Assembly: GCA_964610305.1 (NCBI GenBank) | Contig: CAZSVL010000001.1 | Location: 108,781-172,780 of the forward strand | Direction: 5' to 3' | Length of the DNA stretch: 64,000 nucleotides | From: an uncultured Gammaproteobacteria bacterium | GTDB lineage: Bacteria; Patescibacteriota; Patescibacteriia; Magasanikbacterales; JBBTXJ01 | Shown: one piece after another, positions 1 to 64,000 of the stretch | Numbering within the stretch: the first letter of the stretch is position 1 | How the letters are laid out: every line of letters begins with the position of its first letter | Translations under genes and position numbers: made by a program | The notes under the pieces: model-generated | What the model saw: the letters and a program-made list of their open reading frames with translations, nothing else | What the model was told of the DNA's origin: nothing | Databases searched by the model: none

Positions 1-7
1 CTATAAT

Positions 8-1435
8 ATGGCCATGGCAACACTCGCCAGAAATACGGCCTTTATGACGGTAGCGGCAGTTGGGCAAAAGATCCTCTCTTTTGCCTATTTTACTTTTTTA
101 GCCCGTATGCTGGGCGCAGAGCTTACGGGAAAGTATTTTTTAGCATTATCATTTACTACTGTATTTGCTGTCCTTACGGATGCGGGATTAGCGCCCGCGC
201 TCTCAAGAGAGGTGGCTCGCAGCGCGGCAAAAGCACGTAGTTATCTGGCTACCATTTTAGGCCTCAAGGGCTTTTTTATGATTGGGGCATATGTGCTGGT
301 CGTAACTTCAGCTAATCTTTTGGGGTACCAAGCTGACACAAAGCAGCTTATATATCTCTCTGGTCTTACCATGTTGTTTGATTCTATCCATTTAAGCTTT
401 TATGCCACGCTAAGAGGCAAACAGATACTTAAATACGAATCTGTTGGAATGGTAGGAAGCCAACTGCTTACCCTATTAATAGGTACTGCCGCACTACTTA
501 CCGGAGCGCATTTACTGTGGCTCATAGCCGCCTTTACCATTGCAAGCGCCCTCAATGTGCTCTACAGCTTTACTATGCTTCAGAGAGAGGGTGTAGAGGT
601 GTCAGTTCGGTGGGATTGGGAATTAGGAAGAAAGATGTTGCTAATTGCGCTACCCTTTGGCTTGGCCGGAATATTCACACGTGTCTATTCCTTTGCGGAT
701 ACCATAATGCTTTCTAAACTCATGGATGAGGTGGCGGTTGGATGGTATAGCATTCCAAATAAAATTAGTTTTGCGTTTCAATTTTTGCCGCTAGCGCTCG
801 TAGCAGGTCTCTACCCACGCATTTCCGAGGCTTTTATAAAGGAAAAAAAGAAAGTAAGCAAACTTTTTGAGGACGCTGTTAGATATCTTGTTGTTTTAGT
901 TGTTCCTATCTCTGTAGGCATTGGAGTGCTTGCTAACGATATCATATACACGCTCTATACAGCAGAATATGATGCCTCTATTCTTCCACTCCAGATACTT
1001 TTGGCCAGTCTGGTGTTTGCTTTTTTGGGGTATCCTGTTGGAGCTGTGCTCAATGGTTGTAACAAGCAATCAACACAGACAAGTATTATGGGTTTGGCTA
1101 TGATTATTAATGTGTTGGGTAATTTTGTCATGATTCCTCAGTGGGGAGTAACCGGAGCTGCAATAGCTGCCTTTGTTGGAAACGCCGTTTTGTTTTTTGG
1201 TGGGTACTTTTTTTTGCACACAGTCACTACCGTGAGACATGACGTCTTGTGGCTTATAATTGGAAAAGGAGCTATCAGTGGGGCAGTAATGGGCGCTCTT
1301 GTTTGGTATGCACTGCATTATATGTCTTGGCCACTTACCATACCCCTGGGAGCCGTGGTATACTTAGTGTGTATTTTTTCACTTAAATTGGTGCAAAGAG
1401 AGGATCTTGCGCATCTAAAAAACAGATTTGGTTAA
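8..1435 (+). CDS. PST/MOP-family polysaccharide flippase (Wzx-like) polytopic membrane protein
   Basis: 475-aa ORF with many hydrophobic segments; N-terminal region resembles Polysacc_synt/Wzx flippases; first gene of a glycosyltransferase cluster; the ATG at 8 may not be the true start if the gene extends upstream. Confidence 0.75.
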   Translation: MAMATLARNTAFMTVAAVGQKILSFAYFTFLARMLGAELTGKYFLALSFTTVFAVLTDAGLAPALSREVARSAAKARSYLATILGLKGFFMIGAYVLVVTSANLLGYQADTKQLIYLSGLTMLFDSIHLSFYATLRGKQILKYESVGMVGSQLLTLLIGTAALLTGAHLLWLIAAFTIASALNVLYSFTMLQREGVEVSVRWDWELGRKMLLIALPFGLAGIFTRVYSFADTIMLSKLMDEVAVGWYSIPNKISFAFQFLPLALVAGLYPRISEAFIKEKKKVSKLFEDAVRYLVVLVVPISVGIGVLANDIIYTLYTAEYDASILPLQILLASLVFAFLGYPVGAVLNGCNKQSTQTSIMGLAMIINVLGNFVMIPQWGVTGAAIAAFVGNAVLFFGGYFFLHTVTTVRHDVLWLIIGKGAISGAVMGALVWYALHYMSWPLTIPLGAVVYLVCIFSLKLVQREDLAHLKNRFG

Positions 1436-1438
1436 TCT

Positions 1439-2674
1439 ATGCGTTTTTTACTTATAACCGTTGAATATCCACCTGACAAGGGTGGAATCTCTACGTACAT
1501 TAGAAATGAAGTAGAAGAGTTTAGGCGTGCCGGAGAAGAAGTGTGGGTGGTTGGAGAGCCGGTAAATGCAGAAAATTTTAAGAAACCCTCACCGTACGCA
1601 TCGGCCATTGTTCAGAAGCAGCAGAATGCAAAAATTGACGAGCTTAAAAAGATTGAGGAGGATAAGTATCTAAAACGCACACCGTTTTATTATAGATTAA
1701 TGAGGCCACGGTGGCTCAAACTCTTTTTTAAGGTCTATAGAGATGTTAAAAAAGGGGACTATGACTATCTGATAACACACCACGTATTGCCGGTTGGTCA
1801 GGTGTGCTACTTGATGAAGAAATTCAAGAAAGTACCATATGTTTTGCATATTCACGGTCTTGATGTCATGATGGCAAAACAGAGTAGATGGAAGCGTTGG
1901 TGGCTTAAGCGGATAATAAAAGAGGCAGAATTTGTCGTTGCTAACAGTGAGTTTGCCAAATCTGCTTTTGACGGATTCCCTGCAAAGAAAACACTGATTG
2001 TGTATCCATGTCCAAACCGCAACCTCATGGAGGTTCAGGTGAACAAGGATATGATGGACAATTTGCGCAATCAATATGTTTTGGGAAATCGTAAGGTGCT
2101 GCTGTCCGTTGCGCGGCTTGTGGAGCGTAAAGGTCTGCAGGCAATTGCGCAGGCACTTCCGGATATCATTGGCGAGGATCCAGATATTGTATGGTGTATT
2201 GTTGGAGTTGGGGACTACAGCGAGGAACTCGGCAAGATAATTGGTAAACACAGCACGCAATATGCAACACGGTTTATAGGTGGGCAAGATTGGGTAAGCC
2301 TAGCAGCATGGTTTTCCATGTGTGAGGTTTTTGCAATGCCCTCTATTGCCATACCACTGCCAAAGGGTGGAGTTGATGTAGAGGGGTGGGGGATTGTGTT
2401 TACAGAAGCAGCCTTTTTTGGAAAGCCAACTATAGCGGGTAATGCTGGCGGCAGCCCAGAGGCCATAGTGGATGGCAAAACCGGTATTTTGGTAGACGGA
2501 AACAACGTGGAACAGGTGAAGGCGGCAATTCTTAAGCTCATGGGAGATGAGAATTTAAGAAAACAATACGGAGCGGCTGGAAAGCAAAGAGTAGACACAG
2601 AATTTAGGTGGGACGTTCAGATGAAAAAAGTAATTGATGAGGTGCGCGCAAATGCTGCCGCCAGAAAGAAATAA
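1439..2674 (+). CDS. glycosyltransferase family 4 (GT-B fold)
   Basis: C-terminal motif FTEAAFFGKPTIAGNAGGSPEAIVDGKTGILVDG typical of GT4 retaining glycosyltransferases; lies 4 nt after the flippase stop. Confidence 0.85.
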   Translation: MRFLLITVEYPPDKGGISTYIRNEVEEFRRAGEEVWVVGEPVNAENFKKPSPYASAIVQKQQNAKIDELKKIEEDKYLKRTPFYYRLMRPRWLKLFFKVYRDVKKGDYDYLITHHVLPVGQVCYLMKKFKKVPYVLHIHGLDVMMAKQSRWKRWWLKRIIKEAEFVVANSEFAKSAFDGFPAKKTLIVYPCPNRNLMEVQVNKDMMDNLRNQYVLGNRKVLLSVARLVERKGLQAIAQALPDIIGEDPDIVWCIVGVGDYSEELGKIIGKHSTQYATRFIGGQDWVSLAAWFSMCEVFAMPSIAIPLPKGGVDVEGWGIVFTEAAFFGKPTIAGNAGGSPEAIVDGKTGILVDGNNVEQVKAAILKLMGDENLRKQYGAAGKQRVDTEFRWDVQMKKVIDEVRANAAARKK

Positions 2675-3384
2675 TGCTACAAATAGTAATACCAGTTTAC
2701 AATCATAGGGAGGCACTCAATGAGTGTCTTTCTTCTTTGAGTAGGCAAACCCTAGAGCCAGAGAAAATTGTGATAGTAGATGATGGATCTGAAGACGATC
2801 CTTCTGCCATCATTGAGAAATGGAAGGAAAAGTTGCCCATCTTTTTTATACGACAGGAAAATGCGGGAGCATGTGTAGCCAGAAACAGGGGATTTGACGA
2901 GTGCTCTTCGCAAGAGGGGGACTATGTAATGTTTTGCGATGCTGATGTAGTGATGAAAGAAGATTGTCTTGAAAAGATGAAAAAGGCGCTAGATGACAAT
3001 CAGGAGGTGTCGTTCTCCTATAGCTCTTTTATGTTTGGATTCAAAAAATTCAGATGCGGACCCTTTAGGGCTGAGCGCTTGAAAAAAATGCCCTTTATTA
3101 CTACGACTAGCCTCATCCGCGCTCATCATTTTCCTGGTTTTGATGAATCGCTCAACAAGTTTCAGGATTGGGATTTGTGGCTTACTATGCTCTCGCGCGG
3201 GCATCCGGGCATATGGGTAGATGAAGTGCTTTTTAGTGCAACACCAAGAAAAACCGGCATGAGCACGTGGTTACCTTCTTTTCTTTACAAAATTCCGTGG
3301 CCTCTTTTTGGCTATACACCAAAAGAAATAAAAAAATACCGCGCTGGGTTCGAGATAATTGTCGCCAAGCACGCCTTGCATTAA
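2674..3384 (+). CDS. glycosyltransferase family 2
   Basis: N-terminal VIPVYNHREALNECLSSL...IVIVDDGSEDD (GT-A DxD region); start overlaps the GT4 stop (ATGA). Confidence 0.85.
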   Translation: MLQIVIPVYNHREALNECLSSLSRQTLEPEKIVIVDDGSEDDPSAIIEKWKEKLPIFFIRQENAGACVARNRGFDECSSQEGDYVMFCDADVVMKEDCLEKMKKALDDNQEVSFSYSSFMFGFKKFRCGPFRAERLKKMPFITTTSLIRAHHFPGFDESLNKFQDWDLWLTMLSRGHPGIWVDEVLFSATPRKTGMSTWLPSFLYKIPWPLFGYTPKEIKKYRAGFEIIVAKHALH

Positions 3385-3399
3385 AAAACATTCAATTTT

Positions 3400-4782
3400 C
3401 TATCTTTTGTCTAAACGCTTGGACGAAAAAATAGTCGAGATAATAACTACTCCGTAGACGTGAAATAGTGCTGGTGTGGTTAGTGTAACAGAAAAAAGAA
3501 ATACAAGTGACGAGATGGCAAAAGGGCTGTTTTTTACGGACCAGGCGCCTGTGAATAGCAGCGCAAGTAGAGCAATTCCAACCATCAGTCCAAATTCAAC
3601 AAAAATTTCTAGGTATCCCCAATCTAAATGGGGAGTGGTAAGCTTCTTCTCAAAAAAAGGATTGTAGTAGGTGACCGTTGAGCCAAGACCTTCTCCAAGG
3701 ATTGGTCTTGTTTTTATTTTATCTATAAGATGAGGGAGTATGGCACCGCGCGCGCTTGCGCTGGCCTCTGACTGCGGATCAACAATTCCCTGGGCCTGCC
3801 CAAAAAGAAATTCAAATCCGTAGGATTGTCCAAGAGAGGATAAGAGATTTGCTCCAGTGTATATAGCAATAGAAGACAGGCCAATGATAACCAGCGTATT
3901 AACGGCCTTTTTGAGGCCAATTTTTGAGTAAAAAGCAAAAACTAGTGTTGCGGGAATAAGCGCCAGAAAATACATGCGAGAGAAATTTATGGCCGGAACT
4001 ACAAGGATAAGCAATAGCAGAATATAGGCCGCTCTTTTTGTCAGTTTATTACTTTTATAAAGCAAATGATAAACAGCAGCCGGCACCAAAGCAGTCAAAA
4101 GCAAATGAAGCGGGGTAACAATTCTGTAAAAGCCGTTTCCTGTGCTCGTTATTTTGCCCGCCACCACATCACGGAACCATTTGTACAGCGGCTCCTGAAG
4201 CAGTACTGTCTCTGAAGAAAACAAATAAAGCATGGCTGTAGACAAGAGTGCCGCGCCTACAAAAGAAGCAATAATCGCAGAGCTGGCGACAGGAGGTAGC
4301 GACTTCCATTTTTTTAAGAGGGATCTAAAGGGATAAAATGAAAGTAAATAGGCAAAAGGAACAGCATCGGCAATAACGGATTTGTTCTGATGACCTTGCA
4401 TCCAGCCATTGTAGACTGCAAATAAGACAAACAGTAAAACCAAACCTATCCCGCTCTTGAAAGGAGTTTTTAGCTGCTGCTTTAAGCTACCTTCCTTCAG
4501 GGCTCCATAGAGCCAGCCAAGCAGCGCAAGGGCTAGAAGCGATAATCTAAGGGATATATCGTGCCACTCAAACAAATGGCCGCTGGAGTCTAGTAGGAGA
4601 TTCAAAATGAGCGGCAGAGCAGCAAGAGAAGGTTTGTAAAAAACAAAAAAAGCAGAAGCCCCCAGTAGTATAAGGAAAAAAATAGGGGAGAGCGAGGGAT
4701 CAAAATAGGCCCACAGAGAAAAAGTGTGCAGCAAGCCAAAAGCGGCAACAAAAAAAGCGATTATTCGCAGATTAAGATTCAT
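3400..4782 (-). CDS. O-antigen ligase/polymerase-like polytopic membrane protein
   Basis: 460-aa ORF with about 10-12 predicted TM segments and a large loop, convergent with the GT cluster; family assignment tentative. Confidence 0.55.
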   Translation of the reverse strand: MNLNLRIIAFFVAAFGLLHTFSLWAYFDPSLSPIFFLILLGASAFFVFYKPSLAALPLILNLLLDSSGHLFEWHDISLRLSLLALALLGWLYGALKEGSLKQQLKTPFKSGIGLVLLFVLFAVYNGWMQGHQNKSVIADAVPFAYLLSFYPFRSLLKKWKSLPPVASSAIIASFVGAALLSTAMLYLFSSETVLLQEPLYKWFRDVVAGKITSTGNGFYRIVTPLHLLLTALVPAAVYHLLYKSNKLTKRAAYILLLLILVVPAINFSRMYFLALIPATLVFAFYSKIGLKKAVNTLVIIGLSSIAIYTGANLLSSLGQSYGFEFLFGQAQGIVDPQSEASASARGAILPHLIDKIKTRPILGEGLGSTVTYYNPFFEKKLTTPHLDWGYLEIFVEFGLMVGIALLALLFTGAWSVKNSPFAISSLVFLFSVTLTTPALFHVYGVVIISTIFSSKRLDKR

Positions 4783-4786
4783 GATT

Positions 4787-5704
4787 CTATTTTAACACGC
4801 TCCCGACTAAATCAGAATGACCCCTCAAAAAATCAGTGGCAGGCAGATTTTTTTTTCCGGAGAGTTGGAGACGATCAACTAATATGCTGCCATCGCCACA
4901 CGCAACATAGAGATTCTCTGAGCTGTCAACAAATACGGTGCCGGGAGGCTTGTTGGTTTGGTCTGCCTCGCGGATGTCTGATAATTTCAGTAGTTTTTCT
5001 TTAAAATGAGTATAAACGCCAGGCCATTTTGCATAGGCTCGCCACATATTACTAATATTTTTTGCAGGAGACGTCCAGTCAATAAGACCATCTTGCTTAG
5101 CTATTTTAGAACAAAAGGTTGCCTTAGAGTGATCTTGGGCGGTGGCAGAAATGGTACTTTCAAGCCATGGCTTGATATTTTTTGTCAGCAGTTCTGCGCC
5201 AAGTCTGCCCAGCTTGGCTTCTAGCGTAACATAGGTTTCCTCTTCATAAATTGAGAAGCTTGATTGTGCAATGATAGGGCCGTGGTCCAGCTCCTCATCT
5301 AAAAGCATAATAGTGACGCCCGTCACATCTTTGCCATCCAAAAGAGCGGTTTGGATTGGTGTGGCGCCCCTATATTCCGGCAGAAGTGACGGATGGACAT
5401 TGAGTATTCCTCTGTCGGGAGTTTCTAGCACAGAAGGTGGAATGAGTAGGCCGTATTCCGCGACAATATAGAGCACGCTCCCGAAGGATCGTAACTGCTC
5501 TTGCGCTTTGACATCTAGTTTTTCATACTGTAGAACTTTCAGCTCATGCTTTTGCGCCAGCCGCTTGATAGGCGGTGCTTGTAGTTTTTTTCCTCGGCCA
5601 GCGGGCTTGTCCGGCTGCGTTACAATTGCATCAAATGAAAAACCGCTCTCAAGTAATTCTGAGAGCACGGTGCATGCCAGATTGCCGGTACCAAAGAAGA
5701 TCAT
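4787..5704 (-). CDS. fmt: methionyl-tRNA formyltransferase
   Basis: MIFFGTGNLA...HPSLLPEYRGATPIQTALLDG formyltransferase core; overlaps def by 4 nt. Confidence 0.9.
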   Translation of the reverse strand: MIFFGTGNLACTVLSELLESGFSFDAIVTQPDKPAGRGKKLQAPPIKRLAQKHELKVLQYEKLDVKAQEQLRSFGSVLYIVAEYGLLIPPSVLETPDRGILNVHPSLLPEYRGATPIQTALLDGKDVTGVTIMLLDEELDHGPIIAQSSFSIYEEETYVTLEAKLGRLGAELLTKNIKPWLESTISATAQDHSKATFCSKIAKQDGLIDWTSPAKNISNMWRAYAKWPGVYTHFKEKLLKLSDIREADQTNKPPGTVFVDSSENLYVACGDGSILVDRLQLSGKKNLPATDFLRGHSDLVGSVLK

Positions 5705-6237
5705 GTTGTGGGGTAAGAAGGAATTGTTTTAGATTGCTTTATGTCTCTTGCTTTGTCAATAAAAAGTGTTCCATCTAGATGGTCAATTTCGTGTTGAAAA
5801 ACGCGCGCCAAAAAATCTGTCACTACAAAAGCGTGTTTTTTTCCGTCTGGTGTAATAAATCGTACTTGAATAGTAAGGTGCCTATCTACATCTCCCCATT
5901 TGCCCAGCACTGATAAGCAGCCCTCCTGAGCTGTTTCTTTATCGGTGCTCAGAGGTATAAAAGTTGGGTTTATAATTACCAAATCTTTTCTTTTTGGCAA
6001 TGGAAAGGGCTCGCTGGTTTGTTTTAATGCTTGCTTGCCAATGATGGCCATTCTAATGTTTTTTCCAATTTGCGGAGCTGCAATACCTATACCATCATCT
6101 TTATACATAGTGTGGATCATGTTGCGTATCAGTTGCTTAAATTCTTTGCTTTTAAGCTGATCTTCAGATACCTCAACACTACGCTCATGGAGCGATTTAT
6201 TTTTTGGATACGTGGTTATGGGTAGTTGAGTTTTCAT
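5701..6237 (-). CDS. def: peptide deformylase
   Basis: GIGIAAPQIG, EGCLS and HEIDHLDG metal-binding motifs. Confidence 0.9.
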   Translation of the reverse strand: MKTQLPITTYPKNKSLHERSVEVSEDQLKSKEFKQLIRNMIHTMYKDDGIGIAAPQIGKNIRMAIIGKQALKQTSEPFPLPKRKDLVIINPTFIPLSTDKETAQEGCLSVLGKWGDVDRHLTIQVRFITPDGKKHAFVVTDFLARVFQHEIDHLDGTLFIDKARDIKQSKTIPSYPTT

Positions 6238-8036
6238 TAGCTTAGAAGTGCAATAGGGTCTACATCTATTTTGATTCCGCGCGGCAGTGAAAGCTGGTTT
6301 AGGAGATCTGCCAGAATTTCTTTATTCTCTGCTCTAATCAGTAAAACGGCGCCATATTTTCCTCTTTTTATGAGAGGGTGCGATACGTACGGCAGTGTGA
6401 CTATAACGTTTTTTTCTCTAGCCGTCAATTTTGAGGCAGACTCTGCTACAGATCTTAGCTTAGAGAGCGCCATGCCGGTGCTGGCTTCCCAGAGCGACAA
6501 TTTAAGCATGCTTGAGTACGGAGGATAACCCAGTTTTTCTCTGATATGGAGCTCTCTTGAGTACCAAAATTGTGGAGGCTTATCAGTGAGTGATCTAAGA
6601 ATTGCTCTTTGAGGTTCTCTTGTTTGAACAAGAAGGGGACTGCGAGCTGGCATCATGTACTGAATTTCCCTTGCTAGACTGAAAAATTCCTCACTTGCTC
6701 TGTGCTCCGGAATTCCCAACATGCCGTCAGCATCTACTATGCAGACGAAAGCCAAATCTGTCCACGGTGTGCATGCAAGGGCAGCCGACGTACCAATCAG
6801 CACATGAGGGTGCGTTGCTGGTTTGGGGGTATCTGTATCACCATCTACTCGGATAATCGGCAGTATATCCAAAGCACTAACGGCTGAGGCAACATGTTGA
6901 CTGCCTGGACTGTGGAATTTTTGTGCTACTCCACCGCAATTGGGGCAAAGTTCTGGCGGTTTATAGATTCTATTGCATGGGTGGCAGTCAAGCGTCTGCG
7001 TGTCTGCATGATAAATAAGGGGTAGTAGGCATATGGCGCACTGCTCGGCTCTTCCGCATTGCGCGCATTTAACCAGAGAAAAAGAGCCGCGTTTGTGAGT
7101 AATTATAAGACCGCTTTTGCCGTGACTCTTTGCCTGTCTGATGTGCTCAATGAGGTCATCGCTAAGTACGGAGAAATTTTTTCTTTGGTACTCCTGTTTT
7201 TGGTCAATGAGAATTACTGCCTTTTTTGGCGGCAAATGCATGAGCTGGTGATTTTTTAATTTGCGTGCGCTTTTTATGCTCGGCGTGTGGCTGGCGAGGG
7301 TGAGTTGGCAGGGGAGTGAGAGAGCGAGTGACTGAGCTACCTCTGCGCTGTGGTACCGTGGCGCTTGATCCCAATTTTTGTGATGTGCGTTGTGTTCAAA
7401 ATCTACAATTATGCGCTCTAGATTTAGAAATGGCAGAAATACTGCAGCTCTTGTTCCTACTACGGTTTGAGCCTGCCCATTTCTGATTTTAAAGTAGGCT
7501 TCAAATTTTTGTTTTTGTGTGAGGTTGGAGTGAAAGTATAGATCTGCCTTCCACTGCTCTAGATGCCGATGCTCAGGAACAATTATAAGTGTCTGGCCAT
7601 GGCTTGACCTTTTTTCATTCCACGCCTTTTTCTGGTCTTGCCTCTGGTACCAGAGATAGGATCGTTTATATTCATATTTTGAGTCGCAATAGTGTTCCAA
7701 TTCCTGCGAGGCGAGTTTCCTGCGTTGAAGAGGGGGACACATGGATGATAGTATTGGGCCAATGGGAGCGCCATATGTAGCGCTTATCTGCTGCGCAAGC
7801 TTAAGATAAGTATCAGACAAAAGAGGCGTGTCCCAGACCGCCTCCTTAATGCTTGCTAGTTTATCCTCAGGAATATCGGGCTTTCCCCGTATATTAAGAA
7901 CAATTCCAAAAATCTCACTCCGACGGAACGGAATTTTAACAAGCGAACCTGGCTGCACGCTAAAATCAATTTTATAATCCAGGATGGAGAAATTGTTCGG
8001 CAAGCGCCTCAGTGGCGCTACTTTTGCAAATTTCAT
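6237..8036 (-). CDS. priA: primosomal protein N' (PriA) homologue with degenerate helicase motifs
   Basis: PriA-type Cys-rich zinc region CAQCGRAEQCAICL...CHPCN...CPNCG; alignable TLIIVPEHRHLEQW and VVGTRAAVFLPFLNLERIIVDFEHN blocks, but no GxGKT Walker A and DFEH in place of DEEH; conserved priA-def-fmt arrangement. Confidence 0.75.
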   Translation of the reverse strand: MKFAKVAPLRRLPNNFSILDYKIDFSVQPGSLVKIPFRRSEIFGIVLNIRGKPDIPEDKLASIKEAVWDTPLLSDTYLKLAQQISATYGAPIGPILSSMCPPLQRRKLASQELEHYCDSKYEYKRSYLWYQRQDQKKAWNEKRSSHGQTLIIVPEHRHLEQWKADLYFHSNLTQKQKFEAYFKIRNGQAQTVVGTRAAVFLPFLNLERIIVDFEHNAHHKNWDQAPRYHSAEVAQSLALSLPCQLTLASHTPSIKSARKLKNHQLMHLPPKKAVILIDQKQEYQRKNFSVLSDDLIEHIRQAKSHGKSGLIITHKRGSFSLVKCAQCGRAEQCAICLLPLIYHADTQTLDCHPCNRIYKPPELCPNCGGVAQKFHSPGSQHVASAVSALDILPIIRVDGDTDTPKPATHPHVLIGTSAALACTPWTDLAFVCIVDADGMLGIPEHRASEEFFSLAREIQYMMPARSPLLVQTREPQRAILRSLTDKPPQFWYSRELHIREKLGYPPYSSMLKLSLWEASTGMALSKLRSVAESASKLTAREKNVIVTLPYVSHPLIKRGKYGAVLLIRAENKEILADLLNQLSLPRGIKIDVDPIALLS

Positions 8037-9373
8037 TCTATGTTAGGTCCGGTTGGGTGAATCTTTAAGCTTAATCTGTCCACGGTTTGAATATTCTCCC
8101 ATTTCCAGCCAAGATTTTCAAATATTTCAGCCGTGGGTATGGTGCGCTTGGTACCGTCTGAAATTACGTACACGGTATTTTCTTCCGCGGCTTTTACGAG
8201 CGACCCATCTTTGAATTTAAGCGGTGGGACTAATTTGAAGGACTGTAGCTGATCGGCCGCGATGTCTACCACATTTTGTCCTCTAAAACGATTTTCAATT
8301 ATTGAATCGCTCATGATAACAGATTTTTCGCCATTGTGAACGTAGTACCGATCACCGCTAACAGGGCTTCTAACCACAGCGCCAAGAGGGAACAAGTCTA
8401 AATCAGAGATGAATCTGCCGTTATCATACTCTGAGAGTTCGTCATCTGTGGCAGCGATAACCTCGTCTGGGTGATATCCTAATTGCTTGAATGTTTTCTC
8501 CGTTAAAAAGGGACGCTTTACATCGTCAACCAGTAAAAATTTCATCCCATTTTTGGATTGCACTAAGGAGTAGTTAGAAAATTTTATCATCGCACCTTCT
8601 TCAAACTGCTCAAGCTCGTGCGGCGGAACCTCTAGAACATCCTTAAGCTGACTTCTGCTTAAAAACACGCCCATGCTTGAAAATTTGTGCCGCTTATCTC
8701 CCTTGATAAGCCAAAGATTATTGTTGTTAGCAATTTTGAGGACTACGCCGTTGGGATAAGTGCGCGACCACCATTTCTGCCAAATTGACCACAGGTTTTT
8801 ATTGCCGTGGATGTGAGGTGTGTAAATATATTGGTTTGCCGTTGCCTGGTTTGCGGGTTTTACCCGCTGTCCGTCTATCGTAGTGGCTATACCTTTTTTT
8901 ACTGAAAAACGCGACGGGTTTTCAATATAAAATCGGTTGGCGCCAGCTCCGGCGTCTACCTGTTTTCCAAAGCCTTTATATTTTTGTATAGAGGGATCAG
9001 AGAGTGAGCAGTCATCACAGACCGCGTATCCCGTCGCCCAATCTAGTGCCTTGGTAGATGGATTTCCTCGTCTTTCAATAAGGCTCTGTTCCTTTTGCAA
9101 AAGTACTAGCAGATATTGAGGATTAATGGAGTATTCCTTGGCCGCATTATAAATTATTTGCGACGCTTTCATGACAAGGTTATTGTGATCCGCCGTTTTA
9201 TAGGTGGCCAAAAAACTATTCTTAGTCTCTAAAAATGCCTGAATCGCACTTTGCGTCATGCTTCTGTGATTGGTAAGCTGCTGATCTGAAATCAAAAAAT
9301 TAGGGTCAAATTCTGCGGCGTTTACTACTGCGGGTAACATTAAAAGTCCAATCAGGAGGATTATTTTTTTCAT
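8033..9373 (-). CDS. secreted hypothetical protein (N-terminal signal peptide)
   Basis: MKKIILLIGLLMLPAVVNAAEF signal peptide; overlaps the priA stop by 4 nt, so co-operonic; no recognisable catalytic motif. Confidence 0.55.
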   Translation of the reverse strand: MKKIILLIGLLMLPAVVNAAEFDPNFLISDQQLTNHRSMTQSAIQAFLETKNSFLATYKTADHNNLVMKASQIIYNAAKEYSINPQYLLVLLQKEQSLIERRGNPSTKALDWATGYAVCDDCSLSDPSIQKYKGFGKQVDAGAGANRFYIENPSRFSVKKGIATTIDGQRVKPANQATANQYIYTPHIHGNKNLWSIWQKWWSRTYPNGVVLKIANNNNLWLIKGDKRHKFSSMGVFLSRSQLKDVLEVPPHELEQFEEGAMIKFSNYSLVQSKNGMKFLLVDDVKRPFLTEKTFKQLGYHPDEVIAATDDELSEYDNGRFISDLDLFPLGAVVRSPVSGDRYYVHNGEKSVIMSDSIIENRFRGQNVVDIAADQLQSFKLVPPLKFKDGSLVKAAEENTVYVISDGTKRTIPTAEIFENLGWKWENIQTVDRLSLKIHPTGPNIE

Positions 9374-9408
9374 GGGAGTAGTATATCATGAGTATACGCT
9401 AGCATCCA

Positions 9409-9437
9409 TTGACAAAAAGTCAAAATTGTGTTACTCT
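9409..9437 (+). promoter_or_regulatory. sigma70-type promoter (TTGACA-17-TACTCT with TGT extension)
   Basis: ttgaca at 9409-9414, 17-nt spacer, tactct at 9432-9437; followed by SD aggagg (9451-9456) and ATG at 9461. Confidence 0.55.
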
Positions 9438-9460
9438 ATCTGGTTGAAAAAGGAGGATAC

Positions 9461-10195
9461 ATGAACGCTCAAATTGAAGCTCTTGTCGCTCAGTGTGTGG
9501 CAAACGGCAAGATGGATCAGGCTGTTGCCGCCTCTCAGCTTAGAAGCGTACCGGGGCTGCGTCTAAGAGAAATTAGGAAGTTGGCCTTGCGCAGAGCGCG
9601 CAGCGCTTGGGTTGACGGAGTGTTGCAGGTTGCTAAGCTCAGAATAGAGATGGCACAAGGAGTCATTGAAAATCTGCATAAGCAGATGCGAGAGCTAGGC
9701 GGCTTTGATAGCGACTTTGACAAAAAGGACGAGTGGCTTAGAAGCAAGAGGCCCGCTGCATGGGCGGATCTGCAGACGTGTCCAGAGCTGCGGCAAATCA
9801 GAGAAAACTATTTTGCCGTAAAAGATCTTAAGAAACGATTAGAAAAGAATAAGGGCGTGACCCCAGAAGAGGCTGACCAGCTTATTGTTAGTTGCGTGCC
9901 GTTGCAACGCATTGATCAGGCTCTGCGCGCTAGCGCATTGGGCGCCTCTGCACGGGGAAACAGTTTTCTTGTCGTGGAGCTTATCTCAGATAGGCATAAG
10001 CGCTACAACGATGCTGCAGCGGTAGCAAGGCGCGGAGTAGCCAGAGAGGTGCTGGACGCTCTGATTGCTGCGTGCGTAAACGCAGGGGCCGTAGAAGTTG
10101 CCGTGGGTGTGGCGCAGATGCGTTCGGCGAGTGGCTTAACAACCAATGAGCTTGCAGCTCTAACGCAAGCATGCTCGGAGCGGGCACAGCAGTAA
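9461..10195 (+). CDS. hypothetical Ala-rich protein
   Basis: ORF-track 9428 (GTG) to 10195; internal ATG at 9461 sits 5 nt after a strong SD and is the likely start; moderately GC-rich; no recognised domain. Confidence 0.5.
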   Translation: MNAQIEALVAQCVANGKMDQAVAASQLRSVPGLRLREIRKLALRRARSAWVDGVLQVAKLRIEMAQGVIENLHKQMRELGGFDSDFDKKDEWLRSKRPAAWADLQTCPELRQIRENYFAVKDLKKRLEKNKGVTPEEADQLIVSCVPLQRIDQALRASALGASARGNSFLVVELISDRHKRYNDAAAVARRGVAREVLDALIAACVNAGAVEVAVGVAQMRSASGLTTNELAALTQACSERAQQ

Positions 10196-10237
10196 ATAAA
10201 AAACCAGGTCGGTTTGGTGCGACCTGGTCTTTTTTTA
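10196..10237. terminator. bidirectional intrinsic terminator between convergent genes
   Basis: hairpin accaggtcg (10203-10211) / cgacctggt (10220-10228) flanked by an A-run upstream and a T-run (10229-10236) downstream. Confidence 0.65.
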
Positions 10238-12892
10238 TGCGGTTCTATTTTCTGTCTTTGTTTTGATGCTCGTTGCAATTCTGAGTTTATCATCTGCTAC
10301 AGATACAAGTACATTGTCTCCTTCGGAGATGGTGCCCTCAATGAGCTGCAAAGCAAGAGGGTCTAGTAGTTCATGCTGGATTACGCGCTTGAGCGGGCGC
10401 GCTCCATATTTTTCATCATAACCTTTTGCTGCCAGCCATTTCTTGGCAGGAGGTGTAAGTTCAATAATTATTTTTTTCTCCGCAAGCCTTTTTGCCACCA
10501 AATCTAGCTGAAGCTGCGCAATGGAGCCAATGTGCTCTTCTTTAAGAGCGTGGAAGGTAATAATTTCATCAACGCGGTTGAGGAATTCAGGTTTAAAGTG
10601 ATCTCTGAGGGCATCAGTGACTTTTTCCTTGATTCTTTCGTCTGCTGAATCGCCATTATCCTGGCCAAAACCAAGACCGCTTCCAGAGCTCACCAGCGCG
10701 TCTGACCCAATGTTAGACGTCATTATGATAACCGCGTTTTTAAAGTTTACCGTGCGCCCCTTGGCATCGGTAAGACGGCCATCGTCAAGAATTTGCAAAA
10801 GCATGTTAAATACGTCTGGATGGGCCTTTTCAATCTCATCAAACAAAATCACGGCGTAGGGCCTGCGCCTAATTATCTCAGTGAGTTGTCCACCCTCTTC
10901 ATAGCCAATGTATCCGGGAGGGGAGCCTATCATTTTGGAAATGGCGTGTTTCTCCATGTACTCTGACATATCCACGCGTACCAATGATTGTTCATCATTA
11001 AACATAAACTCAGCAAGCGCTTTTGCTAGCTCTGTTTTTCCAACGCCGGTTGGTCCCATAAAAATAAAGGATCCAATGGGTCTGTCTGGTTCTCCTACGC
11101 CCGCGCGCGATCTGCGGATAGCATTTGCGATGGCGGCTATGGGTTCTTTTTGTCCGATTACTCTCTTTTGGAGTTCTTGCTCTAAGCGCGTCAGTTTGTG
11201 TGCCTCGTCTTCAAGCATTCTGCTGATGGGTATTCCGGTCCACCGGCTTACCACTGCGGCAATGTCTTGCTCGGTCACCTCTTCTTTTAGGATTTTTCTG
11301 CCTTTTTGAATCTCTGCAAGTTTTTTTTGCGCTTCTCTGACAGCCTCCTGCGCAGCTGGAATTTTTCCGTATCTAATTTCAGCTACTTTCTGAAGATTTC
11401 CCTGACGCTCTGCAATTTCTGCTCCTTGTTTGTATCCATCTATCTTTTTTTGATATTCACGCAAAGAACCAATAATTTCTTTTTCATTTTTCCAATGGAG
11501 TTCCCACTCTTTTGTGTTTTCGGTGATTTCTGCCAGCTCTTTCTCTAAGTTTGAAAGGCGCTCCTTTGAGTCATCATCCTTTTCTTTTTTTAATGCCTGT
11601 TTCTCGATCTCTAGCTTAATTTGCTTGCGTTTCAGTTTATCTAGCTCTGCTGGCATAGAGTCTATCTCCATTCTTAGAGCTGATGTTGCTTCATCCACAA
11701 GATCTACTGCCTTATCTGGCAAGAAGCGATCAGAGATGTAGCGGTTTGATAGTTCTGCTGCAGCAATGATGGCGTGATCCGTAATGCGTACACCGTGGTG
11801 AACTTCATACTTTTCCTTGATACCGCGCAATATGGCAATAGTGTCATCCAAATCTGGCTCGGACACAAGCACTGGCTGGAAACGGCGCTCTAGCGCTGCG
11901 TCTTTTTCAATGTATTTCTGGTATTCCTTAAGCGTAGTTGCCCCAATAGCGCGCAGCTCTCCACGAGCAAGAGCAGGTTTTAACATATTACTGGCGTCAA
12001 TGGCGCCTTCGCTGCCTCCAGCTCCTACAATAGTATGAAGCTCATCAATAAATAAAACAAAACTGCCTTGCGCCTGTTTAATTTCCTTAATTACGGCTTT
12101 GAGCCGCTCCTCAAATTCACCTCTAAATTTTGTTCCTGCCACAAGTGAGCCAATATCTAGTGAGATCACTTCTTTGTCTTTGAGCGATTCGGGAACATCG
12201 CCATCTGCAATACGCTGGGCAAGCCCTTCAATAATAGCTGTCTTACCAACGCCGGGTTCTCCAATGAGAACGGGGTTGTTTTTTGTTCTGCGAGAGAGTA
12301 CCTGCATGACGCGTCTTATCTCATCATCTCTTCCAATTACAGGGTCTAGCTTTTCCTCTCGTGCTTGCGCGGTTAAATTAACGCTATATTTTTCAAGAGC
12401 GTTGTAGCGTGCCTCTGGTTCAGGGGAGTCTACCGTTTGAGTTCCACGTACCGTAGCTAGTACTTTAAGTACTTCATCAAAGGCAATATTGTGTTGTTTA
12501 AAAATTTGAGCGATGGTGGACTTGGATCTTAAAAGACCCATAAGTAGGTGTTCGGTGCTGATATATTTGTCTCCAAGTCTTTTGCTCTCTTGCGCGGCAA
12601 AGTTAAGAACGTGGGCCATGTCGTGACTCATGTAGATTTGTCCAATGCCGGTTCCGCCGCTCACGCCAGTGTGCTTAGGCAGCTTATCAATAAGCTCCTG
12701 CATATGTGTCTTCAGTAGGGTGGTGTCGGCATTGAGTTTGTTGAGCACAGAAATAACAACGCCATCTTCTTGTTCAAGGAGTGCAAAAAGCAAATGCGGG
12801 GGGTCAATTTGTGGTTGGCCGTTTTCTTGAGCCAATAAGTGCGCTCTCTGGATTGCCTCCTGAGATTTTGTTGTAAAATTATTGGGGTTCAT
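10235..12892 (-). CDS. clpB: ATP-dependent chaperone ClpB (AAA+ disaggregase)
   Basis: 885 aa; Clp N-domain, two Walker A sites ([16 protein letters not shown]), coiled-coil middle domain. Confidence 0.95.
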
Positions 12893-12894
12893 AC

Positions 12895-12921
12895 TTAGCA
12901 GTCTAGCAGTTTGATTGCTAA
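12895..12921. promoter_or_regulatory. CIRCE-like inverted repeat (TTAGCA-N15-TGCTAA) in the clpB leader
   Basis: ttagca (12895-12900) and tgctaa (12916-12921) are perfect inverted hexamers with the 15-nt spacing of the HrcA operator consensus TTAGCACTC-N9-GAGTGCTAA; inner triplets do not match; overlaps a minus-strand TTGACA-18-TAGACT promoter-like sequence. Confidence 0.35.
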
Positions 12922-12957
12922 TTTGTCAAGATGTGTAAAAAAAGGTAAAAATGAGGT

Positions 12958-13701
12958 ATGCAAATAGCCGGAGTACAGCTCAGACCAATGCCCAGGCCGC
13001 AAAGCTGCGAGGCGCTCAGAAGAGCACTTGTAGGCACAGGGCAAAACGTAGTTGTTACCGTGAATCCAGAGATGATAGTTCAGGCATCTAAGGATAGCTT
13101 GTTTAGATCCATCATTCATAGAGCTCATCTTCATCTTGTGGATGGCGCTGGTCTTGTTTTTGTCTCAAGACTAAAGGGTTTCAGAGGAGTTGAGCGATTT
13201 ACCGGTGTGGATGCGGTAGATTATGTATGTTCTGTTGCCAGTGATATGCAAAAGCGGGTATTTCTGTTGGGGACAGGGAGCACGTCAATACTGCTGAGCG
13301 CTGCTAACCATTTGCGTAGTAAATATCCCTCTCTTATTATATGTGGAATGCATGCGGCAACCAAAATGCAGGAATTTCCTGATGGCGTTGTTGTTTCTGA
13401 TGAGGGCAAACATGATGATCTGATCAATACCATAAATAAAGCTCAGCCCGACGTACTATTTGTTGCTTTAGGCCATGGAAAGCAAGAGAAGTGGATACAT
13501 CAATTCAGAGGCAGGATACCAAGCGTGAAATTGTTTATGGGTGTGGGTGGAGCGCTTGATTTTATGGGTGGAGCGGTAAAAAGGGCGCCAGAGCTTATGC
13601 AGAAATGGGGTCTTGAATGGCTTTTTCGTCTTATTGTAGAGCCAAGGCGGTGGCGTCGGATATGGCGCGCCACTATAGTTTTTTTATGGAAAGCAAAGTA
13701 A
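12958..13701 (+). CDS. WecB/TagA/CpsF-family glycosyltransferase
   Basis: VTVNPEMIV, GAGLVF, MGVGGALDF, EWLFRL motifs of the WecG/TagA family. Confidence 0.85.
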   Translation: MQIAGVQLRPMPRPQSCEALRRALVGTGQNVVVTVNPEMIVQASKDSLFRSIIHRAHLHLVDGAGLVFVSRLKGFRGVERFTGVDAVDYVCSVASDMQKRVFLLGTGSTSILLSAANHLRSKYPSLIICGMHAATKMQEFPDGVVVSDEGKHDDLINTINKAQPDVLFVALGHGKQEKWIHQFRGRIPSVKLFMGVGGALDFMGGAVKRAPELMQKWGLEWLFRLIVEPRRWRRIWRATIVFLWKAK

Positions 13702-14276
13702 TTGTTTCTAAAAATGTTAAGGAGAGTTCGCGGTGCGCTTTGCGTCAGAATTGGAGCGCTGCCGTGCCGTCCCAAAATGGTGTGGCTGTCTTTTCATGGT
13801 CTTCTCAAGGGCTGACTGCTCGCGTTGCGATGAGCGACAAGAGCATCTCAAACAACGCTTTGGGTCCCAAGGAAAAAACATGGGAGCTGGGAGATGTGGT
13901 AGAATTTTTTGTAAAACCCTCTGGTGGCAGCCAGTATTATGAATTTCATGTCACCCCGCACAATGTCCTGCTTGATCTGCGTATTGAGTCTGCAGACAAG
14001 GTAGCTGAGGCTTGGGAGAGAAGATATCAGTATCAGAGCTTGGCTAAGTCCAGGACAATGGTGAGCGAAGGGGCATGGCTGGCTCATTTGTTTGTGCCGT
14101 GGTCAGCTATAGGTATTAAGCCAGCGCCTGGCACGGAATTTTCATTTGCCGTCTGCAGGTACAACTATCTAAACTACAATAAGAACTCACACAATATTGA
14201 GTATAGCTCTACAGCATCGCTCACACAGCTCAATTATCACAGACCGTGGGAGTGGCAAGTAGCGGTGTTAAAGTAA
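13686..14276 (+). CDS. hypothetical protein, possible carbohydrate-binding (CBM9/DOMON-like) domain
   Basis: ORF-track 13617; ATG at 13686 is the first plausible start and overlaps the wecB-like stop; aromatic-rich beta-type sequence; assignment weak. Confidence 0.4.
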   Translation: MESKVIVSKNVKESSRCALRQNWSAAVPSQNGVAVFSWSSQGLTARVAMSDKSISNNALGPKEKTWELGDVVEFFVKPSGGSQYYEFHVTPHNVLLDLRIESADKVAEAWERRYQYQSLAKSRTMVSEGAWLAHLFVPWSAIGIKPAPGTEFSFAVCRYNYLNYNKNSHNIEYSSTASLTQLNYHRPWEWQVAVLK

Positions 14277-14299
14277 AAACGGGCATTGCCCGTTTTTTG

Positions 14300-14563
14300 C
14301 TATTTCCTAAATTTATTGTAGAGCCATGCGAACGCCGCGCATCCGATAAATCCGTCTGCAAACGCCCAAACGGCGCCAATGAGGATTCCATCTCCCGTCA
14401 GAGCAAATCCGCGATAAGCGCTTCCTATGAGGTCTAAGAAAGGCTCTCCCCACGACCACTTTATGTTGACGCCGGCCCAAAATACCAGAGCCACCATCCA
14501 TAGAAGTCCTCCTGCTAGCGCAAATCCTTTTATGGAAAGCGCCATTGTTTTAGCTTTTTTCAT
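14300..14563 (-). CDS. small hypothetical membrane protein
   Basis: 87 aa, two hydrophobic segments, Trp/Gly-rich. Confidence 0.45.
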   Translation of the reverse strand: MKKAKTMALSIKGFALAGGLLWMVALVFWAGVNIKWSWGEPFLDLIGSAYRGFALTGDGILIGAVWAFADGFIGCAAFAWLYNKFRK

Positions 14564-14564
14564 A

Positions 14565-14996
14565 TTATTTTTTAAAATGCTTATCCATTGCTCTTCTCAT
14601 TGAGGCAAGCTCTTTGCGTACCATCACAATTTCTCGCTCTGCCTTTCTGTCTATCATGTAGTCATACTCTGTGCGCTGCCTATCTATTTCTGACTGCCTG
14701 TTTTGGCTCATTAATATAATAGGCGCGGTGTATGCTGCCTGAAAAGAAAGCATAAGGTTCAGTAATATAAACGGGTAGGGGTCCCAATTGCGGATCCAGC
14801 CAATAATGTTGAGATACACCCAACACATGAGGACAATGGATTGTATTCCTAAGAACCACCAGCTTCCTACAATTTTTGTAACCCTATCTGCCGCTTTGGC
14901 AGATGCAGACCCGGCCTTTGCGCTGGGCATGATAGGTTGACCATCTTTGTTAACTCTCTGCTTGGGCTTGTCTTTCTCCTTTTTCATGCGTTGCAT
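14565..14996 (-). CDS. DUF1003-family membrane protein
   Basis: WWFLGIQSIVLMCW...LMSQNRQ motif arrangement typical of DUF1003; basic N-terminus. Confidence 0.6.
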   Translation of the reverse strand: MQRMKKEKDKPKQRVNKDGQPIMPSAKAGSASAKAADRVTKIVGSWWFLGIQSIVLMCWVYLNIIGWIRNWDPYPFILLNLMLSFQAAYTAPIILMSQNRQSEIDRQRTEYDYMIDRKAEREIVMVRKELASMRRAMDKHFKK

Positions 14997-15068
14997 TATA
15001 CCACAGATTTTAGTACTGTAACTAGTAATCAGTAACTAGTAACCTGAAATCAGTAACTTGAATATTGT

Positions 15069-16463
15069 ATGATCAAAACCAGATTTGCACCAAGCCCAAC
15101 AGGGCATTTACATATTGGAGGGTTGCGCGCAGCGCTTTATGCTTACATGACGGCCAAACATAGTAATGGCTCTTTTTTGATTAGGATAGAGGATACGGAT
15201 CAGAGTAGAACACAAGAAGGCGCGCAAGAGGAAATTGTTAGAATTCTTGCTACATTGGGTCTTAAATCTGATGAGGAAATACTGCAGCAGTCAGCAAGAT
15301 TAGATATCTACAAGCAACATGCGCAGGAGCTTTTTTCAAATGACAAAGCATACTTTTGTCAATGCAGCCCAGAGAGGCTTTTAGAGCTTAGAGAAGCGAA
15401 AAAAAAAGACGGAGGACGCCTTGGTTACGATAGGCAGTGTGCCGATAAAAAATTAGAGAGCGGCGTGCTTAGATTGCGTGTACCACAAGGCAGACAGATT
15501 GTGGTGGATGATGTAATCAGAGGGAAGGTAAGCTTTAATTCTGAGGATATTGATGACCAAGTATTAATGAAGTCTGACGGATTTCCAACGTACCATTTGG
15601 CCCATGTTGTAGATGATCACGCCAGCGGGATTACGCATGTGATCAGGGGAGAGGAGTGGCTATCTTCTACGCCAAAACACATTCTTATATATGAAGCTCT
15701 TGGTTGGGAATTGCCCACGTATGCTCATCTGCCCTTGATTTTGGGTGAAGGTGGAGGAAAACTCTCTAAACGTCACGGAGCCCGATCAGCAGAAGAGTAT
15801 TTAAATGAAGGCTATCTTCCAGCGGCGTTGATAAATTTTTTGGTACTTTTAGGATGGAATCCTAGAGGAGATCAGGAAGTGTATAGTTTTAAAGAGCTTA
15901 TAGAGTCTTTTGACTTAAAAAAAGTAAATAAAGGCGGAGCTGTTTTTTCAGAGGAAAAATTAGAGTGGATAGGGCAGCAGCACATGCAAAGTGCGGATCC
16001 AAAAGAGCTTGCCGCAATGGCTATGCCGTTTTTAGGAAAGAATCAACAAGTGGCAAAGAAAAGAGGAGGAGAGTGGCTTGAAAAAGTAATCACCATAGAG
16101 CAACAACGTATTTCAAGACTCTCTCAAATAGGGGAGGACACTGATTTTGCTTTTACTGATAGCATTGAGTACGATCCCGCGCTTCTTGTTGGCAAAAAAT
16201 CAGATAAAACCGAAGCAAAAGATAGACTAGAGAAGGTAAAAGATTATTTGAGTGACGTGGATAGTTTTGAAGACAGAGAAGCTCTAGAGGAGGATATGCT
16301 TGGATGGATCAAAAAAGAGGATCTGGGAAATGGACCAACGCTCTGGCCATTGCGCGTAGCGCTCACCGGAAAAGCAAAGTCTCCTAGTCCGTTTGATGCA
16401 TTGTGGCTTCTGGGAAAGGAAGAGGCTCAAGAGAGAATACAAGACGCAATCGCAAGTTTGTAA
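15069..16463 (+). CDS. gltX: glutamate--tRNA ligase
   Basis: RFAPSPTGHLHIGGLRAALYAY (HIGH) and KLSKRHG (KMSKS) class I motifs. Confidence 0.95.
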   Translation: MIKTRFAPSPTGHLHIGGLRAALYAYMTAKHSNGSFLIRIEDTDQSRTQEGAQEEIVRILATLGLKSDEEILQQSARLDIYKQHAQELFSNDKAYFCQCSPERLLELREAKKKDGGRLGYDRQCADKKLESGVLRLRVPQGRQIVVDDVIRGKVSFNSEDIDDQVLMKSDGFPTYHLAHVVDDHASGITHVIRGEEWLSSTPKHILIYEALGWELPTYAHLPLILGEGGGKLSKRHGARSAEEYLNEGYLPAALINFLVLLGWNPRGDQEVYSFKELIESFDLKKVNKGGAVFSEEKLEWIGQQHMQSADPKELAAMAMPFLGKNQQVAKKRGGEWLEKVITIEQQRISRLSQIGEDTDFAFTDSIEYDPALLVGKKSDKTEAKDRLEKVKDYLSDVDSFEDREALEEDMLGWIKKEDLGNGPTLWPLRVALTGKAKSPSPFDALWLLGKEEAQERIQDAIASL

Positions 16464-16496
16464 AAAAAAGACCGCTCGGATTACCGGCGGTTTTTG
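16464..16496 (+). terminator. intrinsic terminator after gltX
   Basis: A-run, hairpin accgc...gcggt (16471-16491), then TTTTT. Confidence 0.5.
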
Positions 16497-16505
16497 CTAT
16501 GGCAG

Positions 16506-16784
16506 CTATGATCTAGAAAGCTCAGCGACTGCAGCAAAGCCAAAAGTCAAACAGATTATTCCAGTGAATAACCCTACTAGTGAGTGATAATGACTGTTTT
16601 GATAGAGGGGAATCAACAGCACGCCAATTATTCCAGATACGAACATAAGGGCGAGCATGAGTAGTGCCATGACAGGCCGTACAGCCGGTTTTGTCTCGCT
16701 TGATATGACGCCTTTTGGCTGTGGATTGTCTGTGGAGTTCATCCTACGCTGCCTTAGAAGAAGCTTTTGCCTGGTCGCTCGCAC
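16506..16784 (-). CDS. small hypothetical membrane protein
   Basis: 92-aa ORF with two TM-like segments; real start may be the internal Met. Confidence 0.4.
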   Translation of the reverse strand: MRATRQKLLLRQRRMNSTDNPQPKGVISSETKPAVRPVMALLMLALMFVSGIIGVLLIPLYQNSHYHSLVGLFTGIICLTFGFAAVAELSRS

Positions 16785-17067
16785 GGTTAGCTACCTTGCT
16801 TTTGCCTTGTGCCTCCCATCGCGCCTTTTCTGCTTCATGTTGCGCGATTTTGGCTTTGTGTGGTGCAAGGAATATATCTCTAATTGCTGAGATCATATAG
16901 GAATGATGGAAAAAACTGTTACGCCAATGAGGTAATCTTCGTTACCCGACCCAAACAGAAATTGAGTAGCAGGGAGAAGAAGAATCAAGAATAGTAAAAG
17001 TAGACCCTCCATGGAGTACTCCTTTTGTTATTGGTGATGTAATTGTTCTATTTCCACACTAGCACCT

Positions 17068-17096
17068 GTCATCGTTATAGTCAAATGTGCTATACT
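17068..17096 (+). promoter_or_regulatory. extended -10 promoter (TGTGCTATACT) for the M23 peptidase gene
   Basis: tgtgctatact at 17086-17096 matches the recurrent TGTGCTATAnT element seen at five other promoters in this window; weak -35. Confidence 0.5.
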
Positions 17097-17104
17097 ATAT
17101 CTGG

Positions 17105-18337
17105 ATGGAAAAAGTCCGCTTGTCATTATTAAAATTGACCGCAGTCCTCCTGGTGGTGGGTTCTTTTGGTTATGTTTCGCCAGCTACTGCGCTGGATTCA
17201 AATACTAAAGATGATATTTTGCGCCTGCAAGATGAGATAAAGGCAAAGAAGAGTGATGTCGCAAAGCTGGAGAAGAAGATATCCACGGCAAAAAGTAGTA
17301 TTTCCAGAAAACGTACGGAAGTGCTCTCGCTCAACAATCAAATTGGAATTATTGATGGAAGGTTAGACAGTGTTGAGCTAGATATTAGATCCACTGGGCT
17401 AGAGATAGAAACGGTGGAGCTAGAGCTTCAAGAAATACAGCTTCAGATAGATTTAAAAAACGCGCAGATTGATCAGCATAAGGCGCTCCTCTCTGAGCTT
17501 ATTAGATCCATGCATAGGGAAGGAGAGCGCGATTACATAGAGATGCTTCTTTCAGAAGAGAGTTTCTCGGAATTTTTCTCATCGCTTCAGTATTTAGAGG
17601 ATATATATTCTGATGTAGGAGCGCAGGCAAAAGCTTTGCGTGGCGCAAAGGAGTTGCTTTCTGAGCAGGAGCAGAGAATAGAGGAGAAGCAGGATTCTCT
17701 TGCAGAGCTTAAAATTGCGCTTCAGGCAAAGGCAGAAGAGCTCTCTGGTCAGCGTGTCTATAAAGAGGAGCTTTTGGATAAAACAAGAAAGAGCGAGCGG
17801 CTCTTTCAGCAGATGCTCTCTGATCTGAGAGTAGAGTATCAGCAGATAGAGAGTGAGATACAATCCATAGAGCGATCCATCAGAAATAGGCTAGAGGACA
17901 GCGATGAGCTTAATGTAGATGGAGACGTCATATTGTCCTGGCCTACCTCTGGCAGGTACATTACTTCTTATTTTCATGATCCGGATTATCCCTACCGGCA
18001 TGTATTTGAGCACAGTGGAATAGACTTGAGGGCTGGTCATGGTACGCCATTGCGTGCTTCTGCTCCTGGTTATGTGGCGCGGGCAAAAAGATGTAGTTCT
18101 TCTTGGTGTTATAGTTACGTAATGATTATTCATGGAGAAGGTATCTCTACGCTTTATGGGCACATGAGCTCTATTGCAATACAAGAGGATCAGTTTGTGG
18201 GCAGGGGAGACATAATTGGGTATACAGGCGGCACACCCGGAACGGTTGGTGCTGGGCCGTTTGTGACAGGGCCTCACCTTCATTTTGAGACAAGATTGAA
18301 TGGTATTCCGGTTAATCCGTTAAATTACTTGCTATAG
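17105..18337 (+). CDS. M23-family peptidase with N-terminal coiled-coil (EnvC/murein-hydrolase-activator-like)
   Basis: C-terminal HSGIDLRAGHGTPLRA...GHMSSI...GPHLHFE M23 zinc motifs; long coiled-coil; ORF-track GTG at 17087 lies inside the -10 element, so ATG at 17105 (MEKVRL) is the likely start, implying a leaderless or very short leader. Confidence 0.85.
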   Translation: MEKVRLSLLKLTAVLLVVGSFGYVSPATALDSNTKDDILRLQDEIKAKKSDVAKLEKKISTAKSSISRKRTEVLSLNNQIGIIDGRLDSVELDIRSTGLEIETVELELQEIQLQIDLKNAQIDQHKALLSELIRSMHREGERDYIEMLLSEESFSEFFSSLQYLEDIYSDVGAQAKALRGAKELLSEQEQRIEEKQDSLAELKIALQAKAEELSGQRVYKEELLDKTRKSERLFQQMLSDLRVEYQQIESEIQSIERSIRNRLEDSDELNVDGDVILSWPTSGRYITSYFHDPDYPYRHVFEHSGIDLRAGHGTPLRASAPGYVARAKRCSSSWCYSYVMIIHGEGISTLYGHMSSIAIQEDQFVGRGDIIGYTGGTPGTVGAGPFVTGPHLHFETRLNGIPVNPLNYLL

Positions 18338-18401
18338 TAAGTAGTAATTCTTAAATAGTGCTTAAAAATGGCTAAATTAAGCTATTTTTTTAGTTTATGA
18401 C

Positions 18402-18430
18402 TTGACAAAATGGGCAAAATGTGCTATAGT
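18402..18430 (+). promoter_or_regulatory. sigma70 promoter TTGACA-17-TATAGT with TGTGC extension
   Basis: ttgaca 18402-18407, 17-nt spacer, tatagt 18425-18430 preceded by tgtgc. Confidence 0.65.
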
Positions 18431-18517
18431 AGTATAGTCCTCAAAATGGGATAGCCGTACCTGGCACCGTTTTGAGGGTGACGTATCTAACAAAACACAC
18501 ACACCTTAGGGGATTCA

Positions 18518-19570
18518 GTGACCACTAACCTTCGTGAAGAGTTTGACGCCCTCACGGGTACCGATGAAATGAGCGTTGAGGGTGCACTGGAGCACCTTCG
18601 CACTCAGGTGCGGGAAGAGGCCTGCGTTTTTGACGCTCCGGCCATGCTAGAGCAGCTTGACATGATCGCTTTGGTGGAGGAGGGGACTATTGTTCCGGCC
18701 GAGCTGGAGCTTGAAGTCTGCGAGCCTTCTTTGGACGAGCTGGTGGAAGCTGCTCTGGACCGAGAGGATCCAGAAGTGGACCGCGAGCTGGTAGAGAGTC
18801 TGCTCGGAGAGGATGATGGCTTTGAGGGCGGAGCGGTCTTCTATGCCCAGGACATGGCAGACGCTGGCTGGGAGCTCTCTGATCTGGATCACCTTCGTGG
18901 TCTGGAGGCGCTCTCTGACTCTCCGGAGCTAGAAGCGCTTGACGTGGACTACTGGGATCGGATGGACGTCTTGGACGCCCAGGAGAGGGCCCGACGCGCC
19001 AAGGCGTGGAAGTCCTTTTCAACCGACCCGGAGCCCCGCTTGCGTAGGCTGACGGTCATTTCCACTACCGTAGCTCGTGAGGAAGAGACGTACGTGGACA
19101 TCACCGTCTCTGACGGCGAGCACGCGGTGGCCACTTCTGAGCATTCGGTCTACATTCATCAGGATGTCCGTGGTGTTGCTGTGGTGAAGGCCACGGCTTG
19201 GGACATCTCTGACGATCAGATCGTTTACATCAGCGGCTGGGATGCCGTCTTGCGGGGAATCGCTCGTACGGGTATCTTCTTTGCGGTGCACATGGAGCAG
19301 ATCATCAGTCGCGCAAAGCCTAGCGCCTCTAGTGACCCTGCGATCGGCAAGATCGTGGTGGCCAAGGTCGTCAAGCACCTGCGCTCCGGCGTTTTGGTGC
19401 GAAACGAGCACGGTCAGAAGGGTCTGATCGGTGTGGAGACGATCAAGGGAGTTGGCTCAGCAGCCAACGCCATGTCGTTCCTTCGCTCCAAGTGTCCTGT
19501 GGGTCGTGAAGTGACCGTAGAGATCGTGGCTCGCCGCGATCAGGGCGATTTCGTCCTGAAGCTCTCCTAG
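18518..19570 (+). CDS. hypothetical acidic protein with C-terminal S1/OB-like domain; GC-anomalous gene
   Basis: 350-aa ORF with GTG start; about 58-60% GC against about 45% in flanking genes; no stop for 350 codons is highly non-random at this GC; D/E/L-rich N-terminal half; C-terminus GKIVVAKVVKHLRSGVLV...GLIGVETIKG...VTVEIVARRDQGDFVLKLS resembles an S1 domain. Confidence 0.6.
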   Translation: MTTNLREEFDALTGTDEMSVEGALEHLRTQVREEACVFDAPAMLEQLDMIALVEEGTIVPAELELEVCEPSLDELVEAALDREDPEVDRELVESLLGEDDGFEGGAVFYAQDMADAGWELSDLDHLRGLEALSDSPELEALDVDYWDRMDVLDAQERARRAKAWKSFSTDPEPRLRRLTVISTTVAREEETYVDITVSDGEHAVATSEHSVYIHQDVRGVAVVKATAWDISDDQIVYISGWDAVLRGIARTGIFFAVHMEQIISRAKPSASSDPAIGKIVVAKVVKHLRSGVLVRNEHGQKGLIGVETIKGVGSAANAMSFLRSKCPVGREVTVEIVARRDQGDFVLKLS

Positions 19571-19592
19571 GTCTTTAGTAACAGTTAGTTAA

Positions 19593-19629
19593 CCCCCCTT
19601 GTGGTCAACATGATCACGAGGGGTTTTTA
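19593..19629 (+). terminator. intrinsic terminator after the GC-rich ORF
   Basis: hairpin ccccttgtg...cacgagggg (19593-19624) followed by TTTTT. Confidence 0.6.
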
Positions 19630-19635
19630 TTTAGG

Positions 19636-19664
19636 TTGACTTTCGGGGCTTAAAATGGTACGAT
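19636..19664 (+). promoter_or_regulatory. promoter-like TTGACT-17-TACGAT
   Basis: ttgact 19636-19641, 17-nt spacer, tacgat 19659-19664; located directly after the preceding terminator. Confidence 0.45.
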
Positions 19665-19669
19665 CTGCT

Positions 19670-19870
19670 CTCACCATGAGGGAGGACATGTGAGGCTACG
19701 CTTAGAATTCTGGCGACACAGACAGGTTTTGCTAAGCCGACAAATTGGCGAGCCTGAGGTAAGGCGTAGGGGAGTTAGGCCAAGGATTGTATATCTGCGG
19801 CGCATGAGTATGAGAAGAATTGGACGTAGGTAAAGTCAAGTCAGGCTAAGTAGGCAAGCCTGACTTTTTT
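19670..19870 (+). ncRNA. candidate small RNA (about 200 nt, promoter-to-terminator, no ORF)
   Basis: bounded by the promoter-like element above and a perfect 8-bp hairpin gtcaggct (19840-19847) / agcctgac (19857-19864) plus T6 (19865-19870); GC-rich; contains only tiny ORFs. Confidence 0.4.
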
Positions 19871-20840
19871 AATCTGCCTTTTTGAGAGGATGAAAGTCTG
19901 TATGTGTCTTTTCTGCAAAGCGGTCAGATGCATGCACGTAACGCGTTGTGGTATCTAGAGATTCGTGGCCTAAAAGCACCTGAATGGCGGCCGGGTTCGC
20001 TCCGGATTCTGCCAAGTACGTAGCAAAACCATGTCTGAGGGTGTGCGCAGAGATGGGTACATTAATACCAAGAAGCTCTCGGTATTTTTTTATTTTTGAC
20101 TGAAGATAGTTAGGCGATATTCTTCGCTTTTTACTGCCATCTTTTGATCCTGAGCCGCGGTACGGAATAAAAACTGCCGGTGCTTCATCATCTCTGAGTT
20201 TTAGATATGCTTGCAGGTGTCTATACGCACGTGGCGTTAAATACACAAATCTCTCTTTTCGGCCTTTGCCTTTTATAAAAATGCGACCAGAGGAGTCAAT
20301 TTGATCTCGGTTAAGGTTCAGCAACTCTGAAATGCGCATGCCAGTGGAGAAGAGTACTTCAAGCATGGCACGGTTACGCTGGGCGAGGAGGGGATTTTTC
20401 TCAAGCTCTGATGGGGACTCAATAAGCGCCACAAGTTCATTGAGCTCACCAACGCGCGCATGTTTCTTATCGGTTTTAACTAATCTAATGGCACCCGCAG
20501 CAAGAGGGTAGGGGAGGTCCATTTCTACCAAATATTTGAGGTAGGCGCGCAGTGAGCTCAAGTGGCGGTTAACAGAGAACGGTGTAAGCTTTTGCTTTGA
20601 TTTTGATTTTGTTGGGGTAACTCTGTCGGTAGAGTAGAGGTAGGCCTTGTATTGCTCAATGACCTTTTTATCAATGCTTTTAAACGCAAGGCCATGCTCT
20701 GTCATAAAGTGTGAAAAGACCAGCAAGTCTCGCTCGTAATTATAAAGCGTTTCTTTGGAATAGTTATTAGTTTGCAGTGACAATAAGAAGTCATCTAAGT
20801 GATGAAGAGATTGGTTACCTGTGGATAACTTTTTGCTCAT
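19869..20840 (-). CDS. xerC: tyrosine recombinase XerC/XerD family
   Basis: C-terminal catalytic region ...HTLRHGFATYLAESGANPAAIQVLLGHESLDTTTRYVH (R..H..R..Y tetrad context); N-terminal core-binding domain. Confidence 0.9.
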   Translation of the reverse strand: MSKKLSTGNQSLHHLDDFLLSLQTNNYSKETLYNYERDLLVFSHFMTEHGLAFKSIDKKVIEQYKAYLYSTDRVTPTKSKSKQKLTPFSVNRHLSSLRAYLKYLVEMDLPYPLAAGAIRLVKTDKKHARVGELNELVALIESPSELEKNPLLAQRNRAMLEVLFSTGMRISELLNLNRDQIDSSGRIFIKGKGRKERFVYLTPRAYRHLQAYLKLRDDEAPAVFIPYRGSGSKDGSKKRRISPNYLQSKIKKYRELLGINVPISAHTLRHGFATYLAESGANPAAIQVLLGHESLDTTTRYVHASDRFAEKTHTDFHPLKKAD

Positions 20841-21096
20841 AACTGAGTGTTAGAGATATTATACTCACTTTATTATAACACATTTTTGACCCTTCAATCT
20901 GTGTTATACACACCTTACTTTAAGGTATATATAGCCCTCTGCTACTTTCTATTATTTTGTGCTTACTTGGGATAGTGGCCGCTATATCTTTCGTCAATAT
21001 GCAGATTTTGCGACACTACCAAAACCCCCTTTGAAAAGTATAGGTATGATGATATCACTTATTTATGTTGTGGAGCCTGACGTAAATTCTATGACC

Positions 21097-22053
21097 TTAC
21101 AAATCCTCAATGTATACCCTTCCTGGGTACCGTGCGTTTATGAGAATGCCGTATGAGGTGTTTATCCTGAGCTCTTTCTGCCAAGCTTCTTTAAAAGTGG
21201 AGAGTTGCTCAGAGAGATTTTCATGCGGATTAAATGATACGCGCACGCCGTCCTTGTGTTCAACAAGAAGCGTTTTAAGCTCTTTTGGTATTATAAAATG
21301 ATGTGTCGCAAAATTTGTATTTTCTTTTAGGTAGGTTGCCACCTCTAAAATGGCGCTTCCCATTGTTTTGTTTATAAGCCCACTCCCCTCTTGTGTATTG
21401 TTATCATCAACGATCACCGTTGGATAATCTCCAAATTGTTGTTTTAGGGCTACAATATCTGGATAATGCGCGGTACTGGTAGGAATTCCTTCCTCCTCTC
21501 CCCCACGGGTAAGGGTCTCATGTATGGCAACGCTTCTTAGGGTGCGTATTGGGGTGCCTGTTTTATCAATCAAGGTGTACTGCTCGCCGTTGTCATGAAT
21601 GATAAATGACAGGCGTTCTGTAACGGTTACACTGATAGTGCTGGGAAAGTATTTTTCTATCGTGATAGAGTCTACAGGAAAATTTGCCGTGACGGCAGAG
21701 CTTATTTTGTCATGATTTAGGAAGAAGTATGAGTTGCCGGGAAACACTAAATATCTCTTTTTTTGTATAACATCTTTTACTTTTTGCGATAGTTGCTGCT
21801 CGTCAATGTTGACGGCATTTCTTACCAACACGTGCTCTACAAAAAAGAACGGATGGTAGATGAGTAGCAGCGCCCAGGCAATCAGCGTCAAAATAAATAT
21901 CACCCCTGCTGCTTTTGTTCTAAGAGTTCCGTTTTCCGCTCGTGGCTTTCGATACGGATTTTCACGACGCACAGACTCTTGTTTGTAGCTTCTTTTCTCA
22001 AACTTTTTTGGGCGTGTTTGCCGAGCGCTCTGGCTATAACCTCTATATTTCAT
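21097..22053 (-). CDS. cell division protein FtsQ/DivIB-like (single TM plus POTRA-like region)
   Basis: basic N-terminus, one TM segment (VIFILTLIAWALLLI), then a beta-rich periplasmic domain; assignment by architecture only. Confidence 0.5.
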   Translation of the reverse strand: MKYRGYSQSARQTRPKKFEKRSYKQESVRRENPYRKPRAENGTLRTKAAGVIFILTLIAWALLLIYHPFFFVEHVLVRNAVNIDEQQLSQKVKDVIQKKRYLVFPGNSYFFLNHDKISSAVTANFPVDSITIEKYFPSTISVTVTERLSFIIHDNGEQYTLIDKTGTPIRTLRSVAIHETLTRGGEEEGIPTSTAHYPDIVALKQQFGDYPTVIVDDNNTQEGSGLINKTMGSAILEVATYLKENTNFATHHFIIPKELKTLLVEHKDGVRVSFNPHENLSEQLSTFKEAWQKELRINTSYGILINARYPGRVYIEDL

Positions 22054-22107
22054 GGGTGTATTGTATCGCAGGCTTGTTTAATTACAAAGCCGGCATGTTG
22101 CCGGCTC

Positions 22108-23334
22108 CTACGTCTTTTTGATTTTTTTGAATCCTGCGTATTTTTGCAGTGCTTTGGGGATGTCTACCGATCCGTCTTCATTTTGATAGTTTTCCAGAAC
22201 GGCCAGGAGTGTTCTGTCTGATACTACCGTATTGTTGAGGGTGTGTACAAATTTTTTTTCTTTGTTTTTTATTTTGAGCCTTCTGGTTTGAAAATCTGTG
22301 GTGTTGCTGGCGCTGCCCAACTCTCTGTATTTTTTTTGTCCGGGGAACCATGCTTCTATGTCTATTGTTTTTGCGGCCTGGAATCCTAGATCTCCTGTGC
22401 AGAGTTGCATTACTTGATATGGGATCTCAAGCGATTGATAGAATTTTTCAGAGAGGGCAATAATTTCATCAAGCATTTGCCATGATTTTTCTGGCTCGCA
22501 AAAGACCATCATCTCTACTTTGTTAAATTGATGAACGCGTAGAACGCCCCGCGTGTCTTTTCCATAACTTCCCGCTTCTCTTCTAAAACAGGGACTTTGC
22601 GCGGCGTATTTTACCGGAAGCTCATCAAGCACTTCCCCACCGTGAAAGGCAGTGATGGCCTGTTCTGAGGTGCCAATTAAAAACAGATCATCTTTTCCTG
22701 GATTTACATTGTAGACCTCGCTTCTTCCGTTTGGAAAGTATCCTGTTCCCTCCAGTGCGCTCTCCCCCACTAAAATAGGCGTTACTAAAAGTTCGTACCC
22801 TTCTTTTGTAATAAAATCTACCGCATAGCGCATGAGTGCGTGCTCTAGTTTTGCAATAGGCCCTCTTAGATAATAAAACCGCGAACCGCTAACGCGTGCT
22901 CCTCTATCCAGATCAAAATACTGAGCTATAGAATCTATTTCAAAATGCTCTTTTGCGTTTTTAATTTTTGGTTTTTTGCCAAATGATCTAAGTTTTTTGT
23001 TTTCTGTGTCGTCTACGCCAACACCGACAGATTTATGAGGAATGTTTGGCAGGGATAACAGGATTTGTTTGTGTTCCCACTCTAAAACTGAGAGCTTCTC
23101 TTCTTCTTTTTTTATGTTTTCTGAGAGTTTTTTTAGCTGAGTCCTCTGCTTTTCTGTTGGTTTTCCTTTTGAGCCGCTATTACGTTTGGCTCTGAGTGTT
23201 TCTACCTTTTGCAGCAGCTTTTTTCTTTTTTCGTCTAATTTCAAAAAGGCAGGCATGTCTATAACCATGCCACGGTCTTTTATTGCTTTTGAGACCTTGT
23301 CTGGGTTGTCTTTGACAAACTGCGGATCTAACAT
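22108..23334 (-). CDS. serS: serine--tRNA ligase
   Basis: N-terminal coiled-coil arm plus class II core motifs (FRREAGS..G, GDLGF, ENYQNEDGS). Confidence 0.95.
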   Translation of the reverse strand: MLDPQFVKDNPDKVSKAIKDRGMVIDMPAFLKLDEKRKKLLQKVETLRAKRNSGSKGKPTEKQRTQLKKLSENIKKEEEKLSVLEWEHKQILLSLPNIPHKSVGVGVDDTENKKLRSFGKKPKIKNAKEHFEIDSIAQYFDLDRGARVSGSRFYYLRGPIAKLEHALMRYAVDFITKEGYELLVTPILVGESALEGTGYFPNGRSEVYNVNPGKDDLFLIGTSEQAITAFHGGEVLDELPVKYAAQSPCFRREAGSYGKDTRGVLRVHQFNKVEMMVFCEPEKSWQMLDEIIALSEKFYQSLEIPYQVMQLCTGDLGFQAAKTIDIEAWFPGQKKYRELGSASNTTDFQTRRLKIKNKEKKFVHTLNNTVVSDRTLLAVLENYQNEDGSVDIPKALQKYAGFKKIKKT

Positions 23335-24189
23335 TTATATCAAGGGTAGTGCTGCTTTGATTATTTTTTGATTGCCTGGCAACATTTTATATTTTTTGGC
23401 GTCCTTAGGCTCTATCCATCGGCATTCCAAGACTTCTTGGTCATGTGGCGCCAGTCTTCCACCAATAGGCTTACAAAGATAGGTTATCACATAGAGCTGA
23501 CCTATGCCAGATCTGCCATTGTACGTGCCCATATATATCATGGGTACTGGCTTGCCTATTTCTATTTTTAGGCCTGTTTCTTCCTTTACTTCTCTACGCA
23601 AAGACTGATGTATGGTCTCTCCGTGCTCTACTCCCCCACCCGGAAATTCCCATTTTCTGTGAAATTTTTTGTTGGCGGGATCGTTTCTTTTTGAGATGAG
23701 GATTTTTCCGTTTTTTACGATGAGAGCAACAATGGCTACAAATTGGCGCGGCGTGATGGAGTCGCTGCTTATGGCAGCTTTATATTTACTGCTTTTAATT
23801 CTCTTTGGCGCGTATGGCTTTAGCTGAACCACTTTGGTTTTCATTCCTTGTCTACCTAATTCTTCTTTTAGTTCCAAAGCAAAAGTATGCTGCTGATCAT
23901 AGCCAAGGCAAATGACGTCTGGCTTTACGGCACGTATTACTTTATAGGGGTCTTTTTGATCGCCCAAGATAGCTTTGTCCACTACCCCAATGCTTTCTAG
24001 AATACTTTTGCGTTCTTTTTCTGTGTGAAGCGGCTTGCGCCCCTTTATTTTCTCTACCGTTTTATCACGAGCCAAAACAACGACCAATCGGTCGCCATAT
24101 TTTTTTGCGTTTTTGAGCAGATACAGATGGCCCGCATGAAAAAAATCAAACGTGCCGGTAACCAGAACGGTTTTTGTTTTTTTATGCAT
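23335..24189 (-). CDS. bifunctional nucleotidyltransferase (HxGH cytidylyl/adenylyltransferase) - NUDIX hydrolase fusion, NadM-Nudix-like
   Basis: N-terminus VLVTGTFDFFHAGHLYLL (HxGH nucleotidyltransferase fold); C-terminus GGGVEHGETIHQSLRREVKEETGL Nudix box; directly abuts serS (ATG-TAA junction). Confidence 0.7.
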   Translation of the reverse strand: MHKKTKTVLVTGTFDFFHAGHLYLLKNAKKYGDRLVVVLARDKTVEKIKGRKPLHTEKERKSILESIGVVDKAILGDQKDPYKVIRAVKPDVICLGYDQQHTFALELKEELGRQGMKTKVVQLKPYAPKRIKSSKYKAAISSDSITPRQFVAIVALIVKNGKILISKRNDPANKKFHRKWEFPGGGVEHGETIHQSLRREVKEETGLKIEIGKPVPMIYMGTYNGRSGIGQLYVITYLCKPIGGRLAPHDQEVLECRWIEPKDAKKYKMLPGNQKIIKAALPLI

Positions 24190-24394
24190 GAAAAAAGATT
24201 ACTTCAACTGCGACTGTTGCTACTATTAATATTACAGCAATTACCGATCCAATGATAATATTTCTATTTTCAATACGTAAAGATTTGATCTCGTCTCTTA
24301 GGTGTACAACATCTTTTGAAAGCGATCGTAATGACGCTTCTTCAAGTGTAATGAGTGTGCTGGCTTGCGGCTTCTCTTTTTCTGCATTTTCCAT
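24182..24394 (-). CDS. small tail-anchored membrane protein (hypothetical)
   Basis: 70 aa, coiled-coil then one C-terminal TM; overlaps the neighbouring start by 8 nt. Confidence 0.4.
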   Translation of the reverse strand: MENAEKEKPQASTLITLEEASLRSLSKDVVHLRDEIKSLRIENRNIIIGSVIAVILIVATVAVEVIFFHA

Positions 24395-24396
24395 AC

Positions 24397-24618
24397 TTAT
24401 GGTTGGTAGAAGCCGCGTATGACAAAAACACCATTGAGCTCGTCACCCGCAATGTCCATATTTCTGAAGTCCTGAAAGTTTATTCCTCCTAGGGCCACAC
24501 CTGATCCCAGCGAAACACCTGGGCTAAATACAATGCCATTAACATTTATTTTTCTAATAGGACTAAGAGTACCATCTGGATTGTCGGTAAATACATCTCT
24601 AAAACGAAGGCGCTGCAT
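24397..24618 (-). CDS. small hypothetical protein
   Basis: 73-aa Gly-rich ORF between lysS and the small membrane ORF with tight spacing; no recognised motif. Confidence 0.35.
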   Translation of the reverse strand: MQRLRFRDVFTDNPDGTLSPIRKINVNGIVFSPGVSLGSGVALGGINFQDFRNMDIAGDELNGVFVIRGFYQP

Positions 24619-24622
24619 GTGT

Positions 24623-26107
24623 CTATTTTTTTGGTTTTAGAACGGGAAATGGTATTACATCTCTGATGGTTTGTGCGTTAGTAAATAGCATGGCCATGCG
24701 GTCTATTCCTATGGCCGCGCCCGTGGTTGGCGGCATGCCGTGCTTCATAGCCTCTACAAAGTCGTGGTCGGGCTCATGGATGTCCTCTACCGTGCTTCCG
24801 GCTTTTGCCTTTTTGCTCTCTTCTATGAATCGCTCTTCTAGTTCTAGCGGATCATTAAGTTCCGAATAATTGTTTCCGTGCTCAGATCCCAATATGAAAT
24901 GCTCAAATCTTTCTACAAATTCTGGTTTGCCGGGAACTCGTTTTGCTAGAGGTGATGTTTCTACGGGATATTCGTAAACAATAGTTGGCTGAATGAGCTT
25001 CTCCTCTACTTTCTCTTCAAATAGTAATGCGATAGAAAGCCCAACATTGTGCGCCGTTTTAATTTTATCTGCCGGAATCTTTGTTTTTTTCAGCGCCGCA
25101 TGAGCTTCTTTTACACTTTTCCATGAGCTCACATCTATACCAGTGTGCTCAGAGATTGCATCTACCATTGTTATACGTTTCCATGGTCTTGCAACGCTTA
25201 TGGTTTGGTCATCCCAAACAATGTCCGTGCCGCCAAGTAGTTTTTGAGCGCAGAATTCATAACATTGCTCAATTAAATCCATGTTGTAGGTGTAGTCATG
25301 ATACGCGGCCATAGTCTCAAGCATGGTAAATTCTGGATTATGCGTTTTATCCACACCTTCATTGCGAAACATCCTTGCAATCTCATACACCTTTTCTAGT
25401 CCACCGACTACAAATCTTTTTAAGTAGAGCTCTGTTGAGATGCGCAGATACATGTCTATGCCTAGAGCGTTATGTTTGGTAGAAAATGGACGCGCAAATC
25501 CGCCACCGTATAATGGCTGCAAGATGGGCGTTTCAACTTCAATATATCCTTGGTCATCTAAAAATTCTCTGACGGTGTTGATCAGCTTGCTTTTCATTTT
25601 AAAGCGTTCCAAAACTTCCGGATTGCTCAGCATATCCAGATAGCGCTTTCTTAGTTGCGTTTGCCTATCTTTTAGTCCTGCACGCTTTTCTGCCAGCGGC
25701 ATGATGGTTTTGGTGAGCAATTCAAGAGATGACACCATAAGGGATTTTTCTCCCTTTTTGGTTGTCATGGGCGACCCATGTCCCACAATAATGTCTCCAC
25801 GGTCTATGTTGTTTTTAAGCAGATCGTACTGCTCCTCCCCTACCTCATTTTTCTTTATAAAAAATTGTACGATACCGGTTTCATCTTGCACATGGGCAAA
25901 CGTTGTGCCACCTTGTCTGCGGATGCTCATCACGCGTCCGGCCACCGTTACAGAGCTGTCCCCTATCATCTCAAAGTTATCCAAAAAGTCGCCGATCGCT
26001 CTGCGCTTTTTATTCCAAGACGGAAACGGATCTATGCCCGCGTCCCTCAGTGATTGAATTTTACCAATCCTCTCCTCTTGTTCTGATTGATGCGCTTTTT
26101 TTGTCAT
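24623..26107 (-). CDS. lysS: lysine--tRNA ligase (class II)
   Basis: OB-fold anticodon-binding N-terminus and class II motifs (FRNEG, GGGFARPF..., GIGIDR). Confidence 0.95.
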   Translation of the reverse strand: MTKKAHQSEQEERIGKIQSLRDAGIDPFPSWNKKRRAIGDFLDNFEMIGDSSVTVAGRVMSIRRQGGTTFAHVQDETGIVQFFIKKNEVGEEQYDLLKNNIDRGDIIVGHGSPMTTKKGEKSLMVSSLELLTKTIMPLAEKRAGLKDRQTQLRKRYLDMLSNPEVLERFKMKSKLINTVREFLDDQGYIEVETPILQPLYGGGFARPFSTKHNALGIDMYLRISTELYLKRFVVGGLEKVYEIARMFRNEGVDKTHNPEFTMLETMAAYHDYTYNMDLIEQCYEFCAQKLLGGTDIVWDDQTISVARPWKRITMVDAISEHTGIDVSSWKSVKEAHAALKKTKIPADKIKTAHNVGLSIALLFEEKVEEKLIQPTIVYEYPVETSPLAKRVPGKPEFVERFEHFILGSEHGNNYSELNDPLELEERFIEESKKAKAGSTVEDIHEPDHDFVEAMKHGMPPTTGAAIGIDRMAMLFTNAQTIRDVIPFPVLKPKK

Positions 26108-26211
26108 GCAAGCAGTATAGTTTTTTAGCTGAATTTAGTCAATAAGAAAACCGACCGTGTGTGGCTGGTTGGTGCTTTTTTGCATCTTTGGCGCGAAGTT
26201 GTTTGAATAAT

Positions 26212-26379
26212 GCTGTAGGCTGTAGGCTTTATGCTGTATGCCCTTTTAGCGTCATGCTGAATTTAATTCAGCATCCAGTTAGGAAACTAAGACTTACTCA
26301 ATTTTTACCCTAGATTCTGAATCAAGTTCAGGATGACATGTCGATACCTTACAGTATAAAGCCTACAGCCTACAGCATC
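26212..26379. repeat. composite palindromic element: 29-31-nt outer inverted repeats flanking an 87-nt GTCATGCTGAA...TTCAGGATGAC hairpin unit (MITE/REP-like)
   Basis: left arm gctgtaggctgtaggctttatgctgtatgcc (26212-26242) is the reverse complement of acagtataaagcctacagcctacagcatc (26351-26379); inner unit 26251-26337 with internal palindromes gctgaatttaattcagc and ctgaatcaagttcag; a related copy lies at 40169-40340. Confidence 0.7.
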
Positions 26380-26417
26380 TTGCATATAGCCAAACACTCA
26401 TGGCGCGGTACGGCCGG

Positions 26418-26882
26418 TCAAGATATAGATTTTATCGTATATGACTTTTTTCCGCCTGGCGTGTCCACTTCAACCTCATCTCCCATATTGTGATCTAGGA
26501 ATGCTGCTCCAAGAGGTGATTCGTTGGAAATTTTGCCAGAAGCTGGATCAGCCTCTGAGGCTCCCACTATAGTAAGCACGCGCTCGTTCCCATCTGACTC
26601 TACCGTGATGGTGCATCCTATGTGAACGGTATCACTTCCACTGCTTTGGTCTATTACTTTAACTTTATGCAGTTTGTTTTCCAGTTCTGCTAGTTTGCTT
26701 TGTAGCCAGACCATTTCATCCTTTGCTTCTTGGTAATCTGCGTTTTCGGAGAGGTCTCCCAGTTGCTTTGCATCGTCAATTCTGACGGCCATGGCGGGAA
26801 TGGTTACCTCTTTGAGCTCTTTGTACTCTGCCTCCAGCTTTTGCAGCCCGGCCGGAGTTACATATGTTGGTTGTTCATCCAT
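26418..26882 (-). CDS. greA: transcription elongation factor GreA
   Basis: N-terminal coiled-coil with conserved acidic tip residues, C-terminal FKBP-like domain. Confidence 0.9.
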   Translation of the reverse strand: MDEQPTYVTPAGLQKLEAEYKELKEVTIPAMAVRIDDAKQLGDLSENADYQEAKDEMVWLQSKLAELENKLHKVKVIDQSSGSDTVHIGCTITVESDGNERVLTIVGASEADPASGKISNESPLGAAFLDHNMGDEVEVDTPGGKKSYTIKSIS

Positions 26883-26918
26883 AGATCAAATTAATACCTG
26901 CGTATTCTAGCATATTAC

Positions 26919-28829
26919 CTATTGTGTTGACCACCACCGCAGAAATTCTCTGGCAATGGGCAGCGCTGTTTTTGTTCCTCCTTCCCCCTCTTCTACTACA
27001 ACAGCTATTACTAGCTCTGGATCATCGTAAGGTGCAAAACCAGCAAACCAGCTATGAGGTGCTTTTTTGGATGACCATTGTGCTGTTCCGGTTTTTCCGC
27101 CGCTGGAAACCGGCAGCGTACTCATAGAAACGCAACTGCCGTATTCCACACATGCTTGCATCCCTTGTTTAACCGTTTGAAGGTGGGTTTTTTCTATGGG
27201 AAGCGTGGTAATTATCTGAGGATCAATAGGCTGAACCTCTGCGCTGCTTGGGTCAACAACTCTTATGGCTAAGTGTGGTCGATAGACTGTGCCACCGTTT
27301 AGCAGCGCTGCAGTAGCTGTGCCCATTTGCAGCGGTGTCACTAGTACATCTCCTTGACCAATAGACAAGTTATAGGTGTCTCCTATGTACCAACGCTCCC
27401 CTTTTGCCTCTTGTTTCCACTCTGGCGAGGGAATGTGACCACTTGCTTCTGCGGGTATATCAATACCAAGTTTTTGAGTGAGGCCAAAGTGCACAAGGTA
27501 CTGTTTAATACGATCCACACCCAAACCTTCTATCTGTTCATATCCACCACCAATTATGTAAAAAAAGGTGTTCACAGATTCTGCTATGGCTTTTATAACG
27601 CCGGTGATTCCATGGCCCCCTGCCTTCCAGTCAGGAAAAAACCATCTGCTCACTTGCAACCCTCCTTCACTTTTGAATCTTGAGTTCTGGCTTATAATGT
27701 TCTCTTGCAAAGCGGCGGCTGCAAGAAGCGGTTTAATGGTGGAGCCTGATGGGTAAGTTCCCGCCACCGCTCGGTTAAAGAGAGGGTTGTCTGGATCATC
27801 GGCATATTGTCTGTATGTGGCAGTGTCTATTCCGCCGGTAAAATCATTATTATTGTAGGTGGGGATGCTTACCATGGCGTTAATAACACCCGAGTTTGGA
27901 TTTAAAATAATAGCGGCTGCGCGCGTGACTCCTTTTGCTTTTAAAACGTCTTTTGTTATTCTTTCTAGATTTTGCTGCCACGATTTATCAATACCAAGAA
28001 CTACGTGCCTGCCTGGCGTGGGAGGATCTTGTGCCAATGTGAGTTTCTTGCGACCCGCGGCGTCTACTTCTACGCGTTGCTTGCCATAATGACCACGCAA
28101 GAAATCTTCATAGTTTTTTTCTATCCCTGTTTTCCCTAGCGTATCGGTGGGAAGATAGCCAAGGTCATATTTATCTTTGAGCTCTTCTGGAGAGAGTTTT
28201 CCAACATATCCTAGAATGTGCGAGAGGCTGCTGGGCGTGCTACTTACCGCCGGGTCAAGTGGGCTGTAGAGCCTTTGTGTTGTGTTTTCCACTCTGATGC
28301 CGGGCAAATCTGCACTTTCAATTATTAGATTAAGAGCTTTTTGATAATCAATACCGGTTGCAACGTGGAGCGCCTCATATGAGTAGTTACGGTATTCTTC
28401 CAAGATGTCTATAATATTCTCTGTTGGTATCCCTGCTAGTCCGGCCGCCTTCTGAATGACCTCGTCTCTTGTTTCGGGTTTTTTTGGCAGATCCTGTGGA
28501 AGTATAGTAAGAGAAAAACTAGTGGTGTTGCCTACAAGCGGCTGGTTATTGCGATCATATATAATGCCGCGGTTTGAAGGAATAGGAATGATGCGTACCC
28601 GATTATGTTCTGCCGCCTGCAAATGTTTTGCGCCCATAAATCCTTGAATATAAATGAGCCTGGTAACAACTGCCACGGCAAAAATGCCAAACAAAATTGA
28701 TATCATTTTTACATTTCCAGATAACTGCGTGTTGCTTACAAATCTTTTTCTGTTGTGACTGCTAGAGAGAGCTCCGCTGTACGTATGTTCAACCCACTGC
28801 TTTTTTTTGTTGACGGCGTCGCGCTTCAT
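26919..28829 (-). CDS. mrdA: penicillin-binding protein 2 (elongasome transpeptidase)
   Basis: SGSTIKP, SNN-region and KTGTAQ transpeptidase motifs with one N-terminal TM; the ORF-track N-terminal extension to 29003 overlaps mreD; ATG at 28827-28829 (MKRDAVNKKKQ) gives the usual 4-nt overlap with the mreD stop. Confidence 0.85.
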   Translation of the reverse strand: MKRDAVNKKKQWVEHTYSGALSSSHNRKRFVSNTQLSGNVKMISILFGIFAVAVVTRLIYIQGFMGAKHLQAAEHNRVRIIPIPSNRGIIYDRNNQPLVGNTTSFSLTILPQDLPKKPETRDEVIQKAAGLAGIPTENIIDILEEYRNYSYEALHVATGIDYQKALNLIIESADLPGIRVENTTQRLYSPLDPAVSSTPSSLSHILGYVGKLSPEELKDKYDLGYLPTDTLGKTGIEKNYEDFLRGHYGKQRVEVDAAGRKKLTLAQDPPTPGRHVVLGIDKSWQQNLERITKDVLKAKGVTRAAAIILNPNSGVINAMVSIPTYNNNDFTGGIDTATYRQYADDPDNPLFNRAVAGTYPSGSTIKPLLAAAALQENIISQNSRFKSEGGLQVSRWFFPDWKAGGHGITGVIKAIAESVNTFFYIIGGGYEQIEGLGVDRIKQYLVHFGLTQKLGIDIPAEASGHIPSPEWKQEAKGERWYIGDTYNLSIGQGDVLVTPLQMGTATAALLNGGTVYRPHLAIRVVDPSSAEVQPIDPQIITTLPIEKTHLQTVKQGMQACVEYGSCVSMSTLPVSSGGKTGTAQWSSKKAPHSWFAGFAPYDDPELVIAVVVEEGEGGTKTALPIAREFLRWWSTQ

Positions 28830-29356
28830 ATATCGCTTAAGTCTAGACTGAGTCGGGCGTGACGCGTTTTTCTGCTCCACAGGGCATAGAGGAAAACAAT
28901 AAGCGCTCCCGCAATGGATGTTGCAACAATTTCTGTAATAGAATGACGAAAAACTACCCGAGCGCTCGGCAGGGCGGTGGTTGTCCATGCGGATGCGATC
29001 CACAGCATGAGCGCAAAACTTGCTCTGAAGAGCGCGGTCATAGAAGCAATTAAGAGTACACCGCCAGATAATTGAAGCGTGCTGAGCAGCGTGGTTGCTA
29101 TAATCATTCCACCACTTACACTGATAACCATAGAGCTTAGCACCAGGCCAAAGGGGGTGATGGCGTACAGTTCCATAAGCACCCCCATAAGCATGGTGGT
29201 AAAAAGAGCAAGTCGGTAGCGGGTGGATATAACCATAAGCGCAATAAGAAGAAGACTTACGTTGATGGCATTTAGCGGATAAGGTGCTGTGCTGCTAAAT
29301 CCCATATGCAGCGCGCCTACACCCAGAAACGTGAATAAATATAAAAAAGCGGTCAT
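28826..29356 (-). CDS. mreD: rod shape-determining protein MreD
   Basis: 176-aa polytopic membrane protein between mreC and PBP2 with overlapping stops and starts. Confidence 0.7.
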   Translation of the reverse strand: MTAFLYLFTFLGVGALHMGFSSTAPYPLNAINVSLLLIALMVISTRYRLALFTTMLMGVLMELYAITPFGLVLSSMVISVSGGMIIATTLLSTLQLSGGVLLIASMTALFRASFALMLWIASAWTTTALPSARVVFRHSITEIVATSIAGALIVFLYALWSRKTRHARLSLDLSDI

Positions 29357-30162
29357 AAATCTGTATTGAGAACAGCTACGGTTGAGAGGCGCGATAGATC
29401 TGCGCTCGGATTAAGCGTTGCCTCTTGAAAGGGCGCGTAATCCTCTTTTTTAACACTTGAAATCACACCAATAAGCAAGCCACGGGGAATATGTGTTTGC
29501 AATCCAGAAGCAATAATAAGATCTCCTCCATTGAGTTGCTCTTCTTGCAAGACGGTTGTTAATTTTATGCCTATACCAAATCCACCTTGTACAATGCCGA
29601 TTGATTTATCTGCACTGAGAACAGACGCTGCAATGGAACTTTGGGAGTCGTTTATAAGGCGTACCACTGAGCTTCTCTTGTCTACTTTTGCCACGGTACC
29701 TACAAGGACTCCTTCTGAGACAATTACTGCGGCTCCTTGTTTTATTCCATCTTGCTCTCCCCTATTTATTATGAGCGCAGAGCTGGTGTTATCTATCGTT
29801 TTTCCTACCACCGTTGCTATGACGGTTTCATAGTTTGTTTTATTTTGAAATCTGAGCTGCTCACGGAGTTCTTGGTTTTCTTCTTGCAGGAGTGCCGTGT
29901 TTGCGGCTTTTTGTTGCAGCAGCATTATTCTTTCCTTGGCATCTTCAATTTCTTGTAGCAACTCTTTTTTGTTCCTAAAATAGGCGCTCGCCCCGCCAAC
30001 GGAATGTGCTGCCTTAGATATGGTTCCAATGAGTGGATTGGTTACCCGTTGCAGCCCTCTTTCCACAGGGGCCAGTATTCCAGAGTAGTGAAGTGCAAGA
30101 AGCAGCATGGTTAGTGCTGCTATAAATCCTATGTGACGGCTTGAGACAGGGTTATTTTTCAT
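29353..30162 (-). CDS. mreC: rod shape-determining protein MreC
   Basis: N-terminal TM, coiled-coil, C-terminal beta domains; position in the mreBCD operon. Confidence 0.85.
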   Translation of the reverse strand: MKNNPVSSRHIGFIAALTMLLLALHYSGILAPVERGLQRVTNPLIGTISKAAHSVGGASAYFRNKKELLQEIEDAKERIMLLQQKAANTALLQEENQELREQLRFQNKTNYETVIATVVGKTIDNTSSALIINRGEQDGIKQGAAVIVSEGVLVGTVAKVDKRSSVVRLINDSQSSIAASVLSADKSIGIVQGGFGIGIKLTTVLQEEQLNGGDLIIASGLQTHIPRGLLIGVISSVKKEDYAPFQEATLNPSADLSRLSTVAVLNTDL

Positions 30163-31195
30163 GCGTGTTGTCTAAGGTGACTTCTTTGAGCATGCGTAGA
30201 TCCTCTAAGAGTACTCCCGTGCCGCGGACAACACAGGTGAGCGGATCGTCGGCAAGACGAACGGGAATGCCGGTTGCTTTTGCAATGACGCGCGGCAAGC
30301 CGCGTAGCAGCGCTCCCCCGCCGGTCATAAGCATACCGCGCTCGTGTATATCTGCAACTAATTCTGGTGGCGTGTTTTCCAGCCCCGCTTTTACGCTTTC
30401 TATAATAGTAGCGATGGATCTTTTAAGAGCCTCTCTTACTTGGCCAGAGCTGATGGTTACTTCTTTTGGCAGTCCAGTGATAAGATCTCTTCCGCGCATG
30501 GGATAATTAATTTCTTCTCTGAGGGCTGTGGCGCTGCCGGCTTTTATTTTGATATTTTCTGCATGACGCTCACCTATAAGCAGGTTAAAAACTTCCTGTG
30601 CGTATTGAACAATATTTTTGTTCATTTCTTGGCCTGCGATGGTAATTGATTTCCATGTCACCACACCACCAAGAGAGATGGTGGCAATTTCGGTGTTTCC
30701 GGCGCCTACGTCTACAATAAAGTTTCCAACAGGCTCTTCTATGGGCATACGTGCTCCAATGGCGGCCGCCATTGGCTCCTCTACTATATACACCTCTCTA
30801 GCGCCGGCTGCTAGTGTTGCGTCTTCAATAGCCTTTCTTTCAACTTCTGTAATTTCCAGAGGTGCGCCTATGACCACGCGCGGTCTTGGAACAAACGTAA
30901 AGCTTTTTTCATGCACTTTATCTATGAAATACTTAAGCATTTTCTCCGTTACTTCATAATCGGCAATGATGCCAGCGGCAAGCGGTCTGCTTGTTTGAAT
31001 ATGACCTGGCGTCTTGCCCACCATCTCTAGCGCCTCCTTTCCAACGGCCAAAATGTGCTCTGTACGCACGTTTATGGCCACCACACTTGGTTCTTGTATC
31101 ACAATACCCTTGTCTGCTGCGTAGACAAGGGTATTGGCCGTTCCAAGATCTATGCCAATATCTCTGCTAAATTTTCCGAAGAATTTACCCAGCAT
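30152..31195 (-). CDS. mreB: rod shape-determining protein MreB (actin homologue)
   Basis: IGIDLGTANTLVY phosphate-1 and further actin-fold motifs. Confidence 0.95.
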   Translation of the reverse strand: MLGKFFGKFSRDIGIDLGTANTLVYAADKGIVIQEPSVVAINVRTEHILAVGKEALEMVGKTPGHIQTSRPLAAGIIADYEVTEKMLKYFIDKVHEKSFTFVPRPRVVIGAPLEITEVERKAIEDATLAAGAREVYIVEEPMAAAIGARMPIEEPVGNFIVDVGAGNTEIATISLGGVVTWKSITIAGQEMNKNIVQYAQEVFNLLIGERHAENIKIKAGSATALREEINYPMRGRDLITGLPKEVTISSGQVREALKRSIATIIESVKAGLENTPPELVADIHERGMLMTGGGALLRGLPRVIAKATGIPVRLADDPLTCVVRGTGVLLEDLRMLKEVTLDNTHEK

Positions 31196-32411
31196 GGGAG
31201 CATTTTTTGATTGCCCCCTCCGTTGTTAATAGGTGTGTTTTGCTGCTGCTGCGTTTTTTGTATTCTACTTTTGTACCTGTTTTTTTACTGACCACCAGCC
31301 GATGCGGTATTCCTATCAGATCACTGTCAGCAAACTTTGCGCCAGGGCTTACGTCTCTGTCATCATAGAGTACCTCTATTCCCATTTTTTGTAGTTTTTT
31401 GTAGAGCTTCTCGGCTTTGCCAATTACGGATTTGTCATCTCCAAGTGCAATAAGATGAACGCCAAAAGGAGCTACTGCCCCTGGCCATATCATGCCACGC
31501 TCGTCATGGCTTACCTCTATGATGGATCCTAAAATGCGGCTTGGGCCAATGCCGTAGCAGCCCATAATTATATCCTGCTTTTTTCCGTTCTTTGTGGAAA
31601 CTGAAAAGTTAAAGTCTTTTGAGAAGCGGCATTTTAGCGGAAAAATGTTTCCCACTTCAATGGCTTTAATGATGGAATATTTTTTCTCATTTTTGAGATC
31701 TTTTTTACTGACGATTTCTTTGTTAAAGGCCTCTTTTGTTTTTTTGTCTATGTAAATATGATCCTCGCCAGCTTCCGTTGCCACCTGAAATTCGTGGGAG
31801 AATTTGGAAAAGACACCGCCGTCTGCAGCTACTACCATGGCCTGCAGGCCGCAGCGTTTGTAAATTTTTAAGTAAGCCTTTTTTGATTTTTCATAAAATC
31901 TATCAAAATCAGCCTGCGTTAGATGAAAGCTGTAGAGATCTTTCATAGAAAATTCCCTGCCGCGCAGCAGGCCAGATTTGGCGCGTGGTTCATCCCTAAA
32001 CTTATCTTGTATCTGGTAGACAGCCACCGGAAGATCTTTATAGGAGGTGACAAATTTTTTAACCAGTGGCGTGATTACTTCCTCATGGGTAGAGCCCAGT
32101 GCATACTCTTTATCTCCGCTTCCCTTGAGCTTAAAGTTTACCTCAATTTTGTCCCAACGGTCTGTGGTGTCCCACAACTCTTTGGGAACAAGCGCTGGCA
32201 TGAGTACTTCTTGAGCTCCCAGGGCGTTCATTTCTTCCCTGACGATATTTTTAATTTTTTCCAATACACGCAGCCCAAGCGGTAGATAAGAATATACACC
32301 TGCGGCCACTTTATCAATAAAACCTGCTCGCTGAAGAAGTATGGCATTTACGCTCACCTCTCCCTTTGGAGTTTCTTTAGATGTTTTGGTAAATAGATGA
32401 GATTGACGCAT
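31185..32411 (-). CDS. proS: proline--tRNA ligase (short bacterial-type without editing insertion)
   Basis: class II motifs; likely start at MRQSHLF (cat at 32409-32411); ORF-track start 32471 would overlap the upstream gene. Confidence 0.9.
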   Translation of the reverse strand: MRQSHLFTKTSKETPKGEVSVNAILLQRAGFIDKVAAGVYSYLPLGLRVLEKIKNIVREEMNALGAQEVLMPALVPKELWDTTDRWDKIEVNFKLKGSGDKEYALGSTHEEVITPLVKKFVTSYKDLPVAVYQIQDKFRDEPRAKSGLLRGREFSMKDLYSFHLTQADFDRFYEKSKKAYLKIYKRCGLQAMVVAADGGVFSKFSHEFQVATEAGEDHIYIDKKTKEAFNKEIVSKKDLKNEKKYSIIKAIEVGNIFPLKCRFSKDFNFSVSTKNGKKQDIIMGCYGIGPSRILGSIIEVSHDERGMIWPGAVAPFGVHLIALGDDKSVIGKAEKLYKKLQKMGIEVLYDDRDVSPGAKFADSDLIGIPHRLVVSKKTGTKVEYKKRSSSKTHLLTTEGAIKKCSHAG

Positions 32412-32412
32412 A

Positions 32413-32928
32413 TTATTTAGATCTGGCTTTGCCACCAAAAGCTTGTGATAGAAAGACTGATTCAAAAACAAGGAGTGAGAATATAAGTAGTAGCGCGCTC
32501 CACCAGGTTAGCATATCGGCCGCTTTCATGTACAGAGATGCTACCACTATCATGGCAAGCAGGATTCCTTGTCTAAAACTTTTTTTTACATGGGCGAATA
32601 ATACTGATGGTTGTTTGTGTTTAATATGACTTGCGGTAAAACCAATGACAGAAAAACTGCCGACAAGAGCCAGAAATAAGCTGGCATAAAAAAAGAAAAA
32701 AATGTACCAGGGAGAATGCGTAGGATCAGTTGAACCAGCCACCAGCGCCCACGCTACCCAGCAGATTATAGTACCCAGCAGCATGAAGCCAATATAATGC
32801 TTAAGTGACATAGCTACGCAAAATATCTTATGCGGTCTACTAATTTTTCTCCGAGCGCCTCTTCTAGTTTGCCCAAAATTTGCGGCTCGTTTAATTTGAG
32901 CTCTTGAGCTACCGTAGAGCTTGAGCAA
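32413..32928 (-). CDS. hypothetical membrane protein
   Basis: four hydrophobic segments; real start probably internal (MSLKHYIGF) because the 5' part overlaps the upstream ORF. Confidence 0.4.
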   Translation of the reverse strand: MLKLYGSSRAQIKRAANFGQTRRGARRKISRPHKIFCVAMSLKHYIGFMLLGTIICWVAWALVAGSTDPTHSPWYIFFFFYASLFLALVGSFSVIGFTASHIKHKQPSVLFAHVKKSFRQGILLAMIVVASLYMKAADMLTWWSALLLIFSLLVFESVFLSQAFGGKARSK

Positions 32929-33107
32929 CTAATGGTGAGTGTTCTGTTTTTAATATACAGCGGTTTCATCATAGACTTTACCTCATCATCAAAAACCTCT
33001 CCCAGTACTTTGTCTGCCGTCTCCACTATATTTGCAGCCTCTACACCTTTGGCCACATCTCCCTTTTGTTGAACGGTTTGCTTTACAATTTTTCCAAGTG
33101 GTTGCAT
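32814..33107 (-). CDS. hypothetical protein (DUF721/DciA-like small protein)
   Basis: about 97 aa from MQPLGKIVKQ; abuts the helicase-nuclease stop (TGA 33109-33111). Confidence 0.35.
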   Translation of the reverse strand: MQPLGKIVKQTVQQKGDVAKGVEAANIVETADKVLGEVFDDEVKSMMKPLYIKNRTLTISCSSSTVAQELKLNEPQILGKLEEALGEKLVDRIRYFA

Positions 33108-33108
33108 A

Positions 33109-36054
33109 TCATGCTCTAAATTCGCATATGTCTTTAAATTCACAGTAGTTGCAGGTCACCGGATTTGGCTTTGGAGAGAATTCTCTCTTTTGGATTCCAG
33201 CGATCAAGGTTAGAATGGTTTCTTTGTATGTCTGCAAGTCCTGCTCTGTACCGCTAAAAGATTTTTCGCTGCCGTCGCTTAGATAATAATACGTAAGCTG
33301 CATGGGGCCGCTTGCGTGCAGCTCTGGCATCTCTTTTGCTGCCATTTGATACAAAAGCAGCTGCTGCTTATCCGTAGGAGAGAGTCTCTCTTTGGGCCGA
33401 CCCGTTTTGTAATCTATAATGGTTAGCTGATTGCCTTCTTTATCAATGCGATCAATAAACCCGCGTAGCGTATGAGATTCAACTTTTAGCTTAAATCCTT
33501 TCTCTAGCAGCAGTGGTATTGTCCACCCTTTTTCTGACTGTTGTTTATAAAACAATTGTAGCATGTTTTGGCCTTCCTCAAAATATGCAGCGCGTTGCGT
33601 GTCATCAATAAACCAGTCATCTCTCCAGAGTTCTTTGTAGATTGTAAGCAGCTCTGGCAGAGCTGGCACGAACACGCCTTCACCCTTTGGTGTGGGCTCA
33701 GAGAATAAATCTGCTTGCTTTGTTGCGTTAAGTTCAGCGACGCGCTGATAAAAACGCTGTAATGTTGCGTGAATAGTGTTACCAAAAACCATGGCAGCTG
33801 ATTGCCTACTTTTAATACCTAAGACGTGCGCATATTTATACTGCAAAGGACAATCGGCATAAGATTTAAGTTGGCTGTGTGAATAACTCTTTGGCAACGG
33901 CAGCAGTGGATTCTGGCTTTTTGGTTGTAGATCTGTTTTTGCTACTTTGAGAATATCAAACGTAGATTCTGGCAACGTGTTTTCAATCCCAGCTTCTTTG
34001 ATAAAGCGTGAAATCTTGCGCTGAGTTTTTCCTCCGTAGGATTGCGCGCTGGTGAGCGTTACTGATAGCCGTGCTCTGGTTAGGGCAACATAAAAGAGCC
34101 TTCTCTCTTCTTGCAAATGGTGATCACCTTCTGGAACATTCTCCTTTATAAGCGCCTCAGGGATCTGAATTTTCTCCCTGCGTCCTCTGCTAGGAAATCG
34201 CTGCTCAACCATGTTTACTATAAACACATGGTCAAATTCTAGTCCTTTAGCGCTGTGCGCCGTTAAGAGCGCAACAGCATCTTGTCCAAAACCTGCATCT
34301 GTTGGGCTGCTCCCCTGCTCTCCACTTGCAAGTAAATCTTGCGTAAACAGTACAAATTCTTTTGCAGACATTTCTGCTGCCTGCGTCTCTATCATCTCAA
34401 AAAATGCTTTAAGCTGGAGCAGATCATCTATTGCCGATGGCTCTCCAGATTGTTCAGCGAGCGTCAAAGATTTCAAATAACCGGTTTCCTCCAAAAAAAT
34501 TAGCAGTACATTAGTAATGCTACTCTTTTTCTCTGCCCGCGCGCCATTACTTACAGAAGACAGAAGCTTTTTTATTTTTGAATGACCATCTTGCGACAGC
34601 ATGATCAGCCCTTGAGAGACAAGTTTGAGGACATCAGATAATGTCTTGCCTTTTCTCTCGCTTGAATTCCACAGTATGCTCTGATCCTCGTGGCTGAGTG
34701 TAAAGGGTGGCAGGCGCAAAAGTCTAAACCATGCGTTTTGATCATGAGTATTGTTTACAGCGCGCAGCACGGCAATACAATCTAAAACTACTCTTGTTTT
34801 AAGCAGGCCAGTCGCGGCGCCATAGTGGCAAGGAATGTGAGCATTTTGTAGTCCGCGTAAAAAAGGTTGAATATGCGTATTGGCTCTGGCGAGTATTGCT
34901 ATGTTTTGTGCCGGAGTACCATCTTCAAGAAGCTCCTGAATTTTTTTGACCACGGTTTGTACCTCAGTGTCACTGGTGTCTACATGTAGGTGAGATACCG
35001 CGCCCTTTGACGGGTTGTTTGCTGTTAGTTTTTTATCAATGTTTTGACGAACTTCAAGACGATCAGGATTATTATTTTGTATAAGAGTATATGCAGCGTC
35101 TAGTATACCCTGACCGCTTCTGTAGTTTTCTTTTAGGATAATGGTCTTTGCGCCGTCAAAATCTTTAGCGAAAGACAAGACATTGCTGACCGAAGCGCCG
35201 CGCCACTTATAAATGCTCTGATCGTCGTCTGCCACAACGGTTAAATGCTCGCCATTGCCAGATAACTTTTTGATTAGTTCGTACTGTGCGTAATTAGTAT
35301 CCTGAAATTCATCAACCAGTATATACTGGTATTTTTTTTGAAGAGCTTCTTTTATGTTTGGTCTTTGCTCAAGCAAGGTGTTGCTGTAGCTGATTAAATC
35401 CCCAAAATCAAGAAGGTTTTCTTTTAGCTTGAGTTGTTCAAAAGTGTGATATGCACGCGCCACCTCATCAATGCGCGCATATTCAAGCATGTCAGAGTCT
35501 TCTTTTTCAATCTGTTTTTTTGACATTGACCTTCTATACTCGGCTATATCAGTGTCGCCTCTGAGCTCTGTTGCGTATTGCAAGTAGTGTTCTGGCGTAA
35601 TAAGCTCATCTTTGCAACGCGAGAAATGTTGGAGGAGTGCAGAAATAAGTGACGTAGGATTTTGAAATGGTCGGTAGTAATGCAGATCAAATTGATCCAA
35701 GTTGTTTTTAAAAAGTTGCCAGCTTTGGGGTGGCGTAATGAGTTTAAAAGGGGTTGGCAATCCTAAATCTAAACCGTATCCCTCTAGTATGTTTTGACAA
35801 AATCTGTGAAAAGTTCCCGCAAAGATGTCAACGGGTTTTTGAAGAAGAGAATCCACACGTTCAGAAAGCTCGGTTGCTGCTTTTTCAGTAAAAGAGAGGG
35901 CAACAATGCTTTGTGGGTTAGCACCATTGCTTAGCAGCTCCGCAACGCGCCTCGTGATAACCGTTGTTTTCCCTGTCCCGGCGCCAGCAATAATTAAAAG
36001 AGGACTTTTTGTGTGAGACACGGCCGCTTGCTGTTGGCTGTTGAGGCTATCCAT
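33109..36054 (-). CDS. ATP-dependent helicase-nuclease: UvrD/PcrA-family SF1 helicase fused to a C-terminal Cas4/AddB-like PD-(D/E)XK nuclease with Cys cluster
   Basis: N-terminus AGAGTGKTTVITRR (Walker A) and UvrD motifs; C-terminus GFIDRID...IIDYKTG (PD-(D/E)XK) and YADCP...CNYCEFKDIC four-Cys motif; likely start MDSLNSQ (cat 36052-36054). Confidence 0.85.
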   Translation of the reverse strand: MDSLNSQQQAAVSHTKSPLLIIAGAGTGKTTVITRRVAELLSNGANPQSIVALSFTEKAATELSERVDSLLQKPVDIFAGTFHRFCQNILEGYGLDLGLPTPFKLITPPQSWQLFKNNLDQFDLHYYRPFQNPTSLISALLQHFSRCKDELITPEHYLQYATELRGDTDIAEYRRSMSKKQIEKEDSDMLEYARIDEVARAYHTFEQLKLKENLLDFGDLISYSNTLLEQRPNIKEALQKKYQYILVDEFQDTNYAQYELIKKLSGNGEHLTVVADDDQSIYKWRGASVSNVLSFAKDFDGAKTIILKENYRSGQGILDAAYTLIQNNNPDRLEVRQNIDKKLTANNPSKGAVSHLHVDTSDTEVQTVVKKIQELLEDGTPAQNIAILARANTHIQPFLRGLQNAHIPCHYGAATGLLKTRVVLDCIAVLRAVNNTHDQNAWFRLLRLPPFTLSHEDQSILWNSSERKGKTLSDVLKLVSQGLIMLSQDGHSKIKKLLSSVSNGARAEKKSSITNVLLIFLEETGYLKSLTLAEQSGEPSAIDDLLQLKAFFEMIETQAAEMSAKEFVLFTQDLLASGEQGSSPTDAGFGQDAVALLTAHSAKGLEFDHVFIVNMVEQRFPSRGRREKIQIPEALIKENVPEGDHHLQEERRLFYVALTRARLSVTLTSAQSYGGKTQRKISRFIKEAGIENTLPESTFDILKVAKTDLQPKSQNPLLPLPKSYSHSQLKSYADCPLQYKYAHVLGIKSRQSAAMVFGNTIHATLQRFYQRVAELNATKQADLFSEPTPKGEGVFVPALPELLTIYKELWRDDWFIDDTQRAAYFEEGQNMLQLFYKQQSEKGWTIPLLLEKGFKLKVESHTLRGFIDRIDKEGNQLTIIDYKTGRPKERLSPTDKQQLLLYQMAAKEMPELHASGPMQLTYYYLSDGSEKSFSGTEQDLQTYKETILTLIAGIQKREFSPKPNPVTCNYCEFKDICEFRA

Positions 36055-36080
36055 GGTGGTCAGTTTAACACAGCGTATGA

Positions 36081-36123
36081 AAATTAAAAAAGGCACACAA
36101 TGTCCGGCAGGATAGAGTGTGCC
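36081..36123 (-). terminator. intrinsic terminator (minus strand) in the alr 3' region
   Basis: hairpin ggcacac (36092-36098) / gtgtgcc (36117-36123); plus-strand A-run 36084-36091 gives a T-run on the minus strand. Confidence 0.45.
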
Positions 36124-36260
36124 CCGTGAGGCGGCTAACGCACCTCGGTGACAGTTCTTGAACTTTCACGATGACGTGCAATCAAAGCAAGAAAGCGAAG
36201 GGGTTAGCCTCTTGCGAGCCCTTCTTAACAGGAGGAGTATAACGCACGCGCCTTTTTTTG

Positions 36261-37367
36261 TCAAGAAACAAAGCGTCTTTGGACTCTGTTGCCAAAGCTG
36301 CAGATGACGTCATACGGATGCGTGCCTTTTTTACGCGCCCATTGTGCTACACGCAGCTCATTGTCTAGTAGCACTACTTCATCACCTACCTCAGCCTGTG
36401 GTACATCATCAAGCAGAACCGTTGTGTAATCCATGCTAATGCGTCCTATCATGGGGCATTTTATTCCGTGCACTGTAGCCTGCCCGTTGTTGGTTAGCGC
36501 AAAGGGTATTCCATCTGCATAACCGGCGGCTATGGTGCCTACGGTGCATGGTTTTTGCAGTGTGTACATTTTTCCGTAGCCAATACTGCTTCCCGCGGGC
36601 AGTTTTCTTACGGCAACAAGTTTTGATTTTAGTGTCATGGCCGGAAGCAGATTGTAGGCTCGGTTTCCTTCTATGTCAAAAATGCCGTATAGGTTTATTC
36701 CTGTACGGACTCCGGTAAATGGGTGACTATAGCTCTCCGGGATATTATTTATAGCGTCAGAGCTGCCTATGTGGATATTTTTAAAAGTTATTCCCCTACT
36801 CCTAAGCTTTGACAGAAGATTTGTAAAAGTTTCTATCTGAGAGATGGTAAATTCTCTATCTCCGTAAGCGTGGGGAAAATGAGAATATATGCCGGCTATA
36901 TTTAATTTTGGAAGCGAGCAGATTTCTTCAATTACCGATACAATATGGCCACCCGTCATTCCTAACCTTCCCATGCCAGTGTCTATAAGTAAGTGACAGG
37001 TAGCAGTTTTGCCTTGTTTGCGAGCCTCTAGACTCAAGCGGTATGCTGTGCGGCGATCCCCAATAGGCGCTACAATATCATGTTGTATTACTGCAGGGAT
37101 TTCCTCTTCTAAAAGTGTGCCTACAATATGGGGCTTTAGACCAGCTTTTTTTATCCACAAGGCTTCCCGAAGATCCGCAAGTCCCACCGATGTTGCTCCT
37201 GCATGAGCAAGTGTCTTGGCTATCATTTGGGGCTCACCAAGGCCGTAGGCATTAGCTTTAAGAACTGGCATTACCTCTAGTGGACTTACTTTTTCTTTGA
37301 TTGTCCTAAAATTGTGAGCTATGGCGCTCAGTTTTATTTCTAGCCATACGCGCGCATAATTTTGCAT
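36261..37367 (-). CDS. alr: alanine racemase
   Basis: PLP-lysine motif VLKANAYGLG, GRISMDY and the second catalytic-Tyr region. Confidence 0.9.
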   Translation of the reverse strand: MQNYARVWLEIKLSAIAHNFRTIKEKVSPLEVMPVLKANAYGLGEPQMIAKTLAHAGATSVGLADLREALWIKKAGLKPHIVGTLLEEEIPAVIQHDIVAPIGDRRTAYRLSLEARKQGKTATCHLLIDTGMGRLGMTGGHIVSVIEEICSLPKLNIAGIYSHFPHAYGDREFTISQIETFTNLLSKLRSRGITFKNIHIGSSDAINNIPESYSHPFTGVRTGINLYGIFDIEGNRAYNLLPAMTLKSKLVAVRKLPAGSSIGYGKMYTLQKPCTVGTIAAGYADGIPFALTNNGQATVHGIKCPMIGRISMDYTTVLLDDVPQAEVGDEVVLLDNELRVAQWARKKGTHPYDVICSFGNRVQRRFVS

Positions 37368-37392
37368 AGATTGGATGGTATCACTTTCTACA

Positions 37393-37792
37393 AATAAAAA
37401 AAATGCCCCCGCTGCGTTACAAGAAGGCAGCGAGGGCGGTGTAGGTGCGCGTTTACGCCTTTGTTGGGGATAAGGCTCCCCTTGGCCGTAGTGATTGGGT
37501 GGATCAGGCGCGCTGTGAGCGCATTATCCTCCGCTTTCGCGCTATGAGGAACCCTTTGGGGTGATCAGCCCAGACTAATACCGCAAGGCGGTGTTTTCTC
37601 ATTAGTCCTCAATACCTTTTGATCAGTCTCTCCTTGCCTCTCGGCTTTCCCTATTATATGGGTGCTGGCGTCCCAGCTGTGGTCTATCCCCTGCGTTCGT
37701 TTTTTTTGGCGTTAGGCCTGCAAGTGGAGCTCCCGGGGATAAAAGGAAGCATGCCGCCTGCCTCGCGAAAAGAGCAGCCATGGCTCATTCCG
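37393..37792 (-). ncRNA. candidate structured RNA, unit B (about 400 nt, GC-rich), own promoter and terminator, immediately upstream of alr
   Basis: minus-strand promoter 37800-37828, intrinsic terminator hairpin gcccccgctgc/gcagcgagggc with T-run (plus coordinates 37393-37437), no long ORF, about 57% GC; shares a conserved core with unit A, with compensatory changes. Confidence 0.5.
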
Positions 37793-37799
37793 TTAACAC

Positions 37800-37828
37800 A
37801 GTATAGCACAAAATACGCATTTTGTCAA
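37800..37828 (-). promoter_or_regulatory. minus-strand sigma70 promoter TTGACA-17-TATACT with TGTGC extension
   Basis: the plus-strand motifs tgtcaa (37823-37828) and agtata (37800-37805), 17 nt apart, give TTGACA-N17-TATACT on the minus strand. Confidence 0.6.
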
Positions 37829-37884
37829 GGGGTAGATTGACAAAATACGCTTATTTTAGCCAATTTTAGGGTCTTATTTTGAGT

Positions 37885-38164
37885 AAAAAAAGGACCCCGC
37901 GAGCATCTACCGTTAAGTAGTGCCACGGGGTCGAGGAAGCTATGAGCAGGTTGGGAGCGCCAGGCGCGTTATTCCTCCACAGCATTTTCAGCCGTATTAG
38001 AGGAGTCCCTTTAGGGGGATCAGCCCAGAGCACAGCCACAAAGTGGTGTTTTTCAGTGCTCTCCTTACTCACGATTACGGTCTCTCCTTGTTGCCCCTAA
38101 GAATTTATCGGGGTCGTGGATGGTGGTCCTGCCAGGGCAGACGTTGAATGGTATTAAAGAATCG
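37885..38164 (-). ncRNA. candidate structured RNA, unit A (about 280 nt), paralogue of unit B
   Basis: minus-strand promoter 38171-38199; terminator hairpin gaccccgtg...cgcggggtc plus T-run (plus coordinates 37885-37932); conserved blocks ...GAAAAACACC-hairpin-CUGGGCUGAUC.CCC.AAAGGG...GGAGGAUAAYGCGC-loop-GCGC shared with unit B. Confidence 0.5.
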
Positions 38165-38170
38165 GATTAA

Positions 38171-38199
38171 AGTATAGCAGAAAAAACGTATTTTGTCAA
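38171..38199 (-). promoter_or_regulatory. minus-strand sigma70 promoter TTGACA-17-TATACT with TGC extension
   Basis: plus-strand agtata 38171-38176 and tgtcaa 38194-38199, spacer 17. Confidence 0.6.
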
Positions 38200-38226
38200 G
38201 TGGTCTTTGACACGTGTTCTTTTTTT

Positions 38227-38299
38227 GTCATCCTGAACCGAAGGTGAAGGATCTCCTGCCGCGCGATGGTATGAGATCCTTCACTGCGTTCAGGATGAC
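38227..38299. repeat. MITE/REP-like hairpin element GTCATCCTGAAC...GTTCAGGATGAC
   Basis: 12-nt perfect terminal inverted repeats (38227-38238 and 38288-38299) enclosing a second inverted repeat gtgaaggatctc/gagatccttcac; same termini as the elements at 26251-26337 and 40212-40296. Confidence 0.65.
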
Positions 38300-38351
38300 G
38301 CTTATGGGTTTTGTCAATTAAAAAACCCAGATGGTTAGTCCGGGAGAATTT

Positions 38352-39113
38352 TTACAGGGGCTCAATCTTGCCGTTGAGCCTGATAATTCCCATATCAATA
38401 ACGGGAATATTTTGATTTTCTGCTTGCTCCACAAAGGCGCGTGCATCGCGCTGGTGGATCTGCAGCTCCTGCTGAGGATCTGCATGAAGCCCCGGCTCGT
38501 AAGCATCACAGTCTTCATGTTGAAACAGTCTTACACCCAAGCCGCGCTCCGCAGCCCAAGCAAAGAACTGCCGACCAGCCTCTGTTCCAACAAGCGCCTT
38601 TGCAGCGCCCGGGACAACAAAGCTGTATGAGTCTGGGTTACGGTACTCAGTTCTGATCATTTCAAAAGGCGTGCGGTAGTCGCAGCAGCATACCGTCACG
38701 GTATTCCAATCATCAGGTGGGCTGCTCTCTGGGTTTCCTTCTCTTACAAAAAGGTTATGAGACAAGCTGGTACGGCGATCATCCTTTCTAAGCAAATCAA
38801 TAATGACAGATGCTGCTTCAATACATGCCAGGCCATCATCGTCAATGAGCGTAACGTGCGTGGGATTATGCAAGGTAAGAAGTGTGGTAATAAAACCAAG
38901 CATTTCTTTGGTGAGCGCATCATTTTCCGCACCGTTGATCACCGCAATAGGTCGCGGGATCCGCAGCACATCGGCCTTTCCTTCTTCTAGATACCTTTCA
39001 ATCACCCGGTTTGCCTGCGGATGAGATGGAGCAATGATTAAACGAGCAATGGACGTTTCTGTCACGCTTCCCTCCTCTGGTGAGCGGCGCGGCGTAGTAT
39101 ACGCATTTGTCAT
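38352..39113 (-). CDS. hypothetical protein (weak LmbE/PIG-L-like resemblance)
   Basis: 253-aa ORF; SHPQAN and HNPTH segments faintly recall the HPDDE/HxDH motifs of LmbE-like deacetylases but are not conserved; CCCDYR and HEDCD cysteine-containing segments. Confidence 0.45.
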   Translation of the reverse strand: MTNAYTTPRRSPEEGSVTETSIARLIIAPSHPQANRVIERYLEEGKADVLRIPRPIAVINGAENDALTKEMLGFITTLLTLHNPTHVTLIDDDGLACIEAASVIIDLLRKDDRRTSLSHNLFVREGNPESSPPDDWNTVTVCCCDYRTPFEMIRTEYRNPDSYSFVVPGAAKALVGTEAGRQFFAWAAERGLGVRLFQHEDCDAYEPGLHADPQQELQIHQRDARAFVEQAENQNIPVIDMGIIRLNGKIEPL

Positions 39114-39174
39114 CCATTTGTCAAGCTATCTTTACTAATCTTTTTGAGATTGAAGCGGCGTTTCCTTTTTAGAC

Positions 39175-39203
39175 TTGACAAAAAGGCTTTTTTGTGCTAT
39201 AGT
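39175..39203 (+). promoter_or_regulatory. sigma70 promoter TTGACA-17-TATAGT with TGTGC extension
   Basis: ttgaca 39175-39180, spacer 17, tatagt 39198-39203; SD aaaggagg 39211-39218; ATG 39225. Confidence 0.65.
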
Positions 39204-39224
39204 TTTCTTAAAAGGAGGCACATA

Positions 39225-39677
39225 ATGCCACAAAAAAAAGGATCCGAGGCTTTTCGTAGGCACGTATCTCTGGTGGTGGTTGCTGTTGCGGCAACGATAG
39301 CAAGCATTGCAAGCGCTCTTTCTGCCAATACTGACGCTTTGAACAGCAGCGAGATTCTGCTGGCTCACTTTAGTGCTGGAGCCTTTGGAATCTTGGCGGC
39401 TATCGCGTTTGTGTTGCTTTGGGCAAAGGTGTATCAGCACAAGGGAAGAGATTTTAGCGCCAATATGATCATAGCTCTTTTGGGCTCGCCGCTGCTTGCC
39501 TTTCTGAGTTGGTTTTCTTTGCAGACGAGTCTCAATTCTGTGGGAGTAGCATCTTCCTGGGTTGGTTTGATCTGCGCTGCTTTCGGCTTTTTTACTGCCC
39601 TGATCGTCATGATTGGCTACAACTTTTCACCAAAGTTTCGCCTTGAAGTTGAGGGCATCCTCAAGCTAAAAGAGTAA
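39225..39677 (+). CDS. hypothetical membrane protein (150 aa)
   Basis: ORF-track 39144, but the promoter and SD position the start at ATG 39225 (MPQKKGSEAF...); four hydrophobic segments. Confidence 0.55.
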   Translation: MPQKKGSEAFRRHVSLVVVAVAATIASIASALSANTDALNSSEILLAHFSAGAFGILAAIAFVLLWAKVYQHKGRDFSANMIIALLGSPLLAFLSWFSLQTSLNSVGVASSWVGLICAAFGFFTALIVMIGYNFSPKFRLEVEGILKLKE

Positions 39678-39695
39678 AAGGAATAATATTCAAAT

Positions 39696-39754
39696 CTGTC
39701 GACTTGATCGGCAGTTTTTTTATCAAAAAAGCCCCTTGGAAGGGCTTTTATTTT
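39696..39754. terminator. two adjacent intrinsic terminators; the second is bidirectional and also serves atpC
   Basis: hairpin ctgtcg...cggcag (39696-39714) plus T7; then A6, hairpin gcccc-ttggaa-gggc (39731-39745) and TTTTATTTT. Confidence 0.6.
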
Positions 39755-40173
39755 CTATATTTTTTTGCGATTCTGATTCTGGACATGGCGCGTTCTAGTT
39801 GTGCTTGGAGTGCAGCGAATTCTACATCGTCCTCAAACTTCTTTTCTTTTATGTATTCTTCTGCTCGTTTGCGGGCTTCTTCTGCTCGCTCAAGATCAAT
39901 ATCTTCTGCTCGTTCTGCAGCATCTGCTAAAATCTGAACTTTACTCCCTTGCTGCACCTCTAAAAAGCCGCCGGTTACTATCATGGGAAATTCTGCGCCG
40001 TCCTTTTTTACGCGCATTTCTCCTGGTTGCAAGACAGATACCAATGGAATGTGGTTTTGAAGAATGGAAATTTCTCCTGATTGCGTCATCAGGGTGATCT
40101 CTTCTACTTCTGAGTCGTAAACAACGCGCTCAGGGGTTACCATTTTTAGTTGAATCATATGTTTTGTAGGCAT
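39748..40173 (-). CDS. atpC: F1Fo ATP synthase epsilon subunit
   Basis: beta-sandwich N-terminal domain (VTPERVVYDSEV...ISILQNHIPL) plus C-terminal helical hairpin. Confidence 0.9.
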   Translation of the reverse strand: MPTKHMIQLKMVTPERVVYDSEVEEITLMTQSGEISILQNHIPLVSVLQPGEMRVKKDGAEFPMIVTGGFLEVQQGSKVQILADAAERAEDIDLERAEEARKRAEEYIKEKKFEDDVEFAALQAQLERAMSRIRIAKKYRK

Positions 40174-40340
40174 TAGGCATCAGGCCTCAGGCATTAGTGA
40201 GGTGTCCACTTGTCATACTGAACTTGATTCAGAAACTATGAAGAAACAAAGTACGTCTTGCTGTTATAGTGGATCCTGAATCAAGTTCAGGATGACGCTA
40301 ACTGGGTACTAGTGCCTACTGCCTGATGCCTAATGCCTAT
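40169..40340. repeat. composite palindromic element filling the atpD-atpC intergenic region (outer inverted repeats plus 85-nt GTCATACTGAAC...GTTCAGGATGAC unit)
   Basis: outer arms ggcattaggcatcaggcctcaggcattag (40169-40197) and ctagtgcctactgcctgatgcctaatgcc (about 40309-40338); inner unit 40212-40296 shares the 21-nt ctgaatcaagttcaggatgac with 26317-26337. Confidence 0.7.
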
Positions 40341-40343
40341 AAC

Positions 40344-41805
<1,462 letters not shown>

Positions 41806-41813
41806 GGTGTTAT

Positions 41814-42716
41814 TTACGCCAATGCTGCGGCTCCGCCTGCGATCTCTGCAATTTCTTGCGTTATGGCGGCTTGACGCGCTTGGTTATAGGTTAAGGTTAA
41901 CTCATCTACGATATCATCGGCCGCATCGCTGGCGGATCTCATGGCCATCATGCGTGCGCTGTGCTCAGAGGCAATTGCCTCTAGTATGGCCTGAAAGACC
42001 GTAGTTTCAAAAAATCGTGGGAGCAATTGGGTGTATACCTGCTCTGGACTGGGTTCAAATAGGTACTCGCTGTCCTGATCTTGTCGGGGTCCTTCGTCGC
42101 TGCGCTCCTCAGGATGACGGGTTGGAAGCAGATTGGAAAATGGTAGAACTGTTTTGAGGATGGGCTTTTGAACGAGCGGTGACTGAAATTCTGTATAGAG
42201 CAGAGTTACTTTGTCTACTTTTTCGTTCTTAAATTCGTCCAGACATATTTGCCCCACGGGTTGGATCTGCAAATAGTCAATTACTTCTGTGATGTCCTCA
42301 AAGTTTGCGATGAGATCTAGCCCTTGTTTTGCCAGCGGACCTCTCCCTTTTTTTCCGACGGCTACAATTTTAACATCAACTCCGGCATCTTTGCGTTCTT
42401 TTGTATATCTAAGAGCTTCCCGAACAATGTTTGCATTCAAACCTCCACAAAGTCCTCTGTCCGAAGTCACTACTACTAATAGTTCTGTTTTATCTTGCAA
42501 AGGTTCACGCAGCAGCGGGTGCAGTGAACTCTCTGCCTTTTTAGCCAAACGAGCCAAAATACTCTGAGCGCTATCGCTGTAGCTTCTAGAATTCACAGCA
42601 GCCTCTGTGGCCTTTCGCATTTTACTGGCAGCAACAAGCTCCATCGCTTTGGTAATTTTTCGCGTGGATGCCACGGATTTGATCCGAGTACGTATAATTT
42701 TGGTTGAAGCTGGCAT
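41814..42716 (-). CDS. atpG: F1Fo ATP synthase gamma subunit
   Basis: 300 aa; gamma-subunit N- and C-terminal helices (MPASTKIIRTRIKSV...; ...QEIAEIAGGAAAL). Confidence 0.9.
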   Translation of the reverse strand: MPASTKIIRTRIKSVASTRKITKAMELVAASKMRKATEAAVNSRSYSDSAQSILARLAKKAESSLHPLLREPLQDKTELLVVVTSDRGLCGGLNANIVREALRYTKERKDAGVDVKIVAVGKKGRGPLAKQGLDLIANFEDITEVIDYLQIQPVGQICLDEFKNEKVDKVTLLYTEFQSPLVQKPILKTVLPFSNLLPTRHPEERSDEGPRQDQDSEYLFEPSPEQVYTQLLPRFFETTVFQAILEAIASEHSARMMAMRSASDAADDIVDELTLTYNQARQAAITQEIAEIAGGAAALA

Positions 42717-42759
42717 GTTTGTCTATTTACTATGTTTTGTTTTAACAGCCTATTCGGGC

Positions 42760-42788
42760 TTGACAGTAGAGTTGCTTTTTGCTATTGT
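42760..42788 (+). promoter_or_regulatory. sigma70 promoter TTGACA-17-TATTGT with TGC extension (opposite to the atp operon)
   Basis: ttgaca 42760-42765, spacer 17, tattgt 42783-42788; SD aaggagga 42801-42808; ATG 42813. Confidence 0.55.
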
Positions 42789-42812
42789 TTTTTTATAGCC
42801 AAGGAGGAGTGT

Positions 42813-43046
42813 ATGGATGCTGCACAGCAAGCTCACCATGCTCGTGTAATTGAGCCACGCAAGCGTGCTGGTACTAAGCGCAGACGCGAGATTTTCTATG
42901 CTACATTTAGGTTTCTGCTGGGCGTTATCTGCTTTGTTTTAGCTCTTACGCTTGTGACAAGAGAAAACACTCTACAAGAGGTCAGCACTTTTTCGGGAGT
43001 TTCGCTCCTGATTCTGTTTTATCTTACTGCAACTAAGAGAGCCTGA
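42813..43046 (+). CDS. small membrane protein (77 aa) with basic N-terminus
   Basis: strong SD plus ATG; MDAAQQAHHARVIEPRKRAGTKRRREIF then two hydrophobic segments; followed by a terminator. Confidence 0.5.
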   Translation: MDAAQQAHHARVIEPRKRAGTKRRREIFYATFRFLLGVICFVLALTLVTRENTLQEVSTFSGVSLLILFYLTATKRA

Positions 43047-43052
43047 TCTGTG

Positions 43053-43084
43053 ACCGCTTTTGATTAAAAGCGGTTTTTATTTTG
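43053..43084 (+). terminator. intrinsic terminator
   Basis: hairpin accgctttt-gatt-aaaagcggt (43053-43074) plus TTTTTATTTT. Confidence 0.65.
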
Positions 43085-43125
43085 GCAGACTAGCTAACGG
43101 GCTAATCAAGTTGATGATTCGCACA

Positions 43126-43154
43126 TTGACAAGTTGACCAAATACTGCTATGCT
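43126..43154 (+). promoter_or_regulatory. sigma70 promoter TTGACA-17-TATGCT with TGC extension
   Basis: ttgaca 43126-43131, spacer 17, tatgct 43149-43154; SD aaaggag 43169-43175; ATG 43182. Confidence 0.55.
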
Positions 43155-43181
43155 CGGTTTAGATCGTCAAAGGAGAAGATC

Positions 43182-43406
43182 ATGAAAGTAAGTAAGCTGC
43201 CTATTGTACTGCTGCTGTTTGGTTTCACGGCCTATCTTGTAGACATGCTCTACGCGCATATTCCCGCCAACGTTAGTGATTTTATTCTTTCTACCTTCCC
43301 GGTGACCGCCTTTGTGCTAACTATGCTGTGCATTGCTACGCTGCTGTCGGTGTTTGTTAAAGGAACAAAACCGTGGAGAGAGAATTCAGACCGTAACTCT
43401 GTTTAA
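43182..43406 (+). CDS. small membrane protein (74 aa)
   Basis: MKVSKLPIVLLLFGFTAYLV... two TM segments; own promoter and SD; T-run hairpin downstream. Confidence 0.5.
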   Translation: MKVSKLPIVLLLFGFTAYLVDMLYAHIPANVSDFILSTFPVTAFVLTMLCIATLLSVFVKGTKPWRENSDRNSV

Positions 43407-43425
43407 CGAGTGCGGTTTTTTTATT

Positions 43426-43496
43426 GTCATCGCGAGGAGTGAAGCAACGTGGCGATCCCGTCGGGATTGCTTCGCAGTTTCACTGCTCGCAATGAC
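43426..43496. repeat. 71-nt hairpin repeat, copy 2 (GTCATCGCGAGGAGTGAAGC...CACTGCTCGCAATGAC)
   Basis: see 41735-41805; lies between the small ORFs and the atpA stop. Confidence 0.7.
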
Positions 43497-43504
43497 GTCT
43501 TGTT

Positions 43505-44998
43505 TTATAGCTTCTTGAAATCTTCAACCGCCTGTTTGATACTACTTTCCACATCATCAGTGAGCTCACTTTTTTCTAAGATGGTATCCAGCAGTGTCTT
43601 GTGTGAGCTCTCTAAATACGCGTGGAACTTTTCTTCCCACTCCCCCACCTCTTTTACATCAACCTCATCCAAAAATCCGTTGGTCACTGCATACAAAATA
43701 CAGACCTGGTGCGCAACGTCCATGGTGTCGTACTGTTTTTGCTTGAGCACTTCTACGGTTCTTCTTCCGCGCTCAATTTGCTGTTTGGTGTCTGCGTCTA
43801 GATCTGATGCAAACTGGGCGAATGCTTCTAGTTCTCTGAATTGTGCGAGTTGCAAGCGTAATTTTCCAGCAACCTTTTTCATTATTTTGGTTTGTGCAGA
43901 TCCTCCCACACGAGAAACAGAAAGGCCCACGTTTAGTGCGGGTCTGATTCCACGGTAGAACAGATCTGTCTCCAGATAGATCTGACCGTCCGTAATAGAG
44001 ATAACGTTTGTTGGGATGTATGCGCTTACGTCTCCGGCTTGCGTTTCAATAATAGGAAGCGCGGTGATAGATCCTCCGCCGGCTTTTTCGTTGAGTTTTG
44101 CTGATCGCTCTAGAAGGCGTGAGTGGAGATAGAAAACATCACCTGGATATGCCTCTCGTCCCGGTGGGCGTTTCAAGAGCAATGAAATTTCTCTGTATGC
44201 CCATGCTTGTTTGCTCAGGTCATCATACACAATCAAAACGTCTTTTCCTTGATCCATGAAGTACTCTGCCATGGCAACACCAGAATATGGCGCTATAAAA
44301 CTCATAGCAGCCGGATCAGAAGCGCCGGCTACCACCACGGTGGTGTATTCCATGGCGCCCTCTTCTTCTAGCTTTGCCACAATGCGCGCTACTTTAGATT
44401 CCTTTTGACCAATAGCAACATAAACGCAGAGCATGTCCTGCCCTTTTTGGTTTATGATGGTATCAATGGCAACGGCGGTTTTACCGGTTTGTCGGTCTCC
44501 AATAATAAGCTCACGCTGCCCTCTTCCAATAGGGATCATGGCATCAATAGCTTTGATTCCGGTTTGCACGGGCTGGTTCACGCTTTTTCTTTTCATCACA
44601 CCTGGCGCAATTTTTTCTACGGGGTAAAATTTTGTTTCCTTAATTTTTGCTTTTCCATCAATGGCTTCTCCCAATGGATTAACCACACGTCCAATAAGAT
44701 CCTCTCCCACAGGTACGGACAAAATGCGACCGGTTCTCTTGGCGGTGTCCCCTTCTTTAATACCAGAGGTATCTCCAAAGAGCACCACACCAACGGTTTC
44801 TTCCTCCAGGTTAAGCGCAACGCCATACTCCCCTCCCGGGAATTCAATCATCTCTGACATTTGCGCTTTAGTAAGACCATTACACGTTGCAATACCGTCT
44901 CCAACGCTAACAACCGTGCCAATTTCTGCCACTTCTATCTCTTTTTTGTAACCTTCAATTTGTTTTTGGAGATGCTCCAGGATTGCTTGCGTTTGCAT
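43505..44998 (-). CDS. atpA: F1Fo ATP synthase alpha subunit
   Basis: GDRQTGKTA Walker A; 497 aa. Confidence 0.97.
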
Positions 44999-45000
44999 AT

Positions 45001-45396
45001 TTATAGGGTGCTAAGCTGCTTTTCTAGTTTGTTTAATTGTGTTTTTAAGCTGATATCGTAAATGGTGTCTTCTGTCTTTGCCACTACTCCGCCAATAAGC
45101 TTTTTGCTTATGGTGCTGGTAACAACAGGCTTTTTGATATCTAATTTTTCTAAAATGCTCCTTACTACTTCATCGTCAAGATCAAAAGCAGACTCTACGG
45201 TTACTCTTTGTTTTCCTTCCTTTTGGAGCTCTACGTCTAGCAGTGCCTGCTCAATTTTTTTTGCGCGATGAATGAGCGAGTTTTGCCCCAGATAATTTAC
45301 AAAGACCGCAATTCTTTCCTCAAGCTCATTTCCCTTTTGCGCGCCCTGGCAGAGTTGCCAAAGAACGCTTGCTAGTTGTTTATCGGAAACCTTCAT
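45001..45396 (-). CDS. atpH: F1Fo ATP synthase delta (OSCP) subunit
   Basis: 131-aa helical protein positioned between atpF and atpA; short delta-like. Confidence 0.8.
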
Positions 45397-45980
45397 TTTT
45401 CAAGGACATCTTTAACCGCCTTTTCACTCTTGCTGGCGTCCATTTCTTGTTCCAGAAGCTTTGCTGTTGCGGTTGCTACAAGCTGCGCTGCATGGCTTGC
45501 GATATCTTGCTGAGCTTCTGCTTTTTGCGTCTCTATCTGTTTTTTTGCGCCTGCTACAAGCGCTGCAATTTCTTGCTGCGTTTTCTCTCTTTGCAGTGCC
45601 GCTTGTTTTTCTGCTTGCTGCGATGATTCTGCCATAAGAGCTGCGGCTTGCTGCTTTGCTTCTGTCATTTTTTTATCATAATCCTGCTCTGCTGCTGCAA
45701 GGCGTGTTTGCATTTCCTGGGCATTGTCTATCCCCTCTTGGATTTTTGCCTGACGCTCATTCATTATTTTTAGAAGCGGCTTGTAAGCCATCTTCCATAG
45801 AATTAGCAGGATCAGAGAAAAATTAAAAAGCTGCGCTAAAAACAGCTTTTTGTTTATACCAAGAGAACCGAGTGGTCCCGCTGTGGGCTCGGCGGTGTGC
45901 GCTACTTCTGCTGCGCCTACGGCAGCGTCGGCAACTACGTGCGCAGCCTCCGTGGCTGCATGTGCGATTTCTATAAACAT
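45393..45980 (-). CDS. atpF: F1Fo ATP synthase b subunit
   Basis: single N-terminal TM then a long Ala/Gln/Glu-rich helix; the ORF-track N-terminal extension (to 46079) is translation of the 14-mer tandem repeat, and the true start is MFIEIA (cat 45978-45980). Confidence 0.8.
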   Translation of the reverse strand: MFIEIAHAATEAAHVVADAAVGAAEVAHTAEPTAGPLGSLGINKKLFLAQLFNFSLILLILWKMAYKPLLKIMNERQAKIQEGIDNAQEMQTRLAAAEQDYDKKMTEAKQQAAALMAESSQQAEKQAALQREKTQQEIAALVAGAKKQIETQKAEAQQDIASHAAQLVATATAKLLEQEMDASKSEKAVKDVLEK

Positions 45981-45986
45981 TTGGCA

Positions 45987-46118
45987 ATAAGTAACAAGTA
46001 GCAAGTCAATAAGTAACAAGTAGCAAGTAACAAGTAGCAAGTAACAAGTAGCAAGTAACAAACTTGTTAATACGCACACTGCGAAATTGCTACTTGTTCC
46101 TTGTTACTTGCTACTTTC
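45987..46118. repeat. tandem 14-nt repeats (GTAACAAGTAGCAA, about 5 copies) followed by their inverted copy, forming a long imperfect hairpin in the atpE-atpF spacer
   Basis: gtaacaagtagcaa repeated 45991-46060; inverted ttgctacttgttccttgttacttgctac at 46088-46115. Confidence 0.7.
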
Positions 46119-46206
46119 TAAGGACAGCCGCAAAATCCAGCTCGTTAACAAGTGTCAGCGGACCCCTTGCACAAACTGGATACTGCGGCCATCCGCAGCT
46201 TTATCT

Positions 46207-46425
46207 TTAGAGGGTGAAAACAACCACCAAAGCGTAAATGGCGATAGCCTCAGCAAATGCTGCGCCCAAAAGCATGGGTACAAACAATTTTCCGGCCGCC
46301 TCTGGGTTTCGCCCAATGGCTTCCATAGCTTTTGCTACAAGCCATCCAATGGCAAGAGCTGGCGCTAGACCTCCAATGGCCATAGTAAGACCCTTGGTAA
46401 GAACTTTAATTGATTCTGCGTCCAT
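46207..46425 (-). CDS. atpE: F1Fo ATP synthase c subunit
   Basis: 72-aa two-helix hairpin with GRNPE loop and the carboxylate-helix motif [13 protein letters not shown]. Confidence 0.95.
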
Positions 46426-46437
46426 ATATTCTTATTA

Positions 46438-46510
46438 AGTAACAAGTAGCAAGGAACAAGTAACAATTTTTCGCGCTTTTTTTGTTACTTGCTGCTTGTT
46501 ACTTGCTGCT
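46438..46510. repeat. second copy of the GTAACAAGTAGCAA-based hairpin (atpB-atpE spacer)
   Basis: gtaacaagtagcaaggaacaagtaac ... gttacttgctgcttgttacttgctgc inverted arms around a T-rich loop. Confidence 0.65.
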
Positions 46511-46514
46511 TAAC

Positions 46515-47306
46515 CTAATGTGGCTCGCTGGTGGCCACTTGCAAATAAACCAGCGTTAACATAGCAAATACTGTAGCTTGAATCAAGCCAACAATTATCT
46601 CTAGCAGCATAAACGGCGTTGGCACCAGCACTGCAATGAGGCCGGCCATCACGGTCAAAAGCACTTCTCCGGCAAAGATATTGCCAAAGAGACGCAATGA
46701 AAGTGACACCATTTTAGCAATTTCAGAGATAATTTCCAAGAGTCCAACAAAAAACTCAATTATGGCAGTCATAATTGCCATGGGACCTTTTTTTATACTC
46801 TTAAACACACTGCCCAGCTGAATAAATTTGCCAACATGTTTAAAGAACCCAATGGCAACTATCCCAAACACGTGCGATCCTATCACAGCTAGTATGGCCA
46901 TGGCAAGGGTCATGTTTAAATCTGAGTTTGCCGGCCTAAAAAGCGGGATGAGCTCTACACTTCCGTGATGCATTTGCCATTGGCCGATTGAGCCAATGCC
47001 CGGCAGGATTCCCATCCAGTTTGAAACGGCAATAAAAAGGAAAAGCGTTCCTACCAACGGCAAAAAACGCTCAGATTTTGCTCTATCATGCGTAACTTGA
47101 TCAAAAAAGCCTAGCATAAACTCTAAAATTGCTTCTGCAACGTTCTGAAGACCTTCTGGTACCATTTGTACACGCCTCTTTATCATAAAGGCAACAACAG
47201 CAAAGAAAACAAGAGCCACCCATGTGTTGATGATGGCATTGGTCACGGTGAATGATCCAATATTAAAGATTGGTTCTGCTGCTAGGGGTGGAAGTAATAA
47301 TAACAT
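46515..47306 (-). CDS. atpB: F1Fo ATP synthase a subunit
   Basis: 263-aa polytopic protein with the conserved Arg-containing helix (LSLRLFGNIFAGE). Confidence 0.9.
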   Translation of the reverse strand: MLLLLPPLAAEPIFNIGSFTVTNAIINTWVALVFFAVVAFMIKRRVQMVPEGLQNVAEAILEFMLGFFDQVTHDRAKSERFLPLVGTLFLFIAVSNWMGILPGIGSIGQWQMHHGSVELIPLFRPANSDLNMTLAMAILAVIGSHVFGIVAIGFFKHVGKFIQLGSVFKSIKKGPMAIMTAIIEFFVGLLEIISEIAKMVSLSLRLFGNIFAGEVLLTVMAGLIAVLVPTPFMLLEIIVGLIQATVFAMLTLVYLQVATSEPH

Positions 47307-47307
47307 G

Positions 47308-47568
47308 CTATAAATCTTGGTACTCTTTTCCGTATTTTACCGATTTTTTGTAGATAATTTTGGCCGAAATAAGCGCCGCCAGTACAAAACCAGCCACTGT
47401 TAGCTTATACCCGCTCTGAAAATATAAGTCAAGCCTTTTTCCAGCGTAGGCAAGTATTACAACGGGCGCCGCAATGGTAAAAAGATAGTCCCCGGTGATC
47501 CTCAGAGCAAAAAGCCAGTAGCGGCTATCAGATTTTTTCTCTTTATTAAGCTGTTTTTGCTCTTCCAT
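47308..47568 (-). CDS. ATP synthase protein I / AtpZ-like small membrane protein
   Basis: 86 aa, two TM segments, first gene of the atp operon. Confidence 0.65.
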   Translation of the reverse strand: MEEQKQLNKEKKSDSRYWLFALRITGDYLFTIAAPVVILAYAGKRLDLYFQSGYKLTVAGFVLAALISAKIIYKKSVKYGKEYQDL

Positions 47569-47627
47569 ATTAAAAAGACGCAGCTATTATAGCTGGCATC
47601 TCTTAATTTATCAAGGGGATAAAAAAC

Positions 47628-49910
47628 TCAGGAATTATTATTTCCGTTACCACCGTTTTTGCCTCTTCTCGTCTTTTTGGGTGGCTCTTTGGGGCCTTCT
47701 GCATCAAGTCTGTCGCGCAGTTCTCTTCCTATTTCTGCGTACTTCGCGTCAATTTTATCTCTTTGTTTTCTACTACCCCGAACATAGCCGCTTGCTTCTT
47801 TGAGCATTTCTACGGTTATCCATTTTTTGTTGTCTTGCCCTCTTAATCTTTGATACCTGGTGTTTCCACGATCTGCATCGGCTTGAAAACGCGCCTCTTG
47901 CTTTTGCAGCTCATCAATAACAGACTTTTTGACCGCTTCCTTATCATCATCACTGTCTACGCCCGGGTAATGATAAATATGGTAGAGCGTCTGCACTGAT
48001 GCTCCTCTTGGATCTCTGTCTGCATAGCTAAAGACATCAGATCTGTTGCGCTGAGGCCTTGCCTCTAGGAGTCTGAGCATCTCATTAAACTCCATCGTAA
48101 AGTCTAGCTTTTGGTTTTCTTTTGTGAGCTGTTTTTTATATATGGCAAGGTGTCCTCTAATTATATCTCCTTGTGGAAGATCAAAATCTATTTCTTGAGA
48201 GTTTCCGTGCTCGTCTTTGCCAATGGCTAAAAAGAATGAGTGTTTGCGGGGCTGCCATACTAGCACATTGTTAACGCCAAAAGCCTTTGCCGTTTGCTGT
48301 GGTGGCATATTCCTACCCTCAGCATCTATCATGATATACGTGGGGCCAAATTTGGTATCTACCACGTACCCGCGCGATTGCCAGTAACCAAACATTCTTA
48401 TGTTGTGGGCAATTTGCTTTTCTTTTGCTTCAACTACTTCCCTGAGCGTGCCGGTTTTGGTGCCGCGCCTATCGGTATATTCAAATGATCTGTCTAAATC
48501 TTCCTGGGAGATATGATCTTCTGGTTTGTATTTTTTAAGCAGCTGATAAACCAGCTCTCTGGGTACCTTAAAGTCATTAGCTATGCCCCAGAGCGTATCA
48601 GCAGACTCTCCATAAAAACCGTATGAGCTCTCTGGCGAGCCCTCCACAGGCATCTCTCCGTTATCATGTGCCGTAACAAATGCCATGAGTTTTTCTAGCG
48701 CTGGGTCTTTTTCAATGAGGCCGGCATCAGAAAAATATTCATATATGAGCTGAGCGCCAGAGGTTTCTCTTTCTGACTGGTCTGCGGTGTGATGGTCTAC
48801 CGTGATTCTAAACTCTCCCTCTCCCATGTCATCGTAATCAGGGAATTCAAAATGCATGCCGTTGTCGCCTGGTTTTGCCGTTAGCTCATGCTCTAGCCGC
48901 TTGGCAGAATCCATGGTGTCAAATTGCAGCACGATTGGATCAGCTGTTCCCTCTGTGCCGGGAGCTACCATTTCTACATTCTTTTCCTTGCCTTTTACTT
49001 TGACATTAAAGCCGGCTTTACCCAAAAGCCATATGCCAAATTTTACATCTAAGTTTGCCTGATCATAAGCATGTGGCTTCCACGCCTCTTGGCTTTGATC
49101 CCACTGCATTCTTCCGCGCGTTGCCAGCTTGAGATATTTTTTTATGAGCTCTGGCCCACGCTCTGCTATGGCTTTATCTATTTCTTCTTGTGGTAGGTCC
49201 TTAAATTCTTCAAATTTATGCGGTTGCTTTTGTATCGCGGCAAGTACCGCCATTAGGAGCACCATAACTTTTGCCTCTCTCTTGCGTTCATGTGGCTTTA
49301 GCGGCACTTCTTTGGCTGTCTCCGTAACTTCAATTTCCGTCGTGGCTGGCGGCTCTGCTTCAGTCATGAAGGTGTCCATTACGTCTAGGGCATCGGTTAC
49401 TTTTTCTTCATGCTCAGTTGGCTCTGGATCGTCTTTTTCTTTTTTAGCCATTGCCAAAAGAGCAGCTCTTTCTTTTTCTACTCTGATTTCTTCTTCTTTC
49501 TGTCTCTTTTGCGCCAATGCCCTCAGGAGTTCAGATTTTCTCTCTAGTTTTGATTGTGTTTTTTCAAGCGCATTGCGTTGCATTGACAACGCGCTACTCA
49601 CCACCGCATAAGCGCTCTGGTTTTTTCCAATAAGCAGTGGGTTGATAAGATCAGCAAATTCTCCAAGACGTTCTCTGTAATTCTCCGACGTAACAGAATC
49701 ATGCATTATGGCTTCCCAATCTTCTAGGCTGCCGCCTTCTTCTATCCATTCGCTGAGTTCCTCTGCCTGATCAGCTGAGGGAACCTCTGTTTGCGCCTGC
49801 AGCAAAATCAAAGATTGCGCCTTAGTAAGTTCACTAATGGCGCTCTTAATTTTTTCTACATCCGCGGAGCTTACCTCCAGCAGGCTATCCACCCTGCTTT
49901 TCATGGGCAT
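47628..49910 (-). CDS. large hypothetical protein (760 aa) with N-terminal coiled-coil, internal DHH-like motif and basic Gly/Asn-rich C-terminus
   Basis: long ORF in AT-normal context; ITVDHHTAD segment; C-terminus KKTRRGKNGGNGNNNS; no confident family. Confidence 0.55.
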   Translation of the reverse strand: MPMKSRVDSLLEVSSADVEKIKSAISELTKAQSLILLQAQTEVPSADQAEELSEWIEEGGSLEDWEAIMHDSVTSENYRERLGEFADLINPLLIGKNQSAYAVVSSALSMQRNALEKTQSKLERKSELLRALAQKRQKEEEIRVEKERAALLAMAKKEKDDPEPTEHEEKVTDALDVMDTFMTEAEPPATTEIEVTETAKEVPLKPHERKREAKVMVLLMAVLAAIQKQPHKFEEFKDLPQEEIDKAIAERGPELIKKYLKLATRGRMQWDQSQEAWKPHAYDQANLDVKFGIWLLGKAGFNVKVKGKEKNVEMVAPGTEGTADPIVLQFDTMDSAKRLEHELTAKPGDNGMHFEFPDYDDMGEGEFRITVDHHTADQSERETSGAQLIYEYFSDAGLIEKDPALEKLMAFVTAHDNGEMPVEGSPESSYGFYGESADTLWGIANDFKVPRELVYQLLKKYKPEDHISQEDLDRSFEYTDRRGTKTGTLREVVEAKEKQIAHNIRMFGYWQSRGYVVDTKFGPTYIMIDAEGRNMPPQQTAKAFGVNNVLVWQPRKHSFFLAIGKDEHGNSQEIDFDLPQGDIIRGHLAIYKKQLTKENQKLDFTMEFNEMLRLLEARPQRNRSDVFSYADRDPRGASVQTLYHIYHYPGVDSDDDKEAVKKSVIDELQKQEARFQADADRGNTRYQRLRGQDNKKWITVEMLKEASGYVRGSRKQRDKIDAKYAEIGRELRDRLDAEGPKEPPKKTRRGKNGGNGNNNS

Positions 49911-49957
49911 ATTATAACATAAAACGGGCTGGAAAACCCGATTTTAATAAGCTGGTT

Positions 49958-50803
49958 TTAGAGTGAAGCGTCAAATCTAATATTAGTGTACCCTGCATTG
50001 CAGACAGAATCTCTGAGTTCTTCTTGGTATTGATACATGACTATTTTCCCTCCGACGTACAGGTCAGCAGGAATGCTTTTTGCACGAACACTCTTCAAAA
50101 TCAAGTGTTTTCCAATATGTTTTGGCAGCTCAGCTAGAGATGTGATTTTATTATTACTTAAGTCTAAACTCCAATCTACCCGTCTGGGAGCATGTTTTAA
50201 TGAAGTGATTGCGTTGTTTCTTAGCAGTAAGTCTCCTTGGACATGATCTGGCAGACCTTGCAAAGAGCTTATTTTGTTACCCTCAAGGTCTATGCCGGCC
50301 CCTAAATATGTGGGCATGCCTTCAAGTGATTCAATCTTGTTATAACTCACATCAAAATGGCCTGAAACAGATTTTGGGAAACCGACTAAAGAAGTGATAC
50401 CGGATTCAGTAATAACAAGGTCTCCTTCAACAGCAACTAAATTGGGAGGCAATTCAGTTACTCCTGCATCTAAAAAATGAAGACTTTGTTTTGCGTGTAC
50501 ACCATCTGTTTTGAATTCAAACGTATCTTCTATCCACTCTGCGGGGTTTTCCTTGCCCAGACCAAATTTTACGGCCCATTGTATGTATGTTTCTCTTAAG
50601 ATCTTTATTCTCTCTTTTGCCTCTAGGAATTGCGTCATCTCATTTGCCGCGTCCAAACCAGTTGGAATAGTAGTCTTTTTTTCTGCGAGAGTCATCCTCC
50701 GCATCATCTCCCCTACTTTAGGATCATCAAAAACAGAAGAGAGCGCTTCCTCTGTGGAAAGCTTCTTGTCTCTTCCTTTTTTAAACGGGTTGGTGGGGTT
50801 CAT
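49958..50803 (-). CDS. leucine-rich-repeat protein with conserved basic N-terminal module (paralogue 1)
   Basis: C-terminal LxxLxLxxNxIxSL-type repeats (LEGNKISSLQGLP..., LSNNKITSLAELP...); N-terminal 37 aa nearly identical to the ORF at 53640-54290. Confidence 0.6.
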   Translation of the reverse strand: MNPTNPFKKGRDKKLSTEEALSSVFDDPKVGEMMRRMTLAEKKTTIPTGLDAANEMTQFLEAKERIKILRETYIQWAVKFGLGKENPAEWIEDTFEFKTDGVHAKQSLHFLDAGVTELPPNLVAVEGDLVITESGITSLVGFPKSVSGHFDVSYNKIESLEGMPTYLGAGIDLEGNKISSLQGLPDHVQGDLLLRNNAITSLKHAPRRVDWSLDLSNNKITSLAELPKHIGKHLILKSVRAKSIPADLYVGGKIVMYQYQEELRDSVCNAGYTNIRFDASL

Positions 50804-51640
50804 TTATACGTTGAAGAGGGTGGAGGCGTTTTTTTCTGTTTCTTCTATGACCTGATCTGCAGACATGTTCTTTAGTTCTGCCACTTTTGCAGCTACTTCT
50901 TCTACCATCCACGGTTCATTGCGTTTTCCGCGATGTTTTCCGGGTGCAAGGTATGGCGCGTCTGTTTCTATGAGGAGCTGCTCCATTGGTACGCGCCTTA
51001 CGGCTTCTAAAAGGCGCTCCTGAGCCTGCGGATCGCTCTTGCGGGGTGGAAAGGTGATAATTCCCGTAAAGCCAATGTAGAGCCCAAGAGAGGCCAGTTT
51101 TTCTGCCTCTGATTCATTTCCTGTAAAGCAATGGACCGTTGCTTGTATGCTAGGTTTTCTCTCTTTCCACACATCATAAAGATCATCATAAGCATCTCTG
51201 CAGTGAATAACCATGGGTTTGTTTAGCTTTTCTGCCAACTTTATGTGTTGCAAAAAAACCTCTCTTTGCTTCTTTCTTATTTCATCCTCAGTTACATGAT
51301 CTGGCATGCGGTAATAATCCAGGCCGGCTTCTCCAATGGCAACAACCGAAGACTCTTGCGCCAACGTTTTGTAATAATCATAATCGAAATCTTCCTCTCT
51401 GCTTTTAAATGCCCCTTCTTTCTCATCCACATATCTGCTGTGCAGATGCGTGGGGTGCAAACCAATGCTGGCGAAAAATTGATCTGGATATTGTGCTGCT
51501 AGCTCTGCTGCCGCGGCGCTCGTGTCCTTTTGCGTGCCAACAATAAGGCATTTAGTGTTGGATTTTAAAATGCGCGCAATAACATCTGTGCGATCTTGTT
51601 CATACGCTTTAAACTGCAAGTGGCAGTGAGAATCAAACAT
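50804..51640 (-). CDS. tatD: TatD-family metal-dependent DNase/hydrolase
   Basis: MFDSHCHLQF start plus further His/Asp/Glu metal-binding positions. Confidence 0.9.
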   Translation of the reverse strand: MFDSHCHLQFKAYEQDRTDVIARILKSNTKCLIVGTQKDTSAAAAELAAQYPDQFFASIGLHPTHLHSRYVDEKEGAFKSREEDFDYDYYKTLAQESSVVAIGEAGLDYYRMPDHVTEDEIRKKQREVFLQHIKLAEKLNKPMVIHCRDAYDDLYDVWKERKPSIQATVHCFTGNESEAEKLASLGLYIGFTGIITFPPRKSDPQAQERLLEAVRRVPMEQLLIETDAPYLAPGKHRGKRNEPWMVEEVAAKVAELKNMSADQVIEETEKNASTLFNV

Positions 51641-51649
51641 GAGATTGTA

Positions 51650-52159
51650 TTACAAAAACCTTATGAATTTTGAGATTAAGTATGGCGCGTGGTCTACGGT
51701 TTTTTCTATGATAGGGCTTACTACGTCTATTACTTTAGATGCCTCTATGGATCCAGCAAGCCTACCTGAGAGCGGGAATTTTTCTACGAGGTATACAAAG
51801 ATTCCCAGCACCACGGTTCCCTCCAAAAAACCAAAGAGTCCACCTAAAAGACGGTTCATGCTTCTGCCAAAGGGTATGGGCAGTATATGCAAAAGTCTCT
51901 CTGCGAGCCATACGGATACACCCACTAAACGAGAGATGGTAGTAAACAAAAGTAAGAACATTACCACTTTTGCAGTGTTTATGTTCCAGTCTACTCTGGT
52001 AACCGCCCACGCTGCCACCTGCTCAAAATAGGTGTTGGCTACGTATGCTCCAAAAATGGTTCCCACTAGGGATCCCACAGCATGAAGCAACCCCGTAAAG
52101 ATACCAAAAAAAGCAAAGCCGGATAAGAGGATCAGGATTACTACGTCAAAATATGACAT
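51650..52159 (-). CDS. cvpA: CvpA-family membrane protein
   Basis: 169 aa, four TM segments, CvpA-like N-terminus MSYFDVVILILLSGFAFFG. Confidence 0.7.
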   Translation of the reverse strand: MSYFDVVILILLSGFAFFGIFTGLLHAVGSLVGTIFGAYVANTYFEQVAAWAVTRVDWNINTAKVVMFLLLFTTISRLVGVSVWLAERLLHILPIPFGRSMNRLLGGLFGFLEGTVVLGIFVYLVEKFPLSGRLAGSIEASKVIDVVSPIIEKTVDHAPYLISKFIRFL

Positions 52160-52168
52160 GAAATTTTT

Positions 52169-53635
52169 TTATGCAAGCCTAGGAAAAAGCGGCTCGCCCT
52201 TCTTTGCTTCTATTGTAGCATGATCTCCGCTTGCCTTTACAGTAATTTGCTGCCTGATTTTCTCTGAGGTCTCTGGAAGAAATGGAGAGAGTAAAAAAAC
52301 CACATGATGTAAATCTGCAAGTATGTCTAAGACAAGCTTTTTGTTTTTAGTAGTGTCTAGATCCTCCCATGGTTTTTTGTCCGTAAGTTCCACATTTGCT
52401 CTTCGGATAATCTTCCAGATAGAATCTAAGGCCTGGTGAAAAGCTAGTTTTTCAAGAGAATCATTAACCTCCTTGTGCGCATCTTCTATGTGATCTGGTG
52501 GAGATTTTGGCACTGCATATTCTTGCGGCTTCTTAAACGCTTTCTCAAAAAGCGTAGTGGCACGCATCACCAAATTGCCCAGTTCATTGGCCAGCTCTGC
52601 GCTGTATCGCTGTTTGAGCCGCTCAATAGAAAAATCTCCGTCCTCGCCAAAGGTAATTTCTTTAAGAAGATAATAACGTAGAACATCATTTCCATATTTA
52701 TCTGCTATTTCTATGGGGTCTACCACATTACCTATTGTTTTAGACATTTTTTGTCCTTCCACCGTAAAAAAGCCATGCGCGTAGACGGTTTTTGGGAGTG
52801 GCACGCCAGCACTCAGCAGCATTGCCGGCCAATACGCGCAGTGAAATTTTATAATGTCTTTCCCTACCAAATGAAGACTAGCGGGCCAGAATTTTTCAAA
52901 AAGCCCTTGATCCTTTGCACCGTAGCCTAGCGCGCTAATATAATTTATAAGCGCATCAAACCAAACATAAATGGTTTGGCTGTCATCTCCCGGAACCGGT
53001 ATCCCCCACTCTGAGTTTTTTCTGGATATAGAAAAATCTTTTGCGTGATCCTTAACAAAGGCAATAACTTCATTCCTCCTGCTTTTTGGCTGAATAAAAT
53101 CAGGGTGTTTTTTAAAATATTCTAAAAGCTGATCCTGGTATTTTGAGAATCTAAAAAAGTAGTTTTCTTCTGAGAGTTTTTCTGGCTCACGTTTGTGATC
53201 GGGGCATAATCCATCAATTAAATCTTGCTCTGTTTTATAGCCCTCACATCCGGTGCAGTAAAGACCCTCATACGTGTCTTTGTAAATATCTCCATTTTCT
53301 AAACAATCATTCCAAAATTTCTCTACCGTTTTTTTGTGCCGATCCTCTGATGTTCTTATAAAGTCATCATGTGTAATGTCCAAATGCTCCCATGTTTTTT
53401 TCCACGCGGCTGACATATCATCAACATATTTTTGAACAGACGCTCTGTCTGGCGCTGGGGCGCTCTCTACATTCTTTTGGGCATTTTCATCGGTTCCAAT
53501 CAAAAAATGAACGCTTTTTGAAGATAAGCGGTGATATCTAGCCAACACATCTGCGGCAATAGTAGTATAAGCGTGCCCGATATGTGGCTTGTCATTTACA
53601 TAGTAGATGGGCGTTGTAATGTAGTAGTTTTTCAT
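52169..53635 (-). CDS. metG: methionine--tRNA ligase (short form)
   Basis: TPIYYVNDKPHIGHAYT (HIGH) and KMSKTIGN (KMSKS) motifs. Confidence 0.95.
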   Translation of the reverse strand: MKNYYITTPIYYVNDKPHIGHAYTTIAADVLARYHRLSSKSVHFLIGTDENAQKNVESAPAPDRASVQKYVDDMSAAWKKTWEHLDITHDDFIRTSEDRHKKTVEKFWNDCLENGDIYKDTYEGLYCTGCEGYKTEQDLIDGLCPDHKREPEKLSEENYFFRFSKYQDQLLEYFKKHPDFIQPKSRRNEVIAFVKDHAKDFSISRKNSEWGIPVPGDDSQTIYVWFDALINYISALGYGAKDQGLFEKFWPASLHLVGKDIIKFHCAYWPAMLLSAGVPLPKTVYAHGFFTVEGQKMSKTIGNVVDPIEIADKYGNDVLRYYLLKEITFGEDGDFSIERLKQRYSAELANELGNLVMRATTLFEKAFKKPQEYAVPKSPPDHIEDAHKEVNDSLEKLAFHQALDSIWKIIRRANVELTDKKPWEDLDTTKNKKLVLDILADLHHVVFLLSPFLPETSEKIRQQITVKASGDHATIEAKKGEPLFPRLA

Positions 53636-53639
53636 GGTG

Positions 53640-54290
53640 CTATCCTAGCGTATATCCAACGACTTGTATAGATTGCCTTAGAGCGGTGTTGTCTTCTGAC
53701 GTATAAACCTTGCCGCCGATAGATAACCCTGCGGGGATACTGCTAACCGATAGGTCGGAAAGGTATAAATTGCCGCCAATTTCCACGGGCAGGTCTTCTA
53801 GAGAAGTAATATTCTGACAATTTACAAGATACAGGTGGTATTCAATATGTCTGGGCAGGGCGTCTAATTTTGAGATAAGTGTTCTGGAGAGATCTAGGCT
53901 GCCCCCTAGAGCATTGAATTTTGGAGGGAATTTTGGATCATCGCCTTCACGAAATATCAAGCCAGCATTAAGCGTTACTCCTGAGGAATCAATGTGTATT
54001 CTATCTTCTAGCCACCTCTTAGGATCTAGTTTTCCAAAGCCAAATTTTGTCACAAACCGCAGGTATAATTCTTTTAGCTCTTGCTTATTACCTTCTTTCT
54101 CGTACTTAGATATCTCTTCTGATATTGCCTCAGAGATGCCAAACGGTTGACTAGTGGTCAGCTTGTTGTCCGTGGTTGTCATCCGCCTCATCATCTCCCC
54201 TACTTTAGGATCATCAAAAACAGAAGAGAGGGCGTCTTCTGCTGAGACTTTTTTTGGTCTACCTTTTTTGAAGGGATTTGTTGCGCGCAT
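53640..54290 (-). CDS. leucine-rich-repeat protein with conserved basic N-terminal module (paralogue 2)
   Basis: N-terminus MRATNPFKKGRPKKVSAEDALSSVFDDPKVGEMMRRMT matches paralogue 1; the DNA is about 50 nt near-identical (about 54180-54235 vs 50690-50745); LRR-like C-terminus. Confidence 0.6.
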   Translation of the reverse strand: MRATNPFKKGRPKKVSAEDALSSVFDDPKVGEMMRRMTTTDNKLTTSQPFGISEAISEEISKYEKEGNKQELKELYLRFVTKFGFGKLDPKRWLEDRIHIDSSGVTLNAGLIFREGDDPKFPPKFNALGGSLDLSRTLISKLDALPRHIEYHLYLVNCQNITSLEDLPVEIGGNLYLSDLSVSSIPAGLSIGGKVYTSEDNTALRQSIQVVGYTLG

Positions 54291-54301
54291 GGTTTTGCTC
54301 T

Positions 54302-54952
54302 CTAGCTTGAGATTACTATGGTAAACTCGCCTCTTTTTTCTGTCATTGCCTCTTTTACTTCTTTGATGGTGCCGCGGTAGAAGGTCTCATGTAGTTTTGT
54401 TAACTCTCGTGCTACTACAATTTGTCTTTTTGGATCCAGTTGCTCTGACAGCTCATTAAGAAGTTTTTCAATACGATGAGTTGATTCAAAAAAAACCGTG
54501 GTTATTGGTTGGCTTGTTGCATGTTTGATAAATTTTGTGCGTCCCTTTTTTTGTGGTATGAAACCAAAGAAGCAGTATTTGTCGGTAGGAAAGCCGCTTG
54601 CTTGCAAAGCTGTTGTTACGGCAGATGCTCCTGGAATAGGAATCACTGTTCCTCCAGAATTCCATATGGCATCCACAAGTTTTCCTCCCGGGTCTGAAAT
54701 TCCCGGTGTTCCGGCGTCGCTGACCAGAGCCACTGTTTTATCTTTAATTGTTTTTAACGTCTTTGTGGTGTCACTATGCGCGTCAAATCTTTTTAGGGGT
54801 GTATGTATACCAAAATGAGACGAGAGTTTTTTGGTAACTCTGGTGTCCTCAGCTAGGATTACATCTACTGTTTTGAGCGTTTCTAGGGCTCTACTAGATA
54901 TGTCTCCTAGGTTTCCTATGGGGGTGGCTACAATGTAGAGGGTGGTTTTCAT
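54302..54952 (-). CDS. rsmI: 16S rRNA (cytidine1402-2'-O)-methyltransferase RsmI
   Basis: tetrapyrrole-methylase fold N-terminus MKTTLYIVATPIGNLGDISSRALETL. Confidence 0.9.
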   Translation of the reverse strand: MKTTLYIVATPIGNLGDISSRALETLKTVDVILAEDTRVTKKLSSHFGIHTPLKRFDAHSDTTKTLKTIKDKTVALVSDAGTPGISDPGGKLVDAIWNSGGTVIPIPGASAVTTALQASGFPTDKYCFFGFIPQKKGRTKFIKHATSQPITTVFFESTHRIEKLLNELSEQLDPKRQIVVARELTKLHETFYRGTIKEVKEAMTEKRGEFTIVISS

Positions 54953-54975
54953 TTTTGCAGTTGCGGTGCCTTTTT

Positions 54976-55020
54976 CTTGAGATCCCGGATATTTTGCTAC
55001 GCAAAATTCCGGGATGACAG
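54976..55020. repeat. partial GAGATCCCGGAT...TTCCGGGATGACAG hairpin element
   Basis: shares both arms with the elements at 56486-56615. Confidence 0.6.
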
Positions 55021-55050
55021 GGGGTAGTTTTAGAATGACATGGGTATGAT

Positions 55051-55338
55051 CTACTCCTCTGGCCAGATTTGATTGCCCTTTGCGTCATAAACAATGATAG
55101 CGTTGGTGGGGCAGCTTTGGGCTGCAAGCAGGAGTGTCTCGTCGTCATGAGCATCTGGGTCAACCAAAAAAGCTAGATTTTCATCGTCTAGTTGGAAGGT
55201 TCCCGGCGCTACGGCAATACAAGAGGCCGCACCTATGCAGGCATCTCTATCTATTACCACCTTTCTATATTCCTTATCCTCAGAGCGTGTGCCCGTTTCA
55301 ATATCTCCCTCCCTTTCTACATTTTTTTGTTCAGACAT
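55051..55338 (-). CDS. ferredoxin (single Cys-cluster, 3Fe-4S/4Fe-4S type)
   Basis: CIGAASC...CP cluster-binding motif in a 95-aa acidic protein. Confidence 0.8.
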   Translation of the reverse strand: MSEQKNVEREGDIETGTRSEDKEYRKVVIDRDACIGAASCIAVAPGTFQLDDENLAFLVDPDAHDDETLLLAAQSCPTNAIIVYDAKGNQIWPEE

Positions 55339-55443
55339 AGTGCCATTTTAGCATTGTAGTATAAAAAGAGCCACAGCAGCTTTTTTCATTTTTTTTGGTT
55401 TCTGAAATGTGGCTAATTTAAGCCAATTTTGTCAAGTTACCTC

Positions 55444-55472
55444 TTGACAAAATTGACAAAGTGTGCTATACT
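55444..55472 (+). promoter_or_regulatory. sigma70 promoter TTGACA-17-TATACT with TGTGC extension; 38-nt sequence duplicated at 57377-57414
   Basis: ttgaca 55444-55449, spacer 17, tatact 55467-55472; ctcttgacaaaattgacaaagtgtgctatactgctttt is identical at both sites. Confidence 0.65.
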
Positions 55473-55479
55473 GCTTTTG

Positions 55480-56162
55480 TTGCGTTAAGACAGTTCTGCG
55501 CCCACTTCTGTTTCTGTCTTTTGGGTAGTACGGAGCTTGTGCCGAAAAAGGCCCTTAGCGTAACGCTCTTTTTGAAAAGTGTTGGTTTTCCTGCCAGCGC
55601 GCAATGGAGGATGTAGTATGTCTGAAAGGCCCGATCTGCCGCCCGCCTTGTGGAGGCCCGCAGTATTGGAGTCCGTCAGGCCCAGGATCTCAATGGTGAT
55701 TGAGTGAACGGAGCACGGTTGTGGCTAGCGCCTGGCGCTAGGGTTGCTTGCCTCCACAAGCAGCACTTTCCATGTCTGTGGGAGGTTCAACTAGCTAGAA
55801 AGCTTGCAGGAATTCACCGTTTTCTGTGTATGGCCGGCATACTTGCTGACGCGGGGTGCGAGAGATCGCAGCCGAACCAAACCGCTCAGTTAGCGTGGCC
55901 ACGTAGTGGTCGGCTTGTAAAGCTTGTGAGGAGCTACTGATCCTCTGTGGTGATCCCATGGAGGAGCCCACAAGCTGGTATCCTATGAGAGGCTGAAGTG
56001 ATGCAGACCTCTACTCGCCTAACAGTGAGAGCCTTTGCAAGGGCCAGTACGACGCTCCCGCGGGGAGAGTACGTGCAAGGATATTACACAGAAACGTCAC
56101 AAGCGTGGTACTGCGCAGGTTCCACGTGGCCCTCGTCGACAACCGTTGACGAGGGCTTTTTT
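55480..56162 (+). ncRNA. candidate long GC-rich noncoding transcript (about 680 nt), promoter to terminator, no long ORF
   Basis: starts about 8 nt after the -10; ends at hairpin gccctcgtcgac/gttgacgagggc (56129-56156) plus T6; about 57% GC; long-range helix gccttgtggaggc (55645-55657) / gcctccacaagc (55750-55761); contains a 29-codon ORF with perfect SD at 55618-55707. Confidence 0.4.
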
Positions 56163-56164
56163 AA

Positions 56165-56746
56165 TTATAGTCCTAAAAAAAGATCGTCTCCCAATTCTAA
56201 ATCTTCAAATTCCCCTTTTGTGTAATCCCCTTCTGGGAGTTTGCGCGCCGCTTCTACTTTTGAAGCTGCCTCCGGGGGGATGACCTCTGAGATTATGTTT
56301 CCGTTAACGGCTATATTGTTTGCTACTTCACAATAGCCCAGGCAGCCTCTGTATTGCAGAGAGACTTCCTCACTTTCTTGCCCTTCTTTGATTCCAAAGT
56401 GATTTTCTAGCTCTTGCATAATATAGCGCGCATGCTTGGGGCCGCAGGTTTTGGAATCGCAGACTTCAATTCGATCTACCTTTTTGTCATCCCGGACTAG
56501 ATCCGGGATCTCAAGTGATGCGTCTACCGACGATTTTTTACTTGAGATCCCGGATAATTCACTATGTGAATTTCCGGGATGACAGGTGGAGGGTTGTGAA
56601 TTTCCGGGATGACAGATTGGTTTGTTTTGTCCGCATGTGCAGTTTTCGCATTTTGACGGGATCCCTCGGCTCTCCTGCGGATCGCTCGGGGTGACGGGTG
56701 GGTTACCCATAGTATTTTTCGCTATAAAATCTAATGAGTTGCTCAA
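56165..56746 (-). CDS. thioredoxin-like [2Fe-2S] ferredoxin (NuoE-like); N-terminal region of uncertain reality
   Basis: C-terminal CDSKTCG ... GCLGYCE (C-x4-C ... C-x3-C); the N-terminal about 90 codons translate the CCGGGATGACAG repeat elements and overlap the upstream NifU gene by 44 nt, so the true start is probably internal. Confidence 0.65.
   Translation of the reverse strand: MSNSLDFIAKNTMGNPPVTPSDPQESRGIPSKCENCTCGQNKPICHPGNSQPSTCHPGNSHSELSGISSKKSSVDASLEIPDLVRDDKKVDRIEVCDSKTCGPKHARYIMQELENHFGIKEGQESEEVSLQYRGCLGYCEVANNIAVNGNIISEVIPPEAASKVEAARKLPEGDYTKGEFEDLELGDDLFLGL
56486..56615. repeat. GTCATCCCGGAC...TTCCGGGATGACAG hairpin element with tandemly duplicated right end, embedded in the 5' part of the 2Fe-2S ferredoxin ORF
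   Basis: termini gtcatcccgga (56486-56496) and tccgggatgac (56573-56583); inner inverted repeat ccgggatctcaagt/acttgagatcccgg; second copy of gtgaatttccgggatgacag at 56596-56615. Confidence 0.65.
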
Positions 56747-57362
56747 TTTCCGGAATGCTCTCTGGCGAGCCCACTCCTACTTTTAGTTTTTTTTGTACCT
56801 CTTCTATGGTTTGAGCCCCTTCAAGCACTGCTTCTTCTATATCTTTGTCTGTAATATTTAAAACGGGATCAATTATTTTTGCCGCAACCACTTTTATTCT
56901 GTCATGTTGGCCAGTGTTTCTAAAATATTGATTGATGGCTTTTCTGAAGGCCTTGTCTACCAAAACACTGCAGTGGATTTTTCTGTTTGGTAGTCCTCCT
57001 AGGCGTTCCATTATGTGTTGAGGTTTTACGTTTAGTGCTTCCTCTATAAGCATTCCACCGTTTTCTGTGATCATAACAGAGAACATGCTGGTGGCAGCAA
57101 TGGCAGATCCGCATCCAAAGGTTTTCCATTTCAATTCAGTAATGTTTTCAGTGTCTGAAACGTTAATCCATACATCCATAACGTCTCCGCACGCAGGTGA
57201 TCCTACGGTGCCGCGTGCATCAAAGCTGTTTTCATCAGGTTCTTCTAGGAGTAAATTCTTTGGATTAAAAAAATGGTCTTTTACGATGTCTGAATATACC
57301 CAGGATTCTCCTGTGTGATCATTGACTACGTCTTTCCCCTTTTTTTGTGTAATTTTAGCCAT
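56703..57362 (-). CDS. NifU/IscU-type Fe-S cluster scaffold protein with C-terminal extra domain
   Basis: GSPACGD, FGCGSAIA and HCS cluster-ligand motifs; likely start MAKITQ (cat 57360-57362); ORF-track start 57395 overlaps the divergent promoter. Confidence 0.85.
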   Translation of the reverse strand: MAKITQKKGKDVVNDHTGESWVYSDIVKDHFFNPKNLLLEEPDENSFDARGTVGSPACGDVMDVWINVSDTENITELKWKTFGCGSAIAATSMFSVMITENGGMLIEEALNVKPQHIMERLGGLPNRKIHCSVLVDKAFRKAINQYFRNTGQHDRIKVVAAKIIDPVLNITDKDIEEAVLEGAQTIEEVQKKLKVGVGSPESIPEIEQLIRFYSEKYYG

Positions 57363-57379
57363 TTTTGTGTGTTTAGCTC

Positions 57380-57408
57380 TTGACAAAATTGACAAAGTGT
57401 GCTATACT
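57380..57408 (+). promoter_or_regulatory. second copy of the TTGACA-17-TATACT (TGTGC) promoter
   Basis: ttgaca 57380-57385, tatact 57403-57408; fires into the iscU-iscS intergenic region; T7 at 57521-57527 after a structured 100-nt segment. Confidence 0.6.
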
Positions 57409-57741
57409 GCTTTTAGATGGTAATGCTGGTGCTGGATGAGGGATGCGATGTGTTGCAAAGGCCTTGTGACATGTTGTAGACCGCTTGAGTTCAGGCCGAC
57501 ACCAGTCGGAAATTAAGGCGTTTTTTTCTCGAAGCCAGCGGAATATGCGCAGTTATGTATTGCCAAAGGATACGGCTCCTGAGGGCGGGCGGCGCGTACT
57601 GCTTCAAAAACATTACCATCTAACCTCTCTTCTTCACCCTGCAGCTTGCGTCTTTGACGTGGCGGCTGTAGCCTCTGCCTAAGGGCACGACTGTAACAGT
57701 CGTTGGTGAAAACAGACACACCGGTCTGAAGAGGGGATTTT

Positions 57742-59049
57742 TTATTTCATCCAATGCGGCTTTCCTTCCCCGACAAATGCCTTTTGCATGGTCGGTTTTT
57801 TGTTATCCTCTGTTGGTTTGCCCGCATCATCCAGCTTAAGATTCACCGGAGAGATATCGCGCAGTCTCTGAACAATCTCTGGCAGCAAATTCAGTACATA
57901 ATCTAAGTCTTCTTTTGTGGTGCTTCTTCCTAGCGTAAATCTCATACTTCCGTGTGCGTATTCGTATGGTTTTCCGATAGCAAGAATAACATGTGACGGA
58001 TCTAAAGACTCAGACGTGCAGGCGCTTCCGGTAGACATGGCTATTCCGTACTCATCAAGGTACAACAAGAGTGCCTCGCCTTCAATATCTAAAATACTGA
58101 CGTTTACATTGTTGGGCAAACGCTCTGTCACGTGTCCATTGATTACTATTTTTGGAATTCTCTTTATTATTTCCTGAGTAAAGTAATCGCGAAGTTTTGT
58201 TAGTCTTTCAGATTCGCTTTGTGCATCAGCTCGTACAATTTCTACGGCTTTTGCGAGTCCCACAATGCCAGCAACATTTTCCGTACCAGCACGCATACGC
58301 ATTTCTTGTCCTCCGCCGTGGATGAGTGGCTTTATTTTTACGTGATCAGCTTTATACAAAACACCAACTCCCTTTGGGCCGTAAATTTTGCTTCCGTTAA
58401 AGGTAAGTAAGTCTGCATGTAATTTTTTTACATCAATGTCTAGGTAATTTATTGCTTGGCATGCATCGGTATGGAGATAGGGAGCCTTGTTGGGCTTTAT
58501 ATCATTATCTTTTTTCCATCGCAGGAGAGCCCTGCCGATATCGGCAATAGGATTAATGCTGCCTATTTCATTATTGGCGTACATGACGGAGATTAAAATA
58601 GTATCATCTTTGAGCGCAGCAATAACATCCTTTGGACTTACCATTCCAAATTCGTCAGTATCCAAATACGTAACCTCAAAGCCTTCTTTCTCTAGCGCCT
58701 GGCAGCTGTGCAGCACGGCGTGATGTTCAACTTTGGTGGTTATAATGTGACCGCTCCCCTGCTTTTTGGCAACGCCATAGATGGCCATATTGTCACTCTC
58801 TGTTCCAGAGCCGGTGAAAATTATATTACGTGGATTTGCTCCCAGTGCCTGTGATACGGTTTTGCGCGCCCGATCCACAGCGAGTTTTCCGTTTCTTGCT
58901 TTTTTATACAAGCCTCCCGGATTTCCAAATTCCTCTTTTAAAAAGGGTGTCATAATTTCAAAAACCGCTTGCTCAAGCGGTGTTGCTGCGGCGTGATCAA
59001 GGTATACCCGCCGTCTATTCTCTACTTTTGGAAATGGTTTAAAATCCAT
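57742..59049 (-). CDS. iscS: cysteine desulfurase (IscS/NifS class V aminotransferase) with C-terminal extension
   Basis: PLP-lysine context ...FNGSKIYGPKGVGVL... and catalytic-Cys loop STGSACTSESLDPSHV. Confidence 0.95.
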   Translation of the reverse strand: MDFKPFPKVENRRRVYLDHAAATPLEQAVFEIMTPFLKEEFGNPGGLYKKARNGKLAVDRARKTVSQALGANPRNIIFTGSGTESDNMAIYGVAKKQGSGHIITTKVEHHAVLHSCQALEKEGFEVTYLDTDEFGMVSPKDVIAALKDDTILISVMYANNEIGSINPIADIGRALLRWKKDNDIKPNKAPYLHTDACQAINYLDIDVKKLHADLLTFNGSKIYGPKGVGVLYKADHVKIKPLIHGGGQEMRMRAGTENVAGIVGLAKAVEIVRADAQSESERLTKLRDYFTQEIIKRIPKIVINGHVTERLPNNVNVSILDIEGEALLLYLDEYGIAMSTGSACTSESLDPSHVILAIGKPYEYAHGSMRFTLGRSTTKEDLDYVLNLLPEIVQRLRDISPVNLKLDDAGKPTEDNKKPTMQKAFVGEGKPHWMK

Positions 59050-59096
59050 CTGTACACAATAGTTAATGCGTGGTATGATACCTATTCTTTTGGCCT

Positions 59097-59780
59097 ATGT
59101 CAACCCCAAAAAAATACAATTCTACCCTTGTTGAGCGCGAATGGCTAACAGATGATATTCTTTTGGTTACGCTGGAACTTGAGAGCTCCATGGATTATGT
59201 AGCCGGGCAATTTGTTATGCTTGATATTCCATCAGACAAGCGTCCACGAGCGTTTTCTATAGTCAACCCGCCTGCTGATGGAGATGAGAAAAAGGTGGTG
59301 CTCTGTATTAAGGAATACGAAAAGAGTGTAACGGCGCCTTACCTTGAAAGTCTTGATGTTGGAGCGCCTGTGAATTTTAAGGGGCCTTTTGGTAGCTTTG
59401 TTGTTGATAAGGGAGATCGTCCTCTCTATTTTGTGGCAACCGGTGTTGGAATAGCGCCTATTTTAGCTCAACTAGAGCAACTAAAAGCAGATGGCGACAA
59501 GCGAAAAAGGGATTTGATATTTGGTGTTCGGCATTATGAAGATACCATTTTTTACGACGCACTTCTTACTAAAACAGGTAATTGCACCGTGTGTGTTAGT
59601 CAGCCGGATGAGGAGTGGGACGGACCCTCTGGCAGAGTGACGGATATTTTAAAAGAGCAAAGGGATTTGCATGAGTATGATTTTTATCTGTGTGGAAATC
59701 CGGAGATGATTAAAGATGTAAAAGCCTTGCTGAAAGAGCGCGGGGTGCCGGACAAGAGCGTCCACTTTGAAATATTTTAA
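59097..59780 (+). CDS. ferredoxin-NADP+ reductase-like FAD/NAD(P)-binding oxidoreductase
   Basis: RAFSIVN (FAD-binding RxYS-like), GTGVGIAPI NAD(P)-binding glycine motif, YLCGNPEMI C-terminal motif. Confidence 0.8.
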   Translation: MSTPKKYNSTLVEREWLTDDILLVTLELESSMDYVAGQFVMLDIPSDKRPRAFSIVNPPADGDEKKVVLCIKEYEKSVTAPYLESLDVGAPVNFKGPFGSFVVDKGDRPLYFVATGVGIAPILAQLEQLKADGDKRKRDLIFGVRHYEDTIFYDALLTKTGNCTVCVSQPDEEWDGPSGRVTDILKEQRDLHEYDFYLCGNPEMIKDVKALLKERGVPDKSVHFEIF

Positions 59781-59804
59781 AAGAGCCCACGGGCTCTTTT
59801 TGGT

Positions 59805-60407
59805 TTAAAACGGCAGCGTGAGATTCATGCTAGAGGCCGTGGCTGGTCCTGCTTGAGAGGATACTGGCGCTGCGGGAGGCTCAAAGTTAACAGCAAATGG
59901 CACTATCTCTCCTTGCAAATTGGGGTAGAAGAGTTGTTTGTTTTTTCTTCCAAAATCATAGAGCCCTCTGGTTACTTTAACATCTTGAATACAGTAATCT
60001 TTAATTTCCTGTATTTTTCCCTCTGCCCACCAGCGTACCGCTTGCAAGCCGTCTGCAGACTTTTCTTTTTTGAGTGTTGCTTTTGCTAAATCATCCAACT
60101 TTAATCTGAAACCAAGCGAGTTTTTTACATTCACTATCATATCTAGATGTGGGATAGCAGAGAGATCTCCTGCATAATAGTTTTGCATGACTGGTATATC
60201 AAAATGAATTCCGTTGTAGCTGATAATTCTGTCTGCCTGTTCAAATATTTTCCAGACTTCTGAAAGCTCATGTTCTTCATACGCATGATAGGTGTCAGTA
60301 TCAGATCTATGCAGGCCAACAACCGATATTTTTACTTGCTTGAGGCCCGCAGCATCCCAAGAAGTTGGCGCTGTTTGGCTTTCTATATCAAAGGCAATTT
60401 CTAGCAT
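59805..60407 (-). CDS. RNase H-like/DEDD-type 3'-5' exonuclease family protein
   Basis: FDIES..., YNGIHFDIP and C-terminal Y..D motifs arranged as in the DnaQ-like exonuclease fold; assignment moderate. Confidence 0.55.
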   Translation of the reverse strand: MLEIAFDIESQTAPTSWDAAGLKQVKISVVGLHRSDTDTYHAYEEHELSEVWKIFEQADRIISYNGIHFDIPVMQNYYAGDLSAIPHLDMIVNVKNSLGFRLKLDDLAKATLKKEKSADGLQAVRWWAEGKIQEIKDYCIQDVKVTRGLYDFGRKNKQLFYPNLQGEIVPFAVNFEPPAAPVSSQAGPATASSMNLTLPF

Positions 60408-60409
60408 AT

Positions 60410-60655
60410 TTATTTCAGCTCGCCAGCTTCTTTCAACGCTGATTCTAGTGCAGATTTATCAAAACCGACAAGAATTTTGCCGCTAATGTCAATAACGGGA
60501 ACACCAAGCTGTCCGGATTTTTCCTGCATTTCTGTTGCCTTAGCGCTATCCTCTGCCACGTTATGATCAGTAAAGTCAACACCTTTTTCTTTAAAAAACT
60601 CTTTTGCCTGCTTACAATACGGGCATGTGGGTGTGGAATATATAGTTACTGCCAT
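60410..60655 (-). CDS. glutaredoxin/NrdH-like redoxin
   Basis: 81 aa, TCPYC active site, GVP cis-Pro motif. Confidence 0.85.
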   Translation of the reverse strand: MAVTIYSTPTCPYCKQAKEFFKEKGVDFTDHNVAEDSAKATEMQEKSGQLGVPVIDISGKILVGFDKSALESALKEAGELK

Positions 60656-60664
60656 ATAAATAGT

Positions 60665-61762
60665 TTAAGATTGATTTTTTCTTTGTTTTTTTCTTCTGCG
60701 AGACTCGTAGATAAAGAGTACCAAAAGGAAGAGGAGAAGATCAAGCACTATTATGTAAATGATTTGCTGCCAGAGCGGTAGGGCTAGGAAATTTCTCCAC
60801 AGACCAGGAGCCTTTCCTTCTGGCGCTTCTATTTCCTGTTCTACTCTTTCACCCAAAACCTGCACTCCCTCTCCGATGTCTGCTACCCCCCCACCAAAAC
60901 CAAAACCAGGATCATCTATAAGGTCTACCGTTTGCTCTTCAGAGGAATCTTCTGCTTCTGGCGTAATGGCGGTAGGCTGTTGTCCTCTCTTAGATCTCGT
61001 TGGATCAAGCGGGAAATCATCATCTTTATCCCCTACCCCATCATTATCCGTATCAAATTTAAGCGGATCGGTTCCAAATGCCTCTTCCTCAAAATCAAAA
61101 AGTCCATCGTTGTCGTCATCTGAATCTTGAGGGTCTCTGATGCCATCACCATCAGTATCTGGAGGCGTGAATACATCTGAGTTGGTTGGCGCTGGGTCAG
61201 TGCCATCAGGATCGCCGTCATTGTCTGTGTCTACCGTTGTTGGTCCCGGATCGGCGCTGTCTATGAGGCCGTCGCCGTCCGTATCTGGATTGGTAGGATT
61301 AGTACCTTGGCTTTGTTCGGTGCTATCTGAAAGACCGTCTGAGTCCGTATCTTGATCAACAGGGATTACTTCTGTGTCTTGATACGCAATTTCTGTGGCA
61401 ATAAAAACAGTAGCATTATCTTCTCCAATGTAGTGAACGTCTGTGAGTGTTGCGCCAAGCTGAAGATCTATAATTTCTGTGGGTGTCCACGCTATGCCCA
61501 CAACCTTGTTGCCAGTGTTTGGTGGCACGGATATAGCTATTGCGTTGCCAAGGGGCTGTCCGGTCTTAGTGTTACTAAATTGAAGTGTGGCAAATACTGT
61601 CTCTTCTCTGGTGTTGAGAATTAGGGTGAAGATATCTATGCTTTGCCCCACAATAATGTTATTGCTAGATGTCCAAATTCCTTTACTTACAAAACTAACA
61701 TCACCCTGAGCCGCGGCCATTCCCGGCAAAAAAATGAAGAGTAGTAAGAGAAACTTTTTCAT
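60665..61762 (-). CDS. cell-surface protein with thrombospondin type-3 Ca-binding repeats and C-terminal membrane anchor
   Basis: signal peptide; at least 6 DxDxDGxxDxxD repeats (DTDGDGLIDSAD, DTDNDGDPDGTD, DTDGDGIRDPQD, ...); C-terminal TM plus basic tail. Confidence 0.7.
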   Translation of the reverse strand: MKKFLLLLFIFLPGMAAAQGDVSFVSKGIWTSSNNIIVGQSIDIFTLILNTREETVFATLQFSNTKTGQPLGNAIAISVPPNTGNKVVGIAWTPTEIIDLQLGATLTDVHYIGEDNATVFIATEIAYQDTEVIPVDQDTDSDGLSDSTEQSQGTNPTNPDTDGDGLIDSADPGPTTVDTDNDGDPDGTDPAPTNSDVFTPPDTDGDGIRDPQDSDDDNDGLFDFEEEAFGTDPLKFDTDNDGVGDKDDDFPLDPTRSKRGQQPTAITPEAEDSSEEQTVDLIDDPGFGFGGGVADIGEGVQVLGERVEQEIEAPEGKAPGLWRNFLALPLWQQIIYIIVLDLLLFLLVLFIYESRRRKKQRKNQS

Positions 61763-62871
61763 ATAAGCATAAGTGTGCTCAGCAATAGTATCACAAAAAA
61801 GGAGAGGCCAATACTATGATATCTTTTGTGTTTAAACTCGTGAGCGATTGATATCATAAGAACAAAAACAAACAGACTTATGAAGAGTAAATATACGGTA
61901 TTGGACAGACTAAATAATGGCGTTAGCACGTGCCTTAAAACGGATTTATTACGCACATAGTATTGCAGGGGCGTAAGTTCAAAAGAGGTGACGTTGCTCC
62001 ACGGTATGGTGGATAGTTGTGAACTACCGTCTGTTGCAGCAATGAGCAGTGAGGGCTCTATGGTTGTATTTAGAAAAGCAGACGCATCCTGATTTGAAGA
62101 GGCACTCCCCTCATACAGTAGAGGATTCTCTTTGTCTTGCGCCATAGGAATAGTTACTCCGCCAATGCTGGCTTGCATGTAAGAGATGGGGCCATCGGCA
62201 AAGGCGCGCGCAAAAAAGGTAGTCTGATCTCCGCGAGAGTTCCATGTGATTTCTGATTTTGCAATGTCGTAGTCTATAAAAGGAGTGGTGCTGGGCGTTC
62301 TGAGGAATTCATCGGTGGCCGTACCAAAGTGATGCGTAACATAGTATGTGGGATTCTGATCCTGCGTTGATTGCACGCTTACACCCGTCTCTCTAAAATC
62401 TTTATTTAAAAGATTTGCATTGTGAGTGGGGCTTTTTTTCCACGCTTCCATAATATCTATTGGCCCCTTTTTTCCCAGCGCAAGATTTTCTCCCGCACTT
62501 TGAAATTCGTATCCTACTTTGCTTAGGAGTTCTTGTACCGAGAAGCCAGTTCCATCGTTGTGAGAAAAAGAGCCTGTTGTCTGCATGTGGCGAGATTTTA
62601 AGTATGCAGACTCATAGAGCCTTCTATTGTGACGCAACAGTGGTAGATTATGCTCAGCGCGATAGTCATTGGTAAGCTCCACAATGCTTCTTTGCATTTG
62701 AATCCGCGTCTGAGGGCTTGAGAGTACGGTAGCGGGTATGGCAATTACCGTTGCTACGGTAAGAGCTTTAATGCCTACAAAAAAAAGACTATACAAAAAA
62801 ACCCGCTTTGGCCGCAGCAGGTGTGGCCTGAAATTATTGCCCTCATGAGGGATAAAAATGTCCTTGGGCAT
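61759..62871 (-). CDS. membrane-anchored CAP/SCP (PR-1-like) domain protein
   Basis: N-terminal TM; SCP-like core (ELTNDYRAEHNLPLL...HNDG...GENLALG...HFGTA); C-terminal TM segment. Confidence 0.55.
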   Translation of the reverse strand: MPKDIFIPHEGNNFRPHLLRPKRVFLYSLFFVGIKALTVATVIAIPATVLSSPQTRIQMQRSIVELTNDYRAEHNLPLLRHNRRLYESAYLKSRHMQTTGSFSHNDGTGFSVQELLSKVGYEFQSAGENLALGKKGPIDIMEAWKKSPTHNANLLNKDFRETGVSVQSTQDQNPTYYVTHHFGTATDEFLRTPSTTPFIDYDIAKSEITWNSRGDQTTFFARAFADGPISYMQASIGGVTIPMAQDKENPLLYEGSASSNQDASAFLNTTIEPSLLIAATDGSSQLSTIPWSNVTSFELTPLQYYVRNKSVLRHVLTPLFSLSNTVYLLFISLFVFVLMISIAHEFKHKRYHSIGLSFFVILLLSTLMLI

Positions 62872-62888
62872 GTGGTTATTATAGCATA

Positions 62889-62917
62889 TTGACCTGAGCA
62901 GGCCGCTTTAGTACACT
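62889..62917 (+). promoter_or_regulatory. promoter-like TTGACC-17-TACACT upstream of prs
   Basis: ttgacc 62889-62894, 17-nt spacer, tacact 62912-62917; SD aaggagg 62924-62930; ATG 62936. Confidence 0.45.
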
Positions 62918-62935
62918 TGTGGCAAGGAGGTGAAG

Positions 62936-64000
62936 ATGGCGAAATGCAGCTGTGGTCACAGCGTTAATCTCAACGGTGATCTTACTCTCATTCCCATGCC
63001 CGGCTTTGAAGATGTTGCGAAATACGTTAAGGATCGTATTGAAAATGATCTAAGTTTAAGAGATGGTGGCCACAGGACTGATGTGCATATTGAAGTACCT
63101 GTCTTTGGTGAACATCCTTCCGGCGAGCCCTACGAAGAACTTGGTAAGGATAATATTGGCGGCAACGATGTTGTGCTCATTACTAGCGGTCCGGGAACCT
63201 ATAAGATGCTCTGTCAGTTGTGGGTGGCGCTTTGTTACCTTAAGGGACGCCGCGCAAGAAGAATTGCAGTCGTTTCCGGCTATTATCCGCTTTCAAGGTC
63301 TGAAAAGGACGAAGGTAGGCTTATTTTGTCGCTTGTTAGATTTATTACAGACATGACGGTAGCTGCCTCCTACGGGAAGCTTGATAGAATTATTGCGGTT
63401 GATCTTCATAGCGATGGCGCAGTCAATGCGGGTGTTCCAGGTCTTGTAACACAAGTCTCTGCCGTGAGACGACTCTTAACGGCAGCAGTGAAAGATGCTA
63501 CGCAGAAGGGTAGACAGTTAACACTCTGCTTTCCCGATGACAGCGCAAGAAAGCGCATTGAGAATGCAGCAGCAGCTGTGGAGCAGCAGTTTGATATTGT
63601 TCTTCCGCAAGTTTTTGGCTCCAAAAGACGTGATTCCAGCTCATCTTCAGACTTAAAGGGTCTTCACGGTGATATGGATTGTTTGTCTGGTGCGACAGTC
63701 CTAGTGATTGACGACGAAATTGCTGGCGGCGGAACCATGATTCAGACCGCCAAGAAGCTGATATCGGAATTTGATGTGATTGAGGTGTGGGGCGCAGTCA
63801 CACATCCCGTCTTTACGGCTTCTGCATATGATCGTTTTATGCATCCTGAGTGTCCTGTGGAGCGGGTATACACGGCTGACACCATTCCGCTAGTGACTCG
63901 ACCTCAGGTAATGGAAATGGTGGATGCAGGAAAGATTATAGAGGTGAGTTGGAAAAATGATCTCTCGTGGATTGTATACATGCATCACGAGGACAGAACT
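62936..64000 (+). CDS. prs: ribose-phosphate pyrophosphokinase (PRPP synthetase family), 3'-truncated by the window end
   Basis: in-frame to the window edge (355 codons, no stop); PRPP-binding loop VLVIDDEIAGGGTM and N-terminal Prs-like region; not in the ORF track because no stop is reached. Confidence 0.7.
   Translation, partial: MAKCSCGHSVNLNGDLTLIPMPGFEDVAKYVKDRIENDLSLRDGGHRTDVHIEVPVFGEHPSGEPYEELGKDNIGGNDVVLITSGPGTYKMLCQLWVALCYLKGRRARRIAVVSGYYPLSRSEKDEGRLILSLVRFITDMTVAASYGKLDRIIAVDLHSDGAVNAGVPGLVTQVSAVRRLLTAAVKDATQKGRQLTLCFPDDSARKRIENAAAAVEQQFDIVLPQVFGSKRRDSSSSSDLKGLHGDMDCLSGATVLVIDDEIAGGGTMIQTAKKLISEFDVIEVWGAVTHPVFTASAYDRFMHPECPVERVYTADTIPLVTRPQVMEMVDAGKIIEVSWKNDLSWIVYMHHEDRT

Follow-up and report, generated by a model that had tools for sequence, protein, structure and literature searches.

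Between the M23 peptidase gene and the gene of the tyrosine recombinase Xer, the 64-kb stretch of DNA analysed here (hereafter the window) holds a 1.5-kb segment whose composition departs strongly from that of its surroundings, which raises the question of whether it is foreign to the genome that carries it. The initial annotation had suggested an island acquired by horizontal transfer in connection with the recombinase, and made of a GC-anomalous gene and of a candidate non-coding small RNA (sRNA). Our results lead us to regard as the probable explanation a module restricted to one lineage of Patescibacteria (CPR) and transmitted vertically, which comprises two separate monocistronic protein genes whose products would most likely act on RNA or on the ribosome.

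Two protein-coding genes conserved at a common locus

The order of genes in the window, gltX-M23-[gene 1]-[gene 2]-xer-ftsQ-serS, is found again in a second genome, L053. The proteins flanking the module are 80-93% identical between the two genomes, and their genes about 76% identical in DNA. The product of gene 1 is far more diverged, as its ortholog at the equivalent locus of L053 (P0002) shares 33% identity with it over the matched C-terminal 193 aa. The first promoter and the leader of gene 1 are 84% identical, and the second promoter and the Shine-Dalgarno sequence of gene 2 are also kept. The module is carried by two independent genomes, L055 being the L053 genome sampled again, and a search for a third carrier through the 90% clusters of the neighbour proteins returned nothing but this second sample; the comparisons bearing on vertical inheritance and on leader covariation are those of a single genome pair, window and L053. 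Gene 1 and gene 2 are both protein-coding and are conserved at this common locus. Both carrier genomes presumably inherited the module from their common ancestor, as its shared position and neighbours suggest, and the divergence of gene 1 could also come from xenolog replacement at a conserved site.

Beyond this pair, the order serS-ftsQ-xer-M23-gltX is kept in many Patescibacteria that are devoid of the module. In L011, L012 and L017, for instance, the xer synteny is kept without it, with a gap of 50-120 bp. The module is absent only from distant relatives (xer 57-67% identical), and what lies between M23 and xer varies from one lineage to another. Relatives of the gene 1 product were sought by a word-indexed search, with the single sequence and with a two-sequence profile, and by HMMER among 1.8 billion representatives: P0002 alone was retrieved, and no further relatives were found in JGI metagenomes, IMG/VR, phages or plasmids. 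HMMER also matched two long repeat proteins, P0003 and P0004, which align with the middle region rich in T, V and D over several weak stretches and were treated as compositional. Pfam, PHROGs, NCBIfam and PADLOC gave nothing above threshold, and nothing specific was found in the literature. As far as sequence similarity can tell, the gene 1 family counts just two members in collections of billions of proteins.

Gene 1 (18518-19570, forward strand) encodes, from a GTG start, an acidic protein of 350 aa. In agreement with the acidity first noticed, the product has a pI of 4.5 and a net charge of about -34, its first 170 aa carrying about -36. It is laid out as a short conserved helical N-terminus, followed by a variable polyacidic region (aa ~60-170), by a T/V/D-rich middle region to which no fold was assigned, and finally by a predicted C-terminal S1/OB fold. 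The compositional anomaly of this 350-codon ORF is well borne out: its GC content is 0.591 (59%, against 44.8% for the window), when 1-kb windows have a mean of 0.447 and an sd of 0.026, and it constitutes the highest GC peak of the whole 64 kb. Its GC content at the first, second and third codon positions (0.69, 0.40 and 0.68) is a coding signature, the GC3 of the neighbour genes being 0.37-0.44. Moreover, despite 33% amino acid identity, L053 has kept the reading frame with its GTG start and its Shine-Dalgarno sequence (AGGGGA, 18508-18513, forward strand in the window). It is on this conservation and on the codon-position signature that the coding status of gene 1 is based.

The GC3 observed for gene 1 is 0.679, whereas 0.426 is expected from its own amino acids and the codon usage of the genome, an excess of about +10 sd when the sd is the spread of observed minus expected values over 33 reference genes. 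A occupies 8% of the third codon positions of gene 1 in the window and 5% in the L053 ortholog, compared to 30% genome-wide, and the codons AAA, AGA, ATA and TTA are used in neither ortholog. Third-position T, at 24-29%, is near its native frequency, and the preferred codons are of the high-GC type (AAG, GAG, CAG, ATC and CGN). We infer that what shows as high GC in gene 1 is in truth an avoidance of A-ending codons. Since synonymous sites are near saturation between the window genome and L053 (at the four-fold sites of the flanking genes, the base is shared in 30-54% of cases), this avoidance appears to be actively maintained in both lineages, rather than being the residue of a recent transfer. 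Two possible causes of the avoidance were considered. An overlapping antisense gene was rejected in view of the 4 stops of the matching antisense frame in the window and its 2 stops in L053. A general codon bias of highly expressed genes finds no support in the ordinary codon usage of the ATP synthase alpha and beta genes, which were those used in a window without ribosomal protein genes. The antisense frame in question is in itself unusually open, as expected from the codon bias of gene 1.

The stretch of about 200 nt that runs from the second promoter to the last terminator had been described as GC-rich and non-coding. Its GC content is indeed about 50%, but this is due to arginine codons and not to an odd choice of codons, and the stretch contains a conserved ORF of 47 codons, gene 2 (19690-19833, forward strand). 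Gene 2 has a GTG start, located 4 nt downstream of a Shine-Dalgarno sequence (GGGAGG, 19680-19685, forward strand) that is invariant in L053, and its GC3 (0.457, for 0.436 expected) corresponds to native codon use. It encodes a 47-aa arginine-rich protein, MRLRLEFWRHRQVLLSRQIGEPEVRRRGVRPRIVYLRRMSMRRIGRR, with 16 Arg and no Lys, a pI of 12 and a net charge of +12.6. When its codons are compared with those of the L053 ortholog, 19 are identical, 17 synonymous and 10 non-synonymous; the differences fall 11/7/23 on the three codon positions, the third position taking 23 of the 41 (binomial p = 0.002). A 3-nt indel stays in frame, this frame is the sole one open in both genomes, and residues 24-44 of the product (21 aa) are identical in the window and in L053. 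Judged by this pattern of substitution, 19690-19833 is a protein gene rather than an sRNA.

The gene 2 product has no match in a collection of 15 billion proteins, and it is from this absence that gene 2 is considered unannotated. A degenerate DNA pattern designed for GVRPRIVYLRRMSMR gave no match in JGI metagenomes or IMG/VR either, and no Pfam family was found at E <= 10 for the product of either ortholog, DUF1127 and the known small basic families being unmatched. The ribosomal microproteins bL34, bL36, bS21, bS22 and bL37 are extremely basic proteins of about 25-60 aa. The gene 2 product resembles bL34, bL36, bS21, the actinobacterial bS22/bL37 and DUF1127 by its size in this range, its extreme basicity and its stand-alone gene, and its C-terminal half is invariant, as would be expected for the partner of a conserved macromolecule. 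It differs from all of them in that it has no Pfam match and relies on arginine only, without lysine. The arginine-rich DUF1127 proteins are the subject of two articles (PMC11707872; PMC12501420).

Promoters, leader and terminators

The promoter of gene 1, P1 (18402-18430, forward strand), is composed of a -35 TTGACA, a 17-nt spacer and an extended -10 TGCTATAGT (TATAGT with TG). It matches 11 of the 12 consensus positions in addition to the TG, and differs at one position from its L053 counterpart. The native look that had been attributed to it is reinforced by its being one of the 4 copies, in the window, of a 30-nt promoter for which chance expectation is 0, and the same promoter consensus precedes small genes in Paceibacteria. 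P1 is a native promoter, and would be among the strongest of the genome. Upstream of it lies an element (18366-18392, forward strand) made of an imperfect palindrome, GGCTAAATTAAGCT (18370-18383), and then of T7, which is almost invariant between the window and L053. Its motif also lies, at the same distance as for P1, 18-19 nt 5' of the -35 of the promoter copy located at 55443, and a variant of it is found 5' of the copy located at 37829 on the reverse strand. This element may serve the M23 gene as a weak terminator, be associated with the promoter, or do both.

The mRNA of gene 1 is predicted to start with a 5'-terminal stem-loop (18438-18478, forward strand). The two arms already noticed in the 5' UTR (18439-18449 and 18467-18477) are present and form the outer stem, which encloses an inner GCC/GGC stem and a GUACCU hexaloop (18457-18462). 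Window and L053 are predicted to fold alike. No difference is seen in the loop, CGTACCTG, or in the 3' arm, and the differences located in the stem preserve pairing through G-U in the two sequences compared, so that the stem-loop would be weakly supported by covariation.

A terminator after gene 1 and a second promoter after it had both been proposed, and both are confirmed. The intrinsic terminator T1 (19595-19629, forward strand) consists of a 13-bp stem (hairpin 19595-19623) followed by a T-run, with a z of -5.07; at its site L053 has another sequence that still forms a hairpin followed by T7. The second promoter, P2 (19636-19664, forward strand), has a -35 TTGACT, a 17-nt spacer and an extended -10 TGGTACGAT, and matches 9 of the 12 consensus positions in addition to the TG. 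In L053 the -10 is invariant and the -35 reads TAGACA, at equal spacing. Finally, the perfect hairpin with T6 previously seen at the end of xer is the intrinsic terminator T2 (19838-19871, forward strand), with a 10-bp stem (hairpin 19838-19866), a 9-nt loop and a z of -3.6. It overlaps the stop codon (19869-19871) of the convergent xer gene, and a different hairpin with a T-run occupies its site in L053.

No known RNA family was found along with these signals. Rfam at its gathering thresholds gave nothing in the window or in 12 related loci, and at permissive thresholds the 1.5-kb region and three further units with such promoters yielded only noise. The search for tRNA and tmRNA genes was negative as well.

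The predicted C-terminal domain of the acidic protein

The S1-like character ascribed earlier to the C-terminus of the gene 1 product is in agreement with the AlphaFold2 model and its Foldseek comparisons, which delimit a putative S1-like OB domain at aa ~275-350 (19340-19567, forward strand). In the model of aa 173-350, pLDDT is 73-92 across the final 75 residues, whereas the full-length protein, modelled by AlphaFold2 from the single sequence, reaches a poor pLDDT of 42 and gave no meaningful fold matches. The predicted topology, b1-b2-b3-helix-b4-b5, is that of a five-stranded antiparallel beta-barrel, with strands at positions 107-116, 119-124, 129-133, 159-167 and 172-177 and a helix at 143-153 in the numbering of that model. 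The top Foldseek matches in the PDB are all S1, namely GSP13 (2k4k), M. tuberculosis bS1 (4nnk), YabR (9a5a) and the S1 domain of PNPase (1sro), with E of 3e-5 to 1e-3. S1 domains or S1-containing proteins make up the first 10 PDB matches out of 10, and nearly all of the 37 with E <= 1e-3; structural matches to viral S1 and to eIF2alpha are consistent with an S1 fold. The sequence signal is fainter. Pfam gives no match for the window protein, taken whole or as its C-terminal 76 aa, the C-terminus of P0002 scores 15.0 bits (E 0.033) against Pfam S1 (PF00575), below the cut-off of 22, and PDB sequence matches of the gene 1 product to bS1 have E of 0.15-1.3. The last ~75 aa of the gene 1 product are predicted, from the model, to be a divergent S1/OB fold.

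This putative domain shares with the single-S1-domain proteins of Firmicutes, GSP13/YugI and YabR, and with the S1 repeats of bS1, the predicted five-stranded OB barrel and the helix between b3 and b4. Its closest structural matches are among them (2k4k, 9a5a and 4nnk, E ~1e-5 to 1e-4), and its weak sequence matches likewise point to Pfam S1 and M. tuberculosis bS1. The architecture is different, as the fold is C-terminal in a protein of 350 aa, behind a polyacidic half of 170 aa and a middle region, whereas the S1 domain comes first in GSP13 and YabR, whose length is about 130 aa, and bS1 is built of 4-6 repeats. The gene 1 product also differs from the known S1 proteins by having no detectable sequence relatives beyond two genomes. 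When aligned to M. tuberculosis bS1, the window protein has RSGVLV and LIGVET where bS1 has PFGAFV and LVHISE, S, L and G replacing F, F and H; P0002 retains DFGVVV and a His nearby. RNA binding by this fold is not assured, because the canonical aromatic and His residues that contact RNA are replaced in the window protein.

Origin and possible roles of the module

The module resembles horizontally acquired islands in being a strong GC and codon outlier, absent from distant relatives and located at a lineage-variable junction, and two scenarios of acquisition have to be weighed. That it is a recent mobile island, inserted beside or via the Xer recombinase, would be consistent with its composition, with the adjoining tyrosine recombinase gene and with the copies of a MITE-like palindromic repeat found on both sides of the L053 module. 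These copies are absent from the window, where no flanking repeats were found. Furthermore, in L053/L055, the only close relative found, the homologous gene occupies this very junction, deviates in GC and codon usage as in the window, and lies between the same flanking genes. The xer gene is itself a conserved chromosomal gene whose synteny is the same in relatives without the module, and the promoters are native. Mobility genes, att sites, direct repeats and homologs in phages, plasmids or a donor were looked for without success, and nothing at all points to the actinobacterial donor initially suggested. The recent-island explanation is largely refuted, and we hold it to be extremely improbable. 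It would be less surprising, while still unlikely, that gene 1 or the whole module was acquired from a donor of high GC prior to the split of the two carriers, was fitted with a native promoter and kept donor-like codons. The high-GC type of codon usage, in which AGA, ATA and TTA are lacking, the absence of the module from more distant relatives of equal synteny, and the variable cargo of the M23-xer junction would all be accounted for. On the other side, 1.8 billion representatives, plasmids and phages hold no donor homolog, a passive donor signature should have decayed with synonymous sites so close to saturation between carriers, amelioration would have to be asymmetrical, with T near native at third positions and A not, and the codons of gene 2 are native. 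A lineage-specific module, the fallback of the initial annotation, fits the evidence. The module also differs from acquired islands by being kept at one site, anomaly included, in genomes with near-saturated synonymous sites.

Other explanations bear on the products rather than on the origin. The large opposite net charges of the two proteins (-34 and +12.6), the tight linkage and co-conservation of their genes, and the contrast between a fast-evolving acidic region and a nearly invariant peptide could evoke a toxin-antitoxin-like or immunity pair, in which the toxin, binding nucleic acids or active on membranes and possibly directed against a host or a competitor, would be the Arg-rich peptide, and the polyacidic protein would neutralise it. 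Type II toxin-antitoxin systems are defined by the co-transcription of two adjacent genes from a single autoregulated promoter and by recognisable toxin or antitoxin folds, whereas gene 1 and gene 2 form no operon, being separated by a strong terminator (z = -5.1) and a second promoter. No toxin or antitoxin family of PADLOC, Pfam or NCBIfam is matched, neither product has a signal peptide and no export gene is found nearby, which makes such a pair distinctly doubtful. As for the transcript of 19670-19870, its own promoter and intrinsic terminator bound about 200 nt, with P2 and the terminator position conserved in L053, as would suit a regulatory sRNA, whether this is its sole function or comes in addition to encoding the peptide. 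The substitution pattern is protein-like, Rfam has no family match for this stretch and its MFE is no better than that of shuffled sequences (z = -0.86 and -1.54), the terminator supplying most of the stability; we find an RNA function improbable.

Under the preferred explanation, that of an inherited module of two protein genes, gene 1 would be transcribed from its strong native promoter into an mRNA starting with the conserved stem-loop, probably an mRNA stabiliser or an autoregulatory site, and would yield a cytoplasmic polyanionic protein ending with an S1/OB fold. Gene 2, with its own promoter, Shine-Dalgarno sequence and terminator, would yield a polycationic, arginine-rich microprotein of 47 residues. 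Both products would most likely act on RNA or the ribosome, the binding of nucleic acids falling to the S1 fold and to the Arg-rich peptide. The acidic half of the gene 1 product could pair electrostatically with the microprotein or with other basic proteins, or act as their chaperone. The products are probably associated with RNA or the ribosome, and would be partners of opposite charge.

A bolder possibility, to which we give a low probability, is that the S1-fold protein and the Arg-rich microprotein form an electrostatically matched RNA/ribosome pair unique to one small CPR lineage, and that the avoidance of A-ending codons is selected. The microprotein could then be a ribosomal or RNA-binding one peculiar to this lineage, and the acidic protein its dedicated chaperone or its partner in a condensate. 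The codon avoidance could allow translation without the need of U34-modified or lysidine tRNAs, or shield the mRNA from decay. If this were true, the composition of gene 1 would serve regulation instead of being the scar of a transfer.

A foreign island with an sRNA beside a recombinase was an attractive but wrong reading, which is corrected here. A gene may stand out strongly in GC and codon usage and yet be inherited and under native regulation, and horizontal transfer should be called from composition with caution in CPR genomes, as the bias outlasts near-saturated synonymous sites. What is new is an unannotated, strongly constrained gene for a 47-aa arginine-rich protein, together with a protein architecture in which an S1 fold is predicted. 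Both products are candidates for a lineage-specific RNA or ribosome biology in these ultra-small bacteria.

A predicted S1 fold in an orphan acidic protein

Gene 1 (18518-19570, GTG start) lies between the M23 peptidase gene and xer, where it forms a module with the downstream gene 2 (19690-19833). It encodes a 350-aa acidic protein, whose net charge of about -34 is held nearly entirely by the first 170 residues and which is recorded in a 232-kb NCBI contig and in the Logan assembly of SRR8146441. This protein matches no family in Pfam, PHROG, NCBIfam or PADLOC, and a word-indexed search against 5.8 billion clusters recovered nothing but the query. When 1.84 billion representatives were scanned in full with HMMER, a single true homolog emerged, P0002 (383 aa, E 1e-15); two long repeat proteins from the same scan are regarded as compositional matches, not homologs. 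P0002 is alignable with the gene 1 protein from end to end: the alignment takes in the N-terminus, an acidic region that varies, and a C-terminus that is well conserved and holds NEHGQ(K/R)GLI and SFLRSKCP(V/I)G. Its gene is carried by an 84-kb ENA contig (locus L053), in the order DUF1003-gltX-M23-[P0002]-xer-ftsQ-serS, at the same junction as gene 1 in the window. The two proteins are 33% identical over the matched C-terminal 193 aa, versus 80-93% for the flanking proteins. As another locus, L055, comes from a second sample of the L053 genome (99.99% identity), the independent carriers of the module are two. The gene 1 family profile recovered no further members from JGI metagenomes, IMG/VR, phages or plasmids.

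Single-sequence prediction folded the whole protein poorly. With the C-terminal half and the two-sequence alignment, a pLDDT of 73-92 was reached over the last 75 residues, with a b1-b2-b3-helix-b4-b5 topology. S1 domains lead the Foldseek matches of this model in the PDB (E 3e-5 to 1e-3), which include GSP13 (2k4k), M. tuberculosis bS1 (4nnk), YabR (9a5a), PNPase S1 (1sro), SPT6, eIF2alpha and RNase R, and a viral structure library gave S1 and eIF2alpha-type matches. Sequence matches agree with this but are weak, both for the P0002 C-terminus against Pfam S1 (E 0.033) and for M. tuberculosis bS1 (E 0.15-1.3); when the window protein is aligned with the latter, other residues occupy the classical aromatic and His positions of RNA contact. 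The S1/OB-like C-terminus proposed in the initial annotation is accepted as a predicted fold, and gene 1 remains an orphan family of two genomes with what the model presents as a new S1-fold architecture.

Codon bias of gene 1

The GC content of gene 1 (59.1%, versus a window mean of 44.8%) is the top peak of the window (1-kb windows, sd 2.6%), and its values per codon position, 0.69/0.40/0.68, are those of a coding sequence. GC3 reaches 0.679, versus 0.426 expected from the amino acids of gene 1 and the genome codon usage, an excess of about ten sd relative to the spread of 33 reference genes. A occupies 8% of third positions in the window gene and 5% in that of L053, versus 30% genome-wide, while T is near native in both orthologs (24-29%): the anomaly consists specifically in the avoidance of A-ending codons. 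Neither ortholog contains a single AAA, AGA, ATA or TTA codon. An overlapping antisense gene as the source of this avoidance is ruled out by stop codons. Codon usage is ordinary in the ATP synthase alpha and beta genes of the window. At four-fold sites of conserved residues in the flanking genes, the two carriers share the same base in just 30-54%, close to saturation, so that a passive donor signature should have decayed, and symmetrically; we infer that the bias has probably been maintained in both lineages.

A second, moderately GC-rich orphan gene lies at 9428-10195 (+; 53% GC, GC3 0.52), with its own consensus-like promoter. Its basic product (255 aa as called, 219-221 aa conserved with L053) is 53% identical to the L053 ortholog, versus 80-90% for the neighbours.

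Two predicted transcription units and a microprotein gene

The sequence features listed in the initial annotation are all present. The extended -10 promoter of gene 1, P1 (18402-18430), has 11/12 consensus positions and the TG extension, and its 30-nt pattern CTTGACAAAATnnnCAAAnTGTGnTATAnT occurs 4 times in the window versus none expected; in distant Paceibacteria, a similar consensus precedes small secreted-protein genes. Conservation within the island is highest (84% over 112 nt, window versus L053) in the stretch that comprises an upstream imperfect palindrome (GGCTAAATTAAGCT + T7), P1 and the leader hairpin. The latter begins at about the first transcribed base; its shape is shared by both genomes, and its hexaloop, GUACCU, does not vary between them. 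5'-terminal stem-loops are classical mRNA stabilisers; by analogy, the leader could have this role, and its conserved loop could be a putative protein-binding site. Gene 1 is followed by the terminator T1 (19595-19623, z = -5.1), then by the promoter of gene 2, P2 (19636-19664), whose TGGTACGAT and -35 at 17 nt are both kept in L053, and finally by T2 (19838-19871), a hairpin with T6 overlapping the xer stop. Neither T1 nor T2 has the same sequence in the two genomes, though both keep a hairpin and a T-run. As this anatomy is kept in both, gene 1 and gene 2 would be separate monocistronic units.

The second unit had been taken for an sRNA, a claim that does not hold. When the 3' portion of the island is aligned to L053, it reveals a frame of 47 codons (46 in L053), with a GTG start 4 nt 3' of a conserved GGGAGG; no other frame of the region is open in both genomes. 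Between them, 19 codons are identical, 17 carry synonymous changes (AGA to CGG included) and 10 non-synonymous ones, with 11, 7 and 23 differences at codon positions 1, 2 and 3 (binomial p = 0.002) and one indel, of 3 nt. Relative to shuffled sequences, the transcript shows no excess of folding stability (z = -0.86 and -1.54), and Rfam gave no match for it. The product, MRLRLEFWRHRQVLLSRQIGEPEVRRRGVRPRIVYLRRMSMRRIGRR, has 16 Arg, no Lys and a pI of 12, and its residues 24-44 do not differ between the genomes. No Pfam family matches it, and it is missing from the protein collection searched, hence unannotated. Codon usage is native (GC3 0.457 versus 0.436 expected; AGA and AGG used). This conservation pattern argues for a protein gene encoding a new microprotein.

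The three further copies of the 30-nt promoter head GC-rich units (50-55% GC) at 55443-56162 (+), 57379-~57745 (+) and 37829-~37395 (-), of about 690, 330 and 400 nt, none with a long ORF. The first and third terminate in clear hairpin-plus-T-run terminators; the second has a T-run and nearby hairpins only, so its 3' end is uncertain. A GGCTAAWTTAAGCY-type upstream palindrome is found at two of the three. Without Rfam match at gathering or permissive thresholds, and without tRNA or tmRNA, they are candidates for structured RNAs of unknown type or for small-protein genes. In the Paceibacteria locus L033 (7047-8100), a near-identical promoter (CTTGACAAAATAGAAGAAATGTGCTATAGT) is repeated in a series beginning immediately 3' of xer, each copy preceding one small gene with a signal-peptide-like N-terminus in its product and a terminator behind it. 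Elsewhere in the window, the coding ORF 56165-56746 (-) contains, at ~56470-56620, two tandem copies of GTGAATTTCCGGGATGACAG with inverted repeats GATCCGGGATCTCAAGT / ACTTGAGATCCCGGAT nearby, which looks like a repeat-element insertion.

Origin and possible function of the module

The source genome is of Patescibacteria (CPR), and its xer product shares 57-67% identity with its counterparts in MAGs of Komeilibacteria-like and other Patescibacteria. The neighbours are housekeeping genes: gltX, the M23 peptidase with a coiled coil, xer, an FtsQ-type POTRA protein and serS. In more distant Patescibacteria with the same synteny, the M23-to-xer gap is either 50-120 bp (L011, L012, L017) or filled by unrelated content (L003, L008, L013, L018), which suggests a variable junction and a lineage-specific module.

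Clade-wide, the cargo of this spot is unrelated between lineages: a 345-aa soluble ORF and two membrane proteins in L003 (3011-5534), a pair of large ORFs (620 and 579 aa) in L013 (6918-10936), and in L018 (6918-8576) a 376-aa ORF having a conserved block in common with the 620-aa one. In the gaps of L008 (~6990-7440) and L013 (~6950-7210), on the strand opposite to xer and oriented as the window's module, a consensus promoter leads into ~250 nt of conserved, GC-rich, RNA-like sequence followed by a terminator; Rfam returned nothing beyond terminator-like noise. Just 3' of xer, L018 (~6930-7400) has, on the xer strand, a GC-rich segment of ~450 nt (up to 55% GC) that starts with a promoter-like sequence, ends in a hairpin and matches nothing in Rfam or ARAGORN. 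A MITE-like palindromic repeat of ~160 nt (core ...AGCGTCATCCTGAACTTGATTCAGGATC...) lies on both sides of the module in L053 (9625-9781, 11478-11642); it is missing from the window's island, but copies occur elsewhere in the window, at 26211-26377 and 40205-40309.

The compositional anomaly beside xer had been interpreted as a recombinase-linked import, plausibly from a high-GC donor. The results point away from both proposals: the junction is the same in L053, the module in the window has no flanking repeats, and xer is a conserved neighbour whether the module is present or absent. Mobility genes are absent from the module, and no homologs were found that would point to a donor. Fixed in place in the carrier lineage with native promoters, it is probably not a recent import.

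Gene 1 and gene 2 could alternatively form a toxin/immunity pair, a weaker explanation as they are not an operon, match no known toxin or antitoxin family and have no export signal. The most economical reading is that both genes would be strongly transcribed, gene 1 giving a polyanion with an S1-type OB fold at its end and gene 2 a polycation resembling those that bind polyanions such as structured RNA. Both products might then act on RNA or the ribosome, the acidic half of the gene 1 protein serving as electrostatic partner. What remains from the locus is a predicted new S1-fold architecture, a probable new microprotein gene and the conserved codon bias of gene 1.

Follow-up and report, generated by a model that had tools for sequence, protein, structure and literature searches.

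Intergenic hairpins of a Magasanikbacteria genome as probable REPIN-like dimers of CGTC-tagged REPs, partly packaged in heptamer palindromes

The intergenic hairpins in a 64-kb stretch of bacterial DNA (the window, which here always means the whole stretch analysed) are, judged by the anatomy of their units, members of the CGTC-tagged REP superfamily as defined in the text of its published description. The reading that we favour, with a probability of about 0.75, is that they are head-to-head CGTC REP dimers, a non-autonomous REPIN-like repeat DNA that is partly packaged in heptamer palindromes. This assignment removes a false lead, in that the hairpins need not be taken for a new regulatory RNA or a new class of transposon. 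It also extends the superfamily to Patescibacteria/CPR, a lineage that the published description does not list. The small genomes of CPR bacteria are usually thought to be repeat-poor.

The best named homologues of the AtpD protein encoded in the window all belong to Candidatus Magasanikbacteria or Patescibacteria. An independent Logan assembly (L001, run SRR8146441) was 100% identical to window positions 38233–40299, which confirms the sequence. Both ends of that assembly lie inside the CGTCATCCTGAAC motif, the behaviour expected of a repeat, and a practical consequence is that these repeats break short-read assemblies.

Hairpin units and their match to CGTC-tagged REPs

An earlier note on this DNA had described three sites with inverted repeats, and all three were present. 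With one mismatch or none allowed, GTCATNCTGAAC occurred six times in the window, at 26251 (+), 26337 (−), 38227 (+), 38299 (−), 40212 (+) and 40296 (−), the six matches forming three inverted pairs; 0.91 matches were expected in the window, and 0 out of 100 shuffles reached six. The 21-mer CTGAATCAAGTTCAGGATGAC, which had been reported as common to the greA–lysS and atpD–atpC elements, is real. Outer inverted repeats had also been proposed at these two sites, and we found them at 26210–26238/26350–26378 (29 nt, 97% complementary) and 40164–40198/40308–40342 (35 nt, 86% complementary), respectively.

The basic unit is a 28-nt hairpin with a (C/T)GTC tag, an 8-bp stem starting with AT, a 5-nt loop and a 3-nt tail (CCA or CTA). 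Each supposed terminal repeat is a complete small hairpin of this kind, and the 74–87-nt element of the earlier description is thus a pair of inverted units with their tags outside. Composite element 1 (26210–26378) lies in the spacer between greA (26418–26882) and lysS (24623–26107), both on the minus strand, as is the neighbouring gene for a PBP2-type transpeptidase (26919–29003). It runs from a left outer arm (26210–26242; 4.6 copies of tandem heptamers of the ATGCTGT/GCTGTAG type) through a linker, a CGTC unit, a 33-nt spacer, an inverted TGTC unit and another linker to a right outer arm (26350–26378) of complementary AGCCTAC heptamers. The CGTC unit (26250–26277, +) has the stem halves ATGCTGAA and TTCAGCAT around the loop TTTAA, all 8 of 8 pairs and the tail CCA, and the TGTC unit (26311–26338, −) has ATCCTGAA and TTCAGAAT around CTTGA, 7 of 8 pairs and the tail CTA. 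The two units form a head-to-head dimer, tags outermost.

Composite element 2 (40164–40342), in the spacer between atpD (40344–41726) and atpC (39748–40173 as called), both on the minus strand, belongs to the element 1 family and has the opposite orientation. Its dimer consists of a degenerate unit at 40211–40238 (+; TGTC, ATACTGAA, CTTGA, TTCAGAAA, CTA) and a unit at 40270–40297 (−; CGTC, ATCCTGAA, CTTGA, TTCAGGAT, CCA) with 8 of 8 pairs. The type-A units of these dimers stand 33 and 31 nt apart, respectively. Comparison with relatives places the true start of atpC probably at the ATG at 40158 (MIQLKMVTPER). The element fills the spacer, as had been suggested, since it starts 1 nt past the atpD stop codon and ends 5 nt before this probable start.

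Beyond the three sites first described, the window holds at least five related sites and two bare heptamer hairpins. The remaining original site (38226–38300), which has alr (36261–37367, minus strand) among its flanking genes, is a head-to-head dimer of another kind, "type B", which has no outer arms and the form GTC-ATCCT-GA-AC-loop-GT-GA-AGGAT-CTC; its tags are CGTC at one end and TGTC at the other, and the stem is broken by a GA/GA internal loop. A sister palindromic dimer, GTCATTGCGAGC...GCAATCCC (41734–41806; CGTC/GGTC tags), lies in the atpG–atpD spacer 8 nt past the stop codon of atpG (41814–42716, minus strand). A second GTCATTGCGAGC dimer (43425–43497), 90% identical to the first, lies 8 nt past the atpA stop codon. 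A REP unit whose stem is of the ATCCCGGA type and whose loop is enlarged (54979–55019, −) stands alone between a ferredoxin-like gene and a TP_methylase-family gene. Downstream of nifU, a ATCCCGGA-type group (56485–56614) comprises the unit TGTC-ATCCCGGA-CTAGA-TCCGGGAT-CTC (56485–56512, +), an inverted unit (56544–56584, −) and a truncated third unit (56595–56614, −). The ORF call at 56165–56746 is a spurious extension created by the repeats. The two bare heptamer palindromes, without REP units, flank atpE (c subunit): the first (45989–46120), between atpE and atpF, has ten copies of AAGTAAC/AAGTAGC opposite TTGTTAC/TTGCTAC, and the second (46435–46513), between atpB (a subunit) and atpE, is of the same AAGTAAC/AAGTAGC type.

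The 64 kb contain eight REP-bearing sites, or ten with the bare heptamer sites, all of them intergenic and many in the atp cluster, where nearly every spacer is occupied. At the REP-bearing sites the nearest edge of the element lies 1–89 nt past a stop codon. The sites sit between co-directional genes, apart from 43425–43497, which sits between convergent genes. A generic scan for GTCAT followed by an 8-bp stem was set aside as not discriminating, with shuffled sequences averaging 2.3 matches.

The CGTC REP superfamily was described by Di Nocera, De Gregorio & Rocco (2013, BMC Genomics 14:522; PMC3733652). According to the text of that survey, the repeats have a terminal CGTC, often TGTC, with CCTC allowed; stems of 8–9 bp that almost always start with AT; loops of 4–5 nt, atypical in some families; and short tails that CCA would fit (PMC3733652). 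In the window, CGTC tags stand at 26250, 40297, 38300, 41806 and 43497, TGTC tags at 26338, 40211, 38226, 43425, 55019, 56485 and 56584, and a GGTC tag at 41734. The stems ATGCTGAA/TTCAGCAT, ATCCTGAA/TTCAGGAT and ATCCCGGA/TCCGGGAT are all paired at 8 of 8 positions, and the type-B and GTCATTGCGAGC units also start with AT, but their stems are interrupted. Loops of the 4–5-nt class occur in the type-A units and in the unit at 56485 (TTTAA, CTTGA and CTAGA). Loops of about 18 nt that form an extra hairpin occur at 41734–41806, 43425–43497, 54979–55019 and 56544–56584. The tails are CCA (26275–26277 and 40270–40272), CTA and CTC.

The arrangement of the units agrees as well. In the same survey, head-to-head dimers with tags outside and spacers of 20–100 bp predominate, heterodimers are common in the CGTC-2 and CGTC-3 families, and the repeats are found between ORFs that are unidirectional or convergent, close to the 3' ends (PMC3733652). 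In the window, the tags are outermost in all six dimers, and within the 64 kb the elements are dispersed, intergenic and close to stop codons. By these text criteria, rather than by consensus sequences, the type-A units correspond to CGTC-2 (8-bp stem, 5-nt loop). Of the other families, the survey equates CGTC-1 with dRS3 of Neisseria and RPE-6 of Rickettsia, and CGTC-4 with RPE-4 (PMC3733652). It also places all CGTC-1 dimers of Halothiobacillus neapolitanus inside 41-bp palindromes (PMC3733652), which parallels the nesting of dimers in the two composites here.

Set against the text of the survey, the window elements differ in four respects. The hosts named there are Proteobacteria, Chlorobi, Bacteroidetes, Spirochaetes and Thermotogae, with no CPR among them (PMC3733652), whereas the host here belongs to Patescibacteria/CPR. 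The enclosing palindrome is here made of tandem heptamers and varies between copies. The dimers at 26210, 38226, 40164, 41734 and 43425 each pair a CGTC unit with a TGTC or GGTC unit. Finally, the type-B and GTCATTGCGAGC variants, with their interrupted stems or long loops, fall outside the strict 4–5-nt definition.

Composite elements and their turnover between relatives

Tandem Repeats Finder resolved the outer arms of the two composites into tandem heptamers. Those of element 1 are ATGCTGT/AGCCTAC and those of element 2 TAGGCAT/CTAATGC. When window positions 26200–26390 (+) and 40155–40350 (−) were aligned, they were 81% identical end to end (about 190 nt). The alignment takes in the arms and linkers, the two units and some of the inner spacer, so the homology extends beyond the termini. 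On this alignment, the two nested copies are one composite family of about 170–180 nt, placed in opposite orientations relative to transcription. Further copies were found in relatives: a syntenic contig (L134; GreA 84% identical) carries two, at 17566–17745 and 19432–19595, and another relative (L126; AtpD 95% identity) carries a fifth, partial copy in its atpD–atpC spacer with different heptamers (AGGGTGT).

Four composite copies, when aligned, had a mean identity of 72%. In their consensus fold, ten pairs of the outer arms had changed on both sides with pairing kept, while the inner REP stems differed by breaks only. In the first L134 copy the inner REP units have decayed, and the arms are still 93% complementary. 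These copies document a composite form in which a REP dimer lies within a heptamer-repeat palindrome whose arms change in sequence yet stay complementary. A metagenome scan for the composite with TAGCGTCAT N{50,75} TGAATCARGTT returned 42 loci; most were coincidental matches to coding sequence, about a dozen were true hybrid CGTC dimers, and none had heptamer arms. The composite family is likely to be specific to this Magasanikbacteria lineage. Divergence of the arms between copies is unusual for transposase binding sites.

Elhai et al. (2008) reportedly described cyanobacterial tandem heptamer repeats (STRR) with small dispersed repeats nested inside them. That system shares with the composites its intergenic arrays of tandem heptanucleotides combined with very small palindromic mobile repeats, and differs in phylum and in the heptamers themselves.

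Comparison of related contigs shows that the elements are gained or lost between related genomes, with the occupancy of atp spacers turning over between relatives at 84–95% protein identity. In one relative (L005; AtpD 87%) the atp spacers are 1–10 nt long, four others (L002, L003, L127 and L128) have other hairpin elements in some of them, and L126 has a bare heptamer hairpin in its atpG–atpD spacer, where the window has a GTCATTGCGAGC dimer. The two composites of L134 correspond to short empty intervals of the window (19832–19885 and 18338–18364), and L134 has no composite between greA and lysS. At that position L134 and a further relative (L136) have a promoter, a 105-aa ORF and a terminator, whereas the window has the composite and keeps merely a remnant of the terminator (26150–26173) and the lysS promoter. 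The greA–lysS composite here replaces a small-ORF cassette rather than being a simple insertion.

Deleting 40164–40342 in silico leaves an atpD–atpC spacer of 6 nt, the length seen in L005, with no evident target duplication. Comparison of the filled sites of L134 with the empty sites of the window gave no clear target duplication either, with the spacers too diverged for boundaries at base level; since the spacers do not align, junctions are not mappable to the base and short duplications are hard to exclude. The repeat reading in the earlier note was borne out by the further copies in the window, by the composites at other loci in relatives (L134 and L126) and by the occurrence of the termini in many phyla.

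Distribution and mode of spread

Scanning GTDB species genomes with the pattern GTCATNCTGAAC N{35,65} GTTCAGGATGAC matched at least 120 stretches. Among the 80 matches listed, about 32 came from Sphingomonadales, 15 from Bacteroidota, 9 from Gammaproteobacteria, 5 from Patescibacteria and 4 from Clostridia, and the remaining listed ones were single matches from Nitrospirae, Calditrichaeota, SAR324, Treponemataceae, Armatimonadota and others; some of these cross-phylum matches lie on short MAG contigs and may be mis-binned. The listed Patescibacteria include Magasanikbacteria GW2011_GWC2_37_14, a Moraniibacteriota and a Saccharibacteria. Five matches were found in IMG/VR contigs.

The 120 GTDB loci analysed yielded 199 type-A units. 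The base before GTC was C in 66% and T in 29% of these, the loops were CTTGT, CTCGT or CTTGA, and CCA was the most frequent tail. Stem position 3 was C-G in 127 units, G-C in 55, T-A in 5, G-T in 8 and a non-pair in 3, a pattern indicating that the hairpin is kept by compensatory change and the tag and AT by sequence. Dimers in other genomes (131) had a median length of 79 nt, with 112 out of 131 lying outside long open frames. In two loci (L029 and L019) the units form tandem arrays. A CRISPR/TIGR-array reading was rejected: the window has no regular array, and the "spacers" of the arrays at L029 and L019 are conserved, not variable. In the literature, the raw strings GTTCAGGATGAC and GTCATCCTGA turned up solely in unrelated primer sequences, and a search on REPINs or palindromic repeats in CPR returned nothing relevant.

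GTAG REPs and REPINs are mobilised by RAYT (Y1/HUH) transposases, and single-strand mobilisation without target duplication has been proposed for them. The window elements share with REPINs and with the BIMEs of E. coli their short tagged hairpins, an arrangement as inverted doublets able to form a single long hairpin, and an extragenic, highly repeated occurrence. They differ from REPINs in the tag, which is CGTC and not GTAG (the heptamer arms contain GTAG/TTAG, and GTAG occurs only there), and in that the window and the sampled loci yielded no RAYT gene. The earlier statement that no transposase is present holds for the window: Pfam scans of its 49 ORFs found neither Y1_Tnp nor any other transposase family, and the sole recombinase is of the Xer type (19869–20840) and syntenic in L134. 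Searches by tblastn for RAYT and IS200 TnpA, with query sequences not taken from database records, were negative in the window and in 125 loci. The 2013 survey reports no transposase gene association of CGTC REPs and identified no dedicated transposase (PMC3733652). That none accompanies them even in a minimal genome sharpens the question of the mobiliser.

Since no mobilising enzyme was identified in the 64 kb examined, we infer mobility from presence and absence of the elements. Under the favoured reading, they would be REPIN-like selfish DNA that enters permissive spacers 3' of genes. They may spread as single-stranded hairpins, helped by a trans-acting enzyme not encoded nearby, and insertion would leave no visible target duplication. 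The heptamer arms would grow and drift via slippage, with pairing restored within the palindrome.

A different enzymatic basis can be considered, in which a universally conserved enzyme of the host, and not a mobile-element transposase, would propagate or maintain CGTC units. The CGTC unit hardly differs between Sphingomonadales, Bacteroidota, Clostridia, Gammaproteobacteria and several CPR lineages. The enzyme could belong to the machinery of replication, repair or Xer-type recombination and act on hairpins in single-stranded form, and the Magasanikbacteria composites would then be a distinct vehicle whose palindrome is regenerated at each copying event. We regard this as unlikely; if it were true, the enzyme would be identified most readily in a genome of about 1 Mb whose gene set is minimal.

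RNA folding and alternative explanations

Folded as RNA, composite element 1 reached −89.6 kcal/mol (z −9.8) on the mRNA-sense strand and composite element 2 −90.3 kcal/mol (z −10.4), and the dimers reached −39 to −49 kcal/mol. Such extremely stable folds could be expected of RNA hairpins with a locus-specific regulatory role, as terminators, attenuators or processing sites, that tune the expression of greA/lysS and the atp subunits. In favour of this explanation, every site lies just 3' of an ORF, hairpins fill almost every atp spacer, with bare heptamer hairpins on either side of atpE, and the outer arms covary. However, the same units occur at unrelated loci and in many phyla, close relatives have atp spacers of 1–10 nt or with different elements, and the two composites are opposed in orientation relative to transcription. 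The sense strand folded better at just one of seven elements, with the antisense strand better at five and one tie, and this lack of a sense-strand bias argues against a structure selected at the RNA level. The terminator role suggested in the earlier note did not find support: no U-tract follows the hairpins on the sense strand, where the sequence 3' of them is A-rich or leads directly to the next start codon, and a terminator scan found none at these sites on the minus strand. The elements are thus not intrinsic terminators. The dimer at 38226–38300 lies beyond a terminator-like site (38344–38326) on one side and has a promoter-like site (38199–38171) on the other, and may therefore hardly be transcribed. 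Taking these results together, regulatory hairpins are an unlikely explanation. Rfam gave zero matches in the whole window at the gathering threshold; at E ≤ 10, positions 38100–46600 and 37340–38260 gave only sub-threshold matches to generic hairpins, those in 38100–46600 being miRNA-precursor-like. The window yielded neither a tRNA nor a tmRNA.

Under the REPIN-like reading, effects on RNA would be secondary. E. coli REPs have known effects on mRNA 3' stability. Co-transcribed copies such as that between atpD and atpC would fold in the RNA into highly stable hairpins (about −90 kcal/mol), and the likely side effects would be a block to 3' exonucleases or sites for double-strand RNases, not the action of designed regulators. 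Some influence on mRNA stability or processing may follow, and effects on mRNA ends are probably incidental.

The two remaining explanations concern how the DNA itself arose. The earlier note had likened the elements to MITEs or to REP/BIME repeats; the REP/BIME half of that comparison stands and the classical MITE fits less well, because the termini are tagged hairpin units that also occur singly and in tandem and no target-site duplication is visible. Cut-and-paste MITEs, that is, deletion derivatives of a DDE-transposase IS with GTCATCCTGAAC or the heptamer arms as terminal repeats, would explain why the elements are small, have inverted termini, exist in many copies and are polymorphic in insertion, and the composites do have terminal inverted arms of 29–35 nt. 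Yet each "terminus" is a complete tagged hairpin, single units (54979–55019) and tandem units (L029 and L019) exist, filled and empty sites differ by no visible target-site duplication, the arm sequences vary between copies, and neither the window nor 125 loci showed an IS with such ends. We consider this origin very unlikely. More improbable still is that the elements are local palindromes which arose at heptamer microsatellites through replication slippage and fold-back repair, and whose likeness is convergent and owes nothing to transposition. The tandem-heptamer arms do drift in copy number and sequence, bare heptamer hairpins exist without REPs, and heptamer repeats are reported to be over-represented in bacteria (PMC4692102). 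But distant phyla have the same REP unit, and the four composites agree at 72% identity in linkers, both REP units and parts of the inner spacer, which local slippage cannot create. On the aligned copies, slippage applies to the arms only; as an account of the whole element it is refuted by homology from end to end.

Small ORFs in the greA-lysS and atpA-atpG spacers

To the greA-lysS stretch at 26108-26417 of the window there corresponds, in two relatives, a self-contained cassette (L134:10466-10916 and L136:2044-2504), which consists of the promoter TTGACAAAAGGCCTTTTTTGTGCTATACT, an ORF of 105-106 aa with no match in Pfam, and a terminator. The window carries the composite, a palindrome with a REP dimer inside tandem-heptamer arms, in the cassette's place, and a remnant of the terminator is the sole surviving part of the cassette.

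The atp cluster of the window is split by two small ORFs on the opposite strand, located in the gap between atpA and atpG (42717-43504); in the relatives L003, L005, and L128, atpA lies directly beside atpG. As called mechanically, the first ORF spans 42732-43046 and the second 43134-43406; translation probably starts near 42815 in the first and near 43185 in the second, following the Shine-Dalgarno-like sequences AAGGAGGAG and AAAGGAGAAG. Each has its own promoter-like site on the + strand (42760 and 43126); positions 43052-43075 hold a terminator-like hairpin. Both products look like membrane proteins, and neither matched a Pfam family.

Tandem units and a recurring promoter module

On the - strand at 37390-38175, we found two paralogous units in tandem that are 68% identical overall. 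Both units have a promoter close to the consensus (38199-38171 and 37828-37800, - strand), both end with a hairpin and a T-run, and the two share the conserved core CAAGGAGAGAC..AAAACACC..TCTGGGCTGATC.CCC.AAAGGG..CGCGCCTG. A search of Rfam returned no match for these units, which may represent either structured RNAs of an unknown kind or small ORFs. The candidate ORFs encode about 80 aa and 33 aa, with KH..AVL.WAD.PKG common to both.

A promoter module, TTGACAAAA(n8-9)TGTGCTATA(C/G)T, recurred nearly identically before unrelated genes in the window (18372-18436, 39167-39203, 55414-55478, 57350-57414, 37800-37833, and 38171-38204) and in relatives. The sequence upstream of it is often similar too, and the module looks like a dispersed promoter cassette.

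Heptamer repeats and REP dimers beyond the composite

Directly upstream of gltX (15069-16463), positions 15018-15058 form a lone heptamer array (GTAACTA/GTAATCA, 5.7 copies) that lacks a nearby inverted partner. In Magasanikbacteria GW2011_GWC2_37_14 (L054:7074-7546), inverted heptamer-repeat arms flank an ORF of ~130 aa; on visual inspection, this ORF looks similar to the four-helix-bundle "23S rRNA intervening sequence protein" type. Two further loci (L048:3194-3362 and L025:3840-4045) cover a Saprospiraceae MAG, whose inverted heptamers are GTTATCA/TGATAAC, and a Bacteroidaceae MAG, in which heptamer arrays adjoin a CGTC REP dimer. Thus, heptamer palindromes extend beyond the window's lineage.

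In a Moraniibacteriota MAG, a REP dimer (L039:3030-3090) and a CATGAAG/CTTCATG heptamer palindrome (L039:3992-4086) apparently both lie within the coding frame of a gene for a UvrD/PcrA-like helicase, and heptamer arms (AAAGTAG / CTTCCTA) surround an intrinsic terminator at L039:4234-4349. Intragenic REPs have been noted in replication and repair genes (PMC3733652). CGTC REP dimers formed regular tandem arrays in Sphingomonas echinoides (L029:62-639; four copies, period 163) and a Clostridiales MAG (L019:5479-5816; three copies, period 125), with the inter-dimer sequence conserved in both. Five viral-collection contigs from IMG/VR (L129-L133) carried a GTCATNCTGAAC...GTTCAGGATGAC dimer; these contigs may represent prophage or host flanks, or could serve as vehicles of interhost spread.

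The mechanical ORF at 56165-56746 (193 aa) illustrates how REPs enlarge ORF calls. Its match to a 2Fe-2S thioredoxin-like family is limited to residues 91-162, and its N-terminal part results from reading through the REPs grouped at 56485-56614. The true gene therefore probably begins downstream of the repeats.

Follow-up and report, generated by a model that had tools for sequence, protein, structure and literature searches.

The presence of a 984 nt gap between alr, which encodes an alanine racemase, and a gene for a hypothetical protein of 237 amino acids raises the question as to what this part of our 64-kb window (the whole stretch of DNA analysed here) encodes and whether it controls the gene that follows it. 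The minus strand of the gap carries two consecutive transcription units, A and B (Table 1). The first-pass annotation had described them as paralogous non-coding RNAs, each with its own promoter and terminator, and had left it undecided whether both stand alone or whether unit B is an attenuating leader for alr. Our analysis bears out the tandem, paralogous and non-coding nature of the two units, and we put a probability of roughly one half on A and B being free-standing structured RNAs that act through a conserved junction; they are probably free-standing rather than a switch for the racemase gene.

Both TTGACA-17-TATACT promoters with a TG before the -10 box lie on the minus strand where they had been placed, and the two intrinsic terminators can be read directly in the sequence. 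A third close match to the promoter, at 39175-39203 on the plus strand, drives a protein gene, so that the likeness of the A and B promoters is partly a general trait of this genome. Unit A has no gene directly downstream of it, its 3' neighbour being the promoter of unit B. The terminator of unit B does lie close to alr, as had been noticed; the spacing of 27 nt originally given counts from 37393, and from the last T of the terminator run to the alr ATG at 37367 it is approximately 28 nt. The GC content, previously put at about 57% for both RNAs, is lower on calculation (52.7% for unit A and 54.5% for unit B, with 44.8% in the window), and the predicted full transcripts have fold z-scores of -2.4 (unit A) and -1.9 (unit B). 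The blocks that the two units had been said to share were recovered in a repeat search, with CAAGGAGAGAC identical in A and B and a 46-nt block at 78% identity. The core common to both is about 130-145 nt long and the similarity is significant by nhmmer (E = 7e-7 and 2e-7) as well as by Smith-Waterman alignment, with a z-score of 15 against shuffles.

Table 1 Features of the alr upstream region and of unit C, with positions in the window
Feature	Position	Strand	Details
Unit A promoter	38171..38212	-	TGTCAA-N7-TTGACA(-35)-17 nt-TGcTATACT(-10); core part 38199-38171
Unit A predicted transcript, ~281 nt	37885..38165	-	5' end from the position of the -10 box, 3' end from the terminator
Unit A conserved core	37933..38062	-	Matched by the covariance model; core fold z = -2.9
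Unit A P1 AGAGCAC/GUGCUCU	38062-38056 with 38033-27	-	P1b = CCAC/GUGG
Unit A four-way junction	38026-37953	-	P0 GGG/CCC, P2 CCC/GGG, P3 UCCUC/GAGGA, P3b ACGGC/GCUGU, P4 GCGC/GCGC
Unit A intrinsic terminator	37885..37932	-	Long GC-rich stem 37932-37893, then 7 U
Unit B promoter and upstream element	37800..37861	-	GGCTAAAATAAGCGTATTTTGTCAA-N8-TTGACAAAAT...TGcTATACT; core part 37828-37800
Unit B predicted transcript, ~402 nt	37393..37794	-	From promoter and terminator positions
Unit B conserved core	37463..37608	-	83% identity to L001; core fold z = -2.8
Unit B P1 GGACUAAU/AUUAGUCU	37608-01 with 37579-72	-	P1b = CCGC/GCGG
Unit B four-way junction	37571-37497	-	Separate folding and covariance model
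Unit B hairpin H5 GGGGA-GCCUUA-UCCCC	37481-37466	-	Between junction and terminator
Unit B intrinsic terminator	37396..37437	-	11-bp stem 37437-37405, then 8 U (37403-37396)
Candidate alr promoter, leaderless type	37365..37383	-	TG-a-TACCAT, 7 nt, ATG (37367-65); putative, with a predicted start site
alr (alanine racemase, 368 aa)	36261..37367	-	Adjoins unit B
Unit C, third non-coding unit	55411..56165	+	Unit B-like upstream element and promoter; own terminator 56128-56157

In order to ask whether the region is under selection, we compared it with the only homologue that was found, a single B-type unit in front of alr in a syntenic metagenome contig (L001). The alr protein of this contig is 70% identical to that of the window, and its gene order runs atpGDC, a small gene on the opposite strand, a gene for a protein of 237 amino acids, the B-type unit, alr, an addA-like gene, DciA, hisS and mreB. 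The L001 unit has the same type of promoter and terminator, and all three units, A, B and that of L001, have a promoter and a terminator of their own, as independent small-RNA genes would. In a 150-column alignment the RNA cores of unit B and L001 are 83% identical, whereas identity across the two alr genes is 41% at third codon positions and 38% at four-fold-type sites, which is near saturation; the first and second codon positions of alr (76% and 82%) also fall below the RNA core. The difference between the core and the third codon positions of alr is evidence of purifying selection. Identity is 34% in the 5' half of the RNA and 38% in the terminator region, and in L001 the terminator differs in sequence and yet forms a perfect hairpin with a U-tract behind it. 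The comparison shows that selection acts on a defined core and on the structure of the terminator.

These figures also bear on the idea that A and B are small protein-coding genes, or else non-functional DNA decaying after the insertion of alr. The region occurs only in the clade with alr, and short ORFs do exist in it (a 68-aa GTG ORF at 37866-38072 and a 32-aa ATG ORF at 37504-37602), with one frame sharing KH..WADxPKG in A and B. Comparison of A, B and the L001 unit in all six frames nevertheless found none that stays open or is conserved throughout the three, in agreement with the initial view that the gap holds no credible ORF; in L001 the shared frame is interrupted by a stop and lacks a start codon, and a small protein encoded there was rejected as a candidate. 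The synonymous sites of alr, at 38-41% identity, are close to saturation, promoter and terminator are retained in both species, and the 83% identical core together with the preserved terminator hairpin rules out decaying junk. We regard the junk-or-coding explanation as barely credible and largely refuted. Lack of a conserved ORF and conservation above the neutral level, two properties of independent small-RNA genes, are both found here.

It had been suggested that the RNAs match none of tmRNA, RNase P RNA, 6S RNA, SRP RNA and the T-box, and a covariance-model search of the minus strand had been proposed. When this was run with Rfam 15 (4227 models), no family exceeded its gathering threshold anywhere in the window, and nothing was found in unit C (described below) or at the L001, L004 and L096 loci. 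Relaxing the threshold to E <= 10 for the region 37250-38400 brought up solely sub-threshold miRNA, sRNA and lncRNA models, which scored 10.5-20.7 bits where the gathering thresholds are 39-88 and which fell on hairpins, on the terminator and on adjoining sequence. At that threshold the same region had no match to RNase P RNA, 6S RNA, SRP RNA, the T-box or the glycine riboswitch (RF00504), and the likeness between the GGAGAG box of the latter and CAAGGAGAGAC is one of a short string only. ARAGORN found no tRNA or tmRNA in the window, where Rfam likewise had no match to a tmRNA model, and on inspection by eye the universal motifs of RNase P RNA (P4, CR-I/CR-V), 6S RNA (rod and central bubble) and SRP RNA (domain IV) are not present; no segment competing with the terminator, as in a T-box, was found. 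The early negative assignment is thus upheld by both programs. A CsrA-type sponge was considered and rejected, as the GGA motifs (6 and 10, with 3.8 and 7.5 expected) are not enriched. As far as sequence comparison can tell, the A and B RNAs belong to no described RNA family.

The cores of A, B and L001, folded separately, have the same predicted architecture (z = -2.9, -2.8 and -4.0). A P1 hairpin, which in A and B contains an inner hairpin P1b, lies directly 5' of GGGCUGAUC, and is followed by a four-way junction that is closed by P0 (GGG/CCC) and holds P2 (ACCC-NNNN-GGGU), P3 (UCCUC/GAGGA, with the variable P3b at its tip), a UAAU-like linker and P4 (GCGC-loop-GCGC), giving the consensus GGG-CUGAUC-[ACCC..GGGU]-[UCCUC..GAGGA]-UAAU-[GCGC..GCGC]-..-CCC. 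Between junction and terminator B and L001 have a further hairpin, H5 (GGGA-GCCUUA-UCCC). In P1, P1b, P3b, H5 and the terminators the sequence changes and the pairing is kept. P1 differs in each copy (Table 1 for A and B; GGAUuGAUGC/GCAUCuAUCC in L001), one pair of P1b is A-U in A and G-C in B, with P1b absent from L001, P3b is ACGGC/GCUGU in A, CGC/GCG in B and GCAG/CUGC in L001, and the closing pair of H5 is G-C in B and C-G in L001, with no counterpart in A. Covariation between A and B had been read earlier from three stems. It holds for the inner hairpin and for the outer stem (P1b and P1 in Table 1) and fails for GCGC-CUG-GCGC vs GCGC-UCACA-GCGC, where the stem is identical and the loop alone differs.

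A covariance model built from B and L001 alone finds unit A with 47.8 bits (E = 2e-9), placing P1, P1b, P2 and P4 in register. In the three-sequence alignment, which is itself fitted to the model, 94% of the cells are paired and 10 pairs are changed on both sides, compared with 3.9 +/- 1.5 in shuffles (0/500 reach 10) and 0-3 in slid controls. The comparison consists of three sequences from two species (units A and B and the L001 unit), a number at which covariation hints at the fold and falls short of firm statistical support. P0, P2, P3 and P4, the helices of the junction, are invariant across the three copies and, since they never vary, they are compatible with the fold and neither support nor contradict it. 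Modelled in this way, the A, B and L001 RNAs have a common fold that has been kept through compensatory changes.

The family is known from three copies in two species. Neither nhmmer nor the covariance model revealed another copy in the window or at 11 other loci, and one match at E = 0.011 was set aside as spurious because it lies inside a TatD gene. Loci L096 (AtpD 88%) and L097/L098 (85%) have the same atp-to-addA neighbourhood without alr, and there the covariance-model search detected no A/B-type RNA; at L096 an unrelated GC-rich RNA, equipped with a promoter and a terminator, stands immediately ahead of addA. At L004, where alr is 66% identical, a terminated RNA of unrelated sequence is followed by a TTGTTT-17-TATACT promoter for alr. 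The L004 and L096 RNAs were rejected as homologues, showing no significant similarity to A, B, L001 or each other. More distant alr loci have neither the upstream gap nor such a leader, and contig P0126 stops right after atpD, short of the RNA position. For the upstream 237-aa protein a Pfam search gave nothing, even at E <= 1, and the protein was found in one relative only, whose contigs stop before the position of the RNA.

Among 185,579 species-representative genomes the pattern GGGCTGATCNCCCNNNNGGGN{2,3}CCTC had 60 matches, none of them in Patescibacteria or other relatives, and these, nearly all from high-GC lineages, were taken to be chance. A strict pattern scan of JGI metagenomes gave 0 matches and a relaxed one (GGGCTGATCN{25,50}GGAGGAN{1,2}AAYGCGC) gave 23, mostly on GC-rich contigs, which look like chance occurrences; nhmmer detected in these 23 no similarity to A, B or L001 beyond one weak match (E = 0.11). 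The pattern scan of viral contigs gave 0 matches. We regard the A/B RNAs as a real, lineage-restricted and unclassified family of structured small RNAs.

The gene for AtpD lies 2 kb from alr, and its product shares 80-88% identity with proteins of Ca. Magasanikbacteria, Uhrbacteria and the 'Patescibacteria group'; on account of this identity the host belongs to the Patescibacteria, as had been supposed, and it is alr that stands apart. Among named organisms the Lentisphaerota have the closest relatives of alr (~52% identity), the gene is not at this position in closer CPR relatives, and it has been horizontally acquired. A cis-acting leader of alr is one way to read unit B: as a riboswitch, or a protein- or RNA-dependent attenuator, its junction would sense a signal, for example a cell-wall precursor or an amino acid, and gate read-through of the terminator, and unit A would be a duplicate in series or now independent. 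We consider this rather unlikely. In both species the B-type unit immediately precedes alr and is read in the same direction, with no consensus promoter between the two, and the RNA is known only where alr is present, the close CPR relatives without alr here being also without the RNA; given this joint absence, RNA and alr may have come in, or have evolved, as a pair. Aptamers typically combine variable outer stems with a compact, unchanging junction of several helices, and the conserved structured domain that marks a riboswitch or attenuator is found here, the junction being 83% identical with the same predicted fold in three sequences.

Another mark of such a switch, mutually exclusive terminator and antiterminator pairing, was not found. 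A duplex search of 5' segments against the terminator arms, for an antiterminator or a closing helix, gave no competing pairing better than shuffles (p = 0.09-0.44), and inspection revealed none conserved between B and L001. The junction is moreover separated from the terminator by 75-90 nt and an extra conserved hairpin, and is preceded by 150-210 poorly conserved nucleotides. Unit A, with the same core, precedes no gene, the alr of L004 has its own promoter after an unrelated terminated RNA, and the more distant alr loci are without such a leader. The literature that we searched contains no alr-associated riboswitch. More specifically, it is unlikely that unit B, and ancestrally unit A, represents a new riboswitch or attenuator class that senses L-Ala, D-Ala, D-Ala-D-Ala or a related precursor and gates alr.

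A further point against the leader is that alr appears to have a start signal of its own, a conserved box of leaderless type (Table 1). The L001 alr has the identical TGaTACCAT box with identical spacing, and this is the best-conserved stretch of the spacer. A point on the other side is that this -10 box agrees with the consensus at only 4/6 positions and that there is no -35 box. Shine-Dalgarno sequences are almost absent from this genome and TAnnnT boxes peak 6 nt before start codons (9/46 ORFs vs ~1 at other offsets), a combination that reads as the signature of leaderless mRNAs.

The promoters of A and B have a sequence element in common with that of a third non-coding unit in the window, unit C. 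Within the window the inverted TGTCAA-N7/8-TTGACAAAA is confined to three promoters, those of A, B and C, with 0 occurrences expected by chance, and the B and C promoters share a 43-nt upstream element. The palindrome ATTTTGTCAA-N8-TTGACAAAAT overlaps the -35 box, and in L001 its left half is only partly conserved. The predicted unit C RNA extends from ~55479 to 56165 on the plus strand (~690 nt), and its fold scores z = -3.9; none of its ORFs is longer than 82 aa, Rfam has no match to it and it shows no sequence similarity to A or B. Unit C and the next gene converge, which excludes a role as a leader. By analogy with unit C, A and B may be members of a small set of co-regulated stand-alone RNA genes. 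The proposal that unit B is an attenuating leader of alr is weakened by the TGaTACCAT box, by the lack of terminator-competing pairing, by unit A standing without a gene and by the promoter likeness to free-standing unit C. That unit A has no gene directly downstream, that the promoter element is common with unit C and that alr has its own box are the grounds on which we favour free-standing RNAs.

On this preferred interpretation the paralogous units A and B would be separately transcribed genes, each read from a strong sigma-70-type promoter to its own intrinsic terminator. The functional part would be the invariant four-way junction, with the sequence of P1 free to change while its pairing stays, and the junction would offer a putative binding surface for a protein or other cellular partner, so acting in trans. 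A, B and C may be co-regulated through the palindrome. The strong terminator of unit B would insulate alr, whose mRNA would mostly be leaderless and start from the extended -10 promoter of the gene itself, with a possible contribution of read-through. Trans-acting small RNAs could also work by base pairing, with the single-stranded blocks CAAGGAGAGAC and GAAAACACC, common to A and B, as their seeds. A and B would then be a tandem pair in the manner of PrrF1/PrrF2 or OmrA/OmrB. This would suit adjacent paralogues that each have a promoter, an operator-like palindrome and a terminator, and in which short blocks are identical between A and B while the adjacent stems diverge. It is nonetheless unlikely, as neither block is conserved in L001, where the structured junction is conserved instead, and as a length of 280-400 nt with an elaborate fold is atypical of such RNAs.

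Patescibacteria (CPR) have tiny genomes with few recognisable regulators and cannot yet be grown alone. A search of the literature on non-coding RNAs of CPR or Lentisphaerae found nothing specific, and as far as our searches showed no CPR non-coding RNAs have been characterised beyond the universal ones. In the 64-kb window ~1.4 kb is given over to three strongly promoted, structured and unclassified RNAs with a common operator-like palindrome, which hint that this lineage has an RNA-based regulon. Should the family turn out to be wider, or alr to be under the control of unit B, this would provide a handle on the regulation and integration of an acquired cell-wall gene in CPR; were an alanine-sensing leader to prove true, it would open an alanine family of riboswitches and would also be the first regulatory RNA of Patescibacteria to which a role is assigned. 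At present A and B constitute a well-supported, narrowly distributed candidate RNA family and a seed for covariance-model searches, not the discovery of a mechanism. Their sequences point to bacterial structured small-RNA genes of a family not described before.

Among known systems, PrrF1/PrrF2 of Pseudomonas and OmrA/OmrB of E. coli are, like A and B, adjacent same-strand paralogues that diverge outside a shared functional part, each with its own intrinsic terminator and its own promoter with a regulator-type palindrome at or near the -35 box. PrrF1/PrrF2 and OmrA/OmrB are RNAs of ~80-150 nt that use a linear seed with Hfq. A and B differ from them in their length of 280-400 nt and in that the part conserved across species is a folded four-way junction, and they have no sequence or Rfam relationship to them. 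Transcription-terminating riboswitches, including tandem arrangements, resemble A and B in combining a structured domain with an intrinsic terminator before a metabolic gene and in placing two related domains in series. Compared with such riboswitches, A and B have a promoter for each unit, no switching helix that we could find and no match to a riboswitch model; the upstream unit regulates no ORF directly and alr appears to have its own start signal. Orphan RNAs such as the raiA motif and OLE, which comparative genomics brought to light as structured non-coding RNAs, are closer in kind, being like A and B GC-rich multi-helix RNAs in long intergenic regions of AT-richer genomes, conserved above background and with a function that cannot be read from their context. 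The raiA motif and OLE have hundreds to thousands of members with statistically supported covariation, in contrast to three copies in two species and no Rfam match for A and B. Publications on these two kinds of system include PMC9481103, a review of the riboswitches, and PMC10861870 and PMC11109978 on orphan structured RNAs. The genomic layout of A and B thus looks closest to that of PrrF1/2 and OmrA/B, and the molecule itself looks more like the orphan structured RNAs.

The window has a third non-coding unit, unit C, which may encode a large, unclassified structured RNA. It is ~690 nt in length with a GC content of 54.7%, contains no ORF >82 aa, has a fold z-score of -3.9 (20 shuffles) and has no match in Rfam. 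In sequence it resembles neither A nor B, the two tandem paralogous RNA units upstream of the alanine racemase gene alr. The promoters of these units carry an operator-like palindrome, ATTTTGTCAA-N8-TTGACAAAAT, which overlaps the -35 box and is preceded in both B and C by an extra conserved stretch, GGCTAAWWTAAGC. Within the 64 kb the inverted TGTCAA/TTGACAAAA arrangement is confined to the three non-coding RNA promoters (A, B and C), and in L001, a syntenic metagenome contig with a single B-type unit, the left half of the palindrome is conserved in part only.

Coordinates of the features discussed (positions in the window unless a contig is named)
Feature	Position	Strand	Remarks
alr	36261-37367	-	
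Palindrome with upstream stretch, unit B	37819-37861	-	
Inverted TGTCAA/TTGACAAAA, unit A promoter	38191-38212	-	
REP-like element	38227-38299; 40212-40296; 26326-26337		dispersed, palindromic
237-aa protein gene	38352-39065	-	upstream of A/B
Cys-rich small ORF, ~95 aa	about 55060-55345	-	ferredoxin-like
Unit C	55411-56165	+	promoter and terminator; no Rfam match
Palindrome with upstream stretch, unit C	55411-55453	+	
Unit C promoter	55444-55472	+	TTGACA-17-TGcTATACT
Unit C terminator	56128-56157	+	
GC-rich RNA before addA	L096 12762-12995	+	terminator; -10 box present
GC-rich RNA before alr	L004 1-212	+	terminator; RNA start at or beyond contig end

GC-rich RNAs also occupy the equivalent position in the relatives L096 and L004, with fold z-scores of -2.4 and -1.4 respectively; neither matches Rfam, and they resemble neither A/B nor each other. 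The nearest named relatives of alr itself are from Lentisphaerota (~52%), while AtpD, encoded 2 kb away, is 80-88% identical to proteins of Magasanikbacteria and Uhrbacteria, and the nearer CPR relatives (L096 and L097) retain atp-to-addA synteny without alr. We consider that alr was probably acquired laterally in the sub-clade of the window.

The 237-aa protein has no match in Pfam, even at E <= 1, and a word-based search of 5.8 billion proteins returned one relative only (68% identical); L096 has a 238-aa gene at the matching position. Between the terminator of this gene and unit A sits the 38227-38299 copy of the REP-like element (GTCATCCTGAAC ... GTTCAGGATGAC), a hairpin of ~73 nt. In a related species, contigs L069 and L070 end at a similar element (GTCATGCTGAAC..).

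Divergent from unit C is the Cys-rich ORF, which is omitted from the 120-aa ORF list and has a TATACT box closely preceding its ATG. Across the 46 ORF starts of the whole window Shine-Dalgarno sequences are nearly absent and TAnnnT boxes peak sharply 6 nt before the start codon (9 ORFs), which together suggests that leaderless mRNAs are widespread in this CPR genome.

Follow-up and report, generated by a model that had tools for sequence, protein, structure and literature searches.

In Staphylococcus aureus, menE-menC-MW1733-ytkD-MW1731 reportedly form a non-contiguous operon, a case said to go back to Saenz-Lahoya et al. in 2019. Non-contiguous operons have been defined and validated in that species (PMC11034616, PMC7154746). 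Eight cases involve a peptide of fewer than 50 aa, and in seven of them it is the peptide that is encoded on the opposite strand; according to the authors who introduced the concept, operons of this kind are not computationally predictable (PMC11034616). Excludons have been described in Listeria monocytogenes (Sesto et al. 2013, reviewed in PMC7154746). Symmetric fragments of about 20 nt from both the sense and the antisense RNA are a signature of RNase III (PMC7154746).

The locus described here is the F-type ATP synthase operon of an ultra-small bacterium of the Patescibacteria (CPR), contained in a 64-kb stretch of DNA that we call the window. The operon includes all eight subunit genes plus atpI on one strand, as judged from Pfam and from tblastn synteny with more than 140 relatives. 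All nine are minus-strand genes with a Pfam match and follow the canonical order atpI-B-E-F-H-A / G-D-C. The sequence-only reading of this DNA had proposed that the operon is split between atpA and atpG by two plus-strand genes, each a self-contained unit encoding a small protein with two hydrophobic segments. Both the coordinates and the anatomy bear this out, and the arrangement is one of co-directional genes parted by opposite-strand genes, atpIBEFHA(-) / ORF2(+), ORF1(+) / atpGDC(-). The features of the operon are as follows.

47586-47614, minus strand: main atp operon promoter, immediately upstream of atpI, TTGATA-17-TATAAT (11/12 matches)
47308-47568, minus strand: atpI-like gene (PF09527), by Pfam
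46515-47306, minus strand: atpB, by Pfam
46207-46425, minus strand: atpE, by Pfam
45393-46079, minus strand: atpF, by Pfam
45001-45396, minus strand: atpH, by Pfam
43505-44998, minus strand: atpA (F1 alpha), by Pfam; final gene before the interruption
42717-43504: atpA-atpG spacer, 788 nt, holding two complete plus-strand units
41814-42716, minus strand: atpG (F1 gamma), by Pfam; first gene past the interruption
40344-41726, minus strand: atpD, by Pfam; tail of the operon
39748-40173, minus strand: atpC, by Pfam; tail of the operon
39727-39749: two-way terminator hairpin marking the operon end, common to atpC (minus) and a convergent gene (plus)

The gene convergent with atpC encodes a 150-aa membrane protein. 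Between 39000 and 48200, the only strong minus-strand promoter match is the one upstream of atpI. In 145 related operons, the atpA-atpG gap has a median of 44 nt and is larger than 788 nt in one. Since the spacers of the next-closest relatives (L001 and L082) are also short, at roughly 70 nt and under 113 nt, the spacer insertion is a derived state. Across the Patescibacteria operons, atp gene junctions of at least 300 nt number 24 out of 623.

There is one sequenced close relative, L162, and it has the same atpA-spacer-atpG layout within a syntenic neighbourhood. An assembly artefact is ruled out by this identical layout and by an independent Logan assembly (L081), in which atpG, ORF1 and ORF2 are also contiguous. 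Two copies of a palindromic (MITE/REP-like) element are present.

43426-43496: palindromic element, 71 nt, just past the atpA stop codon
41735-41805: second copy, 90% identical, in the atpG-atpD gap

The first copy belongs to an insertion of 84 nt (43425-43508) that L162 lacks; a TTTTAT duplication flanks this insertion and re-forms the atpA stop codon. It folds at -39 to -46 kcal/mol on either strand and has no U-tract on the minus strand. The Logan contig ends inside both copies. Mis-assembly through the two copies was nevertheless rejected, since that contig joins atpG-ORF1-ORF2 and L162 gives the order without the element.

Each of the plus-strand units carries its own expression signals.

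42760-42788, plus strand: ORF1 promoter, TTGACA-17-TGcTATTGT, with TG extension
42801-42807, plus strand: ORF1 ribosome-binding site, AAGGAGG
42813-43046, plus strand: ORF1, 77 aa, basic N-terminus, two hydrophobic segments, net charge +7
43052-43085, plus strand: ORF1 terminator, 10-bp hairpin followed by TTTTTATTTT, one-way (-18.5 kcal/mol, z -3.7)
43126-43154, plus strand: ORF2 promoter, TTGACA-17-TGcTATGCT, with TG extension
43170-43175, plus strand: ORF2 ribosome-binding site, AAGGAG, in a leader of about 20 nt
43182-43406, plus strand: ORF2, 74 aa, two predicted transmembrane helices, with a homologue in L162
43388-43424, plus strand: ORF2 terminator, hairpin followed by T7, one-way (-12.2 kcal/mol, z -2.7), kept in L162

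The ribosome-binding sites lie 5-6 nt ahead of each ATG; they are strong and fully exposed in leaders that are only about 20 nt long in both genes. The ORF1 terminator begins 6 nt past the stop codon. Both terminators are taken as one-way because the minus-strand side of each hairpin has no T-run. The promoter pattern TTGACA-N14-TGNTANNNT occurs nine times in the window against 0.04 expected, and none of 100 shuffles equalled that count, so we regard it as a real promoter type of this genome and not a product of chance. The same design of promoter, AAGGAGG and terminator is found at single-gene plus-strand units at 9461, 39225 and 62936. A foreign origin suggested by the ribosome-binding sites was rejected, since native single-gene units, including the one at 62936, use the same promoter and AAGGAGG. 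By eye, the translation of the gene at 62936 looks like that of a housekeeping gene. Many genes of the genome are leaderless or lack a ribosome-binding site, and the genome shows two distinct modes of translation initiation. The atpG gene has neither a ribosome-binding site nor a recognisable promoter upstream.

ORF2 is a real protein gene under purifying selection. Its coding score of 0.112 per codon falls at the 33rd percentile of real gene segments and exceeds all 955 of 955 wrong-frame controls. Among 1.84 billion representative proteins it has one homologue, P0003 (47% identity, E 3.9e-10), which is encoded in L162 on the plus strand between atpA(-) and atpG(-). Between the two, pN is 0.35 against a pS of 0.62 (Z 3.6); identity is highest at the second codon position and lowest at the third (2 > 1 > 3). 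The sequence-only reading had allowed that neither frame might be conserved even in close relatives; ORF2 is conserved, with position, strand, length and sequence all kept in the one known relative. A word-indexed search of 5.8 billion clusters with ORF2 returned only itself, and a profile built from ORF2 and P0003 found no further homologue. The pair is a new two-member family of small membrane proteins, known from this position only. The AF2 model of ORF2 has two long helices and is weak (pLDDT 65, pTM 0.35).

The signals around ORF2 are conserved as well. The two genomes share 95% (atpA) and 90% (atpG) amino acid identity with a dS of about 0.9-1.8, and neutral sites are near saturation, yet the -35 box, the extended -10 (TGnTAT), a TTAGATC leader motif and the ribosome-binding site of ORF2 all align. 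The position of the ORF1 promoter aligns with that of the promoter of the first unit in L162, where two unrelated genes of 229 aa and 68 aa stand in place of ORF1. Apart from ORF2 and the plus-strand signals, the spacers of the two genomes have no conserved sequence in common, and there is no conserved minus-strand block. The 90% identity cluster of atpA has two members, making this a lineage of two genomes in 15 billion proteins, and genome and metagenome scans for closer relatives through atpG topped out at 62% and 60% identity. Since the lineage consists of two genomes only, the conservation of position may reflect plain inheritance and not functional linkage.

Consensus scans of the spacer found no promoter-like or terminator-like site on the minus strand, either in the window or in L162. 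The spacer has no minus-strand ORF of at least 30 aa, and no Rfam match to a non-coding RNA appears there even at E up to 5. The sequence-only reading held that atpGDC must use an internal promoter or read-through against convergent transcription. This was sound reasoning, and with no internal promoter found in either genome, read-through is favoured. Since the plus-strand terminators are also one-way, it is the most likely route to atpG-atpD-atpC.

Our preferred reading, which we hold with about even confidence, is that the islet consists of vertically inherited, fast-evolving plus-strand genes for small membrane proteins, and that atpGDC is transcribed by read-through as part of a non-contiguous operon. 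It is made up of two self-contained units, P1-SD-ORF1-T1 and P2-SD-ORF2-T2, each carrying the genome's own strong promoter type. The cargo of the first turns over, being ORF1 here and two unrelated genes in L162. Transcription from the one promoter ahead of atpI would cross 788 untranslated nt to reach atpG-atpD-atpC, and the atp mRNA would then cover both small mRNAs in antisense over their full length, as in a non-contiguous operon. Polymerases colliding head-on, together with cleavage of the sense/antisense duplexes, would couple the small proteins inversely to gamma, beta and epsilon. Judged from sequence, the locus is a candidate non-contiguous operon with predicted read-through and reciprocal regulation. 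Several points weigh against the read-through model. There may be a non-consensus internal promoter for atpG, and an untranslated stretch of 788-1448 nt is one that Rho-dependent termination would naturally act on. Since ATP synthase requires alpha and beta at 3:3, strong promoters firing head-on between atpA and atpD should come at a cost, unless polymerases read through efficiently or the scans missed a promoter.

The alternative that survives best, possible although we put it clearly behind the reading just given, is that there are two transcription units: atpIBEFHA would end after atpA, atpGDC would start from a non-consensus promoter in the spacer, and there would be no coupling. A long untranslated spacer with two near-consensus head-on promoters would hinder read-through, and start signals in this genome can be unconventional, given how many genes are leaderless or lack a ribosome-binding site. 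A weak CATAGT hexamer can be read 12 nt upstream of the atpG ATG. Split atp clusters are also known in other phyla, of which the cyanobacteria are an example. Against two units stand the scans, which found no promoter-like site on the minus strand of the spacer in either genome, and the restriction of spacer conservation between both genomes to ORF2 and the plus-strand signals. Furthermore, atpA is followed by no minus-strand terminator; the palindrome behind it has no U-tract on that strand and does not occur in L162. In every other relative the atpA-atpG junction is tight, as is typical of co-transcription.

ORF1 is an orphan, and its case differs from that of ORF2. Conservation, which the sequence-only reading had proposed as a check for both peptides, fails here: ORF1 has no counterpart in L162 and is unrelated to either of the two genes that replace it (A and B), and its coding statistics are atypical. 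We consider it probable that ORF1 is protein-coding. A somewhat unlikely alternative is that it is not a functional protein gene, the transcript of the first unit being non-coding or decaying and ORF1 being the remnant of replaced cargo. The coding score of -0.069 per codon, which lies below 99.5% of real 75-codon gene segments, would fit this, as would its status as a singleton that matched only itself in a word-indexed search of 5.8 billion protein clusters, and the fact that the orthologous promoter in L162 drives the genes of 229 aa and 68 aa. On the other side, the ORF1 frame outscores the other five frames as well as 97% of wrong-frame controls, and a near-perfect promoter, an ideally spaced AAGGAGG, an ATG, a 77-codon frame and a terminator make up a coherent coding unit. 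The islet genes of L162, including the ORF2 homologue, themselves score 0.00-0.01, so low scores seem typical of the islet. ORF1 and ORF2 are not related to each other, each is single-copy with no paralogue in the window, and a comparison of the small proteins of the islet found no match besides ORF2 with P0003.

By default, we take the two peptides to be accessory membrane proteins unrelated to catalysis. It is quite unlikely that the ORF2 family instead serves the F-type ATP synthase as a dedicated accessory factor or regulator, such as an assembly factor or inhibitor. Both known members do lie between atpA and atpG, and the membrane hairpin is similar in size to small ATP-synthase-associated proteins. 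The opposite-strand genes of non-contiguous operons have been proposed to be functionally antagonistic to the enclosing operon (PMC11034616). However, the family occurs in two closely related genomes only, and their neighbourhoods are syntenic, so the position carries little information. There is no similarity to AtpI/AtpZ, the c subunit or any Pfam or PDB entry, and the remaining islet cargo lacks conservation. ORF2 also evolves at roughly ten times the rate of the atp genes (dN/dS 0.34 versus 0.02-0.12). The bolder version, in which the ORF2-family hairpin is a lineage-specific F1Fo regulator made in opposition to gamma, beta and epsilon through head-on antisense transcription, we consider very unlikely. 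If true, it would amount to a built-in switch by which an ultra-small symbiotic bacterium could throttle or re-purpose its ATP synthase.

The sequence-only reading likened the peptides to type I toxins or membrane modulators. A modulator role may or may not apply, and the toxin analogy finds no support. We consider it very unlikely that ORF1, ORF2 or both are type I toxin-like membrane peptides neutralised by antisense atp read-through or by a small RNA. In favour of it, both products are small and hydrophobic, an antisense transcript probably overlaps their mRNAs, and toxin-antitoxin systems are among the gene types found in the non-contiguous operons of S. aureus (PMC11034616). ORF1 also has a faint Hok/Gef match (E 0.068). 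That match (PF01848), however, reaches 13.2 bits against a cut-off of 22 and covers a hydrophobic helix only; ORF2 has no match to the same family. At 74-77 aa with two hydrophobic segments, neither product is a single-helix peptide under 60 aa. The spacer (42717-43504) has no minus-strand promoter for an antitoxin RNA and no Rfam match, which leaves the atp read-through mRNA as the one possible antisense partner. The unoccluded ribosome-binding sites and short leaders are unlike those of translationally locked toxin mRNAs, and each gene is single-copy. Sequence searches of Pfam, PHROGs, PADLOC, NCBIfam and PDB gave only sub-threshold matches on hydrophobic helices, with no hits proper in PADLOC, PHROGs or NCBIfam. 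A non-contiguous operon, not a toxin system, is the likely identity of the locus. A phage holin or prophage remnant was rejected, the best PHROG match being at E 0.027 (unknown function) with no lysin or integrase nearby, and IMG/VR scans with the two peptides found no relative.

Tight co-directional junctions are the rule among the roughly 160 atp operons surveyed from Patescibacteria and others. This operon, in which antisense genes with promoters of their own sit between alpha and gamma and have been kept across saturated silent-site divergence, is therefore a rare natural test case. What it tests is how head-on transcription is tolerated, or put to use, by a fixed-ratio complex. Confirmation of read-through would carry the concept of the non-contiguous operon into the candidate phyla radiation and to an operon at the core of bioenergetics. 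The regulatory model is one that we infer, and in practical terms the locus is of moderate importance.

Among known systems, other Patescibacteria atp operons (L129, L057, L156, L087, L019, L022 and L032) carry sporadic cargo at their junctions, none of it homologous to ORF1 or ORF2. Unlike ORF1 and ORF2, most of these insertions share the strand of the operon and are thus compatible with simple co-transcription. L032 is an independent antisense case: its atpG-atpD gap holds an opposite-strand gene for a 78-aa product with two hydrophobic segments, and this gene comes with a promoter-like site, GGAGG and a terminator. AtpI/AtpZ proteins (PF09527) are likewise small, have two transmembrane helices and are encoded within the atp cluster, but their genes are co-directional and at the 5' end of the operon, and they show no similarity to ORF1 or ORF2. 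With the type I toxin-antitoxin systems Hok/Sok, TisB/IstR and Fst/RNAII, the locus has in common small hydrophobic membrane peptides and a likely antisense-overlapped mRNA. It differs in that the peptides are larger, have two hydrophobic segments and match no family, there is neither a small-RNA promoter nor a structured inactive leader, and ORF2 is a conserved single-copy gene.

As in excludons, the atp mRNA would at the same time serve as a long antisense RNA to its opposite-strand neighbours, and transcriptional interference or RNase III could make their expression mutually exclusive. In classical excludons it is the UTRs of divergent or convergent neighbours that overlap, whereas the antisense genes here are fully embedded in the operon. 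The non-contiguous operons of S. aureus resemble this locus in that the opposite-strand gene is often a small-peptide gene, energy-metabolism operons are among the cases, and the operon transcript has to cross a long untranslated stretch. Here, unlike in S. aureus, there are two tandem, independently terminated antisense units, with co-transcription and reciprocal repression that we infer; the organism belongs to the uncultivated Patescibacteria, with initiation that is mostly leaderless or free of ribosome-binding sites; and the host operon is that of the F-type ATP synthase, with its fixed subunit ratios.

The source of the window is a Patescibacteria (CPR) bacterium. The best relatives of its atpG are found in Patescibacteria MAGs, at 62% identity among GTDB genomes and 60% among JGI metagenomes, and those in Uhrbacteria and Magasanikbacteria come next, at about 45%. 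Nine atp genes, all confirmed by Pfam, lie on the minus strand in the canonical order atpI-like, atpB, atpE, atpF, atpH, atpA, atpG, atpD and atpC. The sequence-only reading had the operon split between atpA and atpG by 788 nt, and that length is exact. The spacer contains two plus-strand units (the islet), each with the complete set of promoter, Shine–Dalgarno site and terminator claimed for it, and has no minus-strand ORF of at least 30 aa and no Rfam match.

42716, minus strand: start of atpG
42760–42788, plus strand: unit 1 promoter, TTGACA-17-TGcTATTGT
42801, plus strand: unit 1 ribosome-binding site, AAGGAGG
42813–43046, plus strand: ORF1, 77 codons from ATG to stop
43052–43085, plus strand: unit 1 terminator, 10-bp hairpin and T-run
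43126–43154, plus strand: unit 2 promoter, TTGACA-17-TGcTATGCT
43170, plus strand: unit 2 ribosome-binding site, AAGGAG
43182–43406, plus strand: ORF2, 74 codons from ATG to stop
43388–43424, plus strand: unit 2 terminator, hairpin and T7
43505, minus strand: end of the atpA stop codon
41735–41805 and within 43425–43508: the two copies of a palindromic element (about 71 nt), each in a gap between atp genes
9461, 39225 and 62936, plus strand: units that, like ORF1 and ORF2, combine a strong promoter, an AAGGAGG-type ribosome-binding site and a terminator

Both products are small proteins with two hydrophobic stretches, and that of ORF1 has a strongly basic N-terminus and a net charge of +7, in agreement with the first description. 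The window has nine matches to the pattern TTGACA-N14-TGNTANNNT, where shuffled sequence predicts 0.04. This is clearly the strong promoter type of the genome, and ORF1 and ORF2 each have one of the nine copies in front of them. AAGGAGG-type strong sites at the right spacing are confined to a few single-gene plus-strand units with strong promoter and terminator. Since the same design recurs at 9461, 39225 and 62936, ORF1 and ORF2 are built exactly like the genome's other stand-alone genes. An SD-like core stands upstream of just one of the 45 long window genes. In 15 of 44 genes (6% expected), the start codon is preceded by a TAnnnT (-10) box that ends 5–8 nt away, which suggests leaderless mRNAs for about a third of genes. 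The genome has two modes of translation initiation, mostly without a ribosome-binding site, versus AAGGAGG behind a consensus promoter and a leader of about 20 nt in the few stand-alone plus-strand genes.

Coding potential was scored with a three-periodic Markov model trained on 45 window genes. ORF2 scores 0.112 per codon, which exceeds every one of 955 wrong-frame controls and falls at the 33rd percentile of 75-codon segments from real genes. A word-indexed search of 5.8 billion protein clusters returned only self-matches for both ORFs, and an exhaustive HMMER search of 1.84 billion representatives found a single homologue of ORF2, P0003 (73 aa, 47% identity, E 3.9e-10). Its contig (L162; ENA ERZ930066, 84.5 kb), from the only sequenced close relative, is syntenic with the window over the whole atp region and carries P0003 on the plus strand between minus-strand atpA and atpG. 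An assembly error is excluded, as this second genome has the same arrangement and an independent Logan assembly also has atpG, ORF1 and ORF2 on one contig. Amino-acid identity between the window and L162 is 95% for atpA and 90% for atpG, and silent sites are near saturation (dS ~0.9–1.8). Between ORF2 and P0003, the start, length and two-helix pattern are retained, conserved motifs include MKxxKxPxxLLLF, DML..H.P and VKGTKxWxE, codon positions rank 2 > 1 > 3 by identity, and pN is 0.35 against a pS of 0.62 (Z = 3.6). The -35 box, TGCTAT -10 box, TTAGATC leader motif, ribosome-binding site and terminator of unit 2 can also be aligned. The coding score, the homologue, pN/pS and the aligned expression signals together show that ORF2 is a genuine gene, under purifying selection and fast-evolving. 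Conservation and dN/dS had been put forward as checks, and ORF2 bears them out, with its homologue in the same place and strand and a dN/dS of ~0.34, against 0.02–0.12 for the atp genes. Its AF2 model, of low confidence (pLDDT 65), consists of a pair of long helices.

ORF1 is a singleton among the 5.8 billion clusters and has no counterpart in L162, so the conservation check went against it. Its score of -0.069 per codon is the best of six frames and above 97% of wrong-frame controls, and it is below 99.5% of real segments. The unit 1 promoter has a positional orthologue in L162; the genes behind it there encode a membrane-anchored protein of 229 aa and one of 68 aa that has two hydrophobic segments. 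Since the islet genes of L162, P0003 included, also score only ~0.00–0.01, the islet seems in general to have weak codon bias. We consider ORF1 probably coding.

The median atpA–atpG gap of 145 related operons is 44 nt, and just one of them has a gap longer than 788 nt. Among 15 billion proteins, the 90% identity cluster of atpA holds the window genome and L162 only. Because the spacers of the next-closest relatives are short (~70 nt in contig L001, <113 nt in L082), the islet dates from the time between the divergence of those lineages and that of the window and L162; it has been retained ever since, while the cargo of unit 1 turned over. Of 623 atp junctions, 24 reach 300 nt or more, and most of these hold cargo co-directional with the operon. 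In an unrelated Parcubacteria genome (L032 6892–7465), the atpG–atpD gap holds an opposite-strand gene for a 78-aa protein with two hydrophobic segments; the gene comes with GGAGG, a promoter-like site (TTTACA-17-TATATT) and a hairpin/T-run terminator. This is an independent occurrence; the phenomenon is rare, not unique. Similar small antisense ORFs with ribosome-binding sites may be present in loci L100 and L148.

The sequence-only reading rightly posed a dilemma for atpG-atpD-atpC, an internal promoter or read-through against convergent transcription. ATP synthase requires equal alpha and beta, which argues either for efficient read-through or for such a promoter. The sole strong minus-strand promoter in 39000–48200 lies upstream of atpI (47614 to 47586, 11/12 matches). 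Because the minus strand has no promoter-like or terminator-like site in the spacer of the window or in that of L162 (1448 nt), and both plus-strand terminators lack a T-run on that strand, the simplest reading is that RNA polymerase would continue past atpA, cross the islet and enter atpG. This would give an atp mRNA complementary to the whole of both small-gene mRNAs. The main rival, a separate atpGDC operon with an unrecognised internal promoter, would meet the same need for equal subunits, and we regard it as possible but rather unlikely; beyond ORF2 and the plus-strand signals, the two spacers have no other conserved sequence in common.

The peptides have no significant match in Pfam, PHROGs, PADLOC, NCBIfam, PDB or IMG/VR. 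A specific role at the ATP synthase is possible but unsupported, and we think it improbable: the position is uninformative with two syntenic genomes only, and the atp genes evolve some ten times more slowly than this protein. The suggested likeness to type I toxins found no support and is very improbable, given the size of the peptides, how many hydrophobic segments they have, and the lack both of a toxin-family match and of a dedicated antisense promoter. Our default reading is that the peptides are accessory, rapidly evolving small membrane proteins. A 150-aa membrane-protein gene (39225–39677, plus strand), with the promoter and ribosome-binding site design of ORF1 and ORF2, is convergent with atpC, a two-way terminator serving both genes; at ~21–23% identity to its positional counterpart (L162 1241–1684), its product is another very fast-evolving one, like the islet peptides.

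The ~71-nt palindrome has termini GTCATYGCGAG...CTCGCRATGAC and folds at ~-40 kcal/mol. Compared with L162, the copy that follows atpA is an insertion of 84 nt; the TTTTAT duplication flanking it regenerates the atpA stop codon, as a MITE would do. The termini are also present as inverted pairs at other loci of Patescibacteria (L005, L014, L079, L124), that of L005 in the atpA–atpG gap. A second palindrome family (GATCCCGGATA…TTCCGGGATGAC) has two copies, 54971–55036 and 56536–56601, at 79% identity. Repeats of 7-nt period form long hairpins in atp intergenic regions (40164–40342, 45974–46120, 46422–46513; L162 3780–3850): (AAGTAAC/AAGTAGC)n on either side of atpE, extending into atpF at its 5' end as annotated, and, in the atpC–atpD gap, repeats of the GGCATTA/GGCATCA type that enclose an inner hairpin, GTCATACTGAAC...GATGAC. 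At the same junctions, L162 has other 7-mers, CATATGG/CCTATAG. At L162 4789–4892, the atpG 5' end (~25 nt including the ATG) is duplicated around an inserted ~70-nt element (…GATCCTTCGACTCGCTATGCTCGCTCAGGACGAC…), giving a pseudo-start, MPTSTKTTRS…, upstream of the real one. The ~1 kb at 37367–38352 has two minus-strand promoters, both perfect (38199 to 38171; 37828 to 37800), no convincing ORF, no tRNA and no Rfam match; its 72-nt block at 37800–37871 is 85% identical in L162, above flanking coding DNA, and the region may encode non-coding RNAs or tiny genes. A 65-nt plus-strand promoter block (TTGACAAAATTGACAAAGTGTGCTATACT) occurs twice at 89% identity (55414–55478 and 57350–57414), with no clear ORF downstream and no Rfam match for the putative transcripts.

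Non-contiguous operons, in which co-directional genes are split by opposite-strand genes and co-transcribed across them, need transcript data to be established (PMC11034616; PMC7154746), and for this reason the locus, known here from sequence, stays a candidate, at what we judge to be about an even chance. In the known systems, the gene inside the operon frequently encodes a small peptide, and transcriptional interference and RNase III cleavage lead to reciprocal expression of the two strands (PMC11034616; PMC7154746). What is new here is a two-member small-protein family, ORF2 and P0003, and a candidate example that has the architecture of those systems, opposite-strand small genes inside an operon.
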